Shown here: positions 1 through 64,000 of the stretch, piece by piece | Position numbering within the stretch: the stretch's first letter is position 1 | Layout of the letters: every line of letters starts with the position of its first letter | Assembly (NCBI GenBank): GCA_965214245.1 | Contig: CBDCBL010000010.1 | Location: forward strand, 480,414-544,413 | Direction: 5' to 3' | DNA length: 64,000 nucleotides | Source of the DNA: Acidobacteriota bacterium | Lineage (GTDB): Bacteria; Acidobacteriota; UBA890 | Notes under the pieces: generated by a model | What the model was told of the DNA's origin: nothing | The model's database searches: none | Seen by the model: the letters and a program-made list of their open reading frames with translations, nothing else | Position numbers and translations under genes: made by a program

Positions 1-4
1 GGCG

Positions 5-2768
5 GTGGCGGGAGATACCGGCGACTCCCTCGTCTTCTATTTCAGGGCTGCCCACGCCGGTGTGTGGAAGACGACCGATGCCGGAAGGCAGTGGCGGAAC
101 GTGTCGGACGGCTTCTTCGAATTCCCGGCGGTGGGGGCCCTGGACGTGTCGCTGTCGGATCCCCAGGTGATCTTCGCGGGGACGGGTGAGGGGCTTCAAC
201 GGCAATTCATCTCGCCCGGAGACGGCGTCTACAAATCCACCGATGGCGGCGAGACGTGGACCAACGTGGGCCTTTGCGAGACCCGGCACGTCTCCAGGCT
301 CCGTATTCATCCGACCAATTCCGACATCGTGTACGTGGCGGCAATGGGGGACATGTTCGGCCCCAACCCGGAGCGTGGCGTCTACCGCACGACGGATGGA
401 GGGGAGACGTGGGAGCGCACCCTGTATAGGGGCGAAACCACCGGTGCCGTGGATCTGACGATTGATCCCACGAACCCAGAGGTGATCATCGCGGCCCTGA
501 ACCACCATGTGACGTACCCGTGGGACGAGGAGAGCGGCGGCCCCACCAGCGGCCTTTTCAAGACCACAGATGGCGGGGACATCTGGACGGACATCACCCG
601 CAACCCCGGTATGCCAAAGGGGCTGATCGGGAAGATCGGTATATCCATCTCGCCGGCGAGCTCCAACCGCGTATATGCGTTCATCGAGGCTGACGAAGGC
701 GAGGGCGGCATCTATCGCTCCGACGACGGCGCTTCCACCTGGCAGTTGACGCATCAAGACCCCGGCAAGTTGGAGATTCCCAACTCCTACACCCACATCA
801 CCGCCGACACCCAGGATCCCGACGTCGTCTATATCCAGCCCATCACCGGTTTACTGAAGTTCACCGATGCGGGCCGGACCTTCACACGTGTGCGCATGGA
901 AAACTGGGACCCTCACGCGTTGTGGATCGATCCAAACGACTCTCGCCGAATGATCGAAGGAGGGGACGGGGGGGCCTCGGTGACGTTGAACGGAGGTGAG
1001 TCCTGGTCGAGCCTCGAGAACCAGCCCACCGCAGACCTTCTCAGTCTGGCGGTGGACGACCAGGAGCCCTACTGGCTCTACGCCTCCCAGAACGACAACA
1101 GCCACATCGGGATTCCAAGTCGAACCGACGACCGGTCCATCGGATGGACGCACTATCTTCCCATTCCGGCCGGCGAGGGCGGGCAGACGGCGGTCAAGCC
1201 CGACGGCAGCGTGGTCTATGCAAATGACAGGTCCAGGATGGTCCGTTTTGACCGGGAAACCGGGCAGGCCCCGCACATCAGCGTTTGGCCCGAGTGGGTG
1301 TTCGGAACGCCCGCCAAAGACGTGAAGTATCGTTTCTACTACTCGTTCCCGGTACTCCTCTCGCCGCACGATCCTGGCGTCCTCTACACCGCCGCCCAGT
1401 ACGTCTTCCGATCCACGGACGAAGGCCAATCCTGGGACCAGATCAGCTCCGACCTCACGCGGAACCGCCAGGACGTGATGGGCGAAATATCCGGAGGGCC
1501 CATTAGCTCCAATGCGTCCTCGCTTTTTCACGTGAGTCTCATCCGGACCATTGCCGAGTCTCCCCTCCAAGAGGAGGAGCTCTGGGTGGGCACCGACGAC
1601 AGTACCGTTCAAGTTTCGCAAGATGGTGGCCGCAATTGGCGCAACGTCTCGCCGCCAGATCTCCCCGAATGGACCACCATCACCGCCATCGACGTGTCTC
1701 CCCACCGGCCGGGGACCGTCTATATCTCCGGTGAACGGCACCGGGTGAGCGATCGTACGCCGTATCGCTACAAGACCACCGACTACGGCAGCACCTGGAA
1801 GCGAATCACATCAGGAATTCGGGAGAACGACTTCTCGTGGGTCATCCGGGAAGATCCCGTCCGTCCGGGTCTCCTCTACGCGGGAACGGAAACCGGCGCG
1901 TACGTCTCCTTCGACGCCGGGGACTCCTGGCAGACCCTGCAGCGCAACCTGCCGCCGGTGATGGTCATGCAGATGGTCGTGAAGGACGACGACCTGGTGG
2001 TGGCAACCCATGGGCGGGGCTTTTGGATCATGGACAACATCTCGTCCCTGCGTGCCATTACCCCCGAAGTCGCCTCGGCCCCGGTGGCATCTATTTGAAG
2101 TAGTCCCCGCTCTTCGTCAACTTCGCGGAGGGAGCGGGTACTCGGGACCTGCGGACGCAGCGAGGAACCCACCGAGGGGGGTGATGATCGAATATCACCT
2201 GGCCCAAGCAACCACCGGTGAGGTGGTGTTCACCATCACGGATGCGGGCGGCGAGATCATCCGGCAATTCTCCAGCGGGTCGCAGGAAAGCCCCAGCCCC
2301 TCCACCAGGGCAGGAATGAACCGATTCTTCTGGGACATGCGATATCCGGGCACCCGGATGCCCCCGTCCCCTGGAACGTTGGACGGTTTCCAGAGCATCG
2401 ATTACTCACCGCTCCGATCGCCGATTGCGCCTCCCGGACGATACACCGTGCAACTCACCGTGGACGGACAGGCTTACGAGCAGCCTTTCGAGATTCGGAA
2501 AGATCCGCGAGTAAAGGCCAGCGACGCCGATCTCAGGGCCCAGTTCGACCTCATGGTTGACCTCCGGGATCGGTTTTCGGAAGTGGCCGACACCGTCATC
2601 AGAATCAGAGAAGTCCGAGCCCAGCTCGAGGGACGTCGGGCTGAGCTGCCAGAGGATTCCCGGGTCGAGGCCGACGGGATCCTCGAGCAGTTGAGGGAGA
2701 TCGAGGGCATTCTGACGATATGGATGGGGTCTGAGGCCGGTCCGGGTGACTTCCAACCCCGGGTCTGA
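5..2768 (+). CDS. Sortilin/VPS10-like BNR (Asp-box) repeat beta-propeller protein, paralog 1. The 5' end runs off the window edge. The reading frame breaks near 2085-2095: ORF 5..2098 continues as ORF 2010..2768 in another frame.
   Basis: Repeated S/T-x-D-G-G-x-T-W (Asp-box) motifs. Collinear with the intact 895-aa paralog at 7292..9979 through the C-terminal domain; ...HLF..NPP..YHL aligns across the frame break. The break is a frameshift or an assembly error. Confidence 0.7.
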
Positions 2769-3999
2769 CGACGGGCCCGTCTGGCACCCCGACGGCGAGC
2801 GGCTCGCCTACATCACGACAATCCGGCCCGAGGTGGCCCTGGCCTACCTGCAGACAAAGCTAGCGCTCATCCGGATCGGTGAGGACGAGCCGGTGTTGCT
2901 CACGGAGTCCCTCGACCGGAAGGTATACGAGCCGCGTTTCGCGCCCGACGGAGGGCACATCTACGTCCTGCTCGAGGATTGGGGCCGGGTCCATCTGGCC
3001 GCCGTGTCGGTTGACGACGGCAGCCTGAGCCGGCCGATCGCCGGACGGCGCCGGGTGGATACCGCCACCGTCGGGCCCGACGGCACCGTCGTCGCGCTCG
3101 TCAGCGAGCCCCGGTTGCCTGCCGAGCTATTTGCCCTCGATGCTGAGCCCTCCGCCTCCCCTCGACTCCGCCGCCTCACGTACGCCAACGACGAGCTGTT
3201 GAAGACGGTCGCGCTGGCGGGCGCGGAGGAGGAGCGCTTCCCGGCCGTTGACGGAACCGAGATCCAGGCCTTCGTCTACAAGCCGCGGTCGTTCGACCCG
3301 AACGTCCGCTACCCGACCCTGCTCTGGCTGCACGGCGGCCAGGAGTCGCAGTACGACTATGGTTTCAATTTTCGGGTACAGCTCTTCGCCGCCAACGGCT
3401 ACGTGGTCGTGATGCCGAATGTTCGAGGATCCGGAGGCAGGGGGCTCGACTTCACGCTCTCGAACTGGCGCGCGTGGGGCACCCACGACTCCGAGGACGT
3501 GATCGCCGCCACCGACCACGTCGTGGGGCTGGGCTACGCCGACCCCGATCGGCTCGGCATCGGTGGCTGGTCCTACGGTGGGACACTCACGAACGACGTG
3601 ATCACCAGAACGGAGCGGTTCGCGGGCGCCATCTCCGGGGCCGGCAACGCGCTATGGATCACCAACTACGGCCACGATCGATACCAGGACTGGTACGACA
3701 CGGAGCTCGGCCCGCCCTGGGAGAGCCGCGAGATCTGGGAGAGCGTTTCGCCTTTCAACAAGGTCCAGAACATCACCACGCCGACGTTCTTTATAGGAGG
3801 GGAAAAGGACTGGAACGTCCCGATCATCAGCTCCGAGCAGATGTACCAGGCGATGAAGCAGTTGGGCCGCGAAACCTTGCTCGTGGTCTACCCGGACGCG
3901 CACCACGGCATCAGACGGCACAGCCATCAGAAGGACCTGCTCGAGCGCTTTCTCGGCTGGTTCGACAAGTACGTCAAGGGCTCAGAGTCCGGTTCATAG
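2746..3999 (+). CDS. S9 family serine peptidase (acylaminoacyl-peptidase/dipeptidyl-peptidase-like). It lacks most of the usual N-terminal beta-propeller.
   Basis: C-terminal alpha/beta-hydrolase domain with GGWSYGG (GxSxG) nucleophile and catalytic D/H context. Only about 170 aa of PD40-like sequence precede it. The start overlaps the end of the sortilin gene. Confidence 0.7.
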   Translation: MTSNPGSDDGPVWHPDGERLAYITTIRPEVALAYLQTKLALIRIGEDEPVLLTESLDRKVYEPRFAPDGGHIYVLLEDWGRVHLAAVSVDDGSLSRPIAGRRRVDTATVGPDGTVVALVSEPRLPAELFALDAEPSASPRLRRLTYANDELLKTVALAGAEEERFPAVDGTEIQAFVYKPRSFDPNVRYPTLLWLHGGQESQYDYGFNFRVQLFAANGYVVVMPNVRGSGGRGLDFTLSNWRAWGTHDSEDVIAATDHVVGLGYADPDRLGIGGWSYGGTLTNDVITRTERFAGAISGAGNALWITNYGHDRYQDWYDTELGPPWESREIWESVSPFNKVQNITTPTFFIGGEKDWNVPIISSEQMYQAMKQLGRETLLVVYPDAHHGIRRHSHQKDLLERFLGWFDKYVKGSESGS

Positions 4000-4026
4000 C
4001 GCCCTTTGTTGTGTGCGCGCTCCGTA

Positions 4027-5394
4027 GGATGTGTCCCGAAGTTTGTAGAAAATCGTCTGGCGTGGCTCCGAGCTTGGACGTTTGATGTTACCTGCTACGC
4101 GGCCAACTCCTCCTGTTGGTCGATGATCGCGGCGAGATGCCGGTACCCGTCGATGCGGCGCATGCGGATCTGCCCGAACGCGATCAGCCCCCACAGCAGC
4201 GTCACCCCGGCCGCCTCGGTGCTGAACGATCCCTGGGTCTTGGTACGGCGACGGAACTCGCGGTTGAGGTTCTCCAGTGGGTTCGTCGTGCGCAGCGTCT
4301 TGCACATCGGTTTGGGGAACTCGTAGAAGGTCAGCAGCACCAGCCCCGCTTCCTCGAGGCTGCGCGCCACCGCCGGCACCAACCTCGACCACTTGCGCAC
4401 GAAGTTGCTGTACGCGGCCCTCGCCTCGCTGCCGTTTGCCGCCTTCACGATGCGGTCCCAGTCTCGTTTCAGCTCGTCGTGGGCGTGTGACGGGCAATGC
4501 TTCAACAGATTCTTCCACTTGTGCTGAAGGCAGCGCTGCACCTTCGCTTCGGGCCACACCGTCGTCGCCTTGGCCAGCCCTTTGTGGCCGTCGGCGATGA
4601 TCAGCCGGGGCGGCCGAAGACCTCTTTGCTCTAGGTCCTCGATCAGCCACTTCCAGTGACACCCGGCCTCCGAAGCGGCCCGACGCAACGCCACCAACAC
4701 CTTGCGCCCATCTTCCGCCACTCCCAGCGCGGCGAAGATCGGCACCGACACGACCTGCCGCGCCAACCTCACCTTCAGGTGGAACCCGTCCAGGTATACG
4801 ATCGGGTACGACTCACCGGTCAGATCGCGCTCGCACCACGTCCCGAACAGCTTCTTCAGCCGCCCCACCACCCTCGAGATCGCGCTCTTCGAGAGGTTCG
4901 CTTCACCCAGCAGCGGCGCGAGCGCCTTGCGGATCCGTCGGCTATTTGCACCCGCCAGGTACACCCCTAGAATCGCCTCGTCGACTTCCTCGGTGCGCCG
5001 TTGATACCGCGGCAGGATCGTGCTGCGGAACTCCCCGGTGCTGCCGTCCTCTCGCAGCAGCCGTCCCCGTGGTACCTCCAGATCCTGCGGCCCCTGCGCC
5101 ATCGTGATCTGCCGCCGATACGTCCCGTGCCGATATCCTCGCCGCGAGCCGTTGCGCTCGTACGGCCCGCATCCCAACGCCTCGGCGAGCTCCTCCTCAA
5201 GCGTGATCGTAATCGCCTCCTGGATGCGGCTGTGCAGCAGCTCCTGGATGGCGCTACGGAACTCGATGACCGATACCTCTCCCATGCTACCGTTGCTCAT
5301 GGTGTGACCTCCTTGTTGTCGCCGTTTCCAGCGACTCGTTTTTCCTACTCGGAGGTTACGCCATTTCTTTTTCTACAGGACTCGGGACGGATCC
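4027..5394 (-). mobile_element. IS256-family insertion sequence, copy 1 (1368 bp). No target-site duplication; there is an adjacent deletion.
   Basis: Imperfect terminal inverted repeats GGATGTGTCCCGAAG... and ...CTCGGGACGGATCC. Identical in length and almost identical in sequence to copies at 59785..61152 and 27068..28374. Flanks are gctccgta and gccagtcg, which do not repeat. Confidence 0.85.
4095..5300 (-). CDS. IS256-family (Mutator-type) DDE transposase
   Basis: 401-aa ORF with characteristic IS256 transposase sequence. Three near-identical copies in the window. Confidence 0.9.
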   Translation of the reverse strand: MSNGSMGEVSVIEFRSAIQELLHSRIQEAITITLEEELAEALGCGPYERNGSRRGYRHGTYRRQITMAQGPQDLEVPRGRLLREDGSTGEFRSTILPRYQRRTEEVDEAILGVYLAGANSRRIRKALAPLLGEANLSKSAISRVVGRLKKLFGTWCERDLTGESYPIVYLDGFHLKVRLARQVVSVPIFAALGVAEDGRKVLVALRRAASEAGCHWKWLIEDLEQRGLRPPRLIIADGHKGLAKATTVWPEAKVQRCLQHKWKNLLKHCPSHAHDELKRDWDRIVKAANGSEARAAYSNFVRKWSRLVPAVARSLEEAGLVLLTFYEFPKPMCKTLRTTNPLENLNREFRRRTKTQGSFSTEAAGVTLLWGLIAFGQIRMRRIDGYRHLAAIIDQQEELAA

Positions 5395-6726
5395 GCCAGT
5401 CGAGCCAGTCTGCTGACAGGACTTGTGGAACGCACTCATCAATCGACATTCGGCACGCCACCACTCGCCGTCCGATTTACCGACCGGAGTTATCCCGTCT
5501 TGTTACGGGAGGCTGGTTATAAGACGGGATTTATCGGGAAATTCGGCGTTGCCACAGAGCCGGGGGCTGTCGAGAAGATGTTCGACACCTACAAGATGTT
5601 CGACACCTACGTACCCCTGCGGCCCGCGCCCTACCTCAAGCAACAGGAAGACGGGTCGACTCGCCACCTTACGGACATCACTGCGGACAGAGCCGTCGAG
5701 TTTCTGCGATCTGCCGACCGGACCACTCCGTTTGCTCTGACTCTGAGTTTCAACGCCCCTCACGCCGACGATGGGGATGAAAGACAATTCATCTGGCCCG
5801 AAGCGATGAACGAGAAGTATTCAGACGTTGCCATACCTGCTCCCCCTCTTTCCGAACCCGCATTCTTCGCCGCCCTCCCGGAGTTCTTGAAGGATGCTTC
5901 TCTGAACAGAGTCCGCTGGTACTGGCGTTTCGATACGCCCGAGAAGGCACAGCAAATGACGAGGGGACATTTTCGGATGATCACCGGTGTCGACGCTGCC
6001 ATCGGGCGTGTTCTCGATGAGCTCGAGTCCCTTGCACTCGCGAGTAATACAGTCGTCATTTTGATGGGAGACAACGGGTATTTCCTGGGAGAGCGCGGAT
6101 ACGCCGGGAAATGGCTCCCGTATGATCTTTCGATACGTGTGCCGCTCATAGTTTCCGATCCACGTATCGAGAAAAAATTGCGAGGATCGATTCCCTCATT
6201 GCCCGCCCTGAATATCGATATTGCGCCAACATTGCTCGATCTGGCCGGTGTCGAGGTCCCGAGTACGATGCAAGGCAGAAGCCTGGTGCCGATCCTCGAA
6301 GGCGCGTCTCCTGCGGAGTGGAGAAGCGACTTTTTCGTCGAACATCTCTTCGACCATCCGGAAATTCCGAAACACGAGGGCGTTAGAGGTGAACGGTACA
6401 AATACGCCAGATATTTCGAGCAAGACCCTGTATACGAAGAGCTTTACGAGCTCCTCGTGGATCCAATGGAAACCAGAAATCTGGCCGGAAACACTGATTA
6501 CCTTGGAATTCTCACGGAGTTGAGAAGACGCACGGACGAACTCCTGGCTGAATATGGCGGACCCTACACGCCTATCAGCCTCGTCGCGCCGCCGCAGGCG
6601 GAGGCCCAACCGGCAACCGGCGATGCGACGTCATTGGTGTCGGCGAGTACATTCGGCATGAGAGCATCGTCGGGATCGAGCGCGAAGCGGCCTTCGTGCC
6701 GGGTGTCAGCAGGATGCGGAGTCTGA
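5395..6726 (+). pseudogene. Sulfatase (arylsulfatase/GlcNAc-6-sulfatase family), 5'-truncated by IS256 copy 1 inside the catalytic C-x-P-S-R-A-S-L-L-T-G motif.
   Basis: Reading starts SRASLLTG immediately after the IS end. There is no start codon or signal peptide upstream of the IS; a stop lies 9 codons before it. Contains an 18-bp tandem duplication (KMFDTY x2) at 5575..5610. Confidence 0.7.
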
Positions 6727-6755
6727 GAACACAAGCTCATTAGTGCGAACCCACC

Positions 6756-7196
6756 ATGGAAAAGACGAGATTGGGCATCGGGGCCAAGATCCTCATCGGC
6801 GGGATCGTTGTGGGCGCTGCCTGGCTGGCGCTGCAGGAAATCCGGGAGTCGGCTCGCATCGGCCGGCTTGCCGCGCTGCCACCCTGCCTCCTCGCGGCGG
6901 AGTACGCCGAATGGCGGCTGGCCTTCGAGGATCAATTCCCGACAGCCGAAACCTCGGGATCCGCGGCCGAGGAATTCGTGCGGCAGAACGAGGTGTTCGA
7001 ACAGGCCTTGCGGCAAGCCCGAGAGAAATTGGAGTCTCCAGTCCTCGAGGCCCTCGAAGACCTCACCGCGGTCGATTCGGAGCGCTGGATCCGCGAACGA
7101 GGCCACCTGGCCCCCTTCGTGGAGGTCATGCTCGCCGAGTGCCGCGCCGAGGTCGAGCACCTGTTCCGCGGTTCACAGCCGTCTACCCCCGGCTAA
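6756..7196 (+). CDS. Hypothetical protein with N-terminal transmembrane helix
   Basis: ORF only; hydrophobic N-terminus, no recognisable family. Confidence 0.3.
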   Translation: MEKTRLGIGAKILIGGIVVGAAWLALQEIRESARIGRLAALPPCLLAAEYAEWRLAFEDQFPTAETSGSAAEEFVRQNEVFEQALRQAREKLESPVLEALEDLTAVDSERWIRERGHLAPFVEVMLAECRAEVEHLFRGSQPSTPG

Positions 7197-7291
7197 CGCC
7201 CTGCTGGCTGTTGGACGAACCTTCCGTCGAGCGACTCGGCGTTCTTCTCAGGAGCTACCAGGAGGGCGGCCGCAGCCGGCGCCAGTACGTC

Positions 7292-9979
7292 TCAGCGCTG
7301 TATCGGCACCACCAAGACGGTCTGCGGCTCGCTGAGATCCGTGACGGTCTCACCGGTCAAACGCCCGAGCGTCGCCGTGAACCTACCCGGACCCACGACC
7401 TCTCCCTGAGGCTGGCCACGGTCACCACGGCCGCCGCCCTGGCCGCCGCGGGCACCCGCGCCCTCCGGCGCCGGCGGTGGATCGCGGCGCAGGTTCCAGG
7501 TAACCCGATGAACACCATCCTCTCCCGGTAGCTCGAGGCGACGGACCTGCTCGCCGGACTCATCGCTGATGGTCAGAACGAGCTGGCCGCCCGCGGCCAT
7601 CGGCTCGCGCAGGTGATAGGTCAACGTTGCCCCGAAGGGCGGGTTCGGCTCGCTCTTGTCACCCCACGCGGCCCTGACTTGGCCGCGCTCGTTGAACAGC
7701 GGCGCTGGCCGCAGCGGGAAGAGCCACGCCTCCTCCCCTAGGGTCTCGGCGTTGACGTCACGGAGCGCCGAGTAGTCGTCGAAGATGTAGATGCCCCGGC
7801 CGAAGGTGCCCACTACCAGGTCCGTCCATTGGCGCTGGATGTGCAGGTCGCGGGCCTGCATCCGCGGAATCCCGCTCCTCAGCTCGACCCAACGGGAGCC
7901 GCCGTCGACGCTGAAGAAGACACCGAACTCCAACCCCACAAAGAGAAGATTGGGGTTCGCGTGGTCCTGCACGATCGACCAAGCTCCCGAGCGCTCGGGG
8001 AGATTGCCGGTGATGTCGGTCCAGGTGCGGCCGCGATCTTCGCTCCTCAGGACCTGGGGCCGGAAATCGCCGCGCTGCCAGTTGTTGAAGGTGGCAAAGA
8101 CCGTGTCGGAGTCGCGCCTCGAGGCGAACATGTCGGTCACGTAGATCTGCTCGGGCAACCCGGGGATGCTCTCGAGCCTGCGCCAGCTCTCGCCGCCGTC
8201 TTCGGTGACCTGGACGAGACCGTCGTCGGTGCCGACGTAGATCAGCCCCTCGACGAGCGGTGACTCATCGAAGGTCGTGATGACGCTCATCGTCGTCGTG
8301 AAAAGGTGCAACCCGACGGCATCCTCGGGCCAGATCCGGCCCATGATCGGCATCTCGCTGCGGTCGAGGTTGCGGGTGAGATCACCGCTGACAGGCGTCC
8401 AGTTGTCGCCCCGATCGTCGCTCCGGTACAGACGATGGCCACCGTAGTAGAGGCGCCCCGGCGCGTGCGGGCTGACCAGCAGGGGGCTGTCCCAGTGCCA
8501 GCGCCCCCTGTCCTGTCCGCCACGATCACCGCCACCACCGCCGGTCGGGGGGATGCCGACGCTCTGTCCGGTATCCAGGTCGAGGCGGTTGAGAGCGCCG
8601 TTTTGCGATTGCGCGTAGACGATGTCGGGATCGGCGTTGTCGAAGTAGGCTTGGAAGCCGTCGCCGCCGCCGACGCGGTACCAGTCGCTGGTGCGAATGC
8701 CCGCCGAGTTCAGCGTCCGCGACGGTCCGCAGATCGTGCCGTTGTCCTGGGCACCGCCGCAGACTCGATAGAAGGGGCGGGAGTCGTCGGCGCTGACCCG
8801 GTAGAACTGCGACAGTGGCAGGTTGGTGAAGTGGCGCCAGGTGTCACCGCCGTCGTACGTTTCGTACAAGCCGCCGTCGTTGCCGATCAACATGTGCATC
8901 GGGTCGGACTCATCGAAGACGATCTCGTGGTGATCGCTGTGGATCGGGTAGCCCATCGGCTCCCAGGTGCGGCCGCCGTCGGTGCTACGCCGGATCCTGA
9001 CCTCGATGTTCCAGATGGTGTCGGGACGGTGGGGATCAACGAAGATCTCGCCGTAGTACTGGGGGTCGCCTCCCGAATACTGGCTCACTCGGGTCCAGGC
9101 CTGGCCTGCGTTCTCCGACACGAAGAAGCCGCCGTGATCGCCCTGTGCGACAACCATGGCGTAGACGCGATCGGGGTTGCGCGGGTCGACACCGAGGGCG
9201 ATGCGGCCCTTGTCGACGGCGGGAAGCCCGTTCTCGATCCGCTCCCAGCTCGCCCCCGCGTCCGTCGACTTGAAGATCCCCGCCTCCGGCCCGCCGCCGA
9301 TGGTCATGGCGTTCGCCCGCCGGCGCTGGTAGGCGGCGGCGTAGATGACGTCGGGGTTCCGCGGATGGAAGACGGCGTCGGTGATGCCGGTATCCTCGCT
9401 GACGTGGAGCACACGGTCCCAGGTGCGGCCGCCGTCGGTCGTCTTGTAGAGGCCGCGGTCACCGCCGGAGCTCCACAGTGGACCGGCGGTGGCGACGTAG
9501 ACGACGTCAGAGTCGCGCGGATCGATCAGGAAACGCTGGATCTTTTGCGAGTCCTCGAGTCCCACCCGCTCCCACGTTGCGCCGGCGTCGGTCGACTTGT
9601 AAACGCCGTCGCCGTACGAGGTGCTGCGGTTATGCGTGTTTTCGCCGGTGCCGAGCCAGACGATGTCCGAATTGCGGGGATCGACCGTCACGCACCCCAG
9701 AGAATAAGAGGGGTACTCGTCGAAGATTGGCGTCCAGGTGTTGCCGCGGTTCACCGTCTTCCACAGGCCGCTGGACCCCACCGTCAGGTACCAAACGCTG
9801 CTGTCGTTCGGGTCGACCTCCAGGTCGGAGATGCGGCCGGTCGTCAGGCTGGGGCCGATGCTGCGGAACTCCAGCCCGTGAAAGACCTCCATGTTCAGCC
9901 TATCGCTGCCCGTCTGTGCGTACAGAGACGACGCCGCAACAAACAGCGCAACGACGACCAGCTCAAAGGTCCGTTTCAT
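7292..9979 (-). CDS. Sortilin/VPS10-like BNR repeat beta-propeller protein, paralog 2 (intact, 895 aa, Sec signal peptide)
   Basis: Signal peptide MKRTFELVVVALFVAASSLYAQ at the ATG at 9979. Multiple Asp-box repeats. Full-length homolog of the other two copies. Confidence 0.8.
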   Translation of the reverse strand: MKRTFELVVVALFVAASSLYAQTGSDRLNMEVFHGLEFRSIGPSLTTGRISDLEVDPNDSSVWYLTVGSSGLWKTVNRGNTWTPIFDEYPSYSLGCVTVDPRNSDIVWLGTGENTHNRSTSYGDGVYKSTDAGATWERVGLEDSQKIQRFLIDPRDSDVVYVATAGPLWSSGGDRGLYKTTDGGRTWDRVLHVSEDTGITDAVFHPRNPDVIYAAAYQRRRANAMTIGGGPEAGIFKSTDAGASWERIENGLPAVDKGRIALGVDPRNPDRVYAMVVAQGDHGGFFVSENAGQAWTRVSQYSGGDPQYYGEIFVDPHRPDTIWNIEVRIRRSTDGGRTWEPMGYPIHSDHHEIVFDESDPMHMLIGNDGGLYETYDGGDTWRHFTNLPLSQFYRVSADDSRPFYRVCGGAQDNGTICGPSRTLNSAGIRTSDWYRVGGGDGFQAYFDNADPDIVYAQSQNGALNRLDLDTGQSVGIPPTGGGGGDRGGQDRGRWHWDSPLLVSPHAPGRLYYGGHRLYRSDDRGDNWTPVSGDLTRNLDRSEMPIMGRIWPEDAVGLHLFTTTMSVITTFDESPLVEGLIYVGTDDGLVQVTEDGGESWRRLESIPGLPEQIYVTDMFASRRDSDTVFATFNNWQRGDFRPQVLRSEDRGRTWTDITGNLPERSGAWSIVQDHANPNLLFVGLEFGVFFSVDGGSRWVELRSGIPRMQARDLHIQRQWTDLVVGTFGRGIYIFDDYSALRDVNAETLGEEAWLFPLRPAPLFNERGQVRAAWGDKSEPNPPFGATLTYHLREPMAAGGQLVLTISDESGEQVRRLELPGEDGVHRVTWNLRRDPPPAPEGAGARGGQGGGRGDRGQPQGEVVGPGRFTATLGRLTGETVTDLSEPQTVLVVPIQR

Positions 9980-9999
9980 GACATCCTCTCCGTAGTTCG

Positions 10000-11585
10000 T
10001 CATCGCGAACCCGTCACCCGCGGGACATTGACGCTCCCGGCGTCGAGCACCTGGCTCCACACCCGGCGCCCGACCGCGTCAGCTTCCCGGATGATCGCGT
10101 CCTCGTCCATCGTGAGGACCGTGCGATCCCGCATGACGAAGCGCCCGTCGATCATGACCGACTCGATGTCACCTGGGTGGCCGGAGTGAACCACGGCCGA
10201 GACGATCCGGCCCGCTGGGACCAGGTGAGCGCGCTGGGTATCGATGACGAGGATGTCGGCCCGCTTGCCCACCTCGAGCGTGCCGAGAAGCTCCTCCTGT
10301 TGCACTGCCCGCGCGCCACCCTGCGTCGCATCCGCGAGCATGTCTTCGGGTTGTGGCTTGAGGCCCGGCACCTCATCCCCATCTCGGTTACGGCGGATCC
10401 GCTCCGTGACCGAAGCGATTCGCATCACCTCGAACACGTCGTTCGTGTTGTTGTCCGTGCCGAGCGCGATCGTGCACTCAGCCTCCCGGAGCGCCGGGAT
10501 CGGCGGGCTCACCCCGCGATTTGCCGCCATCGCCGCCTGGTGCGAGATCGTCGTCGCGGACCGGCCGAGTAGTTGGATCTCAGCATCGTTGACGTATCTA
10601 GCGTGTGCGGCGAAAAGCCTCGGGCCGAGGAAGTCGTGCCGGTCCAAGTACTCCGCTGGTCGTACGCCGTGGTACCGGACCATGAACTCGAATTCGGCGC
10701 GGCTCTGGTTCAGGTGAATCGTGTACCCGAGGTCGTGCTCTTCCGCGAACGCACGTACGGCCCGCAAGAGCTCGGGCGACGATGTCTCAACGAGCCCGGC
10801 CGCCGGGAAGACGCTGATCCGTCCCTGTTCCGCACCGTGCCACGAGCTGAACAAGTCGCTGATGCGCTGCATTCCCTGATCGCGAAGAGTCGCGGAGAAC
10901 GTCGGGGTCTCGTCGCTCAGCACGAGCCGCTCGGGGGACATCGGGCCGCGGACGTTCTCTGCGTCCCGAACGGATTCGGCGAACACGCAGCGAAGACCGG
11001 ACTCCGCCAACGCCGCCGCGTGTTGTTGGATGTTGCCGACGTTCTCGACGATCGTGGTCGTACCGGTGCGGATCGCCTCGAGCGCGGCGACCTGCACCAT
11101 CAGGGTGCGCTCCTCGCCCTCAAGAAGGCCCGCCGGCGAGATAGGGAGACGGGCGGTGTTCGGGAAGCCGAAGTCTTCGTTGAAGCCGCGCGCGATGACC
11201 GCGCTCATGTGCGCGTGACAGTTGATCAGGCCTGGAAGGAGTGCTTTGCCCCGTCCGTCGTAGACCTCGGCTCGGGGATACATCGCCAGGACCTCGTCGG
11301 TGGGGCCGATGGCCGCGACGTTCTGGCCCTCCACGGCGAGGCCCACGTCGTTCTGCACGGCGTCAGCATTCACGACGGTCGTGTTCGCGAACACGTAAGG
11401 CGCTCTTTGGGCACCTGGAGCCATCCGGGGGGTGTCGCCTCGGCTCGAAGGCCCTGATGCTCGAGGAAGAGGAGGGCCGCGCCTCCGGCGCCGGCTCCGG
11501 CGAGAAGCTTACGGCGGGTTAGTGTCGTGGAGCTCTCGGAGGACTGGGGAGCTGAAGAGAACGGGTTGATCGGGTTCGTCATCAT
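10000..11585 (-). CDS. Tat-exported amidohydrolase-family metallohydrolase. The frame breaks between the Tat signal (11370..11585) and the catalytic domain (10000..11424).
   Basis: TRRKLLAGAGAGGAALLF twin-arginine signal in the upstream frame. HAHM metal-binding motif and amidohydrolase fold downstream. Joining the frames needs one extra C in a C6 run (plus-strand G6 at 11427..11432). Confidence 0.65.
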
Positions 11586-11739
11586 GCACCTCCGCGGATC
11601 GACGATTGGGCTGGATTCGTCTTAGGGGTCGGGGTCAGCGCGTCGCAGCCTGCTTTACGGTGTGCGGAACTCCATGAGTATCGTCTTCGCGGAGTCGGCC
11701 TTCGGTGCTGACAAGGGGCTGTTGGAGCTGGCCGCGGGA

Positions 11740-13344
11740 TCAGGTCATCTGTAGGAGATGATCCGGTAGTGTCGCTTGTGGTCGCTGGCGGATGAATCGC
11801 AACGAAAATTCACTGCCGAGGCGAGCGATGCGTTTGCTCTTCGTTTCGCTCACCGTTCCTTCCTGCGCTAGTCCCTGTCGCTGATAGCGATTGTTCATGT
11901 TCCTTGAAAGGATGATGAAGCCGAGCAGCCGTCTCCAGCTTCCCAGTGGGAGGAATTCTTTACGACGCCAGATGTTTCGCAGCGTGTAGAACTCGTCCCA
12001 TGCTCGGTGGGTGATGTCGAGAAGCTCACGTTCGCCTTGTGGACCGTCGAAATGCGGATGTCCCTCCCACACGATGCGCGGGTTTGTGGGATCGAGCCAG
12101 TAGCCGATCTCTTCCGGCGAGAGATGCTCTCGTACCCAATCGGGAGCCCCAAAGGTCTTGAGCCGTAGAGGCCCGATCCCTTTCTGGATGTTGAACCAGT
12201 CTTTGGTTCCCGGAAGAACGTTCAGGGTCGGGAACTGACCGATCGCCAGATCGAGATCCGGGACAGCATCGATCGTCTCGAGGAGGCTCGGCGGAGTGTT
12301 TCCTGGAAGCCCCATGATGACGGATCCCAAGATGAAAGGAACGTACTCGGTGATCTGCGCAAGCTTTTCCGTGAGTTCCTCCCCGGCATAGTTCCACTCT
12401 TTGTCGATGCTATCGAGCCCCTCTTGTGTGACCGACTCAATGCCGATCAGCGCTCCAAAAACGCGTGCCTTCTGCATTGCTCTCAGATATTCCGCATCAT
12501 CGGCAACTTCCATGACGATTTGGGTCCCGAACATCATGTCGGGCGGCGTCTCGTTGGCGAGGCGATCGAGGAATTGCAATCGTAGTTGTCGCCCTTGTTC
12601 GATTCCCTTCCTGTGCTCGGGATCTTTTCTCGCAATGTCCTGGACGGAGTAGGGGTAGAAGTTGTCGTCGGCAAGAATGACAAGGCGGAAGCCGGCGGCG
12701 TAGAGATACTGAAGTTCGGCGATGACATCATCATCCTCTGATCGGCGTGGCTTGCGTCCATCCTGAATCCATACGGAGCAAAACGAGCAGCTTTTCATGC
12801 AACCGCGGACCGTTTGTACCGTTGGAGTAACGTAGCGGTCGAGATTCGGGAGAAGGTCCCAGCGCGCGCGAACGAATGCCGAGGAGGGCGCCAGCCCACC
12901 GTTGTAGCTCGTCTCGAGTTTTCTCGTGGCATAGTCGCGGACTGCTCGAGGCCAGCTGACTTCGCCATCTCCCTTAACGATGGCGTCGGCGCATTGGAGT
13001 CTTAGCGGTTCATCCCCCACGCTCTTGACGTGGGCGCCCCCCATGACGACCGTTGCTCCGTGGTGTTGGCGGAGTTTGCGAGCCAATTCATAGGCGCTGA
13101 GAGCGACAGAGGTAAAGGCAGATATCCCGACGAGATCCCCCGGGCGTACTTCATCGAACGGGAACGGCTCGATGGCCATGTCGACAATGTGGAGGTTCTC
13201 GATTTCATCTAGTTGCGGTGTGCACGCCGCCAGTACCGGCAGGACGCGCGACGTGATCATCGCCGACCCGATGCGCTCACTATCTCTTGCTGGCATGACG
13301 AGAAATACGTTGAACGGTTTCCGACGTCCTTGGACAATGTTCAT
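11740..13344 (-). CDS. B12-binding-domain radical SAM protein (class B radical SAM)
   Basis: N-terminal Rossmann-like cobalamin-binding region followed by a CxxxCxxC cluster (CMKSCSFC). 534 aa from the ATG at 13344. Visibly lower GC than its neighbours. Confidence 0.7.
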   Translation of the reverse strand: MNIVQGRRKPFNVFLVMPARDSERIGSAMITSRVLPVLAACTPQLDEIENLHIVDMAIEPFPFDEVRPGDLVGISAFTSVALSAYELARKLRQHHGATVVMGGAHVKSVGDEPLRLQCADAIVKGDGEVSWPRAVRDYATRKLETSYNGGLAPSSAFVRARWDLLPNLDRYVTPTVQTVRGCMKSCSFCSVWIQDGRKPRRSEDDDVIAELQYLYAAGFRLVILADDNFYPYSVQDIARKDPEHRKGIEQGRQLRLQFLDRLANETPPDMMFGTQIVMEVADDAEYLRAMQKARVFGALIGIESVTQEGLDSIDKEWNYAGEELTEKLAQITEYVPFILGSVIMGLPGNTPPSLLETIDAVPDLDLAIGQFPTLNVLPGTKDWFNIQKGIGPLRLKTFGAPDWVREHLSPEEIGYWLDPTNPRIVWEGHPHFDGPQGERELLDITHRAWDEFYTLRNIWRRKEFLPLGSWRRLLGFIILSRNMNNRYQRQGLAQEGTVSETKSKRIARLGSEFSLRFIRQRPQATLPDHLLQMT

Positions 13345-13542
13345 GGCTCTTTCCGATATGGGCCCCAGGTGTTTGGGCGTTGTGCTGGAGTGTATGCCAG
13401 CGCGCCGGGAAACGCCCCTAACATCCTTGCTGATACCGGATTTGAGTCTGTTGCGGGGAGAGTTTGTAGGTTGGCTCAGGGCTATTCCTGGCAACCAACC
13501 TTTCAAACGGCTTCACAGCTCCACGGGTGAAGCGGCTCATTG

Positions 13543-13568
13543 GCGATAACTCGTGGCCGAGTTATCGC
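13543..13568 (-). terminator. Perfect 11-bp stem / 4-nt loop hairpin overlapping the stop codon of the serine hydrolase gene. No U-tract.
   Basis: GCGATAACTCG-GCCA-CGAGTTATCGC on the coding strand. May be a terminator or a regulatory hairpin in the leader of the downstream radical SAM gene. Confidence 0.3.
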
Positions 13569-14866
13569 TGGGCAGCCGCGTTGGCCCGGGCGAATATGTT
13601 GGCGAGCACGCGCGAGAGCAACGAGGCGCGAAAGAACGGACGCACGCCCCCGCCGAGCTCATAGTCGGCGGCTAGGCTCTTGGCAAACGAGACGTTGGTA
13701 ATGGTCGCGATGACGATCCCGTGCTCGGGAAGTGTCACGAACGAGGTCGTTCCGCCGACCGAGCTACCTTCGTGGCCGAACACCGTCGTGGGCTCGGATG
13801 CCGGCCCGATCGAGATCTCGCGCACGAACCAGCCGAGCCCGTATCCGGTCGATTCCCCGGACCCAAGCTCGAGCGGCGTGCGCAGCGTCCCGAGCGTCTC
13901 GGCGCGCAACAAGCGTCCTTCGAGTATCGCGAGACCGAACCGCACGACGTCGGTTGGGGTCGACAGGAGTGCGCCCGCTCCCTGCATACAGGTGTTGTCG
14001 ACCCAGTGGTTAGTGTCCTCGACGCCGAAGCTTGGATCGCGAGCCGCAAACGGAAAATAGAAGCTCGTGCGGCGGGCGACGGGCCCTGTGGGGTCATCGA
14101 GGATGGTATCCCGCATCTCCAGCGGGTCGAAGACCTCGCGCTGCATGAAGTCGAGAAACGGCTCGCCGGCGGCGGCCTGGACGACCGCGCCCACCAGCGT
14201 CCAGCCGTAGGTCGAGTACTGGTACCGGGTACCGGGCTCGAAGAGCAGCGGATCACCGGCGAAGAGCTCGGGGTGGTCGGGAACACGCGCAACTCGGGCC
14301 CCGTCCAGCCCGTCGAGTGGGGTGTCGCAGTGGTGCCGCCGGTAGAGCGCCTCCTCGTCGTCGCCGTAGTGGCGCACGCCGGCGACGTGTCCCATCAGCT
14401 GGCGCGTGGTGACGGGCCACTCCTTTTCGGGAAAGCTCCGCACGTAGTCTCGAACCGGCGCGTTGAGATCGAGCAGCCCGCGCTCGTGCAGCAGTCCGAC
14501 GGCCGTGGCGGTCATCGGCATGGCGACGCTCCCGATGCGGAATCGGGTCTTCGGTGTCACCGGTAGCCGCTCGTCGATATCCGCCCAGCCGAAGCCCTCG
14601 GCCCAGACGACCTCTCCCGCCACCCCCACAGCGAGCGACAGGCCGGGCAGGTTCTCCTCGACGATAAAGGCGCGAACGAGAGGGCGTGCCCGCTCGACCG
14701 CGTCGATGTACATCGGGTCGGGTGGCTCGTCGATCTGCGACCGCACCGCCGAAGGGTCGTTGCCGTGTACGATGGTGCAGGCGACGAGGAGAGGTGTGGC
14801 TAGCAGGAGAATCGTGGCTGGCGGAAGCGAAAGGAAGCGGCCGAGGCGAGTTGGCGAGTTGTTCAT
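13562..14866 (-). CDS. Beta-lactamase/PBP-like serine hydrolase lipoprotein
   Basis: Lipobox LLVAC after MNNSPTRLGRF... Beta-lactamase-family fold. The nucleophile region reads GSVAM; an S-x-x-K motif is not obvious. Confidence 0.6.
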   Translation of the reverse strand: MNNSPTRLGRFLSLPPATILLLATPLLVACTIVHGNDPSAVRSQIDEPPDPMYIDAVERARPLVRAFIVEENLPGLSLAVGVAGEVVWAEGFGWADIDERLPVTPKTRFRIGSVAMPMTATAVGLLHERGLLDLNAPVRDYVRSFPEKEWPVTTRQLMGHVAGVRHYGDDEEALYRRHHCDTPLDGLDGARVARVPDHPELFAGDPLLFEPGTRYQYSTYGWTLVGAVVQAAAGEPFLDFMQREVFDPLEMRDTILDDPTGPVARRTSFYFPFAARDPSFGVEDTNHWVDNTCMQGAGALLSTPTDVVRFGLAILEGRLLRAETLGTLRTPLELGSGESTGYGLGWFVREISIGPASEPTTVFGHEGSSVGGTTSFVTLPEHGIVIATITNVSFAKSLAADYELGGGVRPFFRASLLSRVLANIFARANAAAQR

Positions 14867-14923
14867 GCAATGTACTTTGTCATACAAAGTAAATGCCGTC
14901 AAACAGACGTCGCCGCAACCCGA

Positions 14924-17628
14924 TCATTCGTCCTGCAGCACCGTCGCCGGATCCAGCCGGCTGGCCCGCAGCGCCGGCCACAAGCATGCCATGCCCGCGA
15001 CGGCGAAGAGCAGGACGGCGACGCCGCCAAGGGTCACCGGGTCCACCGGCTCGACCCCGAACAGCATCCCGGCCACTAGCCGCGTCGCCGGGATCGACGC
15101 GGCGATGCCGAGGGCCACGCCGACCCCGGCCAGGGCGAGCCCCCTCCGCAGGACCATGCCGGTGACCTCGGTGCGGGTGGCGCCCAGGGCCAGCCGCACC
15201 CCCATCTCCCGGGTGCCGAGACGGACGGCGTAGGCGAGCACACCGTAGACGCCGGCGGCGGCGAGCCCCAGGGCGACGAGGGCGAAGCCCGACAGCAGCA
15301 GGGCGTAGAAGCGCTCGGTGGACGCCGTGGCCCCGACCAGCATCTCGACCGCGAAGACATCCTGGGCCGGCAGCAGCGGGTCGAGCTCGACGAAGACCTC
15401 TTCGAGCCGGCTCTGCAACTCCGCCGGGCTGCCCTGCCCCTTGAGGGCGACGGTCATGAAGCCGAACCCCACCTGCCCCAGAGGTAAGAAGAGCTCGGTT
15501 CGGGGCTCCTCCATCGGCCCGTAGAAGCGCGTGTCCTCGACGACGCCGACCACCTCGCCGAAGCCGTCCTGCCGCCAGATGTTCTGGACGCGCTTGCCGA
15601 GGGCCCTCTCCCCCGGCCAGAGTGCCTCGGCGGTCGAGCGGTTGACGATGGCCGCCAGGGGGCCGCCGTGGTCGCGCTCGTCGAAGAAGCGTCCCTCGAT
15701 CAGACGGAAGCCGATGGCCTCCATGTACCCGGGGCTGACGATGCGGAAGTCCACCTGGGGCGCCTCGCCCCAACCGACGGCTGGGTCGGTACGGGTGGGA
15801 AGGTCGAAGTTCGTGGCCACCGGGTCCATCGGGAGCGCCGACGTCAGGCCGGCGGCCTCGGCCCCGGGCACGGCCCGCGCCCGCCGCAGCAGCTCCTGGT
15901 AGTAGACCTGCTGCGGCTCGCCCTCGGGGTAGCGTTGGGCGTCGAGTGCGACGCGGGCGGCGACGACGCCCTCGGGCTCGAACCCGATGTCCACGCCGCC
16001 GATGGCGAGGACGGTGCGCACCAGCAGACCCGCTCCCACGAGGAGGACCACCGTCACGCCGACCTGCAACACCACACCAGGGCACGCCGGGTGCGACCTG
16101 CGACGCTCGTGCCGCGGTCGCCCGCCGTCCCTCGGCCCAGCCCCGCCACCGCCGACTCAGCGCCGCGAACGGCCGGGAAGACGCCGACCGTCAGCCCCAC
16201 CAGGGCGCCGCCAGCCCTACGGTGAACGCCACCGTCACGGGAGGCACCCCGCTCCCGAGAGCCCTCGGGAAGGCGTCGCCCTGCGTGGCGACGAGCCAGC
16301 GCTGCAGCCCGGCGGCGAGGGCCAGGCCGCCGGCCCCACCTAGAAGGCCCAGGATCAGGCTCTCCACCAGGGTCCATCCGCACCAGGGCGCCGGCGGCCC
16401 GCACCGAGCGCCACCCGCACCGCCATCTCCCGTCGCCGATCGGTGGCGCGCACCAGGAGCAGGTTCGCGACGTTCACGGCCGCCACCAGTAGCAGCAGGC
16501 CTACGGCGATGCTCGCCACATTCAGGCGCGAGCGGACGTCGCCGAGGAGTTGCTCTGCGAGTGGCTCGGCCCGTGCCGACCATCCCCGGGCCGAGGTCGG
16601 ATAGGTCTCGGCGATCCTCTCGGTCGCCGCCGCCGCCTCGGCGGTCGCCGCCGGGACGCTTGCCCCGGGTGCCAGGCGACCCACCGCGTGGACGACCCGG
16701 TTGCCCCGATTGGTCGGATTGGGCGGGATCAGGGGACTCGGCTCGAAGAGCTGCGCCATCGACCCGATGACCTCGAGCCGTGGCGGCGTGACTCCGACGA
16801 TCTCCCGGTCGACCCCGTCCACGGGGATCTCGCCTCCGATGATCCCCGGGTCACCGCCGAAGCGACCCATCCACAGGTCGTGGGAGATCATGATCGCCGT
16901 CGCGGGCGCCCCCTCGACCTCGTCGTCGCGGCTCAGGTTGCGCCCGAGGGCCGGACGGATTCCTAGGACCTCGAAGAGGTCGCCACTGACCTGGGCGGTG
17001 ATCAGCTCCTCGGGGCGCTCCGGGTCCTCGTGGGTGCGGGTCAGCAATTCCCAGCCGACGAGGTCGCGGATCGTCGTCAACTCGCGACGCCAGTCCTGGA
17101 AGGTGGCCGTGGAGGTCGGCATCGCCTCGACGCCGGTCTCCGGCATGCGCTCGAGCAAGCATCACCAGCGAGTCCGGCTCGCGGAGGTCGAGGGGGCGCA
17201 GCAGCACGTCCCACACGACCCCGAAGGTGGCGATGGACGCGCCCAGCGCCAGGCTCAGGGTGATCACGACGGCGCCGACGAACATGGGCGTGCGCCGGAG
17301 CGACCGGAACGCCTGCACCAGGTCGAAGCGGAGCCCCTCGAAGAACACTCTCCATCCTCCGACGCCCGCCGTCGCGGAACGGCCGCTTCCGGCCCCACCT
17401 GCCGCGGCTTCGCGGCGGGCAGCGTGGGTGGCACGCGCGACGCGCCGCGGGTCACCGAAGCGACGCCGCGCCTCGGGCCTCGTCGGCGGATATCCCCTCC
17501 GCTTCGAGCCGTGCCTGGAGCTCCTCCAGGTGGTGGCTCATCTCTTCCCGGACCCGCTCGCCACCGGAGGGAACATCGACCTCTCCACGTCCCGTCCGGT
17601 CCCTCCCGTCTTCGCCGTCAACGCTCAT
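14924..17628 (-). CDS. ADOP / MacB-FtsX-like ABC transporter permease (about 900 aa), read through at least 4 frame breaks.
   Basis: N-terminal region ...LRFHLE-like (ORF fragments 17264-17628), first FtsX domain (16355..17158), MacB-like periplasmic domain, second FtsX domain with C-terminal ...ASRLDPATVLQDE (14924..16075). The pieces are collinear but in different frames. Confidence 0.6.
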
Positions 17629-17637
17629 CTCGGCTCC

Positions 17638-17970
17638 TCACGCGTTCGCCTTGAGGACCTTCCGCACCGCCCACGCCGAGCCTTCCCACCGGGATCGCTG
17701 GCGCTCGAGCTCGGCCTCACCCTCGTCGGTGAGCCGGTAGTAGCGGGCTCTCCGGCCGTGCTCCGTGCGCTGCCAGTCGGAGTCGAGCCAGCCCCGCTCC
17801 TCCATCCGGTGCAGGGCCGGGTAGAGGGCCCCTTCCTCCACGGTCAGGCGGTCCCCGGTGACCGCCTCGACCCAGCGGGCGATGCCGAACCCGTGCTGCG
17901 GCTCGACGAAGACCGCCTTCATCGCCAGCATCTCCAGGGTGCCGGGAACCAGCTCCACTCTTCGATCCAT
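17638..17970 (-). CDS. PadR family transcriptional regulator
   Basis: YPALHRMEERGWL winged-helix motif. 110 aa from the ATG at 17970. Ends 9 bp upstream of the permease start, which is preceded by a GAGGAG ribosome-binding site. This is the classic PadR-ADOP pairing. Confidence 0.8.
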   Translation of the reverse strand: MDRRVELVPGTLEMLAMKAVFVEPQHGFGIARWVEAVTGDRLTVEEGALYPALHRMEERGWLDSDWQRTEHGRRARYYRLTDEGEAELERQRSRWEGSAWAVRKVLKANA

Positions 17971-18236
17971 GTCCGCCTCGCCGTTCAGGTTCCTCGGGGC
18001 TTGCGATTGAAGATCCACCAGTCCATCGCCCAGCGCTGGTGGGCATCCTGCTGAAGCGGGCCGCGAGATCCTGGTCACCCTAAACCACTTACCCTAAGTC
18101 ATCAAGGGTAGAGCATGAAGCCTTTGAGATTGCCCATCAGATCGCTGAGGCGTTGGAAGCCGAGCACGACCAGGCAATCGCCCTGGACTCCTCGGAGCTG
18201 TAGACTGCAGCGACGACCCGCATCCAGGAGAGTGAG

Positions 18237-20786
18237 ATGAATCGAGAGCTGCTGCAAGCGACCCTTCTCATCTGCCTCTTGATCGGCCCGGGCCTCGTCG
18301 TCGCCCAGGACTTCGCCGCCTACCCGAGCCCCTTCGTCGTCGGCTATCCTGCGAGCGGCTTCCGCGGAGCCGGCAAGATGTACATGGAGAGCTACTTTCC
18401 TCCGCCGGTGACCGCGTCCCCGACGTATCCGGCGTGGTCCCCGGACGGGGCCTCGCTGGCGTTCGCCTATCAGGGGCGCATCTGGAGGGTTCCGGTCGAG
18501 GGGGGTGTCGCCGAGCAACTGACGACGGGCGCCGGATACCACTCCCAACCGAGCTGGTCTCCCGACGGGCACTACCTCGCCTACGCTGCTGACGTCGACA
18601 CGAACTTCGACATCTACACGCTCGAGCTTCAGACGGGCGAGAGCCGCAGGGTGACGGCCGATCCCCGCCTCGACCTGCGGCCGCGTTGGTCGCCCGACGG
18701 CTCCCGCATTCTCTTCACGACCGCGCGCATCGTGTCTTTCGACTTGTGAGCGTACCACGTCGAACGTCAGGTCGCGGACCCCGTCGTGGCGAACAGTCGG
18801 AACAACATGGCAGGCGACTGGATCGGAGAGGACGGAGATCTCGTCTTCGTCTCCAGGCGGGGCCAAGCTGCGCTCGGCTCGGGCTCGCTCTGGCGCTGGA
18901 GCTCGGCAACCGAACAGGCCGAGCTGCTCATCAGGATCGAGACGAACTACCAGGCCGCGCCGGTCGTCGCACCGCACGGCGGGATCGTCGCCTACGTCAC
19001 CGATGCCTCCGGAAGCAACGACCTCTACGCGGTGCCGAGCCGGAGATCGAACCGCGGCATCCAGCCGGTTCGCCTGACGCACACCGGAACCGACGAATAC
19101 TTCCCGGCCTGGTCACCCGACGGTGAGCGGCTCGCGTACGCCCGCAACGGGGGTGAGCCGGACCGTGAGCGAACCGCCGACTCGAACATGGGCTTCGGTC
19201 TCTACACCGTCGGTCGGGGCGGCGGGGCCCCGCAGCCCGTCCGTATCGACGACTACGCGTGGTCCGAGCCGACGGGCAGTGTCCGCGTGCGCGTGAGTGA
19301 CGAGAACGGCCAGCTGCTCCCGTCGCGCATTTACCTCGAGGGCTCTGACGGGCGCAGCTACTTCCCCGACGGGAGCTACCCGCGTGTGCTCAGCGTGACC
19401 GAGGAGTACTACTTCCACACGGACGGCGGCTTCTCTGTCACGCTCCCGGTGGGTGAGGCCGAGCTCGAGGTATGGCGGGGCTTCGAGTACGAGCCGGTTC
19501 GGACGTCTGTCGACGTGCGCGCGGGCGAGTGGACGACCGTCGACGTCGAGATCGAGCGGTGGATCGACATGGCCTCGCAGGGCTGGTACTCGGGCGACAA
19601 CCACATCCACCCCAACTACGGCGGCCATTATTTCGTCCAGCCGATCGATCTCAGGAACAAGGCCCGGGCCGAGGACCTGAACGTTGCCAACGGGATGATC
19701 GCCAACTACTGGGGCAACAGCCGGGTCGAGGACCTCGAGCACTTCCTGGGCCATCCGCACCCACACGGCGACGAGCGCACGGTCGTCTACTACAACGAGG
19801 AATACCGCCCCAGCTTCTTCGCCCACCTGTCGCTCCTGAACCTCGTCGAGCTGATCACACCGTTCTACATCGGCTCGATCGGAACCGCGCACCACGCCCT
19901 CTATCCGGACAACGCCTCGGTGCTTCGTCGGGTACACAACCAGGGCGGGATCGGCGGCTACGTGCACCCCTTCGGCCTGAATCATCGCGATCCGGTGGCG
20001 GCCGGTCCCAGCGGCGCGCGGGAGCTCCCCATGGACGCGATTCTCGGGCTTGCCGATTTCGTCGCCGTCGCGTGTATCTGGAGTGACGAGCTCGGCACGG
20101 CGGAGATCTGGTACCGCCTCCTGAACACCGGTTCTAGGATCCCGGCCACCGCGGGGACCGATGCAATGACCGACATCTGGCGGCACCCCGCGGTGGGAAC
20201 GACCCGGTCGTACGTTTACACCGGCCAGCCGGAGCTGGACTACGACGAGTGGGCGGACGCAATGGCCGCGGGCCGCGCGTTCGTCACGAGTGGGCCGATT
20301 CTCACGCTCGATGTGTCGGGCAGGGAGATGGGGGAGGAGCTCGAGGCTTCACGCGGTGACGTGGTCCAGGTATCTGCCACCGCGCGCTCGATCTTCGAGA
20401 TGGACCGACTGGAGATCCTCCGAGACGGCGAGGTGATTCACGTGGTGGAGGCCGACGGCGCCAAGTCACTCGACGCGGAGCTCGAGCTCAGGGTCGAATC
20501 GAGCGGCTGGATCGCGGCTCGCGTTCTAGGCCCGACGCAGCACGGAGCCATGGACAGCTACCTCTTCGCGCACACGAACCCGGTTTTCGTCATCGCCGAC
20601 GGGGAGCAGATCCGCTCGGCAAGGGACGCAGCGTTCTTCGTCGACTGGATCGACAAGACGCTCGCCGACCTCAGGGCGATGGACCGGTGGGACGATCCGG
20701 CGCACAAGGTCAAGGTCCTCGAGACGTTCGAGATGGGCCGGGCGCTGTATCAGGCCCAGGTGGAGGCGGCGCGCCGACGGCCCTGA
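18237..20786 (+). CDS. Secreted PD40/TolB-like beta-propeller fused to a PHP/amidohydrolase-like metal-dependent hydrolase domain. An in-frame TGA at 18747..18749 interrupts it.
   Basis: Signal peptide, WSPDG PD40 repeats, then a GDNHIHP (HxH) metal-binding motif and a conserved C-terminal domain. The two ORFs share one frame and are separated by a single stop in the middle of a PD40 repeat. Confidence 0.55.
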
Positions 20787-21136
20787 CGGCCGATTCTGCT
20801 AATTCCGATAAAACCCTGCAAACATTAATACCGAGGGAGGGACTCGAACCCGATCAAGGCGATTCCCGTAACCTACTGATGGCGCACGACTTTCGATCAT
20901 AACCCCTCGGCAGTGAATCACTTACCGGCGCCGATCTTGTCCCCTGGAGTCCCCCTCAGTCCCCTGGAGTGCACCCCCGTCGTGGAGACATTTTGGAGAC
21001 GGTGCAGAGCCGGAATCGCCTGGCTGCGGCTTCCCCAACCCGAGGTTTAGAAGTCCGCTGCTCTGTCCCCTGAGCTACGGGCGCGCCCTCTTTTTATGGG
21101 CACTTACGCGATTGCACGATGGGCGGCTGTGCCCGA

Positions 21137-21303
21137 ATGGCGCCAGCAGTACAACCGCGTACGACCGCACAGCTCGCTGGGCTATCGACCTCCGGCACCG
21201 GAAGCGGTGTTGTTGAAACCGGCTACGCTACGCTTCGCCGGCCTCAACAACCTCTTGTCAGCACCGTGTTACTGAGATAGAAGGTGGTACTAACCGCGGG
21301 GTC
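21137..21303 (+). mobile_element. Solo right-end remnant of the IS3-family (IS407-like) element: last 45 codons of orfB plus the terminal inverted repeat.
   Basis: Identical to 26901..27067 of IS3 copy A, ending ...GGTGGTACTAACCGCGGGGTCTGGTCA. Confidence 0.85.
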
Positions 21304-22534
21304 TGGTCAACCTGATCGAAGGCGTTTCCTAAAACGCGGGGCCGCGTTCGCCGGTGGTTTGACCTTGGGAGGGGTAGAGCCCGCGATCCGCGAGGCAGCA
21401 GCATCTGGACAGTCTGTCGAGGGACAGCCTCAAGACGAGGTCCCCTACTATTCAAGTGATGAGCTGATCGCCTATGGCGAGCGCTCTCGTTTCGTGACGT
21501 CGAAACGCATACCACACGGCGGCAGGCCGTCACCCGATGAGTTTGGGCTCGTCTTTCATGTGGCGACTCCGCTTCAGGATTCGGTGGGGGTGATCACGCC
21601 ATCCGCGCTCCACTATGTGGGGACCACCCGGGGCTCCTTCGTTCCGGACATCGATCCCGAGGAGCATCGTCTCATGATCCACGGCATGGTGGAGCGTCCG
21701 CTGACGTTCACCATGGAGGACTTGAAGCGTCTCCCTTCCGTGACCCGCCTTCATTTCATCGAGTGCGCGGGGAACCGTTCGAGGCGCTCGCACACGACAG
21801 TGCAGGAAACGCACGGGATGACCAGCTGTGCCGAATGGACCGGAGTGCTCCTGTCTACGCTGCTCGAGGAGGCGGGCGTGCAAGACGGGGGGACCTGGAT
21901 CGTGACGGAAGGGGTGGAGGAAGTAAAAGGAGCGTCGAGCCTTCCAATGGCGAAGGCGATGGACGACATCCTGGTGGCCTACGGCATGAACGGCGAGGCG
22001 CTACGTCCCCAGCAAGGCTTCCCGCTGCGGCTGGTGGTTCCAGGCTTCGAAGGAATCCTTTCCGTGAAGTGGCTGAGGCGAATCAAGGTGGTGGACCGAT
22101 TCTACATGACCTACAACGACTACGGACATCTTCGTCAGGACCCCGACGACGCTGCGCTGGGTTACCAGATCGGACCGAAATCGGTCATCACCTTTCCGTC
22201 CGGGGGACAACAGCTGCCCGGCCGCGGATTCTACGAGATCAGCGGCTTGGCCTGGTCCGGCGGGGGGGCCGTTAGCAGGGTGGAAGTATCCACCGACGGT
22301 GGCGAGAGCTGGATGGACGCTGAAATTCGCGGGACGGCACATCGCATGGCGCATACTCGGTTCACCTTCAAGTGGACTTGGGACGGAACAGAGACCGAGC
22401 TCCAGTCGCGCTGCACGGACGAACTGGGCCAGATTCAACCGGATCGACGGCTGGTCCGTGTGAGAGGCCAGGACAATTCCATTCAGCCGTGGAGGATCGA
22501 GAGCGACGGGAGCGTGCACAATGCGATCTCTTAA
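21284..22534 (+). CDS. Sulfite dehydrogenase molybdopterin subunit (SorA/SoxC-like sulfite oxidase family) with Tat signal. The only in-frame start (GTG) lies inside the IS3 terminal repeat.
   Basis: RRRFLKRGAAFAGG Tat motif, sulfite-oxidase Moco domain and dimerisation domain. No start codon lies between the IS end and the Tat motif. Confidence 0.7.
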   Translation: MVLTAGSGQPDRRRFLKRGAAFAGGLTLGGVEPAIREAAASGQSVEGQPQDEVPYYSSDELIAYGERSRFVTSKRIPHGGRPSPDEFGLVFHVATPLQDSVGVITPSALHYVGTTRGSFVPDIDPEEHRLMIHGMVERPLTFTMEDLKRLPSVTRLHFIECAGNRSRRSHTTVQETHGMTSCAEWTGVLLSTLLEEAGVQDGGTWIVTEGVEEVKGASSLPMAKAMDDILVAYGMNGEALRPQQGFPLRLVVPGFEGILSVKWLRRIKVVDRFYMTYNDYGHLRQDPDDAALGYQIGPKSVITFPSGGQQLPGRGFYEISGLAWSGGGAVSRVEVSTDGGESWMDAEIRGTAHRMAHTRFTFKWTWDGTETELQSRCTDELGQIQPDRRLVRVRGQDNSIQPWRIESDGSVHNAIS

Positions 22535-23088
22535 GCTTTTCGCGTTTCTGATGCTCGTGGGGGGGGGCAGGCTCCGCGCTGGCGCAGTCGCCCACCTATG
22601 GTGTGGGAAGGACCCCGAGCGCAGAGGAAATCCGTGCCTGGGATATCTCCATCAGTCCTACGGGAGAGGAACTCCCGCCGGGGCGCGGAACCGCCACGGA
22701 AGGCGCGCTGATCTATCGGCGGACGTGCGCGCCATGCCACGGGGCGGATGGGACAGAGGGCCTCGCTCCCAGGCTGGTAAAACGCGAAGCGGGACCAGAT
22801 GCCGACCCCTGGGCATTGGGGCGAATACTGCCGATTCGCTCGCCGTACGCGACGACGGTATGGGATTACATCAATCGTGGCATGCCTCTCTATCGAGAAG
22901 GAACCCTCACCCCCGATCAGGTCTACGCGCTGACGGCCTTTCTGCTCTACTTGAACGATGTCATCTCGGAGGACGAGGTACTTGACGCCCAGAGTCTGCC
23001 GAGGGTGGAGATGCCAAATCGTGATAACTGGGCTCCGCTACCGGATTGGAAGCCCGGGATGCCAAGGCTGCCAGGTTACCCCCACTGA
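22521..23088 (+). CDS. Mono-haem cytochrome c (SorB/SoxD-like partner of the sulfite dehydrogenase). The frame breaks inside a G9 tract between signal peptide and mature domain.
   Basis: CAPCH haem-binding motif. Signal peptide MRSLKLFAFLMLVGG in frame 0; the mature protein is in frame +1 after GGGGGGGGG at 22559..22567. With 8 G the peptide reads ...LVGGAGSALAQSPTYG. Confidence 0.65.
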
Positions 23089-23143
23089 CGTACGGCAGGG
23101 TTGCCGGCCCGAATTTTACGGACCAAGGTGAAGACTGCGACGG

Positions 23144-23515
23144 CTACAGGGTGATTACCTGATCCGGAGGATTTCCCGCCAGCGCGGCGTACAGGTCTGG
23201 AAAGCAGCCCACCGCTACGCCTTCTACGGTGCCGACCGCGTGTCCCCTGTCGGGCCAGGTGCCACCCTCGCATAGCCCGCGCTCGGTCGCGCAGGAATCG
23301 CACATCATCAGCAGGATGCCTTTTTCCTTGGCGACTTTGGCGAGGCGCTCGCCCATTTGGTCCCCGGCACGGAGCATGTAGGTGTTGTCGTCGAAAAACA
23401 TCATGCCGACGACTTCCACTCCGTGGGCGTCCTGTTCGAGCTGCGGCAGGATCATCTGCCCGAGCTTGTAGCTGGCGGTGTGGCCGGAGGTGCTGAAGAC
23501 GTACGCTACTTTCAA
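23144..23515 (-). CDS. DsrE/DsrF/TusD-like sulfur-relay family protein
   Basis: 123 aa, DsrE-like fold signature with conserved Cys (MMCDSCA). Confidence 0.55.
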   Translation of the reverse strand: MKVAYVFSTSGHTASYKLGQMILPQLEQDAHGVEVVGMMFFDDNTYMLRAGDQMGERLAKVAKEKGILLMMCDSCATERGLCEGGTWPDRGHAVGTVEGVAVGCFPDLYAALAGNPPDQVITL

Positions 23516-23558
23516 TTTGAATCTTCCTTTGCCTTTACGTGGTGATCAGTTCGGCTAA

Positions 23559-25807
23559 CTACCACCCTGTCGGCACCCGCTGCTTCAACTCCTCGAACCA
23601 GTTGAGAACGACGTTGATGCGGGGGGTGGTGGTCTCTGTGTCTCCCGGGTCACCGCTACTAGCGGGCACCGTCACCAGGAACTTCTGTCCATCGGCGGTA
23701 ACATCGAAGTTGCTTAGGACACGCCTGGTGATGCCGGCGAGCTCGACAGGGTCGGATGCGGAAAACGGCTCCATCTCCACTTCCGCAACGAGGATGCCAG
23801 AGCTGTTGACGGAGCCGTAGTAGATTTCCTTTCCATCCTGCGACCAGCGAGGGCCACCACCACCACGGGTACTCGTAGAGACCGGAAATTTCCGACCGCT
23901 CGATACCTCCCGCACGTACACCTCATATTGCCCGGTCTCGTTCGACATGAAGGCAAAGAAGCGACCGTCCGGCGAGAAACGGCCGCTCCGCTCGTCGGCG
24001 GCGGTATCGACGAGTGTTTCCGTCTGATCTGCATCGAGAGCCAGTATCCCCACGTCGGCAGGGAGGAACCCTCTGGTAAACAGCAGCATCTCACCGTCCG
24101 CCGAGATCGACGTCGGGCTCACGTCATCCTCTGTATCCAACACTCGCTCGGCGTCGAGACTCTGGTCAGCCCGCCGCTTCCAGATGTCGTTATTGCCACC
24201 CCGATCCGACATGAAGAAAACCCACTCTCCATCGGGCGACCAAACAGGGGAACGGTTGTTGCCCTCCGTGGTCAGCAACACCTGGCTGCCTCCTCGTTCA
24301 ACCTCGTAGATCCAGATGTCCCACTTCCCATCATCTCCCTGGATGTCGAGCACGATGCGCTGCTCATCCGGCGAGAGGTCCAAGATCAGAGAGGAACGCG
24401 GCTCGAAGGGCAGCGGCTCAACTTGGCCGTTGTTGCGATCCACCCAGGCGAGTTGGTAAGAATTGTATCACCGCCACCCGGCATGTACACCAGCCCACCT
24501 CGATCCGAAAAGGCGTACTGCCCTGCTCCCCTGGTTTCGATAGCTTGTTCGACGCCCGCAACAATGGACACCGATCCTCCGGTAGCCTCGATGTTGTCTG
24601 CATCGAAGGGCACTGCAAAAAGGTTGCCTTGCAGCGAATAGACGAGGTGGCCGGTGGGCACGTAGCGGCCATCGGTCCCTCCCGCCACCACGAGCCGGAG
24701 CCCCTCAATGCAAACAGCAACCACTCGCCGCCGGGAAGAAGTTGGGGGCCGCGGGCTTGCTCGCCTTCTTCCATTTCAACGACTACCTCTGGCTCCCCGC
24801 CGTTCTCCGAGACACGCAAGATCCCTTTTGCACCCTGCCCGAAGTAAATGTAGCCGTCATCTGCCCAGCTCGCCCCGGAAGCAAACACAGGCGCCGCCCC
24901 CAGCGAGACCGGCGCACCCCCGGTGATCGAAACCTTCTTCATCTGCTCGTCAGCTCTCCAAAAGCCGAGCTGTTGGCCGTCGGGGGAAAAGAACGGCACT
25001 CTGGCACCCTCCGTGCCACGGATGGGTGTGGCAACTGGATCGTCAATCGCTCGCAGCCAAAGCTGCCGGTTTCCGTTAAATACCACCGACCTTCCATCGG
25101 GTGAGATCGCAACGCCCAGGGTGGCAAGGGACTGGAAAGTAGTTTCTGGTGGATAGTCGATGTGGAAACGCGTGATCAGGGGCTCGGGCGGCGACGGAAT
25201 CATGATCCAAACTCCGAGAGCTGCCAGCAGGGCGATGGCCACGGCTATCGGGGCTGCGAGTTTCCATGGGATGCCGCGTGTCATTTCCACGGCGGCAGGA
25301 GCGACAACCGGCTGGCCGTCACCGACCGGCACGGCCACGCCCGCTGTGATGTCGTCGCTGAGCTGCCGGAGGTCGACGACGATCTCGTCGCCCACCTGGT
25401 AGTGGCGATCCGCGTCCTTGGCCAAGCACTTCCGCAGGCTACGGTGCAGCTCGGCGGGCAGATCCGGCTTGATCTCACCCAGAGGTTGAGGCTCAGTACG
25501 GGCGATTGCATGCAGCGTATCGAGGACCGTTTCCCCACCGAACGCTTGCTTTCCAGCGATCATCTCGTACAGGACACAGCCGAAGGCGAACAAGTCGGCG
25601 CGTTGGTCGATCTCCACGTCGCCCTGAATCTGTTCCGGGGCCATGTAGCCGGCGGGTCCCCATTACCTGGCCCGCCACCGTCCCCAGCATGGTCGGCGAC
25701 ATCGACGCCGACGTTCCTGGTGGGGCCGGACCTTCGGTCAGCTTCGCCAGGCCGAAGTCGAGAACCTTCGCGTGGTTGTCGCGGGTCACGAAAATGTTGT
25801 CGGGCTT
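23559..25807 (-). pseudogene. Ser/Thr protein kinase with a transmembrane segment and C-terminal PD40/TolB-like propeller. The 5' end is truncated by IS3 copy A and there are at least 3 frame breaks.
   Basis: HKPDNIFV...DFGLAK catalytic and activation motifs in ORF 25493..25891. APE / subdomain IX-XI in ORF 24418..25644. PD40 repeats in ORFs 24386..24724 and 23559..24443. Kinase subdomains I-V are absent and the IS3 left end abuts at 25808. Confidence 0.7.
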
Positions 25808-25873
25808 GTGACCTGACCCCCCAAACGGATCCAGAGGTAATCTCACGATCCGGGTCGAAAAAGGGAGGTTAGA

Positions 25874-26152
25874 ATGCCGGCGAAGAGGCACAGCGCAGAG
25901 CAGATCGTACGGAAGCTACGGGAGGCTGAGGTGGAGCTGGCCCGCGGCGCGACGGTCAAGGATGCCTGCCGCAAGCTAGCAATCACCGAGCACACCTACT
26001 ACCGGTGGCGACGCGAGTACGGGGGGCTGAGGGTCGACGAGGCCAGGCGGCTGAAGCAACTTGAGAAGGAGAACGTCCGGCTCAAGAAGATTGTGGCGGA
26101 AAAGGAGCTGGATCTTTCGATCCTGAAGGAAGTTGCGGAGGGAAACTTCTGA
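25874..26152 (+). CDS. IS3-family transposase OrfA (helix-turn-helix / leucine-zipper)
   Basis: 92-aa ORF typical of IS3 OrfA. Confidence 0.85.
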
Positions 26153-26226
26153 GCCCGGCACGTCGCCGAGATGCGGTTGAGCATGTTCGGCGGAGGCTGG
26201 GCGTTTCCGAGCGACGAGCGTGCCGG

Positions 26227-27033
26227 GTGCTGAAACAGTCGCGCACGACGCAGCGGTACGTGCCACGGCAACCGGACGACGAGCAGGTGCTGACGGAGAG
26301 GATCGTGAACCTAGCCCGAGAGTATGGCCGCTACGGGTATCGGCGAGTGACGGCGCTACTGCGCATGGAGGGCTGGCTCGTGAACCACAAGCGGGTGCAA
26401 CGGATCTGGCGGCGCGAGGGGCTGAAAGTACCGAAGAAACAGCCCAAGCGAGCACGGCTGTGGCTCAACGATGGCTCCTGCATCCGACTGCGCCCCGAGA
26501 ACAAGGATCATGTCTGGGCGTATGACTTCGTCCACCACCGGACGCATGACGGTCGGGCTATGAGACTGCTGACGATCGTCGACGAGTACACACGGGAGAG
26601 CCTTGCAATCGACGTGGCGCGGAAGCTCAACTCCGAGGACGTACTTCACCGACTAGGACGACTGTTCGTTCATCGAGGTATTCCAGCGCACATCAGGTCA
26701 GATAACGGACCGGAATTCACTGCCGAGGCGGTTCGCGACTGGCTGGGCCGGCTCGGCGTCGGCACGCTGTTCATCGAGCCGGGCTCCCCATGGGAGAACG
26801 GCTATGTGGAGAGCTTCAACGGCAAGCTCAGAGACGAGCTGCTGAACGGGGAGATCTTCTACACGCTGAAGGAGGCAAAGGTTCTGATCGAGAGATGGCG
26901 CCAGCAGTACAACCGCGTACGACCGCACAGCTCGCTGGGCTATCGACCTCCGGCACCGGAAGCGGTGTTGTTGAAACCGGCTACGCTACGCTTCGCTGGC
27001 CTCAACAACCTCTTGTCAGCACCGTGTTACTGA
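26227..27033 (+). CDS. IS3-family transposase OrfB (DDE integrase core). It is expected to be made as an OrfAB fusion by -1 frameshifting.
   Basis: DDE/rve domain, in the -1 frame relative to orfA. Confidence 0.85.
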
Positions 27034-27047
27034 GATAGAAGGTGGTA

Positions 27048-28280
27048 CTAACCGCGGGGTCTGGTCACGGCCAACTCCTCCTGTTGGTCGATGATCGCGG
27101 CGAGATGCCGGTACCCGTCGATGCGGCGCATGCGGATCTGCCCGAACGCGATCAGCCCCCACAGCAGCGTCACCCCGGCCGCCTCGGTGCTGAACGATCC
27201 CTGGGTCTTGGTACGGCGACGGAACTCGCGGTTGAGGTTCTCCAGTGGGTTCGTCGTGCGCAGCGTCTTGCACATCGGTTTGGGGAACTCGTAGAAGGTC
27301 AGCAGCACCAGCCCCGCTTCCTCGAGGCTGCGCGCCACCGCCGGCACCAACCTCGACCACTTGCGCACGAAGTTGCTGTACGCGGCCCTCGCCTCGCTGC
27401 CGTTTGCCGCCTTCACGATGCGGTCCCAGTCTCGTTTCAGCTCGTCGTGGGCGTGTGACGGGCAATGCTTCAACAGATTCTTCCACTTGTGCTGAAGGCA
27501 GCGCTGCACCTTCGCTTCGGGCCACACCGTCGTCGCCTTGGCCAGCCCTTTGTGGCCGTCGGCGATGATCAGCCGGGGCGGCCGAAGACCTCTTTGCTCT
27601 AGGTCCTCGATCAGCCACTTCCAGTGACACCCGGCCTCCGAAGCGGCCCGACGCAACGCCACCAACACCTTGCGCCCATCTTCCGCCACTCCCAGCGCGG
27701 CGAAGATCGGCACCGACACGACCTGCCGCGCCAACCTCACCTTCAGGTGGAACCCGTCCAGGTACACGATCGGGTACGACTCACCGGTCAGATCGCGCTC
27801 GCACCACGTCCCGAACAGCTTCTTCAGCCGCCCCACCACCCTCGAGATCGCGCTCTTCGAGAGGTTCGCTTCACCCAGCAGCGGCGCGAGCGCCTTGCGC
27901 GAGCGCCTTGCGATCCGTCGGCTATTTGCACCCGCCAGGTACACCCCTAGAATCGCCTCGTCGACTTCCTCGGTGCGCCGTTGATACCGCGGCAGGATCG
28001 TGCTGCGGAACTCCCCGGTGCTGCCGTCCTCTCGCAGCAGCCGTCCCCGTGGTACCTCCAGATCCTGCGGCCCCTGCGCCATCGTGATCTGCCGCCGATA
28101 CGTCCCGTGCCGATATCCTCGCCGCGAGCCGTTGCGCTCGTACGGCCCGCATCCCAACGCCTTGGCGAGCTCCTCCTCAAGCGTGATCGTAATCGCCTCC
28201 TGGATGCGGCTGTGCAGCAGCTCCTGGATGGCGCTACGGAACTCGATGACCGATACCTCTCCCGTGCTACCGTTGCTCAT
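27048..28280 (-). CDS. IS256-family transposase, copy 2. It carries a 4-aa insertion, and its C-terminus is altered by read-through into the IS3 end.
   Basis: 410-aa ORF ending ...VTRPRG* with the stop inside the IS3 terminus. Confidence 0.8.
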   Translation of the reverse strand: MSNGSTGEVSVIEFRSAIQELLHSRIQEAITITLEEELAKALGCGPYERNGSRRGYRHGTYRRQITMAQGPQDLEVPRGRLLREDGSTGEFRSTILPRYQRRTEEVDEAILGVYLAGANSRRIARRSRKALAPLLGEANLSKSAISRVVGRLKKLFGTWCERDLTGESYPIVYLDGFHLKVRLARQVVSVPIFAALGVAEDGRKVLVALRRAASEAGCHWKWLIEDLEQRGLRPPRLIIADGHKGLAKATTVWPEAKVQRCLQHKWKNLLKHCPSHAHDELKRDWDRIVKAANGSEARAAYSNFVRKWSRLVPAVARSLEEAGLVLLTFYEFPKPMCKTLRTTNPLENLNREFRRRTKTQGSFSTEAAGVTLLWGLIAFGQIRMRRIDGYRHLAAIIDQQEELAVTRPRG

Positions 28281-28374
28281 GGTGTGACCTCCTTGTTGTC
28301 GCCGTTTCCAGCGACTCGTTTTTCCTACTCGGAGGTTACGCCATTTCTTTTTCTACAGGACTCGGGACGGATCC
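27068..28374 (-). mobile_element. IS256-family element copy 2. It lacks the terminal 74 bp of its transposase-distal end, which is replaced by the IS3 copy A right end.
   Basis: Collinear with copy 1 from the position equivalent to 4101 through the ...GGGACGGATCC end. Contains a 12-bp in-frame tandem duplication in the transposase (27888..27911). Confidence 0.8.
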
Positions 28375-28695
28375 GGACGTCCGGTCGAGAACTGCTACAT
28401 CGAGAGCTTCAACGGCAAGCTACGAGACGAGTGCTTGAGCCAGAGCTGGTTCCTGAGCCTCTCCGAGGCTCAGGAACCAGCTGGACGCATTCCGGAAGGA
28501 CTACAACGAAACGAGACCGCATTCTTCTTTAGGCAACCTGCCGCCTGCCGTGTATGTCCAACTGCTGCAGGAGGTTGCAGCTACCTGATGCCCACTAACC
28601 CGAGTTTTTCTCGTTTTCGATGGACCCAAGTTGGGGTACACCTCAAGCACCGTGTTACTGAGATAGAAGGTGGTACTAACCGCGGGGTCTGGTCA
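28375..28695 (+). mobile_element. 3' fragment of a variant IS3-family element: diverged orfB C-terminus with a frameshift, plus the same 50-bp right terminus.
   Basis: ...[15 protein letters not shown]... and ...KDYNETRPHSSLGNLPPAVY in two frames, then ...AGCACCGTGTTACTGAGATAGAAGGTGGTACTAACCGCGGGGTCTGGTCA. Confidence 0.7.
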
Positions 28696-29700
28696 TCAGG
28701 CCGTAGTCGGCCCCGGCGTGCAGGTGCCCAGCTAAGACTGTATCGGACAGGGTGTCGTCTTGGCGGGAGTTGTAGAACGACAGGGGAGGATCGTAAGCTT
28801 GAGCATTGCCCGATGTGTCCTGGTAATCGGCGGAGAACTGAACCCCGGACACCTTGACGACCGCGGGACCCAGCCCAACGCCCAAGTATGGAGAAATCCC
28901 GCGGTACACATCCGGAAAATCGTAGTATGCATTGAGCGCAAGGGTGTGCACGGAGAGATTGTCGATCGAGGCCCGGGCATTGGATGTGACCATACTACCC
29001 CGTCGTTCCTCCCTGGGCGTCCCATCGTAATAGGTGATGCCGCGGAACATCTGGTCGGTGTTGTTCTTCCGCCGCGCGAGCGATAGCTGCAAGCGTGTGC
29101 GGTTGAAAATGCGGCCGGCCGAGATCTCGAACGTGGCTCCGGCGGCAGCATCGATATCGTAACGTCAGCGGTATCCGGGGATTACGGGAACGGGATCTGT
29201 GTCGAAACAAGCGTCCGTCGGATAGCAGGTCGTCTCCCGATTCCAGCCCTCCTGGTCCATGTTGGATGCCCAATTCGATCCGATGCCCCCGACGACGTAC
29301 CACCCGGCGCGCGACCTGTTCTGGGCCGCCACGTCGGGGATGGAACAGAGCACCGGGATTCCACCAACGGCGGATGCGACCAACGCAAGACGCTCCCCAT
29401 AGTCGGAAATCTCAAGCTCCGGATCATCGAAGCCGATCGGTGGAACCGGTTCGGGCGCCATGCACTCCGGCGCGTCACTCGGCAACATGGCCGAATCGGG
29501 ATACAGCAGCGTATCGTACTTCGTCGGGTTCGTGACCGCGGAAACGGATGAGCCCAGCGTCGCGGCGTTTCCGGTGCCAGCATCGACGCCGACATAGAAA
29601 CCGCGCCGACTTTTCTGGGCGCTGGTCCTACCTGCACTGAGCAGGTAGGTGGCCAACGCCGCGGCAACGAGCGCGCGTGGAAGGCTTGACGATTCTTCAT
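28696..29700 (-). pseudogene. Outer-membrane beta-barrel protein (OmpA-like/OmpW-like barrel). Frame breaks in the signal peptide and mid-gene; the 3' end is truncated by the IS3-variant fragment.
   Basis: Signal-peptide-like ...ALVAAALATYLLSAGRTSAQ is out of frame with the ATG MKNRQ. Alternating beta-strand pattern in ORFs 29165..29656 and 28676..29092. The C-terminus reads into IS sequence. Confidence 0.5.
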
Positions 29701-29826
29701 CGCGGAGTCATGAGAACCTCAGAGCGGCCATGTGGGTGATCTGGGGGCCGGCATGAGCAACCGTGGGCTTTTTCGGCGAAAAGCGTGTGGCATCATGACA
29801 CGCCTACGAAGAACCTTCTGAGCAGC

Positions 29827-31212
29827 CTAGTCTTTGGGACCGAAAACCCACATCGTGCCGATCGTGAACGTATTCTGCCTGGTTCTCAGACCTGACGCGC
29901 CGCAGTCGGTGCATCCGAAGAAGGCTACATCCGACCAGTCACGGCGATACTCAAACCGAGTTAGGAAGCGCGGGTCATCCTTCACCGGCTGGACTTCAAA
30001 CGTAAGTGTATATTCCTTCAGGGTCTGTTCAACACCCGTCGAACGAGCTTCCTGGTCGTCAAGAAACTCAAAGCGATTCGCGATGCGGAACTGATCCGAC
30101 AGGTGAACGCGCGCGTACCCGCCCATCCCCCAAGATGTGGCGCTGACGCCAACCGGATCGTCGGCTTGGATGTAGTCTAGATTCACTATCACCTCGAACC
30201 GATCGTGCAGACTGCCATAAGCGTTCCAGCTCAAGTTCTTGAGCCAACCATCATTAGTCAGCTCGTTCTCGGGACCGTGGATCCAGGTCAGGGTCGTACT
30301 AAAGCGGTCGTTTGGTGCAAACGAACCCTGTACGCCGTAGGATTTGCCAGAGTTCTGATCGAACGCGTTATCGAAGCCGTTCACGAGCATGAAAGTTGCA
30401 GTGAACGTGTCGTTCAGAGGGACACTGATTTTCGCGCCGAGGTGTGAGAAAGGCTCATTCCAAGCCCATAAAATTCCACGAGTATAATTCCAGTTCAAGT
30501 GCGATTCCGGAACCTCAAGACCGGCGATAGTGCCGAACAAACCGACAGCAAGCTCAGCGCCGTTGCCGAAGCTGTAGTAGCCATAAGCCTGTTGCAGATT
30601 TATCACATCTTCCAGCGGTCCCGGTTCTACGCCATCACGAAATAGGCGAGCACCCGAACCGAACCAGATGTCCGAACGAAAGCCGATAGGGCCGTTAATC
30701 GATGCGTCGATTTCGAGTTTGACCTGGTTGAGACCGAAACCGCGTGAATTCGGGTTAGTGTAATAAAGTGTGTTCTGGCCGTCGTCTGGATCGTTGGTAT
30801 TGTACGTCAAATACGTATCCAGCAAGCCAGTGAAACTAATCGACTGGTCGCTGGTGCTTGCGCTTCCTTCCGGGGGATCATCGACCGACTCGACGTCCAT
30901 CACTGTCTTCGGCCGCACACAGATGACCCTATCAATTCCATCGAGGTTAACTTCGTCAGCGGGAGTAGCTGCCACCACGACCACTTCCAACGGAGCGGAA
31001 GTGGTGGCCGGCGCTGTCACGGTAGTCTGTCCGGAGGCACTCGTCTTTTCGAGCATCGACTCAAGCCACAGTATGCATTCACGTAATGACTTGCCTTCCG
31101 CCTGAAGTTCAATCTCAACCGGTTCGGATGACGGGGTCTGAGGCGGGGGAGCCACTAACAGGTCCATCGCGCTGCCCCCAAAGATTAGTGCTGCAGTAAA
31201 GAATTGTATCAA
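29827..31212 (-). CDS. Putative outer-membrane porin with N-terminal coiled-coil region and C-terminal Phe
   Basis: Signal peptide, then about 100-aa low-complexity/coiled-coil region, then a long amphipathic beta-strand domain ending ...MWVF. GC is clearly lower than the surroundings. Confidence 0.55.
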   Translation of the reverse strand: MIQFFTAALIFGGSAMDLLVAPPPQTPSSEPVEIELQAEGKSLRECILWLESMLEKTSASGQTTVTAPATTSAPLEVVVVAATPADEVNLDGIDRVICVRPKTVMDVESVDDPPEGSASTSDQSISFTGLLDTYLTYNTNDPDDGQNTLYYTNPNSRGFGLNQVKLEIDASINGPIGFRSDIWFGSGARLFRDGVEPGPLEDVINLQQAYGYYSFGNGAELAVGLFGTIAGLEVPESHLNWNYTRGILWAWNEPFSHLGAKISVPLNDTFTATFMLVNGFDNAFDQNSGKSYGVQGSFAPNDRFSTTLTWIHGPENELTNDGWLKNLSWNAYGSLHDRFEVIVNLDYIQADDPVGVSATSWGMGGYARVHLSDQFRIANRFEFLDDQEARSTGVEQTLKEYTLTFEVQPVKDDPRFLTRFEYRRDWSDVAFFGCTDCGASGLRTRQNTFTIGTMWVFGPKD

Positions 31213-31357
31213 GGGTTTCTCTCACGGTCACCTATGTGCGGGCGCGCTCAATGTCGCCAGAGCCCGCAGTCCAATCCAATCTATACCATAAGCGGGGAAG
31301 TGGTTTCTCCCTTGGGCCCATTAGAGCTGACCATCCCGGCCACGGGCCGTGCCGAGG

Positions 31358-32644
31358 TCACTCCGAGCCCGTCGGCAGGTCGATACCGCGCGGCCGATCC
31401 CGCAGCATCTTCTCGATGTCGATTCCAGTCGCGGTCTTAAGCTGCTCAAGCAGGGCGACGGCGCTACCGGTGAGGTTGTTGACGTAGTTCGGGATGCCCT
31501 TGCCGTCGCCGCTGTCGACAATCGTCAGCTTGTCCACCGTCAGGTTGTCGGCGATCACCTTGGTCACCTTGTCGAGCAGCTCCGGCATCAGCTGGATGAG
31601 GAATAGGTCGCGGTTCTCGCCGGCCTGCCACTGCTCCCGCATCAACTCGATCACCCGGGCCGTGGCCTGCCCGTCCTCCAGAATTCGCGCCGCGCGCCCC
31701 TTGGCCTCCAGCATGAGCGCCTGGCGTCGTGCCTGCGCGGGCACCACGGTGTCGGCTTCCTCGCGCTTGGCGCTGAGCTCGGCACGGGCTGTCTGCAGCT
31801 CGACCTCCTCCTTTGCCTTGGTGATCGTTCCCGCCACCTCGGCGCGTTGCTCGGCCCGATTGGACTCGGCTCGTAAATCGGCGCGGCGCACCGCGAGTGC
31901 GTTCTCGGCCTTTACAACCGAGATCTCGGCCTCGATCTCCGCCTCTCGCCCTACACGGTCCTGCTCCGCCGACACGCTGCGCGCCTTGGCCTCAGCCTCC
32001 GCTTCGGCGATCCGTGCGTCCCGCCGCACCGCGGCGACCTTCTTTCGACCGATAGCCTCCAAGTAGCCCTGTTCGTCATAGACGCTATCGATCTGGAAGA
32101 TGTCCAGGACTATGCCCAGACGGCTCAGATCGGCGCGCACCCGCTCCGTCACCTGCTCGGCGAGCTGCAACCGCTGGGCGTTGGCCTCCTCCGGGCTGAC
32201 CGTCGCCAGGATTCCACGCAGCGCCCCCTCGATCGCCTGCTGGGAGGTTAGCACCACTGCATCGAACCCCCTATCGAGAAACCGCTCCACGGCAGCTTCC
32301 AGCCCCTCCTCCTCGCGCCCGGCAAGCTTGATATTGGCGTGCCCCTCGATGCTGACCGGGATCATGCCGGCGCACATGGCCTTGCCGAGCTGCACCTGGA
32401 TCGGCTGGCTGGTCAGCGGCAACCGCGCCACCGATTCCAGCAGGGGGCGCTTGAACCCCCGGCCTCCACGGATGATGCGGTAGCCAGTGGTCTTGCCATC
32501 GGCCGTGCGTCGCTTGCGGCCGGCCAACACGACGAGCTCGTTGGGCTGACAGATGATGATGTTAGACTTGATGAAGATCAGCATCAGGAGAACGCTCAGG
32601 GTGCCGAGCCCGAGCGCGATGCCTAGAATCTGTGCTTGCTCCAT
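31358..32644 (-). CDS. SPFH/band-7 family flotillin-like protein
   Basis: N-terminal TM helix MEQAQILGIALGLGTLSVLLMLIF, SPFH domain, long Ala/Glu-rich coiled coil. The ATG at 32644 is 26 bp after the glnA stop. The 601-aa ORF in the track is an upstream over-extension. Confidence 0.75.
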   Translation of the reverse strand: MEQAQILGIALGLGTLSVLLMLIFIKSNIIICQPNELVVLAGRKRRTADGKTTGYRIIRGGRGFKRPLLESVARLPLTSQPIQVQLGKAMCAGMIPVSIEGHANIKLAGREEEGLEAAVERFLDRGFDAVVLTSQQAIEGALRGILATVSPEEANAQRLQLAEQVTERVRADLSRLGIVLDIFQIDSVYDEQGYLEAIGRKKVAAVRRDARIAEAEAEAKARSVSAEQDRVGREAEIEAEISVVKAENALAVRRADLRAESNRAEQRAEVAGTITKAKEEVELQTARAELSAKREEADTVVPAQARRQALMLEAKGRAARILEDGQATARVIELMREQWQAGENRDLFLIQLMPELLDKVTKVIADNLTVDKLTIVDSGDGKGIPNYVNNLTGSAVALLEQLKTATGIDIEKMLRDRPRGIDLPTGSE

Positions 32645-32670
32645 GGGTCCCCCGTCGGTGTGGTAGTCCT

Positions 32671-34107
32671 CTAAACGTTGAAATATAGTGCGAACTCGCC
32701 CGGGTGGGGGCGTAGCCGAATGAAGTCGACCTCGTGCTTGCGCTTGTGGTCGATGTAGGTCTCGAGGAGGTCGGGAGTGAACACCCCGTCGTCGACGAGA
32801 AACCCGTGGTCGCGCTCCAGCGCGTCGAGCGCCGTTGCCAGCGAGCCCGGCGTCTTGGCGATCGCATCGCCATCCTCGGTCCCCGACAACTCGTAAATGT
32901 CCTTGTCGATCGGCGCCGGCGGCTCGATCCGATTGTTGATGCCGTCGAGTCCGGCCAGAAGTATCGCCGCGAACGCCAGGTACGGATTGCTCGACGGGTC
33001 GGGGGTGCGGTACTCGATGCGCTTCGAGGCCGGGCTGGTCCCAACCATCGGTACCCGAATGCAGGCGCTCCGGTTGCCCCGCGAGTACACCAGGTTGATC
33101 GGTGCCTCGTACCCGGGCACGAGGCGCCGGTAGGAGTTGGTCGTGGGGTTGCACAGCGCGCATAGCGCCGGCGAATGGCGCAACAGCCCGCCGATGAAGT
33201 GGATCGCCGTACGGCTGAGCCCCGCATAGCCGTCGGGGTTATAGAAGAGGTTCGTGCCCTCCTTCCAGAGGCTCAGGTGCACGTGCATGCCGGAGCCGTT
33301 CTCCTCGAACAGCGGCTTGGGCATGAACGTGGCGGCTTTGCCGTATCGCCGCGCGACGTTCTTCACGACGTACTTGAACTTCACCGCGTTGTCGGCCGCC
33401 CGCTGAAGGGGAGCGAAGCGCATGCCGATCTCGTTCTGGCCTGCCGCCGCGACCTCGTGATGATGGAACTCGGCGCGCACCCCGACGCTGCGCAAAATGG
33501 TCGTCATCTTGGAGCGCAGGTTGTGATATCGGTCGACCGGAGGCGAAGCGAAGTAGGCACCCCTGCGTTCGCCGCGATGGCCCAGGTTGTCTTCCTCCCG
33601 CTCGCCGGTGTTCCAGAAGGCGCCTTCGTTGTTGACGAAGTAGAAGCCGTGCTGGGTGGTCTGGTCGTAGCGCACGTTGTCGAACAGAAAGAACTCGAGC
33701 TCGGGACCGCAGAACACGTCGTCCGCGATACCCAACGAGCGCACCAGCTGGGCGGCGCGCTGTGCGACGCTGCGCGCGTCCCGCGTGTAGGGCTTGAACC
33801 CGTCCGGGTCGACCACCTTGCAGAAGAACGACAACGTCGGGGCTTCGAAGAACGGATCGTGCATCATCGACGCCGGATCCGGAACCATGATCATGTCGCT
33901 GTTGTCGATCGCCTGGAATCCGCGGATCGACGAGCCGTCGAGGCCGAGGCCGTTGACGAACACGTCGTCGTCGATCTCCTCGATCGGAAGCGTCAGGTGG
34001 TGCAGGGTTCCGAAGAGGTCGACGAACTTCACATCTACGAACTCGATATCGTGCTCCTCGGCGTGGAGAAACACGTCCCGTGCGGTCGTCGGTCGCTCTC
34101 TAGCCAC
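32671..34107 (-). CDS. glnA: Glutamine synthetase type I
   Basis: 478 aa, GS beta-grasp and catalytic domains, highly conserved throughout. Confidence 0.9.
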   Translation of the reverse strand: MARERPTTARDVFLHAEEHDIEFVDVKFVDLFGTLHHLTLPIEEIDDDVFVNGLGLDGSSIRGFQAIDNSDMIMVPDPASMMHDPFFEAPTLSFFCKVVDPDGFKPYTRDARSVAQRAAQLVRSLGIADDVFCGPELEFFLFDNVRYDQTTQHGFYFVNNEGAFWNTGEREEDNLGHRGERRGAYFASPPVDRYHNLRSKMTTILRSVGVRAEFHHHEVAAAGQNEIGMRFAPLQRAADNAVKFKYVVKNVARRYGKAATFMPKPLFEENGSGMHVHLSLWKEGTNLFYNPDGYAGLSRTAIHFIGGLLRHSPALCALCNPTTNSYRRLVPGYEAPINLVYSRGNRSACIRVPMVGTSPASKRIEYRTPDPSSNPYLAFAAILLAGLDGINNRIEPPAPIDKDIYELSGTEDGDAIAKTPGSLATALDALERDHGFLVDDGVFTPDLLETYIDHKRKHEVDFIRLRPHPGEFALYFNV

Positions 34108-34110
34108 GCG

Positions 34111-34449
34111 TCAGCCCAGCGCCCTGTCGCCGCGCTCACCGGTGGCAACGAGCACAACGTCGTGAAGGTCGATCACGAAGATGATCCCGAAGCCACCGGT
34201 GTCACGTGCCGCCTGCTCGATAGCGTTGACGGCCACTTCCACCATCTCCTCGCGAATGGCGAGCTCGATGCGCACCTTCTGGAACAGTGACACCTCGTGG
34301 GCGACGCCGCGGAACGAATAAACCTCGGCACCGCTGGCCGCGGTGCCGAGGATGTTGGTCGCCGTGAGGTACCTGATCTGCGCTTCGAACAGGGCTTCCT
34401 TCACCGCTGGAAGCTGCTGCGGCTCGACGATTGCAACGACCATCTTCAT
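34111..34449 (-). CDS. glnK: Nitrogen regulatory protein P-II
   Basis: 112 aa starting MKMVVAIVEP. T-loop region ...RGVAHEV... P-II signature. Immediately downstream of amtB. Confidence 0.85.
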   Translation of the reverse strand: MKMVVAIVEPQQLPAVKEALFEAQIRYLTATNILGTAASGAEVYSFRGVAHEVSLFQKVRIELAIREEMVEVAVNAIEQAARDTGGFGIIFVIDLHDVVLVATGERGDRALG

Positions 34450-34468
34450 ACCGTTGGCGCTCCCCGTT

Positions 34469-35722
34469 TCAGTCGGCGATGAAGATCTGGAATCCGCTGT
34501 ACGACTCGATCCCGTGCTCCTCGAGGTCGAGACCGCGCAGCTCGACCTCGCGCGAAACACGGAGCCCGACGGTAAGATCGATGAAGCGGAACACGGCCCA
34601 CATCGCCACCCCGACGAAGCTCAGGCTGGCGATCACACCGAGTGCCTGGATACCCAGGCTTCCCAAGCCGCCACCGTAGAACAGACCTTCGCCAGGGGCG
34701 CCAAGAGCCGCCTGCCCGAAGATCCCGACAGCCAAAGTGCCCCAGATGCCTGCCATCCCGTGTACGGGAATGGCACCCACCGCATCGTCGACCTGCCGCT
34801 GGGTGAGCCAGTTCTCGCCCAGAACGATGATTATTCCGGCGGCGATCCCAATGTAAATCGAGGCGCCATGTCCTACCACCGCACACGGAGCCGTAATCCC
34901 TACCAAGCCCCCGAGCGCACCGTTCAGCGTCAGCGCCAGATCGGGCTTGCCGAACTTCATCCACGCCGTCAGCATGGCGGCCATCGAGCCCGCCGCGGCG
35001 GCGAGCGTAGTGTTCATGACGATGCGGGCGACCAGACCCGGGCTCTCCATACTGAGCGTCGAACCCGCGTTGAAGCCATACCAGCCGAACCAGAGGATGA
35101 AGACTCCCAGCGTCACGAGCGGCATGTTGTGCCCGCCGATGACGTTGGCTGATCCGTCCGGGTTGAAGCGCCCGATGCGGGGACCCAGCATGTAGCTGCC
35201 GGTCAACGCTGTGACGCCGCCGACTAAGTGAACAACCGTCGACCCGGCGAAGTCGTAGAAACCAAGCTGCGACAGCCAGCCGCCGCCCCAAACCCAGTGT
35301 CCGACGATCGGGTAGATGAATGCCGTCATGCTGAACGAGTACGCCAGGTAGGCTACGAAGCGCATACGCTCGGCCATCGCACCCAACGCGATGGTGGCCG
35401 CCGTGCCGGCAAACACGACCTGGAAGAACCAGAAGGCCGCCAGAGGCAACGTCTCCACCGGACTCTCGGCGCCCACCATGAACCACCCGGAAGTGCCAAG
35501 GACCAGCCCGGCCGACCCATACATGATCGCGTAGCCAAACGCGTAGTAGCCGAACACCGCGAAGCAGAAGTCCATGAGGTTCTTCATGAGGATGTTGGCG
35601 GCGTTCTTGGCGCGAATCAGCCCCGCCTCGACCATGCCGAACCCAGCCTGCATCAGGAAGACGAGGATTGCCGCCATGAGTACCCACATGGTGCTCAAGC
35701 CGTCGTAAAGCTCTGGCTCCAT
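34469..35722 (-). CDS. amtB: Ammonium transporter (Amt family)
   Basis: 417 aa, 11-12 TM helices, conserved Amt motifs. Forms the canonical amtB-glnK pair. Confidence 0.9.
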   Translation of the reverse strand: MEPELYDGLSTMWVLMAAILVFLMQAGFGMVEAGLIRAKNAANILMKNLMDFCFAVFGYYAFGYAIMYGSAGLVLGTSGWFMVGAESPVETLPLAAFWFFQVVFAGTAATIALGAMAERMRFVAYLAYSFSMTAFIYPIVGHWVWGGGWLSQLGFYDFAGSTVVHLVGGVTALTGSYMLGPRIGRFNPDGSANVIGGHNMPLVTLGVFILWFGWYGFNAGSTLSMESPGLVARIVMNTTLAAAAGSMAAMLTAWMKFGKPDLALTLNGALGGLVGITAPCAVVGHGASIYIGIAAGIIIVLGENWLTQRQVDDAVGAIPVHGMAGIWGTLAVGIFGQAALGAPGEGLFYGGGLGSLGIQALGVIASLSFVGVAMWAVFRFIDLTVGLRVSREVELRGLDLEEHGIESYSGFQIFIAD

Positions 35723-35849
35723 AGCAGTCTTCGCGATCAGCGGTTTACGAGGCGTAGGTACAGGCGGCGCCTACTATCGTCGTCCCCCGAGCAATCCTGT
35801 GGCGTTCGACCTGCGGACGAACAAAACGTATACCGCATCACCGGTCAGA

Positions 35850-36109
35850 TGTCAAAACGCTCTCGGCAGCGCGAGAATCTTGTCGCGACCGCCTTTTTGC
35901 ATGGGATTCCTGCGAGGGCCGTGACGATTGGATTGACGATCGGAACTATCAATTCGGCCGTCATCCTGTCTGGAGCGCTATTGAGTACCGGTGACATCGG
36001 TGCTGCGCCCGCGGCGCTGATAGTTCAGGTTTACACCTTGCCGATACTGTTTGGATTTTTCTCGCAAGCTGTCTCCTATCGGCGCGCGGTAAAAATCTTC
36101 GCAGCCTAG
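35850..36109 (+). CDS. Small two-TM membrane protein, possibly NrtS-like
   Basis: 86 aa. Pattern ...TIGTINSAVILSGALLSTGD...YTLPILFGFFSQ resembles the small NrtS family. The assignment is from memory only. Confidence 0.3.
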
Positions 36110-36129
36110 ATGGTGCTCGAATTACCCGT

Positions 36130-37098
36130 ATGGAAAAACACAAGGAGAGCAAACCAATGAACACGAGTGACGCTGGACTCTTGGCTAATGTGAGACCTGA
36201 GAAAACGCGATTGAACACCGATCGGAGCAACACGATGGCAAAACAGAATCGTCTGCTGGTTACCAAGACCGTGCGGCTGAGGAAAGAAGGGCTCAACGTC
36301 CGCTATGCCGAGTTGGGCGACCCCACGAATCCGCCGGTGTTATTACTGCATGGCGTTCCCGAGAATCTGCAGGCCTGGTACGCCGTGGCGCCGCTCCTGG
36401 CCGAAAAGCACCATGTGCTGGCGCTCGATTGGCCTGGTTTCGGCGGGAGCGACCCGTTTCCGTCGTCCGAGGACTACACTTCACGCCGCTTTGCGGAGGT
36501 GATTGTAGACTTCATGGACTCGCTTCACATCCGTCAAGCAAGCCTGGTGGCCACCGACATTGCCCTCCTTCCTTCGCTACTGGTCGGCCTAGAGCACCCG
36601 AGCCGCGTCTCGAAGCTGGCGGTGATGGACGGCATTCCGTTTCCGCGGCCACAGCACTCCTCCTGGGAGCTCAAGAGTTTTGCCAAGAAGGGCTCGATCC
36701 TCGGCAAGGCCCTGGTGCGCTGGTTTCCGCGCATCACAGCCCAAATTTTGTATCTCAAAGGATTTTACCGGGGGCACTCCATCCCGGCTGAGGTGCGCCG
36801 AGAGTTCTTGGCCGATGGTGTGAGTAAGCGCACCCAAGAGGCGTTTCTGTCGTACTTCCAGAACTTCCGCGTGGGCCAAGAGTACTTTGAGCCTCGCGCA
36901 CACGAGCTTCAAACACCCGTGCTAGTGGTGTGGGGCAAATACGATCGCTTCATCAGCAGCAAGCTGGGGCATGAGATTGCGGAAAAGCTGCCAAACGCCA
37001 AGCTGGAGGTAATCGACAAGTCCAGCCACTACGTACACATGGACAAATCCCAGGAGCTGGTGCAGGTGGTGAGCACGTTCCTCGACGAGGTGGCCTGA
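36130..37098 (+). CDS. Alpha/beta-hydrolase fold enzyme (epoxide-hydrolase/haloalkane-dehalogenase-like with Asp nucleophile)
   Basis: HGVPEN oxyanion region and nucleophile elbow LVATDIAL (Asp not Ser). The real start may be the ATG at 36235. Confidence 0.65.
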   Translation: MEKHKESKPMNTSDAGLLANVRPEKTRLNTDRSNTMAKQNRLLVTKTVRLRKEGLNVRYAELGDPTNPPVLLLHGVPENLQAWYAVAPLLAEKHHVLALDWPGFGGSDPFPSSEDYTSRRFAEVIVDFMDSLHIRQASLVATDIALLPSLLVGLEHPSRVSKLAVMDGIPFPRPQHSSWELKSFAKKGSILGKALVRWFPRITAQILYLKGFYRGHSIPAEVRREFLADGVSKRTQEAFLSYFQNFRVGQEYFEPRAHELQTPVLVVWGKYDRFISSKLGHEIAEKLPNAKLEVIDKSSHYVHMDKSQELVQVVSTFLDEVA

Positions 37099-37212
37099 CC
37101 ACGGCGATTGCGTTGCCGGCGTGACCCCGATTGCCTCGGGGCCCTTTCTGACACCCGGATCCTGCGATCCCGGATGACACCGACAGCAGAGGCGGTCTAG
37201 GTGAGCAGCTCT

Positions 37213-37842
37213 TTAGAAGCCGTCGCGCCATGATTCGTGGCCGAGCCGCCACCCGAGCTCGCGTTTCGCTTTCGTGTTCGACGCGCCGCGCTGTTCGGTC
37301 ATCAGATAGGTGGGCAAAGGCCCGACCGCTTCGAGGGCCGCCGCTGGCGAAATTCGCTCGGGTGCGTGGGCGGATAGAAGCTCCGCATAGACAGGCAACC
37401 ACTCGCTGACCGGTGCGGGTGTGTCGTCGACGATGTTGTAGACACCCAGTGGCCCATGTTTCAGAGCGCAGACCGTTGCCGCAGCGGCGTCATCGATGTG
37501 AATGAACGAATACGTTCCCGCGCCGCTGCCAACAATGGGCATTTGGCCGCTGCCGACACTCTCGGCAACCCAGCCGCCGGGCTCATAATAGGTACCGGGT
37601 CCATAAAGTGGCCGTACCGGAGCACGATTCCTGCGATCCCGTCCGCTGAGAGAGTTTGACGCTCGAGCTCGGCCACTGCCTCGACGAGAGGCTTAACCTC
37701 CTCCGGCGCGTCGAGATAGAGCGGCGTGCTCTCATCCGTCAGGCCGTCGCCTGCCGGTGCGCAAAGAGACGAGATGTGGCTGATGAAACGCGAGGCGCCC
37801 GCAGCCTGCGCCGCCGCCATCAGGTTGCGGGTACCTTTGGAC
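37213..37842 (-). pseudogene. NAD(P)-dependent epimerase/dehydratase (extended SDR), C-terminal two-thirds. It is separated from its N-terminus by an IS3-family insertion and carries one frame break.
   Basis: ...GTRNLMAAAQAAGASRF... and C-terminal ...YNIVDD... motifs. ORFs 37461..37877 and 37213..37542 are in different frames. Confidence 0.6.
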
Positions 37843-37891
37843 TTGACCCGATTTCGTGGACACCTTACGACGTACACGGGAGGTGTTCAGG

Positions 37892-38206
37892 ATGCCAAGG
37901 ACAAGAGGGCCGTACCCGGCGGAGTTTCGGCGGCGGATCATAGAAGTGGCACGAGCTGGGCGGAGCGTCGCCGAGCTGGCCAAGGAGTTCGAGCCGTTGT
38001 ACTGGACGATTCGCCAGTGGATCAAGCAGGCTGACCGCGACGAAGGCCGCAGCGCCGAAGGGCTCAGCACTGCTGAGCGCGAGGAGCTGGGGCGGCTGCG
38101 GAAAGAGAACCGCCAGCTGAAGCAAGAGCGGGAGATCCTTTCAAAAGCCGCGGCCTGGTTCGCTCGGGAGACCGACTCGGTACCGCCGAAGTCTTCGAGT
38201 TCGTGA
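37892..38206 (+). CDS. IS3-family transposase OrfA
   Basis: MPRTRGPYPAEFRRRIIEVARAG... HTH, then leucine zipper. Confidence 0.8.
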   Translation: MPRTRGPYPAEFRRRIIEVARAGRSVAELAKEFEPLYWTIRQWIKQADRDEGRSAEGLSTAEREELGRLRKENRQLKQEREILSKAAAWFARETDSVPPKSSSS

Positions 38207-39058
38207 GCGGTCACCAGGCGAAGTATCCGATTGCCACGATGTGCCGTGTGCTGGAGGTCTCCACCAGCGGGTACTACGCGTGGCGCCGGCGGGAACCGTC
38301 GGCTCGATCGCGGGCGGACGCAAAGCTGCAGGCACGGATCGAAGCGATCCACAGGGAGAGCCGAGGCACCTACGGTCGCCCTCGGATCCACGCCGATCTG
38401 CGAGCCGACGGTGTGGGTGTTGGCTGGCGGCAAGCGTGTGGGGCGCTTGATGCGACGTGCAAGCCTGCAGGGCGTCAGCCGTAGGCGACGCGTTCGGACA
38501 ACGCGGCGAAATCGGGAAGCCCGCCCAGTTCCGGACCTGGTTGAGCGCAAGTTCAGAGCCGACCGCCCCGACAGGCTTTGGGTGGCGGACATAACCTACA
38601 TCCCAACGTGGGCAGGGTTCTTGTACTTGTCGGTCGTCGTGGACGTCTTCAGCCGTCGCGTTGTCGGTTGGTCAATGGCGACCCATCTGCGCACCGAGCT
38701 CGTGCTCAAGGCGCTGAACATGGCGATCTCGCAACGACGGCCCCAACAGGTGATTCATCACAGTGACCAAGGTACGCAGTACACGTCGATCGCCTTCGGT
38801 CAGCGCTGCCAGGAGGTCGGGGTGCGACCGTCGACCGGATCAGCCGGTGACTGCTACGACAACGCGATGTGCGAGAGCTTCTTCGCCACCCTCGAGTGCG
38901 AGCTCCTGAACCGCCGGCGGCGGTTCAGGTCCCAGGCGGAAGCCCGCATGGCCGTCTTCGAGTTCATCGAGGGCTTCTACAACCCGCGTCGCAGACACTC
39001 ACCCCTGGACTACGACTCGCCCATGGGGTACGAAAGGAGGCACGCTCAGATCGCTTAA
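38203..39058 (+). CDS. IS3-family transposase OrfB (DDE integrase), frame-broken
   Basis: N-terminal part in ORF 38203..38484, DDE core in ORF 38231..39058 (...HSDQGTQYTS...DNAMCESFF...). Confidence 0.75.
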
Positions 39059-39160
39059 ATGTGAGCGGGAAACCGTCCACCAAAGCGCGGCAACTCCACT
39101 TCGATGCGCAACCGATTGGTCTCCGCCATGGGATCTTTTGCCGTCGCACTAAAACTCGTG

Positions 39161-39389
39161 AGCTGTGGATGATGACTTCCGGCGCCGCACGCCCGGCAAT
39201 CTCGTTGAGCCGGGCAACGTCGAACACGTCGCCGAGCACGGGCTCCGCACCCATGGCCTCCACACCGTCGAACTTTTGGGGGTCGCGCGTCAGTGCGACA
39301 ACCTCGTGTCCCTCTTTGACAAGCATGGGCACGAGAGAGCGGCCGATCGCGCCGGTGGCTCCAGCTACAAGTATCTTCATTATAGCCAT
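39161..39389 (-). pseudogene. N-terminal Rossmann-fold fragment of the same NAD(P)-dependent epimerase
   Basis: MKILVAGATGAIGRSLVPMLVKEGHEVVALTRD... glycine-rich dinucleotide motif. Continues into IS-derived sequence after ...EVIIH. Confidence 0.65.
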
Positions 39390-39449
39390 CTTCCCATTCG
39401 GGAGGCGATCCCGAGTTGGTGCAATCGCCTAGAGTCAAAATTCCCGGCC

Positions 39450-40025
39450 TCAGGTAAGGACGACGATCTTGCCGCCAGCCGCGTTGTCTTCCATGCAGCG
39501 GTGCGCCTCCACGATGTCGTCGAGTTGAAAGACGCGTCCGATCTTGGGCGTCATACGCCCCGTTTCTACTTCGTTCACCACCGTCTGGAGCGGTGTATCG
39601 ACAAAGTCCCCGGAGCCACCCGCATACGTGGTCAGGCTTACCGTGGACGGGATCGCGCCCATCGGACTGAATTGCTCGAGCTCCCATGCGTTGCCGACCA
39701 TGCCGGTCATGCACACCGCGCCGAAGCGCGCAGCGCATCGCAGCGAGTCGAGTAGCGTGGTGGTGTCGACGAGCTCGAGCACCTTGTCGACACCGTCGGG
39801 GAAGAGGCACCGGAGATCGTCGGCGATCTCGCCGCTGTCGATGAACACATGATCCGCGCCGTTATCCTCCAACATGTCTTGACGATCAGCCTTTCGGGTC
39901 GTCGCAGCGACCGTCGCACCTTGCTGTTTGGCCAGCACGGCGGCGGCCAAGCCCACCGAGGTTGTGCCGCCGCGAATCAACAAGCTCTGACCGGGTTGGG
40001 ATCCGTCCCGAGTCCTGTAGAAAAA
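39450..40025 (-). pseudogene. Zinc-type MDR quinone oxidoreductase/alcohol dehydrogenase, C-terminal nucleotide-binding half only. The 5' end is truncated by the IS256 fragment.
   Basis: ...PGQSLLIRGGTTSVGLAAAVLAKQQGA... cofactor-binding motif begins right at the IS256 end. The catalytic N-terminal domain is absent. Confidence 0.65.
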
Positions 40026-40389
40026 GAAATGGCGTAACCTCCGAGTAGGAAAAACGAGTCGCTGGAAACGGCGACAACAAGAAGATCACACCATGAGCAA
40101 CGGTAGCACGGGAGAGGTATCGGTCATCGAGTTCCGTAGCGCCATCCAGGAGCTGCTGCACAGCCGCATCCAGGAGGCGATTACGATCACGCTTGAGGAG
40201 GAGCTCGCCGAGGCGTTGGGATGCGGGCCGTACGAGCGCAACGGCTCGCGGCGAGGATATCGGCACGGGACGTATCGGCGGCAGATCACGATGGCGCAGG
40301 GGCCGCAGGATCTGGAGGTACCACGGGGACGGCTGCTGCGAGAGGACGGCAGCACCGGGGAGTTCCGCAGCACGATCCTGCCGCGGTAT
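40026..40389 (+). mobile_element. IS256-family fragment (transposase-proximal end plus first 98 codons), truncated by IS3 copy B
   Basis: GGATCCGTCCCGAGTCCTGTAGAAAAAG... end. ORF 40093..40392 is the N-terminus of the IS256 transposase and stops at the IS3 terminal TGA. Confidence 0.85.
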
Positions 40390-40423
40390 TGACCAGACCC
40401 CGCGGTTAGTACCACCTTCTATC

Positions 40424-41230
40424 TCAGTAACACGGTGCTGACAAGAGGTTGTTGAGGCCAGCGAAGCGTAGCGTAGCCGGTTTCAACAACACCGCTTCCA
40501 GTGCCGGAGGTCGATAGCCCAGCGAGCTGTGCGGTCGTACGCGGTTGTACTGCTGGCGCCATCTCTCGATCAGAACCTTTGCCTCCTTCAGCGTGTAGAA
40601 GATCTCCCCGTTCAGCAGCTCGTCTCTGAGCTTGCCGTTGAAGCTCTCCACATAGCCGTTCTCCCATGGGGAGCCCGGCTCGATGAACAGCGTGCCGACG
40701 CCGAGCCGGCCCAGCCAGTCGCGAACCGCCTCGGCGGTGAATTCCGGTCCGTTATCTGACCTGATGTGCGCTGGAATACCTCGATGAACGAACAGTCGTC
40801 CTAGTCGGTGAAGTACGTCCTCGGAGTTGAGCTTCCGCGCCACGTCGATTGCAAGGCTCTCCCGTGTGTACTCGTCGACGATCGTCAGCAGCCTCATAGC
40901 CCGACCGTCATGCGTCCGGTGGTGGACGAAGTCATACGCCCAGACATGATCCTTGTTCTCGGGGCGCAGTCGGATGCAGGAGCCATCGTTGAGCCACAGC
41001 CGTGCTCGCTTGGGCTGTTTCTTCGGTACTTTCAGCCCCTCGCGCCGCCAGATCCGTTGCACCCGCTTGTGGTTCACGAGCCAGCCCTCCATGCGCAGTA
41101 GCGCCGTCACTCGCCGATACCCGTAGCGGCCATACTCTCGGGCTAGGTTCACGATCCTCTCCGTCAGCACCTGCTCGTCGTCCGGTTGCCGTGGCACGTA
41201 CCGCTGCGTCGTGCGCGACTGTTTCAGCAC
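40424..41230 (-). CDS. IS3-family transposase OrfB
   Basis: 268 aa, one substitution relative to copy A. Confidence 0.85.
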
Positions 41231-41304
41231 CCGGCACGCTCGTCGCTCGGAAACGCCCAGCCTCCGCCGAACATGCTCAACCGCATCTCGGCGACGTGCC
41301 GGGC

Positions 41305-41583
41305 TCAGAAGTTTCCCTCCGCAACTTCCTTCAGGATCGAAAGATCCAGCTCCTTTTCCGCCACAATCTTCTTGAGCCGGACGTTCTCCTTCTCAAGTTG
41401 CTTCAGCCGCCTGGCCTCGTCGACCCTCAGCCCCCCGTACTCGCGTCGCCACCGGTAGTAGGTGTGCTCGGTGATTGCTAGCTTGCGGCAGGCATCCTTG
41501 ACCGTCGCGCCTCGGGCCAGCTCCACCTCAGCCTCCCGTAGCTTCCGTACGATCTGCTCTGCGCTGTGCCTCTTCGCCGACAT
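41305..41583 (-). CDS. IS3-family transposase OrfA
   Basis: 92 aa, starting MSAKRH versus MPAKRH in copy A. Confidence 0.85.
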
Positions 41584-41649
41584 TCTGACCTCCCTTTTTC
41601 GACCCAGATCGTGAGATTACCTCTGGATCCGTTTTGGGGGGTCAGGTCA

Positions 41650-43850
41650 CGACTCCGGCGGGCCGAACGGAGGTATCTACAAATCCACCGACGGCGGTGA
41701 CAGCTGGCTGAAGCTCACCGACGGCCTGCCCGAGGGCGCCATCGGCAAGATCGGCCTGGCGATTTCACACTCGAACCCCGACACACTGATGGCCATCGTC
41801 GAGCATGGTTTCCAGCCGCAACGGCGCAACGAGGATGACAGCGAGAATCCCGACTACGACGACATGTCGAAGCTCGGCACCGGCATTTATCGGTCGGACG
41901 ACGGCGGCGACAGCTGGGAGTACGTGAGTCGTTACAACAACCGACCCTTCTACTACAGCCACATCTGGATGAATCCGGTCAACGACGACATCGTGTATGT
42001 GGTCGCCGGCAGCGCCCAGATCTCTGTCGACGGTGGCCGCACGTTCGAGCGCCAGATGCAGGGAATTTCCGGCGACTTCCACGCCCTGTGGGTAAATCCG
42101 GCGAACCCGGACATTTTCTATGTCGGCAACGACAAGGGCTCGTACATCACGTACGACCACGGCTACAGCTTCCTGATGTTCGACAACATGGACCTGGGCC
42201 AGTTCTATGCTGTCACCGCCGACATGCGGGATCCGTACTGGGTGTACGGGGGGCTCCAGGACAACGGCAATTGGGGCGGCCCAAGCAACAGCCGCGACTG
42301 GAACGGCATCCTCAACGACCACTGGTTCAAGTTTCACAGCGGCGACGGCTTCCACACCACGGTGGACCCGAATGACTGGCGCACGGTGTACACCGAGAGC
42401 CAAGGCGGCAGCATCCGCCGTCTCGATGCCGTGTTCCGCCAGGTCGGTGAGAGCATTACGCCGAATCGCGAGAACGCCTTGAACGCCGCCGACTTCATAG
42501 AGGAGAGCGATGTTGCGGCTTCTGCCGCCGGGCCGGGAGGGGGGCGTGGCGGCTTCGGCCGCGGCGGCGCCAACCGGCTGCCGCGCGATCAGTTCCGCTT
42601 CAATTGGAGCTCGCCGTTGATCCTGTCGCCGCACGCTTCGACAACGATCTACTTCGCTGGCAACCACGTGTTCAAGAGCACCGACCGTGGCGACACCTGG
42701 ATGATCGTGAGCCCCGACCTGTCGTACAACGATCCCGAGAGACCACGGATTCGGAGAGTGGCGGGTTGACGCGCGACGTTACGGGCGCCGAGACGCACGC
42801 TACCGTCATCACGATCTCGGAATCGCCCATCGCCAAGGGGCTCATCTGGATCGGCACCGACGACGGGCGCGTTCAGGTGACCCGCGACGACGGCGCCCAC
42901 TGGACCGATGTCCGTTCCAACTTTCCCGGCGCCCCGCGGGGACTATGGGTGAGCCGCGTTGAGGCCTCGCGGTTTGTCGAGGGCCGAGCATATGTGAGCC
43001 TCGACGGCCATCGCAGCGACAACTTTACAGCATGGGTTTTTCGGACCGACGATTATGGGCAGACCTGGACCAACGTCGGCGCCGGCCTTCCCGATGAGCC
43101 CGTCTACGTAGTGCGCGAGGACCTGAGGAACCCGAGCTTGTTGTTCGTCGGTACCGAGTTCGCCGTTCACGCAACCGTAAACGGCGGCACGAGCTGGGGA
43201 CGCCTGATGAACGGCATGCCCACCGTTCCCGTGCACGACCTGATCATCCATCCGCGCGACGGCGACCTTATTGCCGCCACCCACGGACGCAGCATCTGGA
43301 TTCTCGACGACATCACACCGCTGCAGCAGTTGAACGCTGAGGTCGTGGGCGCCGACGCCCACATGTTCGACAACCGCATCGCGACGCAGTGGCGCGGTAT
43401 CAGCCGCGGCGCGACGCGCGGTCACAAGCTGTTCATGGGGCGAAATCCGTTGACGATCGATCAGCGGCCGCCAGGAAATTCGCCCAACGAGCTGGTCAGC
43501 TCGGCGGCGATCCATTTTTATCTGCGCGATGATCCGAACGAAGATGTGCGCCTGGAGATCAGCGGCATCGGCAGCGAACAGACGTTCGAGACCACAATCG
43601 CCGCCGCCGCCGGGATCAACCGCTACTATTGGCCGATGCGTTTTTCGCCCGCCGCAGGGCAGGGCGGCCGCGGTGCGGGAGGTGTGGCGGCCGCGGTGGT
43701 GGTGGCCGCGGCGGTGGCGGCCGCGGTGGTTTCGGCGGTGGCCCACAGGCGGAACCCGGAACGTATCGGGTCAGGCTGACGATGGACGACGAAACTTACT
43801 CGACCACGCTCACGATTCGCGCCGACCCGGAGGCGTCGAAGATCGAGTAG
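41650..43850 (+). pseudogene. Sortilin/VPS10-like BNR repeat protein, paralog 3. The 5' end is truncated by IS3 copy B and there are 2 frame breaks.
   Basis: Coding begins ...GGIYKSTDGGDSWLK right at the IS end, so signal peptide and first blades are missing. ORFs 41789..42769, 42604..43779 and 43629..43850 are collinear with paralog 2. The Gly-rich C-terminal segment is present. Confidence 0.7.
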
Positions 43851-44769
43851 TGGGCGCCGGGATCAGTCGTCGTCGCTGTCCTGAGATCGACGGTCGCCAT
43901 CGAGCTCGCCACCCTTGGCGGCGTGTACATCGCGGCGTCGGCGCGCGCGATGATCTCCTCGAGCGTTTCGCCCGGAACCCGATAAGCCCGGCCGATGCTG
44001 AAGGCAATCGGCGCTTGTTCCGGCGCGTTGGCCATCAGGCGTTCGGTAATGATGTCGAGGTTTTCGGGCGCCACGACCTCGACGAAGAGTGCGAATTCGT
44101 CGCCACCCAGGCGTACCAACACGTCATCGGCGCGCTTGTTGCGGATCAGGAAGTGGGCGAAGCGCTGCAGCACACGGTCGCCTTCTTCCTGGCCGTAGGT
44201 GTCGTTGATCCCCTTGAACCCGTCGAGTCCATCATCAGGCAGCCATAGAAATAGCTGGGACGCTCCGTGACGGGGCGCTGCGCCTGCAAATACCGGCGAT
44301 TGTAACAGCCGGTGAGCAGATCGCGGACGCTGAGCTGCGCCAGCTGAGCCTCGAGGGTTTTGCGTTTGGTGATGTCCAGCAGCACCCCGTACAGAGCGAG
44401 CGCCTCACCTTCGTCTTTTTGCACGTGACAAGTGTCGAGGACGGTGACGATCTCGCCGTCGAGGCAACGAACATCGATTTCGAACTCGTTCACGGCGCCG
44501 CGCTGGACCACCTCCTGCTCGAATTCCCGCCGCCGTTCGGCGTCGGGCCACAGATCGTGATCGGTGATGTCTTCGAGCCGCTTGGCGCCCAGCATGTCGA
44601 GAAACGCCGGATTGGCGTCGACGATCCGGCCGTCCAGCGTCGACACGTAGGTGCCCTCCGCCAGCGTGTCGATGAGGGCACGCATCGTCTCCGGGTCCTT
44701 CAGGGATACCGGAATATGGCGGCGACGTTCGGGCGCCGTTGCTTTTTGCTCGGTCCCTTTATCGTCCAT
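43796..44769 (-). CDS. PAS-domain diguanylate cyclase (GGDEF), read through one frame break
   Basis: PAS domain and GGDEF N-terminal ...RDLLTGCYNRRYL in ORF 44146..44769. RLGGDEF in ORF 43796..44173. Its 3' end overlaps the sortilin gene by about 55 bp, convergently. Confidence 0.6.
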
Positions 44770-44792
44770 GGCAGGCTAGGAATCTGAAAAAG

Positions 44793-44866
44793 TCGGGGTG
44801 AGAGGATTTGAACCTCCGACCCCCTGCTCCCAAAGCAGGTGCGCTTCCGGACTGCGCCACACCCCG
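44793..44866 (-). tRNA. tRNA-Pro (anticodon TGG)
   Basis: 74 nt. Acceptor CGGGGTG/CACCCCG, D-arm GCGC-AGTCCGGAA-GCGC, anticodon arm CCTGC-TTTGGGA-GCAGG, T-arm GGAGG-TTCAAAT-CCTCT, discriminator A. Folded by hand. Confidence 0.85.
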
Positions 44867-44950
44867 ATGAAGTCCCCAGGATACCTACCCGGATCGCCGG
44901 CAGCCAAATGAATCCGAATTAACAGGTGTTGAAGAGGTACCGGGAGTTGC

Positions 44951-45592
44951 TCAACACGTTGCTGGTTCGGGCTGGTCGGCACGCCAGGCGCGCAGGAACG
45001 CTGCCATGTCGCGTGCCGCAACGCCGCGATGCGAGCGTGTCGATTTCTCTTCGCGGCTCAGCTGAGCAAAGGTTCGACCCAGCTCCGGCACCAGGAACAC
45101 CGGATCGTAGCCGAAACCGCCGTCTCCTGCCGGCGATTCGGTGATCCTGCCGCAGCAAGTTCCCGTAGTCTCGTGCACGAGCTTCCCGTGATACGCGAGG
45201 GCGAGGTGGCATACGAATCGCGCCCCGCGATGCGCTGCGCCGATGCCCTCGAGCATGTCGATTATCTTGCCGTTGCGCGCCTCCTGACTGATCGACGGGT
45301 CGATGTAACGGGCCGAGCGCACGCCGGGTTCGCCCCCGAGGGCCTCGACTTCGAGACCGGAGTCGTCGGCGAGCACCGGTACGGCGACGCGCCGCGAGGT
45401 GAACAACGCCTTGCCGCGCGCATTCTCGGCGAAGGTCGTTCCCGTTTCCTCGTATTCGGGCATGTCGTCGGGCATCGGGGCGACCCCCCAGGGCGTGTCG
45501 AGGAGCAGGTCGTTCATCTCGCCGACCTTACCCGGGTTGAGGGTTGCGAAGATCAGCGTCGGGCGGTCCTTGTCGGGTCCGACGTCAGTCAA
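44951..45592 (-). CDS. rdgB: Non-canonical purine NTP pyrophosphatase (RdgB/Ham1 family)
   Basis: ...IFATLNPGKVGE... N-terminus and Ham1 motifs. The start is uncertain; TTG at 45592 is proposed. Confidence 0.65.
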   Translation of the reverse strand: MTDVGPDKDRPTLIFATLNPGKVGEMNDLLLDTPWGVAPMPDDMPEYEETGTTFAENARGKALFTSRRVAVPVLADDSGLEVEALGGEPGVRSARYIDPSISQEARNGKIIDMLEGIGAAHRGARFVCHLALAYHGKLVHETTGTCCGRITESPAGDGGFGYDPVFLVPELGRTFAQLSREEKSTRSHRGVAARDMAAFLRAWRADQPEPATC

Positions 45593-46334
45593 ATTCAGAG
45601 TCCTGACGCACGCCGGGGTTTGGCTCCAGCAACACCCATTCGTCGGACGGCCGCAACGGCCGCGACAGGTCGACGTGTCCCGCCAACGTATCGATCGGGG
45701 CACCGTCGATGAGAATCTGCACGGCATCGATTTCGGGAAAGCTCACGGCCAGCGTCGCGACCACGCTGTAGACCGTATGCAATTCGCCCAGCGACCCACC
45801 GCCGCCGAATACGTAAAACGCCCGATCGAAGTCGACGTAGGCGATGCCGCCCGGCGAAACCCATACCTCGCGGACGCTGGCCTCCGGGGGGACCGGAGAG
45901 GTGGTTTCGGTTCCCTCCCACTCGATCAGCTCCTGAACGGCGCGTTGCGCCTGTGCATCGAGCGTGGCCGGAGCGAACGTCGTGCGCGGCACCGGGATGA
46001 GTCGCTCGAGGCCGCCAACGATGAGGAAGAGCTGCAGCTCCATCGTGCCCCGCGTGCCGCGCTCGCCCGCCAGCAGTGCCAGCGCCTCGCGGCTTTCGGG
46101 ATCGAGCTGTGCCGCCGCCGCGGCGTCGATCAGCTGCGGTCTGCTGTCCGGTGGCTGCGTAGCGCCGGGTACTTCGGCGGGCTCGGCCGCGGGCGCAGCG
46201 GTGTCAACCGCCGCGACGGGCGCCTCCGGTGCTGGCGGTCCGATGACCATCCACACGGCGAAGGCGAGGAGAGCGAAGAGCAGCCCCGAGATCGCGACGA
46301 CGCGCCACGGGAACTTGGGGTCATTTCGCCTCAT
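45585..46334 (-). CDS. GerMN-domain membrane-anchored protein
   Basis: N-terminal TM helix, Ala/Pro-rich linker, GerMN-like C-terminal domain. Conserved position between the amidase and rdgB. Confidence 0.5.
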   Translation of the reverse strand: MRRNDPKFPWRVVAISGLLFALLAFAVWMVIGPPAPEAPVAAVDTAAPAAEPAEVPGATQPPDSRPQLIDAAAAAQLDPESREALALLAGERGTRGTMELQLFLIVGGLERLIPVPRTTFAPATLDAQAQRAVQELIEWEGTETTSPVPPEASVREVWVSPGGIAYVDFDRAFYVFGGGGSLGELHTVYSVVATLAVSFPEIDAVQILIDGAPIDTLAGHVDLSRPLRPSDEWVLLEPNPGVRQDSEFD

Positions 46335-46356
46335 CCGACTGCGACTCCGAGTGTTG

Positions 46357-47208
46357 CTAGCGCTGTGAGCCGCCGATCAGCTGGGCTTGCCGCCGCCGAT
46401 ACTGGTTGAGGCTTTCGTAGAGCTGCTCCGCAATGCGCTGGCGATACTGGGGATCGGCGAGTAGACGCTCCTCATCGGGGTTCGAAAGGAAACCGACCTC
46501 GACGAGCACCGACGGCATGTTGGCGCCTTTGAGCACCCTGAACGGCGCCTGTTTGACGCCGCGATCGGTTGTGCCGGCGAGGTCGTTGAGCCGCACCTGG
46601 ATCATCTCGGCGAGTACGCTGCTCTCGAACAAATGCTTCGTCTGCGCCATGTCCCAAAGCAGCATCTGCAGGCCCGAGTCTCCCGAGGCCGGTCCTTGCA
46701 GGTGGAGCGCATCGTTTTCGAGGGCGGCGAGCCGACGGGCGTCGTCGTCGGTCGCCTGGTCCGACAGAAAAAAGGTCTCGGCTCCATGCACACCCTTGCC
46801 GCGATAGGCGTTGGCATGGATGGACACGAAAACGTTTGCTTTCAGGTTGTTGGCAAACGCCGTTCGTTGCTCGAGATCCCTGTCGACATCCGATTCACGG
46901 GTCAGGCGGGCGTCGAGGCCGAGGCGCTCCTCGATCAGGTCGTGGAGACGTTGGGCGATGTTCAAGGCTACGGCCTTCTCCGTGACGCCGGTGGGGCCCA
47001 CGGCGCCGATCTCAGAGCCACCGTGCCCCGGGTCGATGACGATCGTCCGGAATACGTCTTGCGGCCGGGGTCGCGTGGGTTGTTCAGGAAACTCGGCACC
47101 GTCGGCCGCCGTCGGGCTCGAGGCACCGGGGAAGCCGAATGTGGCGCCAGCGGCGGCGACCGAAACCGCGACGATCATCAGGGCCAGAGCGAATCGCGTG
47201 TGTTTCAT
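46357..47208 (-). CDS. amiC: N-acetylmuramoyl-L-alanine amidase (Amidase_3 family)
   Basis: Signal peptide MKHTRFALALMIVAVSVAAAGA from the ATG at 47208. VIDPGHGG...SIHANA zinc-amidase motifs. Confidence 0.75.
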   Translation of the reverse strand: MKHTRFALALMIVAVSVAAAGATFGFPGASSPTAADGAEFPEQPTRPRPQDVFRTIVIDPGHGGSEIGAVGPTGVTEKAVALNIAQRLHDLIEERLGLDARLTRESDVDRDLEQRTAFANNLKANVFVSIHANAYRGKGVHGAETFFLSDQATDDDARRLAALENDALHLQGPASGDSGLQMLLWDMAQTKHLFESSVLAEMIQVRLNDLAGTTDRGVKQAPFRVLKGANMPSVLVEVGFLSNPDEERLLADPQYRQRIAEQLYESLNQYRRRQAQLIGGSQR

Positions 47209-47313
47209 ACGGTAATCGTACTTGCCGGGACGAGTCAGAGTAAATATCGTCTTGGTTGCAGGCAATCAGCGACCCGAGACCCGGGAGTTGTTCAGCACCC
47301 GGCCAACGTTCGC

Positions 47314-48879
47314 TCAGCGGCCCGAGCCGACGGCCGGCGCCCGGGGGATCTTCTCGTCGCGCATTGCCGCGTGGTAGAGCAACGAGGCCATCACGACCGA
47401 TGCTTGCATTAAGTCTTCCTCGCGGATGCGCTCGTACGCGTCGACGTTGGTGTGGTGCGTGCGGACGTCGTAGTCGTCGTAGGAATGGATGGGCTGGAAT
47501 CCGGGCAGGCCCTCGGCGATGAAGCTCAGGTGGTCGGTGCAACAAATGCCGGCCATCGTGAGCGTGGTCTCGCGCAAGTCCTGGAACGGCGCCAGGTTGG
47601 CCTCGAAGAAGGGAATGACCCCCGGGTTGCCCTCGATGAAAAATCCATTAACCGGCCCGGCACCCGGATCGAGGTTGAAATACACCGAGAACTTATCGCG
47701 CGCCGTGGCGTTCGCGTCGCCCGACAGATGGTGCTCGACGTAGCGTCGCGACCCGTGAAGCCCTTGCTCCTCGCCGCCCCACAGCGCCATCCGAATGGTG
47801 CGCCTCGGCCGCGCGCCGATTGCTTGCAGAATGCGCATGGCTTCCATGACGGTGGCGCCGCCATCGGCGTTGTCGGTGGCGCCTGCTGACGAGTGCCACG
47901 AGTCGAGGTGCGCCCCGATCATCACCACCTCCCCGCCGATCTCCGCGTCGGAGCCGGGAATCTCGGCAATCACGTTGTAGCCGTTGGTGTCGTCCTCGTG
48001 GAAGCGGCCCTCGATTCTGATGCGCAACTGCACGTCGATGCCGCGCTCGAGCATGCGGGCAATCATGTTGTAGTGCTCCGGCGCCATGACCACGGTGGGT
48101 ACCGCATCATCGTCGTCGCGGCTCTGGCCGAGCACGAAGAGCGTGCCGTGCTCGCTGCGGCTCGGTTCGAGAACGACGCCGGCCCCCTCGCTGCGTAGCA
48201 TCCGTACGGCGGCTTGTTGCTGGTCGCGTGCTTGCCGGCGGCCGGCGCGCTGTGCCTCCTGCTGCGCCTGCGCTTCAGCGCCGAGGTTGGTGCGGCTCGT
48301 CGGGCTCCAGCGTTCGCCGCTGGCCTCCGTGCCGGTGTCGCGGTAGTCGGGCGGGTCGTCGCGATCTGCACTGATGAACCGCGTTTCCTCCGGACGCAAC
48401 ATGACTATCACATTGCCGAGGCGGCCGCTGTATTCGGCGAGCTCGTTTTCCGACTTGCCGGCCAGCATCACCGGCGAGGACACCAGCTCGCCGTCGGTCG
48501 ACGGGCTCCACGCCCGCGGATATCCCGTCAACGGCATGTAGCGGGGCTCCACCATTTCCAGCGTGAAGTGTTCCAGGGTCCAGCCGCGGCCGAAGGGAAA
48601 GCTCTCCAGGTGAGCGTCGTCGAGGCCCCACGAGCGGAGCTCGTCGCGTGACCAGCGCATGGCTTCGTTGAATGCCGGTGTGGCGGTGAGTCGCGGGCCG
48701 AACACATCGACGTATTGGCTGAACGTTTCCCATACGCGAGAGCGCTCCAGTCCTTCCTCGCGGATCCTGGTGATCACCTCGATGTCGATGGACTCCTCGG
48801 CCTGGCGAGCGACCGCTAGGGCGGGCAGGGACAGCACGGCGATCAAGAGGGCGGCAAACAGGGGGCGCGAGCGGCTCAT
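47314..48879 (-). CDS. M28 family zinc aminopeptidase with PA domain
   Basis: Signal peptide from the ATG at 48879. IGAHLDSW...DNADG...GGEEQGLHGS metal-binding motifs. Confidence 0.75.
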   Translation of the reverse strand: MSRSRPLFAALLIAVLSLPALAVARQAEESIDIEVITRIREEGLERSRVWETFSQYVDVFGPRLTATPAFNEAMRWSRDELRSWGLDDAHLESFPFGRGWTLEHFTLEMVEPRYMPLTGYPRAWSPSTDGELVSSPVMLAGKSENELAEYSGRLGNVIVMLRPEETRFISADRDDPPDYRDTGTEASGERWSPTSRTNLGAEAQAQQEAQRAGRRQARDQQQAAVRMLRSEGAGVVLEPSRSEHGTLFVLGQSRDDDDAVPTVVMAPEHYNMIARMLERGIDVQLRIRIEGRFHEDDTNGYNVIAEIPGSDAEIGGEVVMIGAHLDSWHSSAGATDNADGGATVMEAMRILQAIGARPRRTIRMALWGGEEQGLHGSRRYVEHHLSGDANATARDKFSVYFNLDPGAGPVNGFFIEGNPGVIPFFEANLAPFQDLRETTLTMAGICCTDHLSFIAEGLPGFQPIHSYDDYDVRTHHTNVDAYERIREEDLMQASVVMASLLYHAAMRDEKIPRAPAVGSGR

Positions 48880-48999
48880 CGAACACTCCATGACGCAGGA
48901 AATGGAGGAAGACAGCGAATGTCTCCCGGGGCGCGGCGCAGACCGCGGCCGCGCCGACGTTATATCCCGGTTGTCCGGGCGATTCAAAAGGAACAACGA

Positions 49000-50147
49000 T
49001 CAGGTGCCTGCCGACGCCTCGAACGGATAGGTCGCCAGGCGTCGGACCCCTTCGCGGATGTCGTCTTCGGTTCCCGAAAACGAGAGGCGCAAGAAGCGTC
49101 CAGCCTGGTGACCAAAACCGGCGCCGGGAACGGTGATTACCCCGGTTTCCCGGAGCACGTCGAGAGCGACCTCGATGCTGTTGTTGCGCGGCGCCGCTTC
49201 GACGAGCACGAAGAAGGCCCCCTCAGGATCGAAGTAGGGCAGGCCGAGCTCTTGGTCGATGAGCTCGGTCATGAGGCGCCGCTTGCTATCGAATTCGGCG
49301 CGCATGCGCCCAGCCCGTTCGGTGGCGGCGGGCCCGAGAGCTTCGAGCGCGGCGCGTTGCGCCAGGGTCGGGGCGCAGGTAACCGTGTATTGGTTGATCA
49401 CCGTGGCCGCGCCGATGAGCTCGGGCGGCCCGATGACCCAACCGAGCCTCCAGCCGGTCATGCTTTCCGTCTTCGACAGGCTGTAAACCACCATGCCGCG
49501 GTCGGAAACGTCGAGAAACGACGCCGGTGGCTCACCGAAGTAAATTTCCCGGTAGACCTCGTCGGAGATCACCGCGAGGTCGTGTTCCATTGCGATCTCG
49601 GCGACGCGCGCCAGCTCGTCGTGGGGGATCACGTGCCCAGTCGGATTTGACGGCGTGTTGATGACGATGGCGCGGGTGCGCCTGGTTACGAAGCGGCGTA
49701 GCGAGTCGGCGGAGAAGCGAAAGCCCTCTGCCGCAGGCATCGGGTAGCGTACCGGCCGGGCGCCGGCGATGGATGCCATCGCGGCATAGGAAGCGAATCC
49801 CGGGTCGGGGACCAGAACCTCGTCGCCCGCATCCACGGTGGCGAACATCGAGGCGAGAAGGCCGCCGGTGGCGCCTACGGTTACGCACACCGATTCCGCC
49901 GTCACGTCGGCGGCGGCGGCGGTGGCGATTGAGTCGCGCAGCTCTGCCAGGCCGCCATTGAAGGTGTACGGCAGCCTCCCGCTGTCGAGAGCTTCGCGAC
50001 CCGTGGCGACGATCGACACTCGGCGGTGTCGAACATCGGCTCGCCCAGTGCCAGGTTGATGGCGTCGGGTGGCGCATTCTCGAACATCTGCCGGGTGAGC
50101 GAAATGGCAACGCCGTCGAGCCGGCTGGCAACGCGGGGTTCGTTCAT
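49000..50147 (-). CDS. Class I/II pyridoxal-phosphate aminotransferase (aspartate / N-succinyl-diaminopimelate aminotransferase-like), one frame break near 50020-50035
   Basis: N-terminus ...[12 protein letters not shown] in ORF 49902..50147; the rest, with SKT PLP-lysine region, in ORF 49000..50019. Start overlaps the dapD stop (ATGA). Confidence 0.65.
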
Positions 50148-50983
50148 TGGCGCAAAGTGTCTTCGAGTGCGGCCGCCGCGTCGGTGCGGTCGTCGCGGTA
50201 TTTTACGATGAGCGGCGTGGCGACGTGCAACGAGTGCCGGGCGGCGAATTCGCCCGTCGCGGGCCGACTCCCCGGCACCACGACGGCGCCCGGCGGAATG
50301 ACCAGGGGCTGATCGTCGGCGGCGCGCAATACTTCGCCTTTGACGGTGTCGTACACGGGCGTCGATGCCGTGAGTATGGTCCCGGCGCCGATCACCGCCT
50401 CATGGCTGACCACTGTGCCCTCATAGATGCCGCAGTTACCGCCCACCAGAACGTCGTCTTCGATGATCACCGGCAAGGCGCCGACCGGTTCGAGAACGCC
50501 GCCGATCTGCGCCGCTGCTGAAACATGAACCCGTATGCCGATTTGGGCGCAGGAACCGATGAGGGCGTGCGAGTCGATCAGAGAGCCGCCGCCTACGTGG
50601 GCGCCGATGTTGACGAACATCGGCGGCATGCAGATGACGTCGGGACCGACATACGCGCCCCGCCGGATGGACGATCCTCCCGGAACCACCCGGACCTTCT
50701 CGGTGTCGTCGAAACGGCGCACCGGCAGATTGTCCTTGTCGACGAAGCCGAGCGGGCCCGCATTGTCGAGACGAACGGTGCGCCCCAGGCGAAAGCCCAG
50801 CAAGATGCCCTTCTTGACCCAGGTGTTGGTTCGCCAGCCGTCGGGTGTCGATTCGGCGGCGCGGATCGATCCGGCCGTGAGCGCGTCACGAAGCTCTTCG
50901 AAGGCTTCGCCGGCGTCGTCGGGGAGCTCATCCGCCAGCAGCTCGTACAGCTCATTGATCTTTTGTTTCAGCTCAGAGAGCAT
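50144..50983 (-). CDS. dapD: 2,3,4,5-tetrahydropyridine-2,6-dicarboxylate N-succinyltransferase
   Basis: Hexapeptide-repeat left-handed beta-helix; DapD-specific N-terminal domain. Confidence 0.8.
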
Positions 50984-50998
50984 CGAGCGCCGTTACCT

Positions 50999-51772
50999 TC
51001 ATGGGCTGTCGTTAGGGGTCAGAATATCGTCCATGACCTGGGCAAAGGCGTAAAAACCCCGTTTGCCGACGAGCCACTCGGCGGCCATTATCGCCCCACA
51101 CGCGGAGCCTTCGCGACCGCGCGCCGTATGCACCAGCTCGAGGGAATCGGCGCTGCTGTCGAAGCCCACCCGGTGTTGGCCGATTGCCGCGCCGCCACGC
51201 ACGCTGGCGACGTGCAGCGCTGCGGCATCGATGGCGCCGTCGGGGTTGCCCGCCTGGATTTGTGTTTTACGCTCGATGCCGCCCACCAGGATATCCGCCA
51301 GCCGTGCAGCCGTGCCGCTCGGCGCGTCGAGCTTGTTGCGATGATGATGCTCGAAGACGTACGGGTCGTAGCCGTCGAACCTGTCGAACAAAGCGGCGGC
51401 TTCCTCGACGAGCCGGAAGAAGAGATTCGCGCCGATCGAGAAGTTGGCGCCGTGCACCAGCGCCGCGTTGTTGTCGTCGACGTGCCGCTTCGCTTCGTCA
51501 CGGTGGGCGTCCCAGCCCGTCGTCCCCACCACCAACGGCAGGCCGATCTCGGCCGCCCTCTTGATGTTCGCCAACACGGCGTCGGGCTGGCTGAACTCGA
51601 TGGCGGCGTCGATGCCGTCGAACACGTCCGAAGTAATACCGCTGCCGTCGGTGTTGTCGGCGATGTCGAGCGTCACGGCGATCCGATGACCCGACGCCTG
51701 CGCCGCTGCCTCTACCTCGTGTCCCATGCGGCCATAGCCGATGAGCCCCAACGTGAGCGCTCCATCAGTCAT
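50999..51772 (-). CDS. dapB: 4-hydroxy-tetrahydrodipicolinate reductase
   Basis: LGLIGYGRMG NAD(P)-binding N-terminus from the ATG at 51772; DapB C-terminal domain with HHRNKLDAPSGTA motif. Confidence 0.85.
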   Translation of the reverse strand: MTDGALTLGLIGYGRMGHEVEAAAQASGHRIAVTLDIADNTDGSGITSDVFDGIDAAIEFSQPDAVLANIKRAAEIGLPLVVGTTGWDAHRDEAKRHVDDNNAALVHGANFSIGANLFFRLVEEAAALFDRFDGYDPYVFEHHHRNKLDAPSGTAARLADILVGGIERKTQIQAGNPDGAIDAAALHVASVRGGAAIGQHRVGFDSSADSLELVHTARGREGSACGAIMAAEWLVGKRGFYAFAQVMDDILTPNDSP

Positions 51773-52118
51773 CCGCGCCCTCGACGAGCATCTCGACCAG
51801 GTCATCGACGTCCAGAGGGAATCGGTACTTCTCGATCTCGAGGCGGCCGTCGCTGGGGAACTCCACCCCCTCCGTTTCGAGCCGCGCGCGCTGGCGACCG
51901 GGCTCGCTGCCGTCTTTGACGTCGGTCGAACAACCGCCCGCTGCGTTGACGACCCGGTGCCAGGGTACGTCGTCCGGGCAGTCGTTCAGCGCCCAGCCGA
52001 TCGCCCGCGGCGTCAGCGGCCGCGAACAGAGTTTGGCGATCTGGCCGTAGTTCATGACCTGTCCCCGGGGAATGAGACGAACGATTTCGTAAACCTCGGA
52101 CCACGCGCTCGAGCCCAT
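51765..52118 (-). CDS. Alkyltransferase-like (ATL) protein: MGMT DNA-binding domain with Trp in place of the acceptor Cys
   Basis: ...VPWHRVVNAAGG... where canonical O6-methylguanine methyltransferases have PCHRV. 117 aa. Overlaps the dapB start by 8 bp. Confidence 0.6.
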   Translation of the reverse strand: MGSSAWSEVYEIVRLIPRGQVMNYGQIAKLCSRPLTPRAIGWALNDCPDDVPWHRVVNAAGGCSTDVKDGSEPGRQRARLETEGVEFPSDGRLEIEKYRFPLDVDDLVEMLVEGADD

Positions 52119-52183
52119 GAAGCCGATGCTACCAGAGGCCTCGGCACCTTGGCCGGGGGCGGCAGATCACTGGTACTTCAGAT

Positions 52184-53535
52184 GTGGATCGCGTTCAATG
52201 CTCTGCCATGCTCGAGAGTTCCTCTTCGCGACGCGCGCTGTTCCCGCTGCTGCTAGTGAACTTTATCGGAACGCTCGGCTTCACCATCGTCCTGCCGTTT
52301 CTCGTCGCCCTGGTCACCCGGCTCGGGGGCAATGCTTTGGTCTACGGCATGATGGGAGCCACGTACTCCACGTTTCAGCTAATCGGCGCGCCGATTCTGG
52401 GGCGCTGGTCGGACATCCACGGGCGCCGCAAAGTTCTCCTGCTCAGCCAACTCGGCACCATGGCATCTTGGATCGTCTTCCTGATCGCGCTGTACCTTCC
52501 GGAGCGTGAGCTGCTGCCGGTCGAGTCGGCGGTGCTCGGCACGTTTGTCGTGTCGCTGCCGTTGGTCGTCATCTTCGTCGCACGGGCGCTCGAGGGCTCA
52601 CCGGGGGCAACGTGTCCGTTGCCAATGCCTACCTCGCCGATATCACCAGCGATGCGGACCGCAAGCGGAACTTCGGGCGCATGTCGGTGGCTGCGAACTT
52701 CGGGTTTATCCTCGGACCGACGATTGGCGGCCTTCTGGGCTCGACGCAGTACGCCGAGATGCCTCCCGTAGTCGCAGCCCTCATCATCTCGGCCGTGGCC
52801 AGCCTGGTGATCGGCTTCTATCTGCCCGAGTCGAAGCCCTGTGCGTTAACGCGTGCTCCGGAGGAATCCGGGATGCAGAAGGTCTTGGGGCAGGAACAGG
52901 TCGATTGCGTCGAGCTCGCCGACCATCAGCAGGCCAGCTGGCGGCAGGTGTTCTCGCTGCCCTGCGTTGGTTATTTGTTGGGTCTCAACTTCGTCATCTT
53001 CCTGGCCTTCAACTTCTTCTACACATCGTTTCCCGTGCACGCGATCCAAGGCCTGGGGTGGTCTCCGGCGCAGATCGGCGCCTTCTTTTCGTTCATCGGC
53101 TTGACGATGGCCCTGGTTCAAGGGCCGCTTCTCGGCTTCCTTTCCAACAAGGTCACGGACGTAACCCTGGTCGTGGTGGGCAGCATCATTCTCGGTGCCG
53201 GCTTCGTGATCTACCGCTCGACCGAGTTGCATTGGTTGTTCGTCGGGGGCGCGTTTTTCTCCCTCGGTAACGGCTTGATGTGGCCTTCGTTCCTCGCCCT
53301 TCTCTCGAAGCAGGCGGGCAATCGGCATCAGGGGGCCGTGCAGGGATTTTCCGGCAGCGTCGGCAGCCTGGCCAGCATTGTCGGGCTGCTGGTCGGCGGC
53401 GTGATCTACGGAGTCGTGGGCAGCCAGGTGTTCCTGGTTTCCGCCGGGCTGGCGTTCGTGGTTGCCGTCCTGGCGCTGCGCTTCGTGGGCATGGCGGGAG
53501 CGGCGCCCGAGACCGTCTCATCGTCGGCCGCGTGA
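52184..53535 (+). CDS. MFS transporter (DHA/Tet-like), one frame break at about 52595
   Basis: ORF 52184..52771 then ORF 52612..53535. The conserved motif ...ALEG-LTGGNVSVANAYLADIT... is restored by adding one G to a G-run at 52591-52601. Confidence 0.65.
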
Positions 53536-53593
53536 CAACGCCCGCCACGCCACCACATGGCGGGTGGCTGGGGCGCCGGTGCCCCCCAAGCTG

Positions 53594-54178
53594 TCAGGGG
53601 TACAAGCGCTCGAGCTTCCAGCCGTCACCGTCGCGCAGGTACGCGACGCGGTCATGCATGCGATGGGCCCGGCTGTTCCAGAACTCCAAGCGCTCGGGGC
53701 GCAGTCGGTAGCCGCCCCAGAAATCCGGACGGAGAATGGGTTTGCCGAGGTACTGCGCCTTGAGCTTGAGATATGCGGCGACCAGCGCGGTGCGTGACTC
53801 CAGCCGCGCGCTTTGCTTCGACGCCCAGGCGGCGAGCTGGCTGCCGCGGTCGCGGCTGGCGAAGTAGGCGTCGGATTCCTCGTCGCCGGCGCGCTCGATG
53901 GTGCCCTCCACCCGAACCTGTTCCTTCAGCACCTCCCAGTAGAAGCACAGTGCGGCATGCGGGTTGCTGTCGAGCTCGGTGGCCTTCCTACTGGCGAAGT
54001 TGGTGTAGAACACGAAGCCACGCTCGTCGACACCGCGCAGCAGCACCATGCGGACCGACGGGCGCCCGTCGGCGTCAGCCGTGGCCAGCGCCACGCGCGT
54101 GAAGTCACCGGGATCGTGTTTCTCGGCGCGCTCGTAAACAGCGAGAAATCTGCGGATCGGGTCGGTTTCCGGGCTCAT
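53594..54178 (-). CDS. pdxH: Pyridoxamine 5'-phosphate oxidase
   Basis: 194 aa, FMN-binding split barrel, conserved PdxH C-terminus ...WKLERLYP. Confidence 0.85.
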   Translation of the reverse strand: MSPETDPIRRFLAVYERAEKHDPGDFTRVALATADADGRPSVRMVLLRGVDERGFVFYTNFASRKATELDSNPHAALCFYWEVLKEQVRVEGTIERAGDEESDAYFASRDRGSQLAAWASKQSARLESRTALVAAYLKLKAQYLGKPILRPDFWGGYRLRPERLEFWNSRAHRMHDRVAYLRDGDGWKLERLYP

Positions 54179-54330
54179 GGGCCAAGAGTGTACCCTGCGC
54201 TGACCCTTGTTTTTTCCCTCTGAGAACCGTTGAATAGGCGCTGCTCCCCATCGCAGTTAAAACCGGATATCGGTGCTACCCGACCGCCCCTCAAGGTTAC
54301 GGATCACGGGGCCAACAGGAGACCCACGGC

Positions 54331-56949
54331 ATGAAGCGATTTTCGAGAGTCTGGATGTTCCTAGCCATTGCGGCGCTGCTCTTATCGCCGCTGCTCGGCT
54401 CGGCCTCGGCATTCCAACAGCAGGAGGAGCAAGAACAGGCACCGGCTCGCCGGATGCCGATGATCGAGGACGGATACGTCCTGCCGCCGCCGGAGATCCA
54501 GGATTTCTACGCCCGCGACCCCAACTCGGTGACGCTCGACAATCTGAGCCCCGACGGTGACCACTTCCTGGTCACCGAGTCGAATCCCTATTCGAACCTG
54601 GAACGGGTTTCGCGTGAGACCTACCGGCTGGCGTCGCTCGAATTCCGGCCGGCAACCAACCGAGTGTGGACGCTCGATCTTTCCGGGACGAACAACCTAC
54701 GGGTCTATTCGCTGCTGGCGCGGGCGTTTCTCGATTTCGACCTACCCGACGACGTCATCATTTCAGGCATGCGCTGGTCGCCGGAGGGCGATCAGGTGGC
54801 CTTCCTCGCGCACCTGCCGGAGCGCACCGAAGTTTGGGTGGCCGACGTCAACACCGGCGACGCCGGGGCCCTCGCCGACGCGGCGGTGATGGCGACGATC
54901 GGAGCGGGGGGGCGCGGCGGCGGCAGCCTGCTGCAGTGGACGCCCAATGGCACGGTGGTGACGCTCATTGTGCCGCCGAATCGGGGCCCCGAGCCGGCCT
55001 ACGACCGCATTCCCAGCGGGCCGGTGATCCGGACCACGCGCGAGCAGGAAACCAGCACGCGCACCGTGCCATTCCTGATGGAGACGCAGCACGACGCCGA
55101 TCTGTTCGATTACTACACGACCAGCCAGATTGCCGAGTTGGCACCGGGTCGCGAGCCCCGGCTGATCGGCGAGCCGGCGATGTACGCTTCGATCTCGGTG
55201 AGCCCGGACGGGCAGCATATTCTCACCGCGCGCGTCGACCGGCCTTTCTCGTTCATTACCGGTTGGAACAGTTTCCCGCGCAAGACCGAGGTCATGGATC
55301 TTGACGGCAACGTGCTGGCGACGCTGATCGATCAGCCGTTGCGGGAAGGCGGTGGCCGTGGCCGCAACGGCGCGGACCGCGGCAACAACCCGCGCGAGCT
55401 CGGCTGGCGCGTCGACGGCGCGGGCCTGACGTTCCTGCAGCGCGAGCCGCGCGAGCGCGGCGACGGTGAGGACGGCCGGCGCGGCAACAACGGCGGCGAG
55501 GCGCAGTTCGGCGGGCGTGGCGGCCCGGATGACAACGGCGACGATCGCAAGGACCGCGTCATGCTGCTCACGGCGCCGTTCGACATGGAGCAGGCGCAGG
55601 TCGTAGTCGAGAGCGACGACACGCTCACCGGCCACAGCTTCAGTCGGGATGCCGGTCGCTTGTTCGCCGGCGTCACGGTCGACGAACGCCGCAGTGTGGT
55701 GACCTGGGATCTCACGCAGGACGAACCCGAGCGCGACACGATCGTCGGGCCCTACGATGCGGACGAACTGCTCGAGCTTCCCGGCAACTTGATGAGCGGG
55801 CGCTCGCCGCAGGGCACTTCGTACACCCTGGTGTCGAGCGACGGTAACCGCGTGTACCTCGAGGGTCCCGGCTACGCCGAGGACTACAAACCAACGCCCT
55901 TCATCGATGCCGTCAACCTCGCCGACAAGAGCAAGGAGCGGCTCTTCGAAGGCTCGAAGGACAGCTTCGACCGGCCGCTCGTGGCCCTCGATGACGATCT
56001 GGAGCGCGTCGTCGTGTCTCGGGAGGCACCGACCCAGTTTCCGCAGAGCTACCTGTACACGAACGGCTCGTTCGAGCAGCTGACGCAGAACGTCGATCCG
56101 TTCCCCGAGATCACCGCGGCACAGCGTCGCAACTTCGAGTTCGAGCGCCGCGACGGCCTGAAGATCCGGGGCCGCCTGTCGTTGCCGCTCGATTACGTTG
56201 AAGGCGCCAAAGTCCCTGCCGTTTTTTGGACCTACCCGCGCGAATACACGAGCGCGGAGGACTACCGTCGGACCGTCTTGAGCGGCACGAACCTGAACCG
56301 TCATCCGCGGCTCGGCTTCCGCAGCAACTCGGATCTATGGCTGACACAGGGCTACGCGCTGGTGATTCCCGATATCCCCATCATCGGTGAGCCCTACAAC
56401 GACAAGTTCGTCCAACACCTAGTGGACGGCATGTACGCCGCCATCCGCGCTGTCGATGAGATGGGCATCATCGACATTGACAAGCTCGGCCACGGCGGCC
56501 ACAGCTACGGCGCCTTCACCACCGGCAACATCCTGGCTCGGTCGCCCTTCTTCAAGGCAGGTATTGCCGGCGACGGGGCCTATAACCGCAGCCTCACGCC
56601 GACCGGCTTCCAGAGCGAGCGGCGCAGCGTCTGGGAGGCCCCGCACATCTACATCGAGATGTCGCCGTTCTTCGTCGCCGACCAGATCGACACGCCGATG
56701 CTCATGTATCATGGCATGGACGACAACAACACGGGCACCTGGCCCATCCAGTCCGACCGCATGATCCACGCGCTCACCTCGCTCGGCAAGACCGCCGTGT
56801 TATACAAATACCCCTACGAGTCACACTCGCCGCGGGCCTTCGAGCAGCACCTCGACCTGTGGGCCCGTTGGATCGACTGGTTCGACTTCTACGTCAAGGG
56901 CGAGCAAGACGACGACAAGCTCACCGATCCCCAGGGGAGTCAACGATAA
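54331..56949 (+). CDS. Secreted S9 family prolyl-oligopeptidase-type serine peptidase with N-terminal beta-propeller
   Basis: Signal peptide, propeller, catalytic GHSYGAFTT (GxSxG) plus downstream D and H. 872 aa. Confidence 0.75.
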
Positions 56950-57413
56950 TGGCTGAGTTCACCCTCAACGTGAACGGGCGCGACCACACGGTCGACGTGC
57001 CGCCCGACATGCCTCTCTTGTGGGTGCTGCGCGACGTCATCGGGCTTACCGGCGCCAAGTACGGCTGCGGCATGACCTATTGTGGCGCTTGCACCGTTCA
57101 TCTCGACGGCGAGCGCGTCAAGACGTGTCGCCGGCGAGTCTCCACCATCGGCGACGCCGAGATCGTCACCGTTGAGGGCCTGTCGGAAAACGGCGGCCAC
57201 GCGGTGCAGGCGGCGTGGATCGAGGAAGACGTGCCGCAGTGCGGTTACTGCCAGCCGGGTCAGATCATGGCGGCGGCGGCGCTGTTGAACGCCACCCCGA
57301 ACCCGAACGACGCGGATATCGACGAGGCGATGAGCGGCAACATGTGCCGCTGCGGAACCTACGATCGTATTCGCCTGGCGATTCACCGGGCCGCGGGGAA
57401 GGTGGCGCCATGA
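56949..57413 (+). CDS. [2Fe-2S]-binding small subunit of a molybdopterin aldehyde/isoquinoline oxidoreductase (IorA/CoxS-like)
   Basis: CGxxxCGACTV and CGYCQPG...CRCGTY cysteine motifs. The start overlaps the upstream stop (TAATG). Confidence 0.8.
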
Positions 57414-59590
57414 CTACCATCGCCAAGCTCGAACGCCGTGACTTCCTGAAGCTCAGCGGAATGGCCGGTGGCGGGTTGATGCTGGGCGCCTATGGCGGTT
57501 ACTCGATTGCCGACCAGATGTTGGTCGAGGGCGCCAGCGACATCGCCGAGCTCAACGCCTTCGTGCAAATCGACACCGACGGCGCGGTGTCGGTTTGGGT
57601 CGCTAAGGTGGACATGGGGCAGGGCGTGCGCACGACGCTGCCGATGATCGTCGCCGACGAGCTCGACGCCGATTGGGAGACCATTCGCATCATTCAGGCC
57701 GACGCCCATCCCGACAGGTACGGCCGTCAGATGACCGTAGGCAGCAGCAGCGTGCGTCGCGGCGCCTGGCTGGCCCTGCGCCGTGCCGGCGCTTCCGCCC
57801 GCGAGATGCTGGTTGCGGCTGCCGCCGTGCGTTGGGGCGTCGATGCGACGGAGTGCGCTACCGACAGCGGTTTCGTCGTGCACACGTCGTCGGGTCGTCG
57901 GCTCGGCTACGGCGCCGTCGCAGCCGACGCCGCGGCGCTGCCGGTGCCCGAGGAACCGAAGCTCAAGGACCCCTCGGAGTTTCGCCTCATCGGCAAGCCG
58001 ATGAAGCAGCTCGACGCGCCCGCGAAAGTTCGTGGCGAGGCTGTCTTCGGAACCGACGTTCGCGTCCCCGGAATGCTGTTCGGGACCGTGGTGCATCCGC
58101 CGGTATTCGGCGGCAGCGTGGCGAGCCTCGATGACGCCGGCGCCCGCCAGGTCGACGGCGTTCGCGACGTGTTCGAGGTTTCGCAGGGCGTCGCCGTGGT
58201 TGCGGACAACACGTGGGCCGCGTTCCAGGGCGCCAAGGCGCTGGACATTACCTGGGATCATGGTGATTTCGCCGGCACCAGCAGTGCCGACATCCGCGCC
58301 CACTACGCCGAGCTTGCCGAGAAGCCCGAGGGTGCGGTGGGACGCAGTGAAGGCGATGCCGCCGCCGCCATGCAGCAGGCGACCAAACACATCGAAGCGG
58401 TGTACGAGGCGCCGTTCCTGGCGCACGCGACGATGGAGCCGATGAACTGCACCGTGCACGTGATGGACAATCGGGTCGAGGTTTGGGTGCCGACGCAAGG
58501 ACCGCAGGGGGTGCAGAGCACCGCCGCGCGGCTCACCGGCATGCCGGTCGAGCAGGTCACCGTGCACCCGACGTTCCTGGGTGGCGGGTTGGGGCGCCGC
58601 GGGGCGACCGAGTTCGTGGTCGATGCGGTGGAAACGGCGATGAAGGTGCGTGTCCCGGTGCAGGTACTGTGGTCGCGCGAAGAGGACATGCAGCACGACC
58701 TGTATCGCCCGGCTTCGTACACCAAGTTCGAGGCCGGCCTCGATGACGACGGCAACGCCGTGGCGCTGAAAGCTCGTGTGGTGGCGCCCCCGTTGCTCGG
58801 CGGCAACACGTTGGGTGGCGGCGGTGGCGGCTTCGGTGGCGGTGGCCGTGGCGGCCGCGGCGGCGCGCCGCGCGCCGATCGCAGCTCCGTCGACGGCATC
58901 GTCACGATGCCCTACGGCATTCCCAACATGCTGATCGACTATGTGCGGCCGGAAAACGGCGTGCCCACCGGGTTCTGGCGTTCCGTCGGCCCGTCACAGA
59001 ACTGCTTCTTCACGGAGAGCATCATCGACGAGATGGCGCACGCGGCGGGCCGCGACCCGCTCGAGTTCCGCCTCTCGATGCTCGACGAGCAGCCGCGCAT
59101 CCGCCACGTACTCGAAGTTGCTGCTGACAAAGCCGGTTGGGGCAAGCCGGTTGCAGCCGGCCGCGCCCGCGGCATCGGTCTGGTAATCGATAAGGGCGGC
59201 TGGGTTGCGCAGATCGCCGAGGTGTCGGTGGACGATGGCAGCGTACGCGTGCACAAGATCACCTGTGCGTTCGATCTAGGCATGGTCATCAATCCGTTAA
59301 ACGTCGAGGCGCAGACCGTCGGTTGCATCGTCAACGGCCTGACCGCGGCGCTCTACGGCGAGATCACCATCCGCAACGGGCGCGTGGTGCAGAGCAACTT
59401 CCACCAGTACGGGTTGCTGGGCATCCATGAAATGCCCGAGGTCGACGTGCGTCTGATCGACAGCCGCGAGGAGCCGGGAGGGGCCGGCGAGCCACCGTTG
59501 CCGCCGACGGCGCCGGCGGTAACCAACGCCATCTTCGCGCTGACCGGCACCAGGATCCGCAAGCTACCGATCATGAACTACAAGCTGTAG
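57410..59590 (+). CDS. Molybdopterin-binding large subunit (IorB / aldehyde-oxidase-xanthine-dehydrogenase family) with Tat signal
   Basis: [22 protein letters not shown] Tat motif from the ATG at 57410, which overlaps the iorA stop (ATGA). a/b hammerhead plus Moco-binding domains. No FAD subunit gene nearby. Confidence 0.75.
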
Positions 59591-59701
59591 CAGGGCGCGG
59601 CCGCAATTCCTTGCGTGGTGCGGTTTCTCGAGCCTCGCCTACCCTGCTATGCGAGGGGCCCGTCCACCGTCTAGCAGGGTACGGTCACTCCTTCCGCAAG
59701 G

Positions 59702-62700
59702 CGATAACCGGATCGACGCTGGTGGCACGTCGTGCCGGAATCGTGGCGGCCAACAGGCCGATCAGCACGATAATCGCGCCGACGGGATGTGTCCCGAAGT
59801 TTGTAGAAAATCGTCTGGCGTGGCTCCGAGCTTGGACGTTTGATGTTACCTGCTACGCGGCCAACTCCTCCTGTTGGTCGATGATCGCGGCGAGATGCCG
59901 GTACCCGTCGATGCGGCGCATGCGGATCTGCCCGAAGGCGATCAGCCCCCACAGCAGCGTCACCCCGGCCGCCTCGGTGCTGAACGATCCCTGGGTCTTG
60001 GTACGGCGACGGAACTCGCGGTTGAGGTTCTCCAGTGGGTTCGTCGTGCGCAGCGTCTTGCACATCGGTTTGGGGAACTCGTAGAAGGTCAGCAGCACCA
60101 GCCCCGCTTCCTCGAGGCTGCGCGCCACCGCCGGCACCAACCTCGACCACTTGCGCACGAAGTTGCTGTACGCGGCCCTCGCCTCGCTGCCGTTTGCCGC
60201 CTTCACGATGCGGTCCCAGTCTCGTTTCAGCTCGTCGTGGGCGTGTGACGGGCAATGCTTCAACAGATTCTTCCACTTGTGCTGAAGGCAGCGCTGCACC
60301 TTCGCTTCGGGCCACACCGTCGTCGCCTTGGCCAGCCCTTTGTGGCCGTCGGCGATGATCAGCCGGGGCGGCCGAAGACCTCTTTGCTCTAGGTCCTCGA
60401 TCAGCCACTTCCAGTGACACCCGGCCTCCGAAGCGGCCCGACGCAACGCCACCAACACCTTGCGCCCATCTTCCGCCACTCCCAGCGCGGCGAAGATCGG
60501 CACCGACACGACCTGCCGCGCCAACCTCACCTTTAGGTGGAACCCGTCCAGGTACACGATCGGGTACGACTCACCGGTCAGATCGCGCTCGTACCACGTT
60601 CCGAACAGCTTCTTCAGCCGCCCCACCACCCTCGAGATTGCGCTCTTCGAGAGGTTCGCTTCACCCAGCAGCGGCGCGAGCGCCTTGCGGATCCGTCGGC
60701 TATTTGCACCCGCCAGGTACACCCCTAGAATCGCCTCGTCGACTTCCTCGGTGCGCCGTTGATACCGCGGCAGGATCGTGCTGCGGAACTCCCCGGTGCT
60801 GCCGTCCTCTCGCAGCAGCCGTCCCCGTGGTACCTCCAGATCCTGCGGCCCCTGCGCCATCGTGATCTGCCGCCGATACGTCCCGTGCCGATATCCTCGC
60901 CGCGAGCCGTTGCGCTCGTACGGCCCGCATCCCAACGCCTCGGCGAGCTCCTCCTCAAGCGTGATCGTAATCGCCTCCTGGATGCGGCTGTGCAGCAGCT
61001 CCTGGATGGCGCTACGGAACTCGATGACCGATACCTCTCCCGTGCTACCGTTGCTCATGGTGTGACCTCCTTGTTGTCGCCGTTTCCAGCGACTCGTTTT
61101 TCCTACTCGGAGGTTACGCCATTTCTTTTTCTACAGGACTCGGGACGGATCCCGCCGACGCCCACGTATGTCGCCGGGTCTGTCGATTCGACGCCGAACA
61201 GCAAGCCTTCGATGAACCGCGCTGCGCCGAGGGCGCCGGCGACGCCGAATACGACGCCGATCGCCACCACGGTCATTGCCTGGCCGACGATCATGCCGAC
61301 GGTGTCGCCGGTGCTGGCGCCGAGCGCCATACGCACGCCGATCTCACTGGTGCGTTGCACGACCGAGTACGAAACGACGCCGTAGATGCCGACGGCCGCG
61401 AGCGTCGCCGCGCAGACCGCGAGCCCGACGAGCAGCGCCGTGTTGAAACGGGGCTGGGCGATCGACTGGTACAGGAGATCACTGATCGTCGCGACCTCTG
61501 TGGGTGCTAGCTCGGGGTCCATCGCCGAGAGCTCGTCGCGAATCAGGCGTGTGACGATTGCTGGGCCGAGCTCCGAGTGGACGACGACGTGCATATCGCC
61601 GAAAGCCATTTGCCGGTACGGCACGTAGAGTTCCGGCTGCGCTTCCGCTTGCAGCCCGCCGTGCCGCACGTTGCCGACAATCCCGATGATCTCCAGCGAG
61701 CCGGCCATGGGCATGTCGAGAACCTCGCCGATCGGATCCTTATCGGGAAAGAAACGGCGTGCTAGAGCTTGATTGACGAGCACTACCGGGCGGCCTTCGA
61801 GCCCATCGAAATCGTCGAACAGGCGCCCCGGATCAGCGGAACACCCATCGAGATCAGGTACTCGGGCACGACCGCACGAAAGTCCGCGCGTGGCCGTTCG
61901 GTGGGGGACTCCGACGACAGCCCCAGGACGGTGAACGGCATCTGGAAGTCGTTGCCGAGCGAGCTCATCGGCAGCCGGGTGACGGCCCCCACCGAGTCGA
62001 TTCCCACGGTCGCCCGGGCGCGCTCCACCAGGTCGACGAAGAACTGGCGCCGCTGTTCCGAGCCTTCGTAGCGCGATGCCGGCAGGGCGATCATCACCGA
62101 AGTAACGCTTTCCCTGCGGAAGCCCGGATCGACGTTGTTGAGCTGCGAGAAGCTGCGCAGCATCAATCCGGCGGCGACCAGCAGTATGAGGGCGAGCGCT
62201 ACCTCCACGACGATCAAGGCGTCGGTCAGCCATCGGGCCCGGCGACCGCTGGATGAGCCGCGGCCGTTGCCCCCGGCTTTGAGGACTTCCACGAGGTTGT
62301 GGCGCAAAACGCGCAGCGCCGGCAGGACGCCGAACAGCACGCCGGAGCCCAGGGTCAGGACCATCGCGAAGCCCAGCACCACCAGATCGAGACCGATCTC
62401 GTTGCCGCGCGGAACACTATCAGGGACAACCGTGCGCAACACGCCGATGCCCCACATCGCCGCGAGGATGCCGCCCATGCCGCCCATGCCGGCAAGAACG
62501 AGGCTTTCGGCGAGCGAGCGGCGGATCAACGAGCCCTTGCCGGCGCCCAGCGCGGCGCGGATCACGTAATCTTTCGCCGTCTCGGTGGAACGCGCCACCA
62601 GAACGTTGGCGACGTTTACGATGCCGATCAGCAACACCAGCGAAACGGCGCCGAACAGCACCCAAAGCGTGTTGCCGACGTCACCGATAAGTTGCTCCTT

Positions 62701-63480
62701 GACCGGGACGAGCGCCACACCCCAGCCTTCGTTCGTGGCCGGAAACTCGAGGGACATCTGCGCCGCTATCGTGTCGAGCTCGCTCTGGGCCTCGTCGATG
62801 GTGGTTCCTTCGGCCAGGCGCCCGACGACGTTGTACATGCGGTGCGGTCGGTCCAGCTGTGCCTGCTCGCTCAGCGTCAGGGGCAGCCAGATCTCGACGT
62901 CGGGGTCACCGGCCGGAAATTCAAACCCCTCCGGCATGATGCCGATGATCGTGTACGGCTCGCTGTCGAGCAGGATGCTGGTTTCGACGACCCCGGGGTC
63001 CGAGCCGAAGCGACGTTCCCACGCCAAGTAGCTGATGATGATCAGCTTTTCGTTGCCCAGCGTTTCCTCTGCAGGCGTGAAAACACGGCCGAGGTGCGCG
63101 TCGACCTCGAGGGTCGGGAAAAGGACCGGCGATACGCGAACGGTGTCAAGTCTCTCTGGGCGATCGATCCCGGTGAGCGTGTTGCCCTGATAGCGGTAGG
63201 CGGCCAGCATGCCGCCGAAGGCCTTTGAGCGCTCGCGGAAGTCGCGGTAGTTGCCCGTCGAAACCTGGGAATCAACGATGCCCTGCTGGTCGTTCTCCTC
63301 CCACAGGATCACCAGCTCGTCGCCGTTCGGGTAGGGCAGCGGTCGCAACAGAACGCCGTTGAGCACGCTGAACAGTGCGGTGTTGGCGCCGATGGCGAGC
63401 GCCAATGTGGCGACCACCACGAAGGTGACGCCCGGGTTCGCCCACACGGAGCGAAACGCTTCTTTGAAATCACGCAGCAT
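59702..63480 (-). CDS. ADOP / MacB-FtsX-like ABC permease, copy 2. It is interrupted 31 codons before its stop by IS256 copy 3 and carries one frame break at about 61820.
   Basis: ORF 61783..63480 (N-terminus, first FtsX domain, periplasmic domain start), ORF 61103..62233 (remainder up to ...LLFGVESTDPATYVGV). The last 31 codons GAIIVLIGLLAATIPARRATSVDPVIALRKE* resume at 59702..59794 on the far side of the IS. Confidence 0.7.
59785..61152 (-). mobile_element. IS256-family insertion sequence copy 3 (1368 bp), flanked by a perfect 8-bp target-site duplication CGCCGACG
   Basis: Same inverted repeats as copy 1. Direct repeats at 59777..59784 and 61153..61160. A clean simple insertion into the permease gene. 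Confidence 0.9.
59853..61058 (-). CDS. IS256-family transposase, copy 3
   Basis: 401 aa, identical to copy 1 except for rare substitutions (for example C to Y in ...TWYERDL...). Confidence 0.9.
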   Translation of the reverse strand: MSNGSTGEVSVIEFRSAIQELLHSRIQEAITITLEEELAEALGCGPYERNGSRRGYRHGTYRRQITMAQGPQDLEVPRGRLLREDGSTGEFRSTILPRYQRRTEEVDEAILGVYLAGANSRRIRKALAPLLGEANLSKSAISRVVGRLKKLFGTWYERDLTGESYPIVYLDGFHLKVRLARQVVSVPIFAALGVAEDGRKVLVALRRAASEAGCHWKWLIEDLEQRGLRPPRLIIADGHKGLAKATTVWPEAKVQRCLQHKWKNLLKHCPSHAHDELKRDWDRIVKAANGSEARAAYSNFVRKWSRLVPAVARSLEEAGLVLLTFYEFPKPMCKTLRTTNPLENLNREFRRRTKTQGSFSTEAAGVTLLWGLIAFGQIRMRRIDGYRHLAAIIDQQEELAA

Positions 63481-63496
63481 CGTTTCGGCTCCTCCC

Positions 63497-64000
63497 TACG
63501 ACGGGCGAACGTTGGTGAGCCGTGCCGGCTGCGAGGAGACGTTCGTGATGCTGAGCGTGTTGGTTTCCGGGTCGATCTCGAGCTCCGCACCGACCATCAT
63601 CGCGCCATCGCCCGTGTTGTCGGCGTCCAGTGTGAGTTGGATCAAGCTGATGCGGGCGTCCCTCGTACGAACCGGTTACCGCATTAATTCAACCCATCCG
63701 AGAGCACGGTCGGTGGCCAGGATGATGACGCGCTGGTCGCCCTGGCGGAACTCGCGGGCGTAGCAGAGCCGCACGCTGGGGAACCGCGTTTGCACCTGTG
63801 GGAAGCGGATGAAACCGACTTCCTCCTGTTTGTTGAGCGCATCGGCGAGCGCGTTGCTGCCCTCCTCGACGAGAACGGCGGCCAGCCCATTGCGTTCTTC
63901 GTCACTGCTCCAACGCCTGATCGAGATGATGACGCTGGTTTGACCGCTGGGGCCGGTCCCGACGTGTTGCGCAGTAGCGCGGAAGGTCTCTTCTTCTTGT
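63497..64000 (-). CDS. Hypothetical protein, 5'-partial at window edge, probably frame-broken. It ends 16 bp upstream of the permease start, which is preceded by a GGGAGG ribosome-binding site.
   Basis: Conserved-looking peptide ...GAELEIDPETNTLSITNVSSQPARLTNVRPS* in one frame and ...FIRFPQVQTRFPSVRLCYAREFRQGDQRVIILATD... in another. No family recognised. Confidence 0.25.

What the first reader, a model, noticed from the sequence alone, without database searches (positions are those of the whole stretch)
21137..21340. Sulfite dehydrogenase gene starts inside a solo IS3 terminal repeat
A 167-bp solo right end of the IS407-like IS3 element (...GGTCTGGTCA at 21303) lies immediately upstream of the sorA/soxC-like gene. 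The Tat motif RRRFLKRG begins 24 bp after the IS end. The only in-frame start codon before it is the GTG at 21284, inside the IS terminal repeat. No ATG, GTG or TTG lies between the IS end and the twin-arginine motif.

Translation, and probably transcription, of an intact sulfur-oxidation gene therefore seems to depend on IS-derived sequence. This is a candidate IS-generated hybrid 5' end or promoter.
Basis: partly seen in the sequence, partly recalled or inferred. Interest (0 to 1): 0.6.

Follow-up and report, generated by a model that had tools for sequence, protein, structure and literature searches.

The report
IS scrap replaces soxC gene start
A leftover end of a jumping gene has replaced the promoter, ribosome-binding site and start codon of a sulfite dehydrogenase gene, leaving an in-frame GTG as its only usable start; this junction is real, but nothing shows the gene is still expressed, so it is an ordinary mobile-element scar.

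Summary
The structure is real; the coordinates are slightly off. A 173-bp right-end remnant (21137-21309, not 21303) of a 1259-bp IS3-family element abuts soxC. Full copies lie at 25809-27067 and 40390-41648.

Homology to native soxCD cassettes starts exactly at 21310, which is nt 15 of the native coding sequence. The conserved promoter-like box, ~60-nt leader, strong Shine-Dalgarno, ATG and 14 coding bases are gone. An in-frame TAG (21278) leaves GTG 21284 as the only start upstream of the intact RRRFLK motif, which begins 7 nt after the IS end, not 24.

A sister genome from another sample (L091, 99.76% over 22.5 kb) has the identical junction, so this is not an assembly artefact.

There is no evidence of IS-driven expression:
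- GTG 21284 has no Shine-Dalgarno (-2.7 kcal/mol, against -8.8 native).
- No sigma-70-like promoter was found.
- The gene call on record for the sister contig starts at a GTG 306 nt further downstream.
- Only one of the three outward phases of the IS end offers a start, so an in-frame fusion has a 1/3 chance.
- soxD is frameshifted here in a G9 run, though it is in frame (G11) in the sister.

Verdict: an IS-mediated 5' replacement, a new member of a known kind. Its function is unresolved and it is more likely poorly expressed. Interest is low to moderate.

The parts
21137..21309 (+). Solo right-end remnant (173 bp) of the IS3-family element 'ISa'. It carries the last ~46 codons of the transposase OrfB (stop TGA 21273-21275) and the right inverted repeat ...GGGGTCTGGTCA.
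   Evidence: 99.4% identical to 26895-27067 and 98.9% to 40389-40562. The translated remnant hits rve_3 and the IS3 transposase C-terminus. It is identical in sister locus L091.
21278..21280 (+). In-frame TAG that closes the soxC reading frame upstream
21284..21286 (+). GTG inside the IS right end. It is the only canonical start upstream of the twin-arginine motif.
   Evidence: No Shine-Dalgarno: -2.7 kcal/mol.
21284..22534 (+). Hybrid soxC ORF (416 aa). Codons 1-8 and two bases of codon 9 come from the IS. The rest is a native SoxC-type molybdopterin sulfite dehydrogenase.
   Evidence: TIGR04555 soxC scores 416 bits (cut-off 420) over residues 12-414. Pfam Oxidored_molyb and Mo-co_dimer both hit. 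92% identical to P0001/P0002.
21317..21340 (+). Twin-arginine (Tat) motif RRRFLKRG, fully native sequence
21310..23090 (+). soxCD cassette homologous to relatives, lacking the first 14 nt of soxC and everything upstream
   Evidence: BLAST against L001-L005: 92.5% identity, starting at nt 15 of the native coding sequence and ending just after the soxD stop
22521..23088 (+). soxD (monohaem cytochrome c partner). ATG 22521 overlaps the end of soxC. The frame is broken in the poly-G run, and the mature part is in the frame of ORF 22603-23088.
   Evidence: Intact 189-aa SoxD in L091.
22559..22567 (+). G9 homopolymer in the soxD signal-peptide region. It is G11 in the sister genome and G4 in other relatives, and it is the longest homopolymer in the window.
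21047..21134 (-). 5' half of a tRNA-Arg(TCT) gene, cut just after the anticodon loop (about 21047-21087), plus about 47 nt of its native upstream region. It is the left neighbour of the IS remnant.
   Evidence: 84-94% matches to L095, where ARAGORN calls the full tRNA-Arg(tct) at 3150-3222 and the same truncated half recurs at 569-623. No tRNA is called here.
25809..27067 (+). Full ISa copy (1259 bp): orfA 25874-26152, and orfB in the -1 frame, open from 26065 to 27033. Ends are TGACCTGACCCC... and ...GGGGTCTGGTCA.
40390..41648 (-). Second full ISa copy, in inverted orientation
28646..28695 (+). Another solo 50-bp ISa-type right terminus, attached to the C-terminal scrap of a different IS3-family element (28376-28645)

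Best explanation
An IS3-family (IS407-like) element joined its right end to soxC 14 nt into the coding sequence. This happened either by direct insertion or by an IS-mediated adjacent deletion from a position just upstream. A later deletion removed all but the last 173 bp of the IS and joined that scrap to the upstream region of a broken tRNA-Arg(TCT) gene.

Shown: soxC lost its conserved promoter-like box, ~60-nt leader, strong ribosome-binding site, ATG and first 4 2/3 codons. It kept its whole Tat motif and catalytic body. By a 1-in-3 accident of phase, the remaining ORF is continuous with a GTG in the IS terminal repeat.

Inferred: because that GTG has no Shine-Dalgarno and no recognisable promoter lies upstream, the allele is most likely poorly expressed or silent. 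That would make it a young, still undecayed 5'-truncated gene in an IS-rich, rearranged stretch, rather than a gene demonstrably activated by the IS. Any residual expression would come from read-through from the upstream CehA-like gene, or from an uncharacterised outward promoter in the IS end, with weak initiation at the GTG.
For: Junction mapped to the base against five related loci and against 14 native upstream regions.

The native leader is absent from the window.

An identical junction occurs in the independently assembled sister genome L091, which is 99.76% identical over 22.5 kb.

Evidence against expression from the GTG:
- In-frame TAG at 21278, and only one outward phase of the IS end has a start.
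- SD energy is -2.7 kcal/mol, against -8.8 native and a lineage median of -6.7.
- No promoter-like site was found.
- The gene call on record for the sister contig starts at a downstream GTG.

The neighbourhood carries other damage:
- A kinase/TolB-like gene is cut by a full ISa copy and has at least 3 frameshifts, shared by both genomes.
- The CehA-like gene has TGG->TGA in this strain.
- soxD is frameshifted here.
- A tRNA-Arg is truncated.
- The full IS copies lack target duplications and are nested with an IS256-family element.

The IS scrap differs from full copies at only 1-2 of 173 positions. The event is therefore too recent for the intact soxC body to say anything about selection.
Against: - The soxC body is fully intact and typical of its family: 1 deviation at columns that are at least 97% conserved, against a mean of 1.5 for homologues.
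- The junction is kept in two strains that have since diverged by 39 SNPs in 22.5 kb. In the sister strain soxD and the CehA-like gene are intact.
- No + strand terminator was found between the upstream gene and soxC, so transcription by read-through is plausible.
- IS407-group elements tested in Paracoccus carry outward promoters in their terminal parts (PMC3281130).
- About a quarter of called genes in related genomes also lack a clear SD.
- Promoter consensus for this phylum is not established, so a negative sigma-70 scan is weak evidence.
Confidence: 0.55

Rival explanations
1. Functional hybrid gene. The IS remnant has been co-opted. [quoted passage not shown] GTG 21284 supplies the start. 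The IS-encoded MVLTAGSGQ replaces the native MGSKP as the n-region of a working Tat signal peptide, so an active periplasmic sulfite dehydrogenase is still made.
For: - The frame is open from the GTG through an intact RRRFLK motif and a conserved 405-aa body.
- Native n-regions in the family vary in length (3 to 30 residues before RR), so an 11-residue n-region should be tolerated.
- The junction persists in two strains, and soxD is in frame in one of them.
- IS407-group ISs drove a promoterless tetA from outward promoters in their terminal parts (PMC3281130).
- IS2 has an outward -35 in its right end (PMC3219604).
- ISAba1 Pout plus a new start yields a functional truncated AdeS (PMC3498117).
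- IS3-family elements also sit upstream of soxC, in the same orientation, in L001/L002 and L006/L007.
Against: - No SD, and the start is GTG rather than ATG.
- No promoter-like site. A hybrid promoter using the tip TGGTCA would start transcription downstream of the GTG.
- The in-frame phase has a 1/3 chance under no selection.
- The two strains are too close (0.17%) for their shared junction to show selection.
- soxD is out of frame in this window.
- The gene call on record for the sister contig does not use this start.
- The junction was not found in the genome or metagenome collections.
Confidence: 0.3
2. The protein is made from a downstream start (TTG 21359 or 21365, or the GTG 21590 used in the call on record for the sister contig). 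It would lack the Tat motif and so would be a cytoplasmic, probably non-functional fragment.
For: The call on record for the sister contig is a 314-aa product starting at the GTG equivalent to 21590. In-frame TTG and GTG codons exist downstream.
Against: - SoxC-type enzymes are periplasmic Tat substrates. Nearly all full-length homologues among the 120 listed carry the RR motif.
- A product starting at 21590 would lack about 100 N-terminal residues that are conserved in the family (profile match 12-414).
- None of these shorter products is on record in the protein collection.
Confidence: 0.07
3. Assembly artefact: the IS scrap and its two junctions are a chimeric join made by the assembler across a repeated IS.
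For: The window is rich in near-identical IS copies. The left junction lies inside the IS, not at an IS end.
Against: A second assembly from a different sample (L091, ERZ25069191) is collinear over 22.5 kb and identical from 21019 to 21930. That stretch includes both junctions.
Confidence: 0.02

Closest known systems
Outward promoters and gene activation by IS3-family / IS407-group insertion sequences: ISPam3 and ISPfe1 in Paracoccus (PMC3281130), and the outward -35 in the IS2 right end (PMC3219604). IS406/IS407 as 'gene-activating' elements of Burkholderia cepacia is from my own knowledge.
   Same: An IS3-family right end lies immediately upstream of a gene, in the orientation that would read outward. 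The IS has the IS407-like size (1259 bp) and TGACCTG... ends.
   Different: - Here the IS end lies inside the coding sequence and removes the start codon. Transcription alone would not rescue the gene, and a start codon inside the IS must also be used.
- No promoter was detected or tested.
- Only a 173-bp scrap of the IS remains.
ISAba1-generated truncated AdeS in Acinetobacter baumannii (PMC3498117)
   Same: An IS inserted within a gene leaves a 5'-truncated ORF. That ORF can be expressed from an IS outward promoter with a new start codon.
   Different: In AdeS the truncation removes the membrane domain and creates a gain-of-function cytoplasmic kinase, with expression shown experimentally. 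Here the Tat signal must be preserved for function, the new N-terminus is IS-encoded, and nothing has been shown experimentally.
IS-disrupted genes in IS-expanded genomes, such as IS407A in Burkholderia mallei and IS481 in Bordetella pertussis (own knowledge; PMC4897507 and PMC3053399 appeared in the searches)
   Same: - Many near-identical IS copies, without target duplications, nested in each other.
- Neighbouring genes cut or frameshifted.
- Synteny breaks at IS ends.
   Different: The affected gene body is still intact, and an in-frame start happens to exist.
SoxCD / SorAB sulfite (sulfane) dehydrogenases
   Same: A molybdopterin subunit with a Tat signal, followed by an overlapping cytochrome c gene. 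TIGR04555 and Pfam matches.
   Different: - The score is 4 bits below the curated equivalog cut-off.
- The cytochrome subunit is a 188-aa protein in which only one CxxCH motif was seen.
- No other sox genes were noted in the window.
- The cassette sits in different genomic contexts in every relative examined.

Membership tests
IS3 family insertion sequence (for ISa and its 173-bp remnant) | Two consecutive ORFs: orfA with an HTH domain, and orfB with a DDE/rve domain in the -1 frame, overlapping orfA | tested here: met
   orfA 25874-26152 hits HTH_Tnp_1. orfB hits HTH_21, rve and rve_3. The orfB frame is -1 relative to orfA and overlaps it by 88 nt. OrfB is about 70% identical to annotated 'IS3 family transposase' genes on plasmids.
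IS3 family insertion sequence (for ISa and its 173-bp remnant) | Imperfect terminal inverted repeats ending 5'-TG...CA-3' | tested here: met
   Left end TGACCTGACCCC; reverse complement of the right end TGACCAGACCCC
IS3 family insertion sequence (for ISa and its 173-bp remnant) | 3-4 bp target-site duplication flanking each copy | tested here: not met
   Neither full copy has matching flanks, and no left/right flank pair matches. This is expected if copies have recombined or suffered adjacent deletions. It does not bear on family assignment of the element itself.
IS407 group of the IS3 family | Assignment by ISfinder comparison (about 1.2-1.27 kb, TGACCTG... ends, 4-bp duplications) | not testable with these tools
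   Length 1259 bp falls within the IS407-group lengths of 1197-1269 bp listed in PMC3281130. The TGACCTG end resemblance is from memory only. No ISfinder access.
SoxC-type sulfite dehydrogenase, molybdopterin subunit | Match to the curated equivalog model and Moco-binding plus dimerisation domains | tested here: inconclusive
   TIGR04555 scores 416.2 bits against a cut-off of 420, with full-length alignment 12-414 to 1-408. Oxidored_molyb (180 bits) and Mo-co_dimer (58 bits) are both above threshold.
SoxC-type sulfite dehydrogenase, molybdopterin subunit | N-terminal twin-arginine signal, and an adjacent cytochrome c partner gene | tested here: met
   RRRFLKRG at 21317-21340. The soxD start overlaps the soxC end. 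soxD is frameshifted here but intact in L091.
IS-driven expression of a downstream gene (outward or hybrid promoter) | An outward promoter in the IS end, or a -35 in the IR with a correctly spaced -10 in the flank, placed upstream of the start codon used | tested here: not met
   No sigma-70-like site with at least 9 of 12 matches in 20400-21500. The tip hexamer TGGTCA lies downstream of GTG 21284, so it cannot serve that start. This is a consensus scan only, and the promoter rules of this phylum are unknown.
IS-driven expression of a downstream gene (outward or hybrid promoter) | A transcript that starts in the IS and reads into the gene | not testable with these tools
   No expression data are available
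Pseudogene (inactivated soxC) | Loss of native initiation signals | tested here: met
   Promoter-like box, leader, SD, ATG and 14 nt of coding sequence are absent. The replacement start has no SD.
Pseudogene (inactivated soxC) | Disabling mutations or relaxed constraint in the gene body | tested here: not met
   No stop or frameshift. 1 deviation at conserved columns, against a mean of 1.5. dN/dS is like that of relatives. The event is too recent for this test to have power.

The most novel reading that the evidence does not exclude
The 173-bp IS scrap has been exapted. It would supply the transcription signal, the GTG start and the n-region of the Tat signal peptide of a working sulfite dehydrogenase, maintained in at least two strains of an uncultured Gemmatimonadota-like lineage. 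The partner gene soxD would be switched on and off by a hypermutable poly-G tract (G9 against G11).
Probability: 0.15. Interest if true: 0.5.

Novelty: new member of a known kind. Interest (0 to 1): 0.3.

Why it matters
If the hybrid gene is expressed, it would be a natural case in which an IS terminal repeat supplies a start codon and part of an export signal as well as possibly a promoter. That would show how accessory respiratory cassettes survive repeated mobile-element damage.

If it is not expressed, it is a dated snapshot of a gene at the moment of inactivation, still intact in its body. This is useful mainly as a caution for automated annotation. Such an ORF may be called a complete sulfite dehydrogenase, or, as in the sister contig, a 314-aa fragment.

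In either case it does not open a new question. IS-mediated activation and truncation of genes are well established.

Tried and rejected
- **tRNA with a group I intron at 20829-21088 (-).** Rejected. ARAGORN and Rfam find no tRNA or intron. Relaxed ARAGORN gives only implausible models. The piece is a truncated 5' half of tRNA-Arg(TCT).
- **The junction elsewhere.** Exact junction searches of genome contigs and metagenome contigs found nothing. The hybrid protein and shorter variants are not on record.
- **The displaced native 5' end next to another ISa copy.** No match in the window.
- **Relaxed selection on soxC.** The conserved-column test, dN/dS and a lineage count (15 against 11 changes) show nothing unusual. 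These tests lack power because the event is recent.
- **Frameshifts as assembly noise.** Largely rejected. IS copies differ mostly by substitutions. Long ORFs of 791-922 aa are intact. The sister assembly shares the kinase frameshifts. Only the poly-G length remains ambiguous.
- **RNA structure around the start.** Not different from shuffles.
- **Terminator between the CehA-like gene and soxC.** None found.
- **Synteny of the left flank.** Relatives of the CehA-like gene at 96% and 81% identity diverge right after its stop codon, so the ancestral left context could not be recovered.
- **Look-ups of the two contigs that carry the 659-aa CehA variant** (2.97 Mb and 1.41 Mb).
- **IS3-family element upstream of soxC as a general rule.** Seen in only a few of 88 loci.

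Full report
**What is in the sequence.**
The 27-nt tip GGTGGTACTAACCGCGGGGTCTGGTCA occurs four times in the window, at 21283-21309, 27041-27067, 28669-28695 and 40390-40416 (-). It never occurs in shuffles. Self-comparison defines a 1259-bp element, here called ISa, with full copies at 25809-27067 (+) and 40390-41648 (-).

ISa has the layout of an IS3-family element:
- orfA hits HTH_Tnp_1.
- orfB hits HTH_21, rve and rve_3. It lies in the -1 frame and overlaps orfA by 88 nt.
- The ends are TGACCTGACCCC... and ...GGGGTCTGGTCA.
- OrfB is about 70% identical to plasmid genes annotated as IS3 family transposase.

The finding concerns a 173-bp scrap of the ISa right end, 21137-21309, which is 99.4% identical to 26895-27067. 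The Tat motif starts 7 nt after the IS end, not 24.

**Where the gene really begins.**
ORF 21284-22534 (416 aa) is a SoxC-type molybdopterin sulfite dehydrogenase. TIGR04555 scores 416 bits against a cut-off of 420, aligned over residues 12-414, and both Pfam domains are present. The closest proteins are 92% identical and 411 aa long. They begin MGSKPPDRRVFLKRG, and almost all of the 120 best homologues have seven residues before the RR.

The DNA of five such loci aligns with the window from exactly 21310, which is nt 15 of their coding sequence:
- native: ...CTGCGAAGGAGAGACCC ATG GGT TCG AAA CC|A CCT GAT CGA AGG
- window: ...GAAG GTG GTA CTA ACC GCG GGG TCT GGT CA|A CCT GAT CGA AGG

An alignment of 14 native upstream regions, from Gemmatimonadota to Vicinamibacterales, shows three conserved features: a TATACT box, a ~60-nt leader and a GAAGGAG Shine-Dalgarno. 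All are missing here, and they are not elsewhere in the window.

In the soxC frame a TAG at 21278 is followed by AAG and then GTG 21284. The codons up to the first Arg (GTA CTA ACC GCG GGG TCT GGT CAA CCT GAT) include no other start.

**Is it real?**
Yes. The CehA-like protein of the window led to a cluster that contains an intact 849-aa orthologue. Its contig (L091; ENA ERZ25069191, 404 kb) is collinear with window 8237-30795 at 99.76%, with 39 substitutions and 3 indel events. It is identical from 21019 to 21930, which covers both junctions of the IS scrap. The structure is thus present in two independently assembled strains. It was not found in the genome or metagenome collections.

**Does the IS drive the gene?**
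Nothing positive was found.
- A sigma-70 consensus scan of 20400-21500 finds no promoter.
- The only -35-like hexamer at the IS tip (TGGTCA, 21304-21309) lies downstream of the GTG. A classic hybrid promoter there would give an mRNA without the start.
- The 18 nt before GTG 21284 pair with the anti-SD at -2.7 kcal/mol. That equals the mean for all 3583 ATG/GTG triplets of the window (-3.0). The native soxC site scores -8.8, soxD -7.8 and ISa orfA -12.0.
- Among 55 called genes of related genomes the median is -6.7, and only a quarter are weaker than -3.
- The gene call on record for L091 starts soxC at the GTG equivalent to 21590 (314 aa).
- Of the three phases in which a flanking gene can be joined to this IS end, exactly one contains a start codon in its open stretch. 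An in-frame start therefore has a prior of 1/3 without any selection.

Some points favour possible expression. No + strand terminator separates the upstream gene from soxC, so read-through is possible. IS407-group elements in Paracoccus drove a promoterless tetA from outward promoters in their terminal parts (PMC3281130). IS2 has an outward -35 in its right end (PMC3219604).

**Is the gene decaying?**
The soxC body is not.
- It deviates once (A208T) from columns that are at least 97% conserved among 118 homologues, whose mean is 1.5.
- Its dN/dS against relatives (0.29-0.60) is like theirs among themselves.
- Between the two sister strains it has one synonymous change and one change at a variable position.

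These tests have no power, however. The IS scrap differs from the full copies at only 1-2 of 173 positions, so the event is recent.

The partner gene soxD is out of frame in this window. Its ATG 22521 frame runs into a G9 tract (22559-22567), and the mature cytochrome continues in another frame. G9 is the longest homopolymer in the 64 kb. The sister genome has G11, which restores a 189-aa SoxD. More distant relatives have G4. I cannot tell whether this is slipped-strand variation or a homopolymer miscall.

**Context.**
The locus sits in a heavily rearranged stretch of mobile DNA.
- Left of the scrap lies the upstream region and 5' half of a tRNA-Arg(TCT) gene, cut after the anticodon loop (about 21047-21134, minus strand). 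The complete gene, and the same truncated half, occur in a metagenome contig, which suggests an island border.
- Synteny of the CehA-like gene with relatives at 96% and 81% identity stops at 20790.
- The CehA-like gene itself carries TGG->TGA in this strain only.
- To the right, a kinase/TolB-like gene is cut by the full ISa copy at 25809 and has at least three frameshifts, shared by both strains.
- Both full ISa copies lack target duplications. They abut an IS256-family element at two different internal positions, and a third IS3-family scrap shares ISa's last 50 bp.
- The soxCD cassette lies in a different context in every relative examined. It is bracketed by two direct 1567-bp IS3-family copies in L001/L002, and it is preceded by an ISa-like element (70% nt identity) 185 bp upstream in L006/L007.

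That last arrangement suggests one route to the present junction: an IS already upstream, followed by an IS-mediated adjacent deletion. Direct insertion followed by loss of the left part fits equally well.

**Conclusion.**
Translation of a Tat-competent SoxC would indeed depend on an IS-derived start, but there is no evidence for IS-driven transcription or for use of that start, and several indicators point the other way.

My estimates:
- 0.55 that this is a recent IS-mediated 5' replacement that left the gene poorly expressed or silent.
- 0.30 that the hybrid is functional.
- The small remainder covers downstream initiation and artefact.

Either way it belongs to a well-known class of events, IS-mediated truncation or activation of adjacent genes, for example ISAba1/AdeS (PMC3498117).

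Noticed in passing
window 22559-22567 (soxD), L091 14315-14325: A poly-G tract in the signal-peptide region of soxD is G9 here (frame broken), G11 in the 99.76%-identical sister genome (in frame, 189 aa) and G4 in more distant relatives. It is the longest homopolymer in the window. It may be a slipped-strand on/off switch or a sequencing artefact.
   Followed up: partly
window 21047-21134 (-); L095 569-623 and 3150-3222: The 5' half of a tRNA-Arg(TCT) gene, cut after the anticodon loop, with its native upstream region. The full gene and an identically truncated half occur in a metagenome contig, so this looks like an attachment-site or island border. A second sub-threshold tRNA-like scrap lies at about 20829-20912 (-).
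   Followed up: partly
L001, L005, L006, L008, L009-L042 upstream of soxC (about -100 to -1): The native soxC upstream region has a conserved TATACT box and a ~60-nt leader ending in GAAGGAGAGACCC-ATG. It is conserved across phyla (Gemmatimonadota, Vicinamibacterales). It may be a regulatory leader and was not examined further.
   Followed up: no
L001/L002 3842-5408 and 7897-9463; L003 as empty site: In close relatives soxCD is bracketed by two direct copies of a 1567-bp IS3-family element, giving a composite-transposon-like structure. The downstream copy has a 4-bp duplication relative to the IS-free allele.
   Followed up: partly
L006/L007 about 4640-5816: An ISa-like element (70% nt identity) sits 185 bp upstream of soxC in the same orientation. 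This is a possible precursor arrangement for the junction seen in the window.
   Followed up: partly
window 27067/27068, 40389/40390, 28376-28695: Both full ISa copies abut an IS256-family element (full copies about 4027-5394 and 59785-61153) at different internal positions, and none has target duplications. 28376-28695 is the C-terminal scrap of a third IS3-family element whose last 50 bp are identical to ISa.
   Followed up: partly
window 18747-18749: The PD40/CehA-like metallohydrolase gene (18237-20786) has an in-frame TGA where the sister genome has TGG (intact 849 aa). A 659-aa variant of the same length, consistent with the same stop, is on record from a 1.41-Mb contig that could not be read.
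   Followed up: yes
window 23559-25808 (-): A Ser/Thr kinase plus TolB-like beta-propeller gene is cut at its 5' part by ISa and carries at least three frameshifts. These are identical in the sister genome, so it is a genuine pseudogene.
   Followed up: partly
window 21295-21309 against the native soxC start (for example L008 5998-6012): The IS tip CGCGGGGTCTGGTCA and the native CATGGGGTCGAAACA are identical at 9 of 15 positions in the same register, including GGGGTC. This may be chance, or a preference of the transposase for end-like targets.
   Followed up: no
L095 3889-3939, L097 2141-2191: Solo 51-bp ISa-type right termini, with no transposase, follow a nucleotidyltransferase/HEPN-like gene pair next to tRNA-Arg(TCT) in metagenome contigs. 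Solo ends of this IS type are therefore recurrent.
   Followed up: no
window 27900-27911: A 12-bp tandem duplication (CGAGCGCCTTGC) lies inside the IS256-family copy and is absent from the sister genome.
   Followed up: no
window 23144-23515 (-): An intact SaoD/DsrE-family gene (NF040913, 197 bits) lies immediately downstream of soxD on the opposite strand. It is not linked to soxCD in the other relatives examined.
   Followed up: no

Follow-up and report, generated by a model that had tools for sequence, protein, structure and literature searches.

The window analysed here, a 64-kb stretch of DNA from an uncultured Acidobacteriota bacterium, contains an inverted pair of IS407-like IS3-family insertion sequences (IS), each joined to a broken IS256-family element, which together bracket genes for ammonium assimilation. 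With a probability that we put at about 0.8, the region is an ordinary scar of repeated insertion and recombination around native genes and not a transposon; a nest of IS elements with a rearrangement scar, in an IS-rich genome, is an already known kind of structure. The whole unit measures 15.8 kb, with an interior of 13.3 kb between the IS3 copies, and IS elements account for 13.6% of the window, rising to 36.6% within the unit. The first-pass annotation had described the inverted IS3 pair with its inner IS256 remnants and had offered two readings of it, an IS-built mobile module or the scar of serial IS-mediated inversions and deletions. The architecture is borne out by self-BLAST of the window and recurs whole in a 404-kb contig from another sample (L001, sample ERZ25069191) and, for its right half, in a further assembly (L002, sample ERZ25070530); the three are colinear at 99.8-99.9%. 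The evidence favours the second reading: the flanks of the IS elements are mismatched, with no target duplication and with different genes on the two sides, and the genome is rich in the same IS.

Copy 1 of the IS3 element is 1259 bp long (25809..27067, + strand) and copy 2 is 1260 bp long (40390..41649, - strand), and both orfA and orfB are intact in each. The copies had been called identical; they share 99.37% identity, with 7 mismatches and 1 indel. Their termini are TGACCTGACCCC...GGGGTCTGGTCA, giving TG...CA terminal inverted repeats (TGACCTGACCCC / TGACCAGACCCC) of the IS407 type, and TGACCTGACCCC agrees at 11 of 12 bases with the inverted repeat of IS407A, whose consensus is TGACCTGCCCCCT (PMC2877748, Table 2). 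As in other members of the IS3 family, orfA encodes a helix-turn-helix protein (Pfam HTH_Tnp_1) and orfB, in the -1 frame, a DDE transposase (rve, with rve_3 also matched); a -1 slippery site, G GGA AAC, is located directly 5' of the orfA stop codon, and the frame of orfB is free of stops from 26065 onward. The NCBIfam model transpos_IS3 scores 225.8 bits against a cutoff of 160 bits. On its sequence the element is new, OrfB being at most about 73% identical to plasmid-borne IS3-family transposases. It is very abundant (the exact OrfB protein was found in 72 index blocks) and, judged by copy number, evidently active or recently active. A further 173 bp of this IS3, an orphan piece of its right end, lie upstream of a molybdopterin oxidoreductase gene (21137..21309, + strand). 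Five full IS3 copies were inspected, none of them with a target duplication, which in the IS407 group is 4 bp long; of their 10 ends, 5 adjoin other IS elements. That all five are without duplications could also be due to some peculiarity of this IS. In L084, a relative with 82% identity has a possible 3-bp duplication, TCC.

Inside each IS3 copy is part of an IS256-family element. The left copy retains positions 74-1368 (27068..28374, - strand), and its transposase frame runs on into IS3. The right remnant, inverted relative to the left copy, is 391 bp long (positions 978-1368; 39999..40389, + strand). The missing outer parts amount to 73 bp on the left, where 74 bp had been reported, and 977 bp on the right, where the remnant had been given as 364 bp starting at 40026. 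With the right boundary at 39999, the cargo extends from 28375 to 39998. The intact inner terminus, ...GGGACGGATCC, faces the cargo on both sides (at 28374 and 39999) and the right terminus of each IS3 is the one joined to IS256, both as previously noted; the relative orientation is shared by the two junctions, which lie at IS256 positions 74 and 978. Two full-length IS256-family copies of 1368 bp are also present in the window: copy A (4027..5394, - strand), which has no target duplication, and copy B (59785..61152, - strand), which is flanked by the 8-bp duplication CGCCGACG. This duplication, imperfect terminal inverted repeats and a Mutator-type transposase (Pfam Transposase_mut, 3.1e-76; NCBIfam transpos_IS256, 281.9 bits against a cutoff of 150 bits) place the element in the IS256 family. 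Copy B and a third IS3-family element, IS3v, are simple insertions, in contrast to the bracketing IS elements. The same elements form nests in other contigs as well (L086 and L088), and one IS256/IS3 junction in L086 has a geometry opposite to that of the window. The repeats themselves are far beyond chance. Their symmetry is weakly non-random: given two IS3/IS256 junctions, a matching end, a matching relative orientation and inverted placement would coincide about once in 8, so that the shared two-sided geometry is a mild coincidence if the events were independent and counts against the explanation that we prefer.

On their outer sides, the left ends of the IS3 copies adjoin 5'-truncated host genes, as the first-pass annotation had held and as translation of the frames now bears out; both frames begin at the IS3 boundaries, indicating that both genes have lost their 5' parts. 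On the left, a Ser/Thr kinase-PD40 gene, K' (24418..25808, - strand), is cut by the left end of IS3 within its catalytic loop, its frame opening with KPDNIFV; it covers only positions 164-249 of the Pfam Pkinase profile and is also frameshifted. Its best non-self homologue is 71% identical, and no N-terminal kinase fragment was found elsewhere within the 64-kb window. On the right, a sortilin/BNR-repeat gene (41651..43779, + strand) has an open frame right from the IS3 boundary and a frameshift farther on. Inspection of the flanks agrees with the earlier statement that neither IS3 has a target-site duplication, and there is none around the whole unit, which is flanked by CTTG and CGAC. The unit has in common with a composite transposon that two copies of the same IS, with intact outer termini TGACCTGACCCC, flank a cargo. 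It differs in that no duplication brackets it in a contiguous target, the truncated kinase gene lying on one side and the truncated sortilin-like gene on the other.

The core of the cargo is the operon amtB-glnK-glnA-SPFH/flotillin (31358..35722; Pfam), with amtB at 34469-35722, glnK at 34111-34449, glnA at 32671-34074 and the SPFH/flotillin gene at 31358-32644, all on the - strand. Judging from its conservation in relatives, it is an ancestral, vertically inherited chromosomal cluster and not foreign cargo. Nucleotide identity is graded, falling stepwise from 99% in L089 to 83% in L091 and 79% in L090, and these IS elements are absent from the relatives. The order amtB-glnK-glnA-flotillin is kept, with no IS3 or IS256 matches, in L090 (a 5.76-Mb contig) and in L003 (86% GlnA identity), an IS-free synteny that the first-pass annotation had itself named as evidence against a mobile module. 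Gemmatimonadota and Syntrophales MAGs have the same four-gene order, with no IS matches in the retrieved flanks, as does a Gammaproteobacteria MAG, whose sole IS3-family match is about 7 kb away. The amtB-glnK-glnA-SPFH cluster spans several phyla. No IS-free ancestral allele of the same species was found in the databases searched. A BBP2 (OmpL-like) porin gene of 54% GC (29827..31212, - strand) adjoins the operon, as it does in L089 and L091. The 99%-identical strain L089 has the region from amtB through the porin in common with the window; the alignment stops at window position 29812, beyond the equivalent of which L089 instead has part of an IS630 and an IS3-like element of another kind.

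For the cargo as a whole, the list of genes first proposed is largely right by Pfam and NCBIfam, neither of which supports its 'NrtS-like' label. Adjoining the left IS256 terminus is IS3b, a 321-bp remnant from the 3' end of an IS3-like element that has diverged (28375..28695, + strand); its translation contains RPHSSLG, and its sole strong DNA match is the last 50 bp, which are exactly the IS3 right end. It is followed by fragments of an outer-membrane beta-barrel gene (28696..29811, - strand; weak Pfam Surface_Ag_2 and OMP_b-brl matches) that are not found in L089. On the other side of the operon, a hydrolase module of 57% GC (35873..37096, + strand) consists of the 3' part of a small ORF and an alpha/beta hydrolase gene. 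It is 86.6% identical in nucleotide sequence to a MarR-149aa-hydrolase module in IS-rich islands of other contigs and was probably acquired horizontally. The module is highly conserved and appears horizontally spread. The GC mosaic that had been seen in the cargo holds for this module, which looks acquired; it does not extend to the low-GC porin, which is conserved beside the operon in the closest relatives. An NAD-dependent epimerase gene (37213..39389, - strand) is split into two parts (37213-37837 and 39099-39389) by IS3v (1261 bp; 37838..39098, + strand), which has a 3-bp target duplication, CTT. Finally, an N-terminally truncated quinone oxidoreductase gene, reduced to its ADH_zinc_N half (39450..39998, - strand), adjoins the right IS256 terminus.

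These features suggest a history in which a native amtB-glnK-glnA-flotillin(-porin) operon sits in an IS-collecting zone of an IS-rich Acidobacteriota chromosome. An IS256 copy would have landed on each side of the operon: an older IS3-like element by the outer-membrane protein gene would have been the target of one, the quinone oxidoreductase gene that of the other. The IS407-like IS3 would next have entered each IS256, at 73/74 and 977/978, where the junctions are seen. Each of these IS3 copies may then have taken part in homologous recombination or adjacent deletion with a second IS3 copy in the same orientation, which lay in the kinase gene on the left and in the sortilin-like gene on the right. 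The outer IS256 parts and adjoining DNA would thereby have been lost, leaving one IS3 per side, mismatched flanks and no duplication. The hydrolase module would have been gained beside amtB, and IS3v would have inserted simply into the epimerase gene. We infer the sequence of these steps from the present arrangement, and likewise whether recombination or transposase-mediated adjacent deletion was at work. The only activity that plausibly remains is homologous recombination of the inverted 1.26-kb IS3 copies, by which the 13.3-kb interior would be turned around.

It is very unlikely that such inversion works as a switch, in which flipping of the segment would change how the nitrogen operon or the flanking genes are expressed. 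Inverted repeats of this length and near-identity (1.26 kb, 99.4%) are good substrates for RecA-dependent inversion. However, a single orientation is found in all three assemblies, and with only dead gene fragments on the flanks there is no evident promoter-swap logic. Nor have the IS3 copies been homogenised by gene conversion: five copy-specific SNPs, at IS3 positions 44, 63, 70, 138 and 758, distinguish the kinase-side from the sortilin-side copy, and four of them are consistent in every assembly covering the copy, the exception being position 44, where the sortilin-side IS3 of L002 has the kinase-side base.

IS256 forms composite transposons such as Tn4001, and an inverted IS256 pair does bracket the interior, which holds at least one horizontally spread module, the hydrolase. 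A decayed Tn4001-like composite might thus have brought in 28375-39998 and later had its outer ends destroyed by IS3 insertions. We regard this as very unlikely. The inner termini adjoin truncated resident sequences, the IS3b fragment and the quinone oxidoreductase gene, as two independent insertions would; the operon and porin are present at 99% and 83% nucleotide identity in relatives that do not have this IS256 pair; the two remnants differ from each other by 3 mismatches in 391 bp, no less than they do from other copies; and with both outer ends gone there are no longer two complete copies.

The chance is very small that the unit is still active, either inverting through its IS3 copies or occasionally moving as an IRL-IRL composite. 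If this were true, an environmental Acidobacteriota bacterium would have an essential nitrogen-assimilation operon (amtB-glnK-glnA-flotillin-porin) on a cassette that can move or invert. It is scarcely credible that the unit works as an IS3-bounded composite transposon, in which the two inverted copies would provide the transposase and the outer (left) ends for moving the 13.3-kb interior with the nitrogen genes. The inverted copies are near-identical and retain orfA, orfB and their outer termini in the window, so composite transposition is possible in principle, and the many copies point to an IS that is evidently active or recently so. Against this, the unit lacks a target duplication and is flanked by two unrelated truncated genes, its core cargo is vertically inherited, and the kinase-side orfB is broken in L001. 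There are 8 differences between the IS3 copies, mostly stable across assemblies; the copies were therefore not recently co-mobilised. A mobile module would also be expected at another locus, yet when AmtB, the flotillin, the truncated sortilin and a junction-specific 99-aa protein were looked up as exact proteins, in databases that are incomplete, this was the one context returned. Moreover, IS3-family elements move by a copy-out-paste-in route through a circle that joins the left and right ends of one element, for which a 15.8-kb IRL-IRL unit would be a poor substrate. The mobile-module reading finds no support here.

An assembly artefact can be all but dismissed: a long-read metagenome assembler might collapse or mis-join very numerous 1.26-1.37-kb repeats of about 99% identity at low coverage (contig names indicate only 3-8x), and mis-threading would also leave every IS3 copy without a target duplication, but assemblies of different samples are colinear (the window and L001 over the whole unit, L002 over the right half), the copy-specific SNPs stay linked to the same flanks across them, and the frames of the truncated genes extend exactly to the IS termini.

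Taken as a rearrangement scar, the region is a textbook example of how IS expansion, insertion of IS into IS and recombination can mimic a composite transposon, and the structure itself matters little. It cautions against calling inverted IS elements around housekeeping genes a transposon unless there is a target duplication or a second context, and it records an IS407-like and IS256-like expansion in an uncultured Acidobacteriota lineage, parallel to the pattern in Burkholderia mallei. The by-products, a cross-phylum amtB-glnK-glnA-SPFH cluster and a conserved, apparently horizontally spread hydrolase module, are perhaps worth more.

The closest precedent is the set of IS407A-driven rearrangement scars of B. 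mallei (PMC2877748; PMC2839346). There, IS407A inserts into ISBma1 and ISBma2, 83.7% of its copies have lost their target duplicates through recombination, and most core copies adjoin deletions or rearrangements (PMC2877748). Because IS407A recombines after insertion, most copies have no matching duplicates and border deletions or rearrangements, the same pattern as here. Both are IS407-type IS3-family elements (inverted repeat TGACCTGACCCC here, TGACCTGCCCCC in IS407A), and in both cases other IS elements serve as neutral entry points, ISBma1 there and the IS256-family element here, each with an 8-bp duplication. The hosts differ, an uncultured environmental bacterium as opposed to a host-restricted pathogen, and here there is no IS-poor sister genome on which to map each deletion. 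The composite transposons Tn10, Tn5 and the IS256-based Tn4001 resemble the unit in having inverted copies of the same IS around non-IS genes, and the inner inverted IS256 pair adds to the likeness. Unlike classical composites, the unit has no target duplication, does not lie between two halves of a single target and is seen in one context; its core cargo is a native housekeeping operon, and its outer IS256 ends are missing. From the IS nests of IS-expanded genomes, with IS3 inside IS256, IS256 beside IS3b and orphan end fragments, the region does not differ in any essential way; here the nest is symmetric around an intact, presumably functional operon.

The unit at 25808-41649 is a structure of a known kind, a nest of IS elements together with a recombination scar in an IS-expanded genome. 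IS elements account for 36.6% of the unit, versus 13.6% of the entire window. The architecture described in the first-pass annotation is real, minor numerical errors aside. Self-comparison of the window identified an inverted pair of a 1.26-kb, IS407-like element of the IS3 family (hereafter IS3) at 25809-27067 (+) and 40390-41649 (-). The two copies, previously described as identical, share 99.37% identity and differ by seven substitutions and one 1-bp indel. The termini of the element are TGACCTGACCCC...GGGGTCTGGTCA, and its inverted repeat matches the IS407A consensus printed in PMC2877748 at 11 of 12 bases. Both copies carry genes for a 92-aa protein with an HTH_Tnp_1 domain and a 268-aa protein with rve/rve_3 domains; the transposase protein OrfB scores 225.8 bits against the NCBIfam model "IS3 family transposase" (cutoff 160). 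orfB lies in the -1 frame, open from 26065, and a canonical slippery heptamer (G GGA AAC) is found directly ahead of the orfA stop. The nearest plasmid-borne transposases are only ~70-73% identical, indicating that IS3 is a new IS of an already known family.

The second repeat is a 1368-bp element of the IS256 family (Pfam Transposase_mut, 3e-76; NCBIfam IS256, 281.9 bits with a cutoff of 150). Full copies are located at 4027-5394 (copy A) and 59785-61152 (copy B); copy B is flanked by the 8-bp target duplication CGCCGACG, while copy A, unlike copy B, has no target duplication and may also mark a rearrangement breakpoint. Two truncated copies border the interior of the unit. The left one (27068-28374, element positions 74-1368) is missing 73 bp rather than 74 bp, and the right one (39999-40389, element positions 978-1368, inverted) measures 391 bp rather than 364 bp, which places the interior at 28375-39998. 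Otherwise the reported geometry holds: both remnants retain the interior-facing terminus, both are cut distally by the right end of an IS3 in the same relative orientation, and the IS3 left ends each adjoin a 5'-truncated gene, namely a kinase gene on the left, whose frame starts at the IS boundary within the catalytic loop, and a sortilin/BNR gene on the right, whose frame is open from 41651. As also reported, there is no target duplication at either IS3 copy, nor is there one around the whole unit. A 99-aa IS256/IS3 fusion product provides a marker of the right junction.

A look-up of the exact AmtB protein retrieved two further assemblies of this locus from different samples, a 404-kb contig (L001) covering the whole unit and a 15.9-kb contig (L002) covering its right half, which align colinearly with the window (99.78% and 99.86% identity, respectively). 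IS3 positions 44, 63, 70, 138 and 758 distinguish the kinase-side from the sortilin-side copy, and four of these five sites are consistent in every assembly; the exception is position 44, where the sortilin-side copy of L002 carries the kinase-side base. The colinear assemblies and the copy-specific sites indicate that the junctions are reproducible and that the two IS3 copies are distinct, diverging loci. Mis-assembly of the unit is unlikely. The kinase-PD40 (23559-25808), sortilin-like (41651-43779) and PAS-GGDEF (43796-44769) genes are each split by frameshifts, and since identical split calls occur in L001 and L002, they are genuine pseudogenes or else reflect systematic errors of long-read sequencing.

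The interior begins with a diverged, 321-bp IS3-like 3' fragment (IS3b, 28375-28695), whose last 50 bp (28646-28695) are 100% identical to the right terminus of the abundant IS3 and whose remainder (28375-28645) is just patchily similar. The 50-bp identity may reflect an exchange of ends, or gene conversion, between related IS elements. The IS3b fragment is followed by fragments of an outer-membrane protein gene (28696-29811), a BBP2 (OmpL-like) porin gene (29827-31212) with a G+C content of 54% compared to 64% for the window, a gene for a 428-aa SPFH/flotillin protein (31358-32644), glnA, glnK and amtB (31358-35722 together with the flotillin gene), a small ORF and an alpha/beta hydrolase gene (35873-37096, 57% G+C), and an NAD-dependent epimerase gene split by a third IS3-family element (IS3v, 37838-39098), which inserted cleanly and is flanked by the 3-bp duplication CTT. 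At the right end, only the C-terminal half of a quinone oxidoreductase gene is present. One small gene had been labelled NrtS-like; neither of the two candidate small ORFs has a match in Pfam or NCBIfam, leaving the label unsupported. In a tRNA and Rfam scan of the window for island-type integration signals, the sole RNA gene detected was a tRNA-Pro (TGG; 44792-44866, -), 3.1 kb beyond the right edge of the unit, and no integrase lies close to it.

To place the nitrogen operon, GlnA was scanned against 185,579 species genomes and the window genes were compared with the retrieved loci by tblastn. The order amtB-glnK-glnA-flotillin occurs in Acidobacteriota, Gemmatimonadota, one Gammaproteobacteria MAG and one Syntrophales MAG, and the loci L003, L004, L005, L006, L009, L010, L015, L020, L090 and L091 keep both order and orientation of the four genes. 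Flotillin identity is 55-87% in most loci and falls to ~45-48% in those of Syntrophales and Marinacidobacterium. No IS3 or IS256 match adjoins the cluster in any of the GlnA-retrieved loci; in the Gammaproteobacteria MAG, a single IS3-family match lies ~7 kb off. The cluster has ordinary, IS-free surroundings in L003, the closest species representative (86% GlnA identity), and in L090, a 5.76-Mb contig with 79% nucleotide identity across the operon; no synteny with either was found outside the operon. A contig of another strain (L089; ERZ25766727 ctg226538) matches window 35892-29812, a stretch that takes in amtB through the porin gene, at 99.0% identity; 15 bp beyond the porin stop the match ends, and an IS630 fragment, a relative of IS3 with 82% identity and an unrelated APH gene take over. 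The contig shares just this 6.1-kb amtB-porin block and begins where the window's hydrolase module starts, so the native block varies between strains at both of its edges. L091 (83% identity) also has the operon and the porin, with different IS fragments upstream. In L089 and L091 the porin gene sits beside that for flotillin, and it is missing from the more distant L090 and L003, a distribution suggesting that the porin is an older acquisition specific to this lineage, in linkage with the ammonium operon. Taken together, these comparisons indicate that operon and porin have been vertically inherited in the lineage and that their surroundings are a recurrent IS dumping ground. A full-text literature search returned no paper on amtB, glnK, glnA and flotillin together, and a conserved association of a flotillin-like scaffold with ammonium assimilation, as predicted from gene order, may be undescribed.

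The hydrolase module (35873-37096) has 86.6% nucleotide identity to a MarR-149aa-hydrolase module of other contigs (L094-L097), whose neighbours there include IS3, IS256, integrase and toxin-antitoxin genes. For the hydrolase itself, proteins attributed to other phyla (labels Gammaproteobacteria and Gimesia) share 80-90% identity. Judging from these similarities, the module looks like one acquired piece of the interior, and the hydrolase would appear to be a widely exchanged gene.

The first-pass annotation had offered two readings of the unit, an IS-built mobile module resembling a composite transposon and the scar of serial IS-mediated inversions and deletions. The evidence supports the scar; the composite-transposon reading is unsupported. 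The flanks are two dead, unrelated genes without a duplication; exact-protein look-ups of AmtB, flotillin, the truncated sortilin and the 99-aa fusion product retrieved no locus but this one; the core operon is vertical, and relatives carry the core gene order without these IS, a finding that the first-pass annotation had itself named as refuting the mobile module. There is a small remaining probability that the nitrogen operon sits on a cassette able to invert or still to move, which nothing supports, as the unit has a single orientation across all three assemblies (the right half in L002).

The contig index lists the exact OrfB protein in 72 of its blocks. Three further full IS3 copies (L086-L088) all lack a target duplication. 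In L086 four elements are nested as IS256 / IS3 / IS3 / IS3v, with the IS3 left end adjoining IS256 at position 691 in the opposite relative orientation and the right end adjoining another IS3 that in turn adjoins IS3v; in L088, IS3 adjoins an IS3 fragment. Counting the two copies in the window, the target duplication is kept in none of five full copies, and five of their ten ends adjoin other IS. This pattern suggests that IS elements recombine with one another across the genome, or that insertion proceeds in an unusual way. The opposite geometry of L086 shows that fusion of the IS3 right end to IS256 is not a general rule; given two IS3/IS256 junctions, the observed symmetry is a coincidence of ~1-in-8.

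From the IS3/IS256 junctions, which are directly observed, we infer an order of events and a deletion mechanism. IS256 would have inserted on either side of the operon and IS3 into each IS256 copy; each IS3 would then have recombined with a same-orientation IS3 in the kinase or sortilin gene, deleting the intervening DNA. Alternatively, adjacent deletion by the transposase would give the identical product. Single-event models were tested and rejected. Within the IS3 pair, and likewise within the pair of IS256 remnants, mutual similarity is no higher than to copies elsewhere. Intramolecular replicative inversion by IS3 predicts the two halves of one target beside the right end of one copy and the left end of the other, where IS256 and the sortilin gene were found instead. 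IS256-mediated inversion was rejected as well: the 8-mers at the inner flanks, GGACGTCC and CCGGGTTG, do not repeat each other, whether read directly or as reverse complements. When an intact kinase allele was sought among homologues, only the truncated protein itself came back, together with paralogues or orthologues reaching no more than 71% identity; the 71% homologue, in L084, has non-syntenic surroundings. The absent N-terminus was not found within the window. The APH-domain gene of L089, considered as the kinase N-terminus, is of the aminoglycoside-phosphotransferase type and has no similarity to the window.

In Burkholderia mallei, ISBma1, which itself generates an 8-bp duplication, serves IS407A as a neutral site of secondary entry; IS407A copies then recombine, leading to deletions and rearrangements, and 83.7% of them have lost matching 4-bp duplicates (Song et al., PMC2877748). 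The pattern in the window, with IS3 in IS256, unmatched flanks and no duplication, fits that of IS407A in B. mallei.
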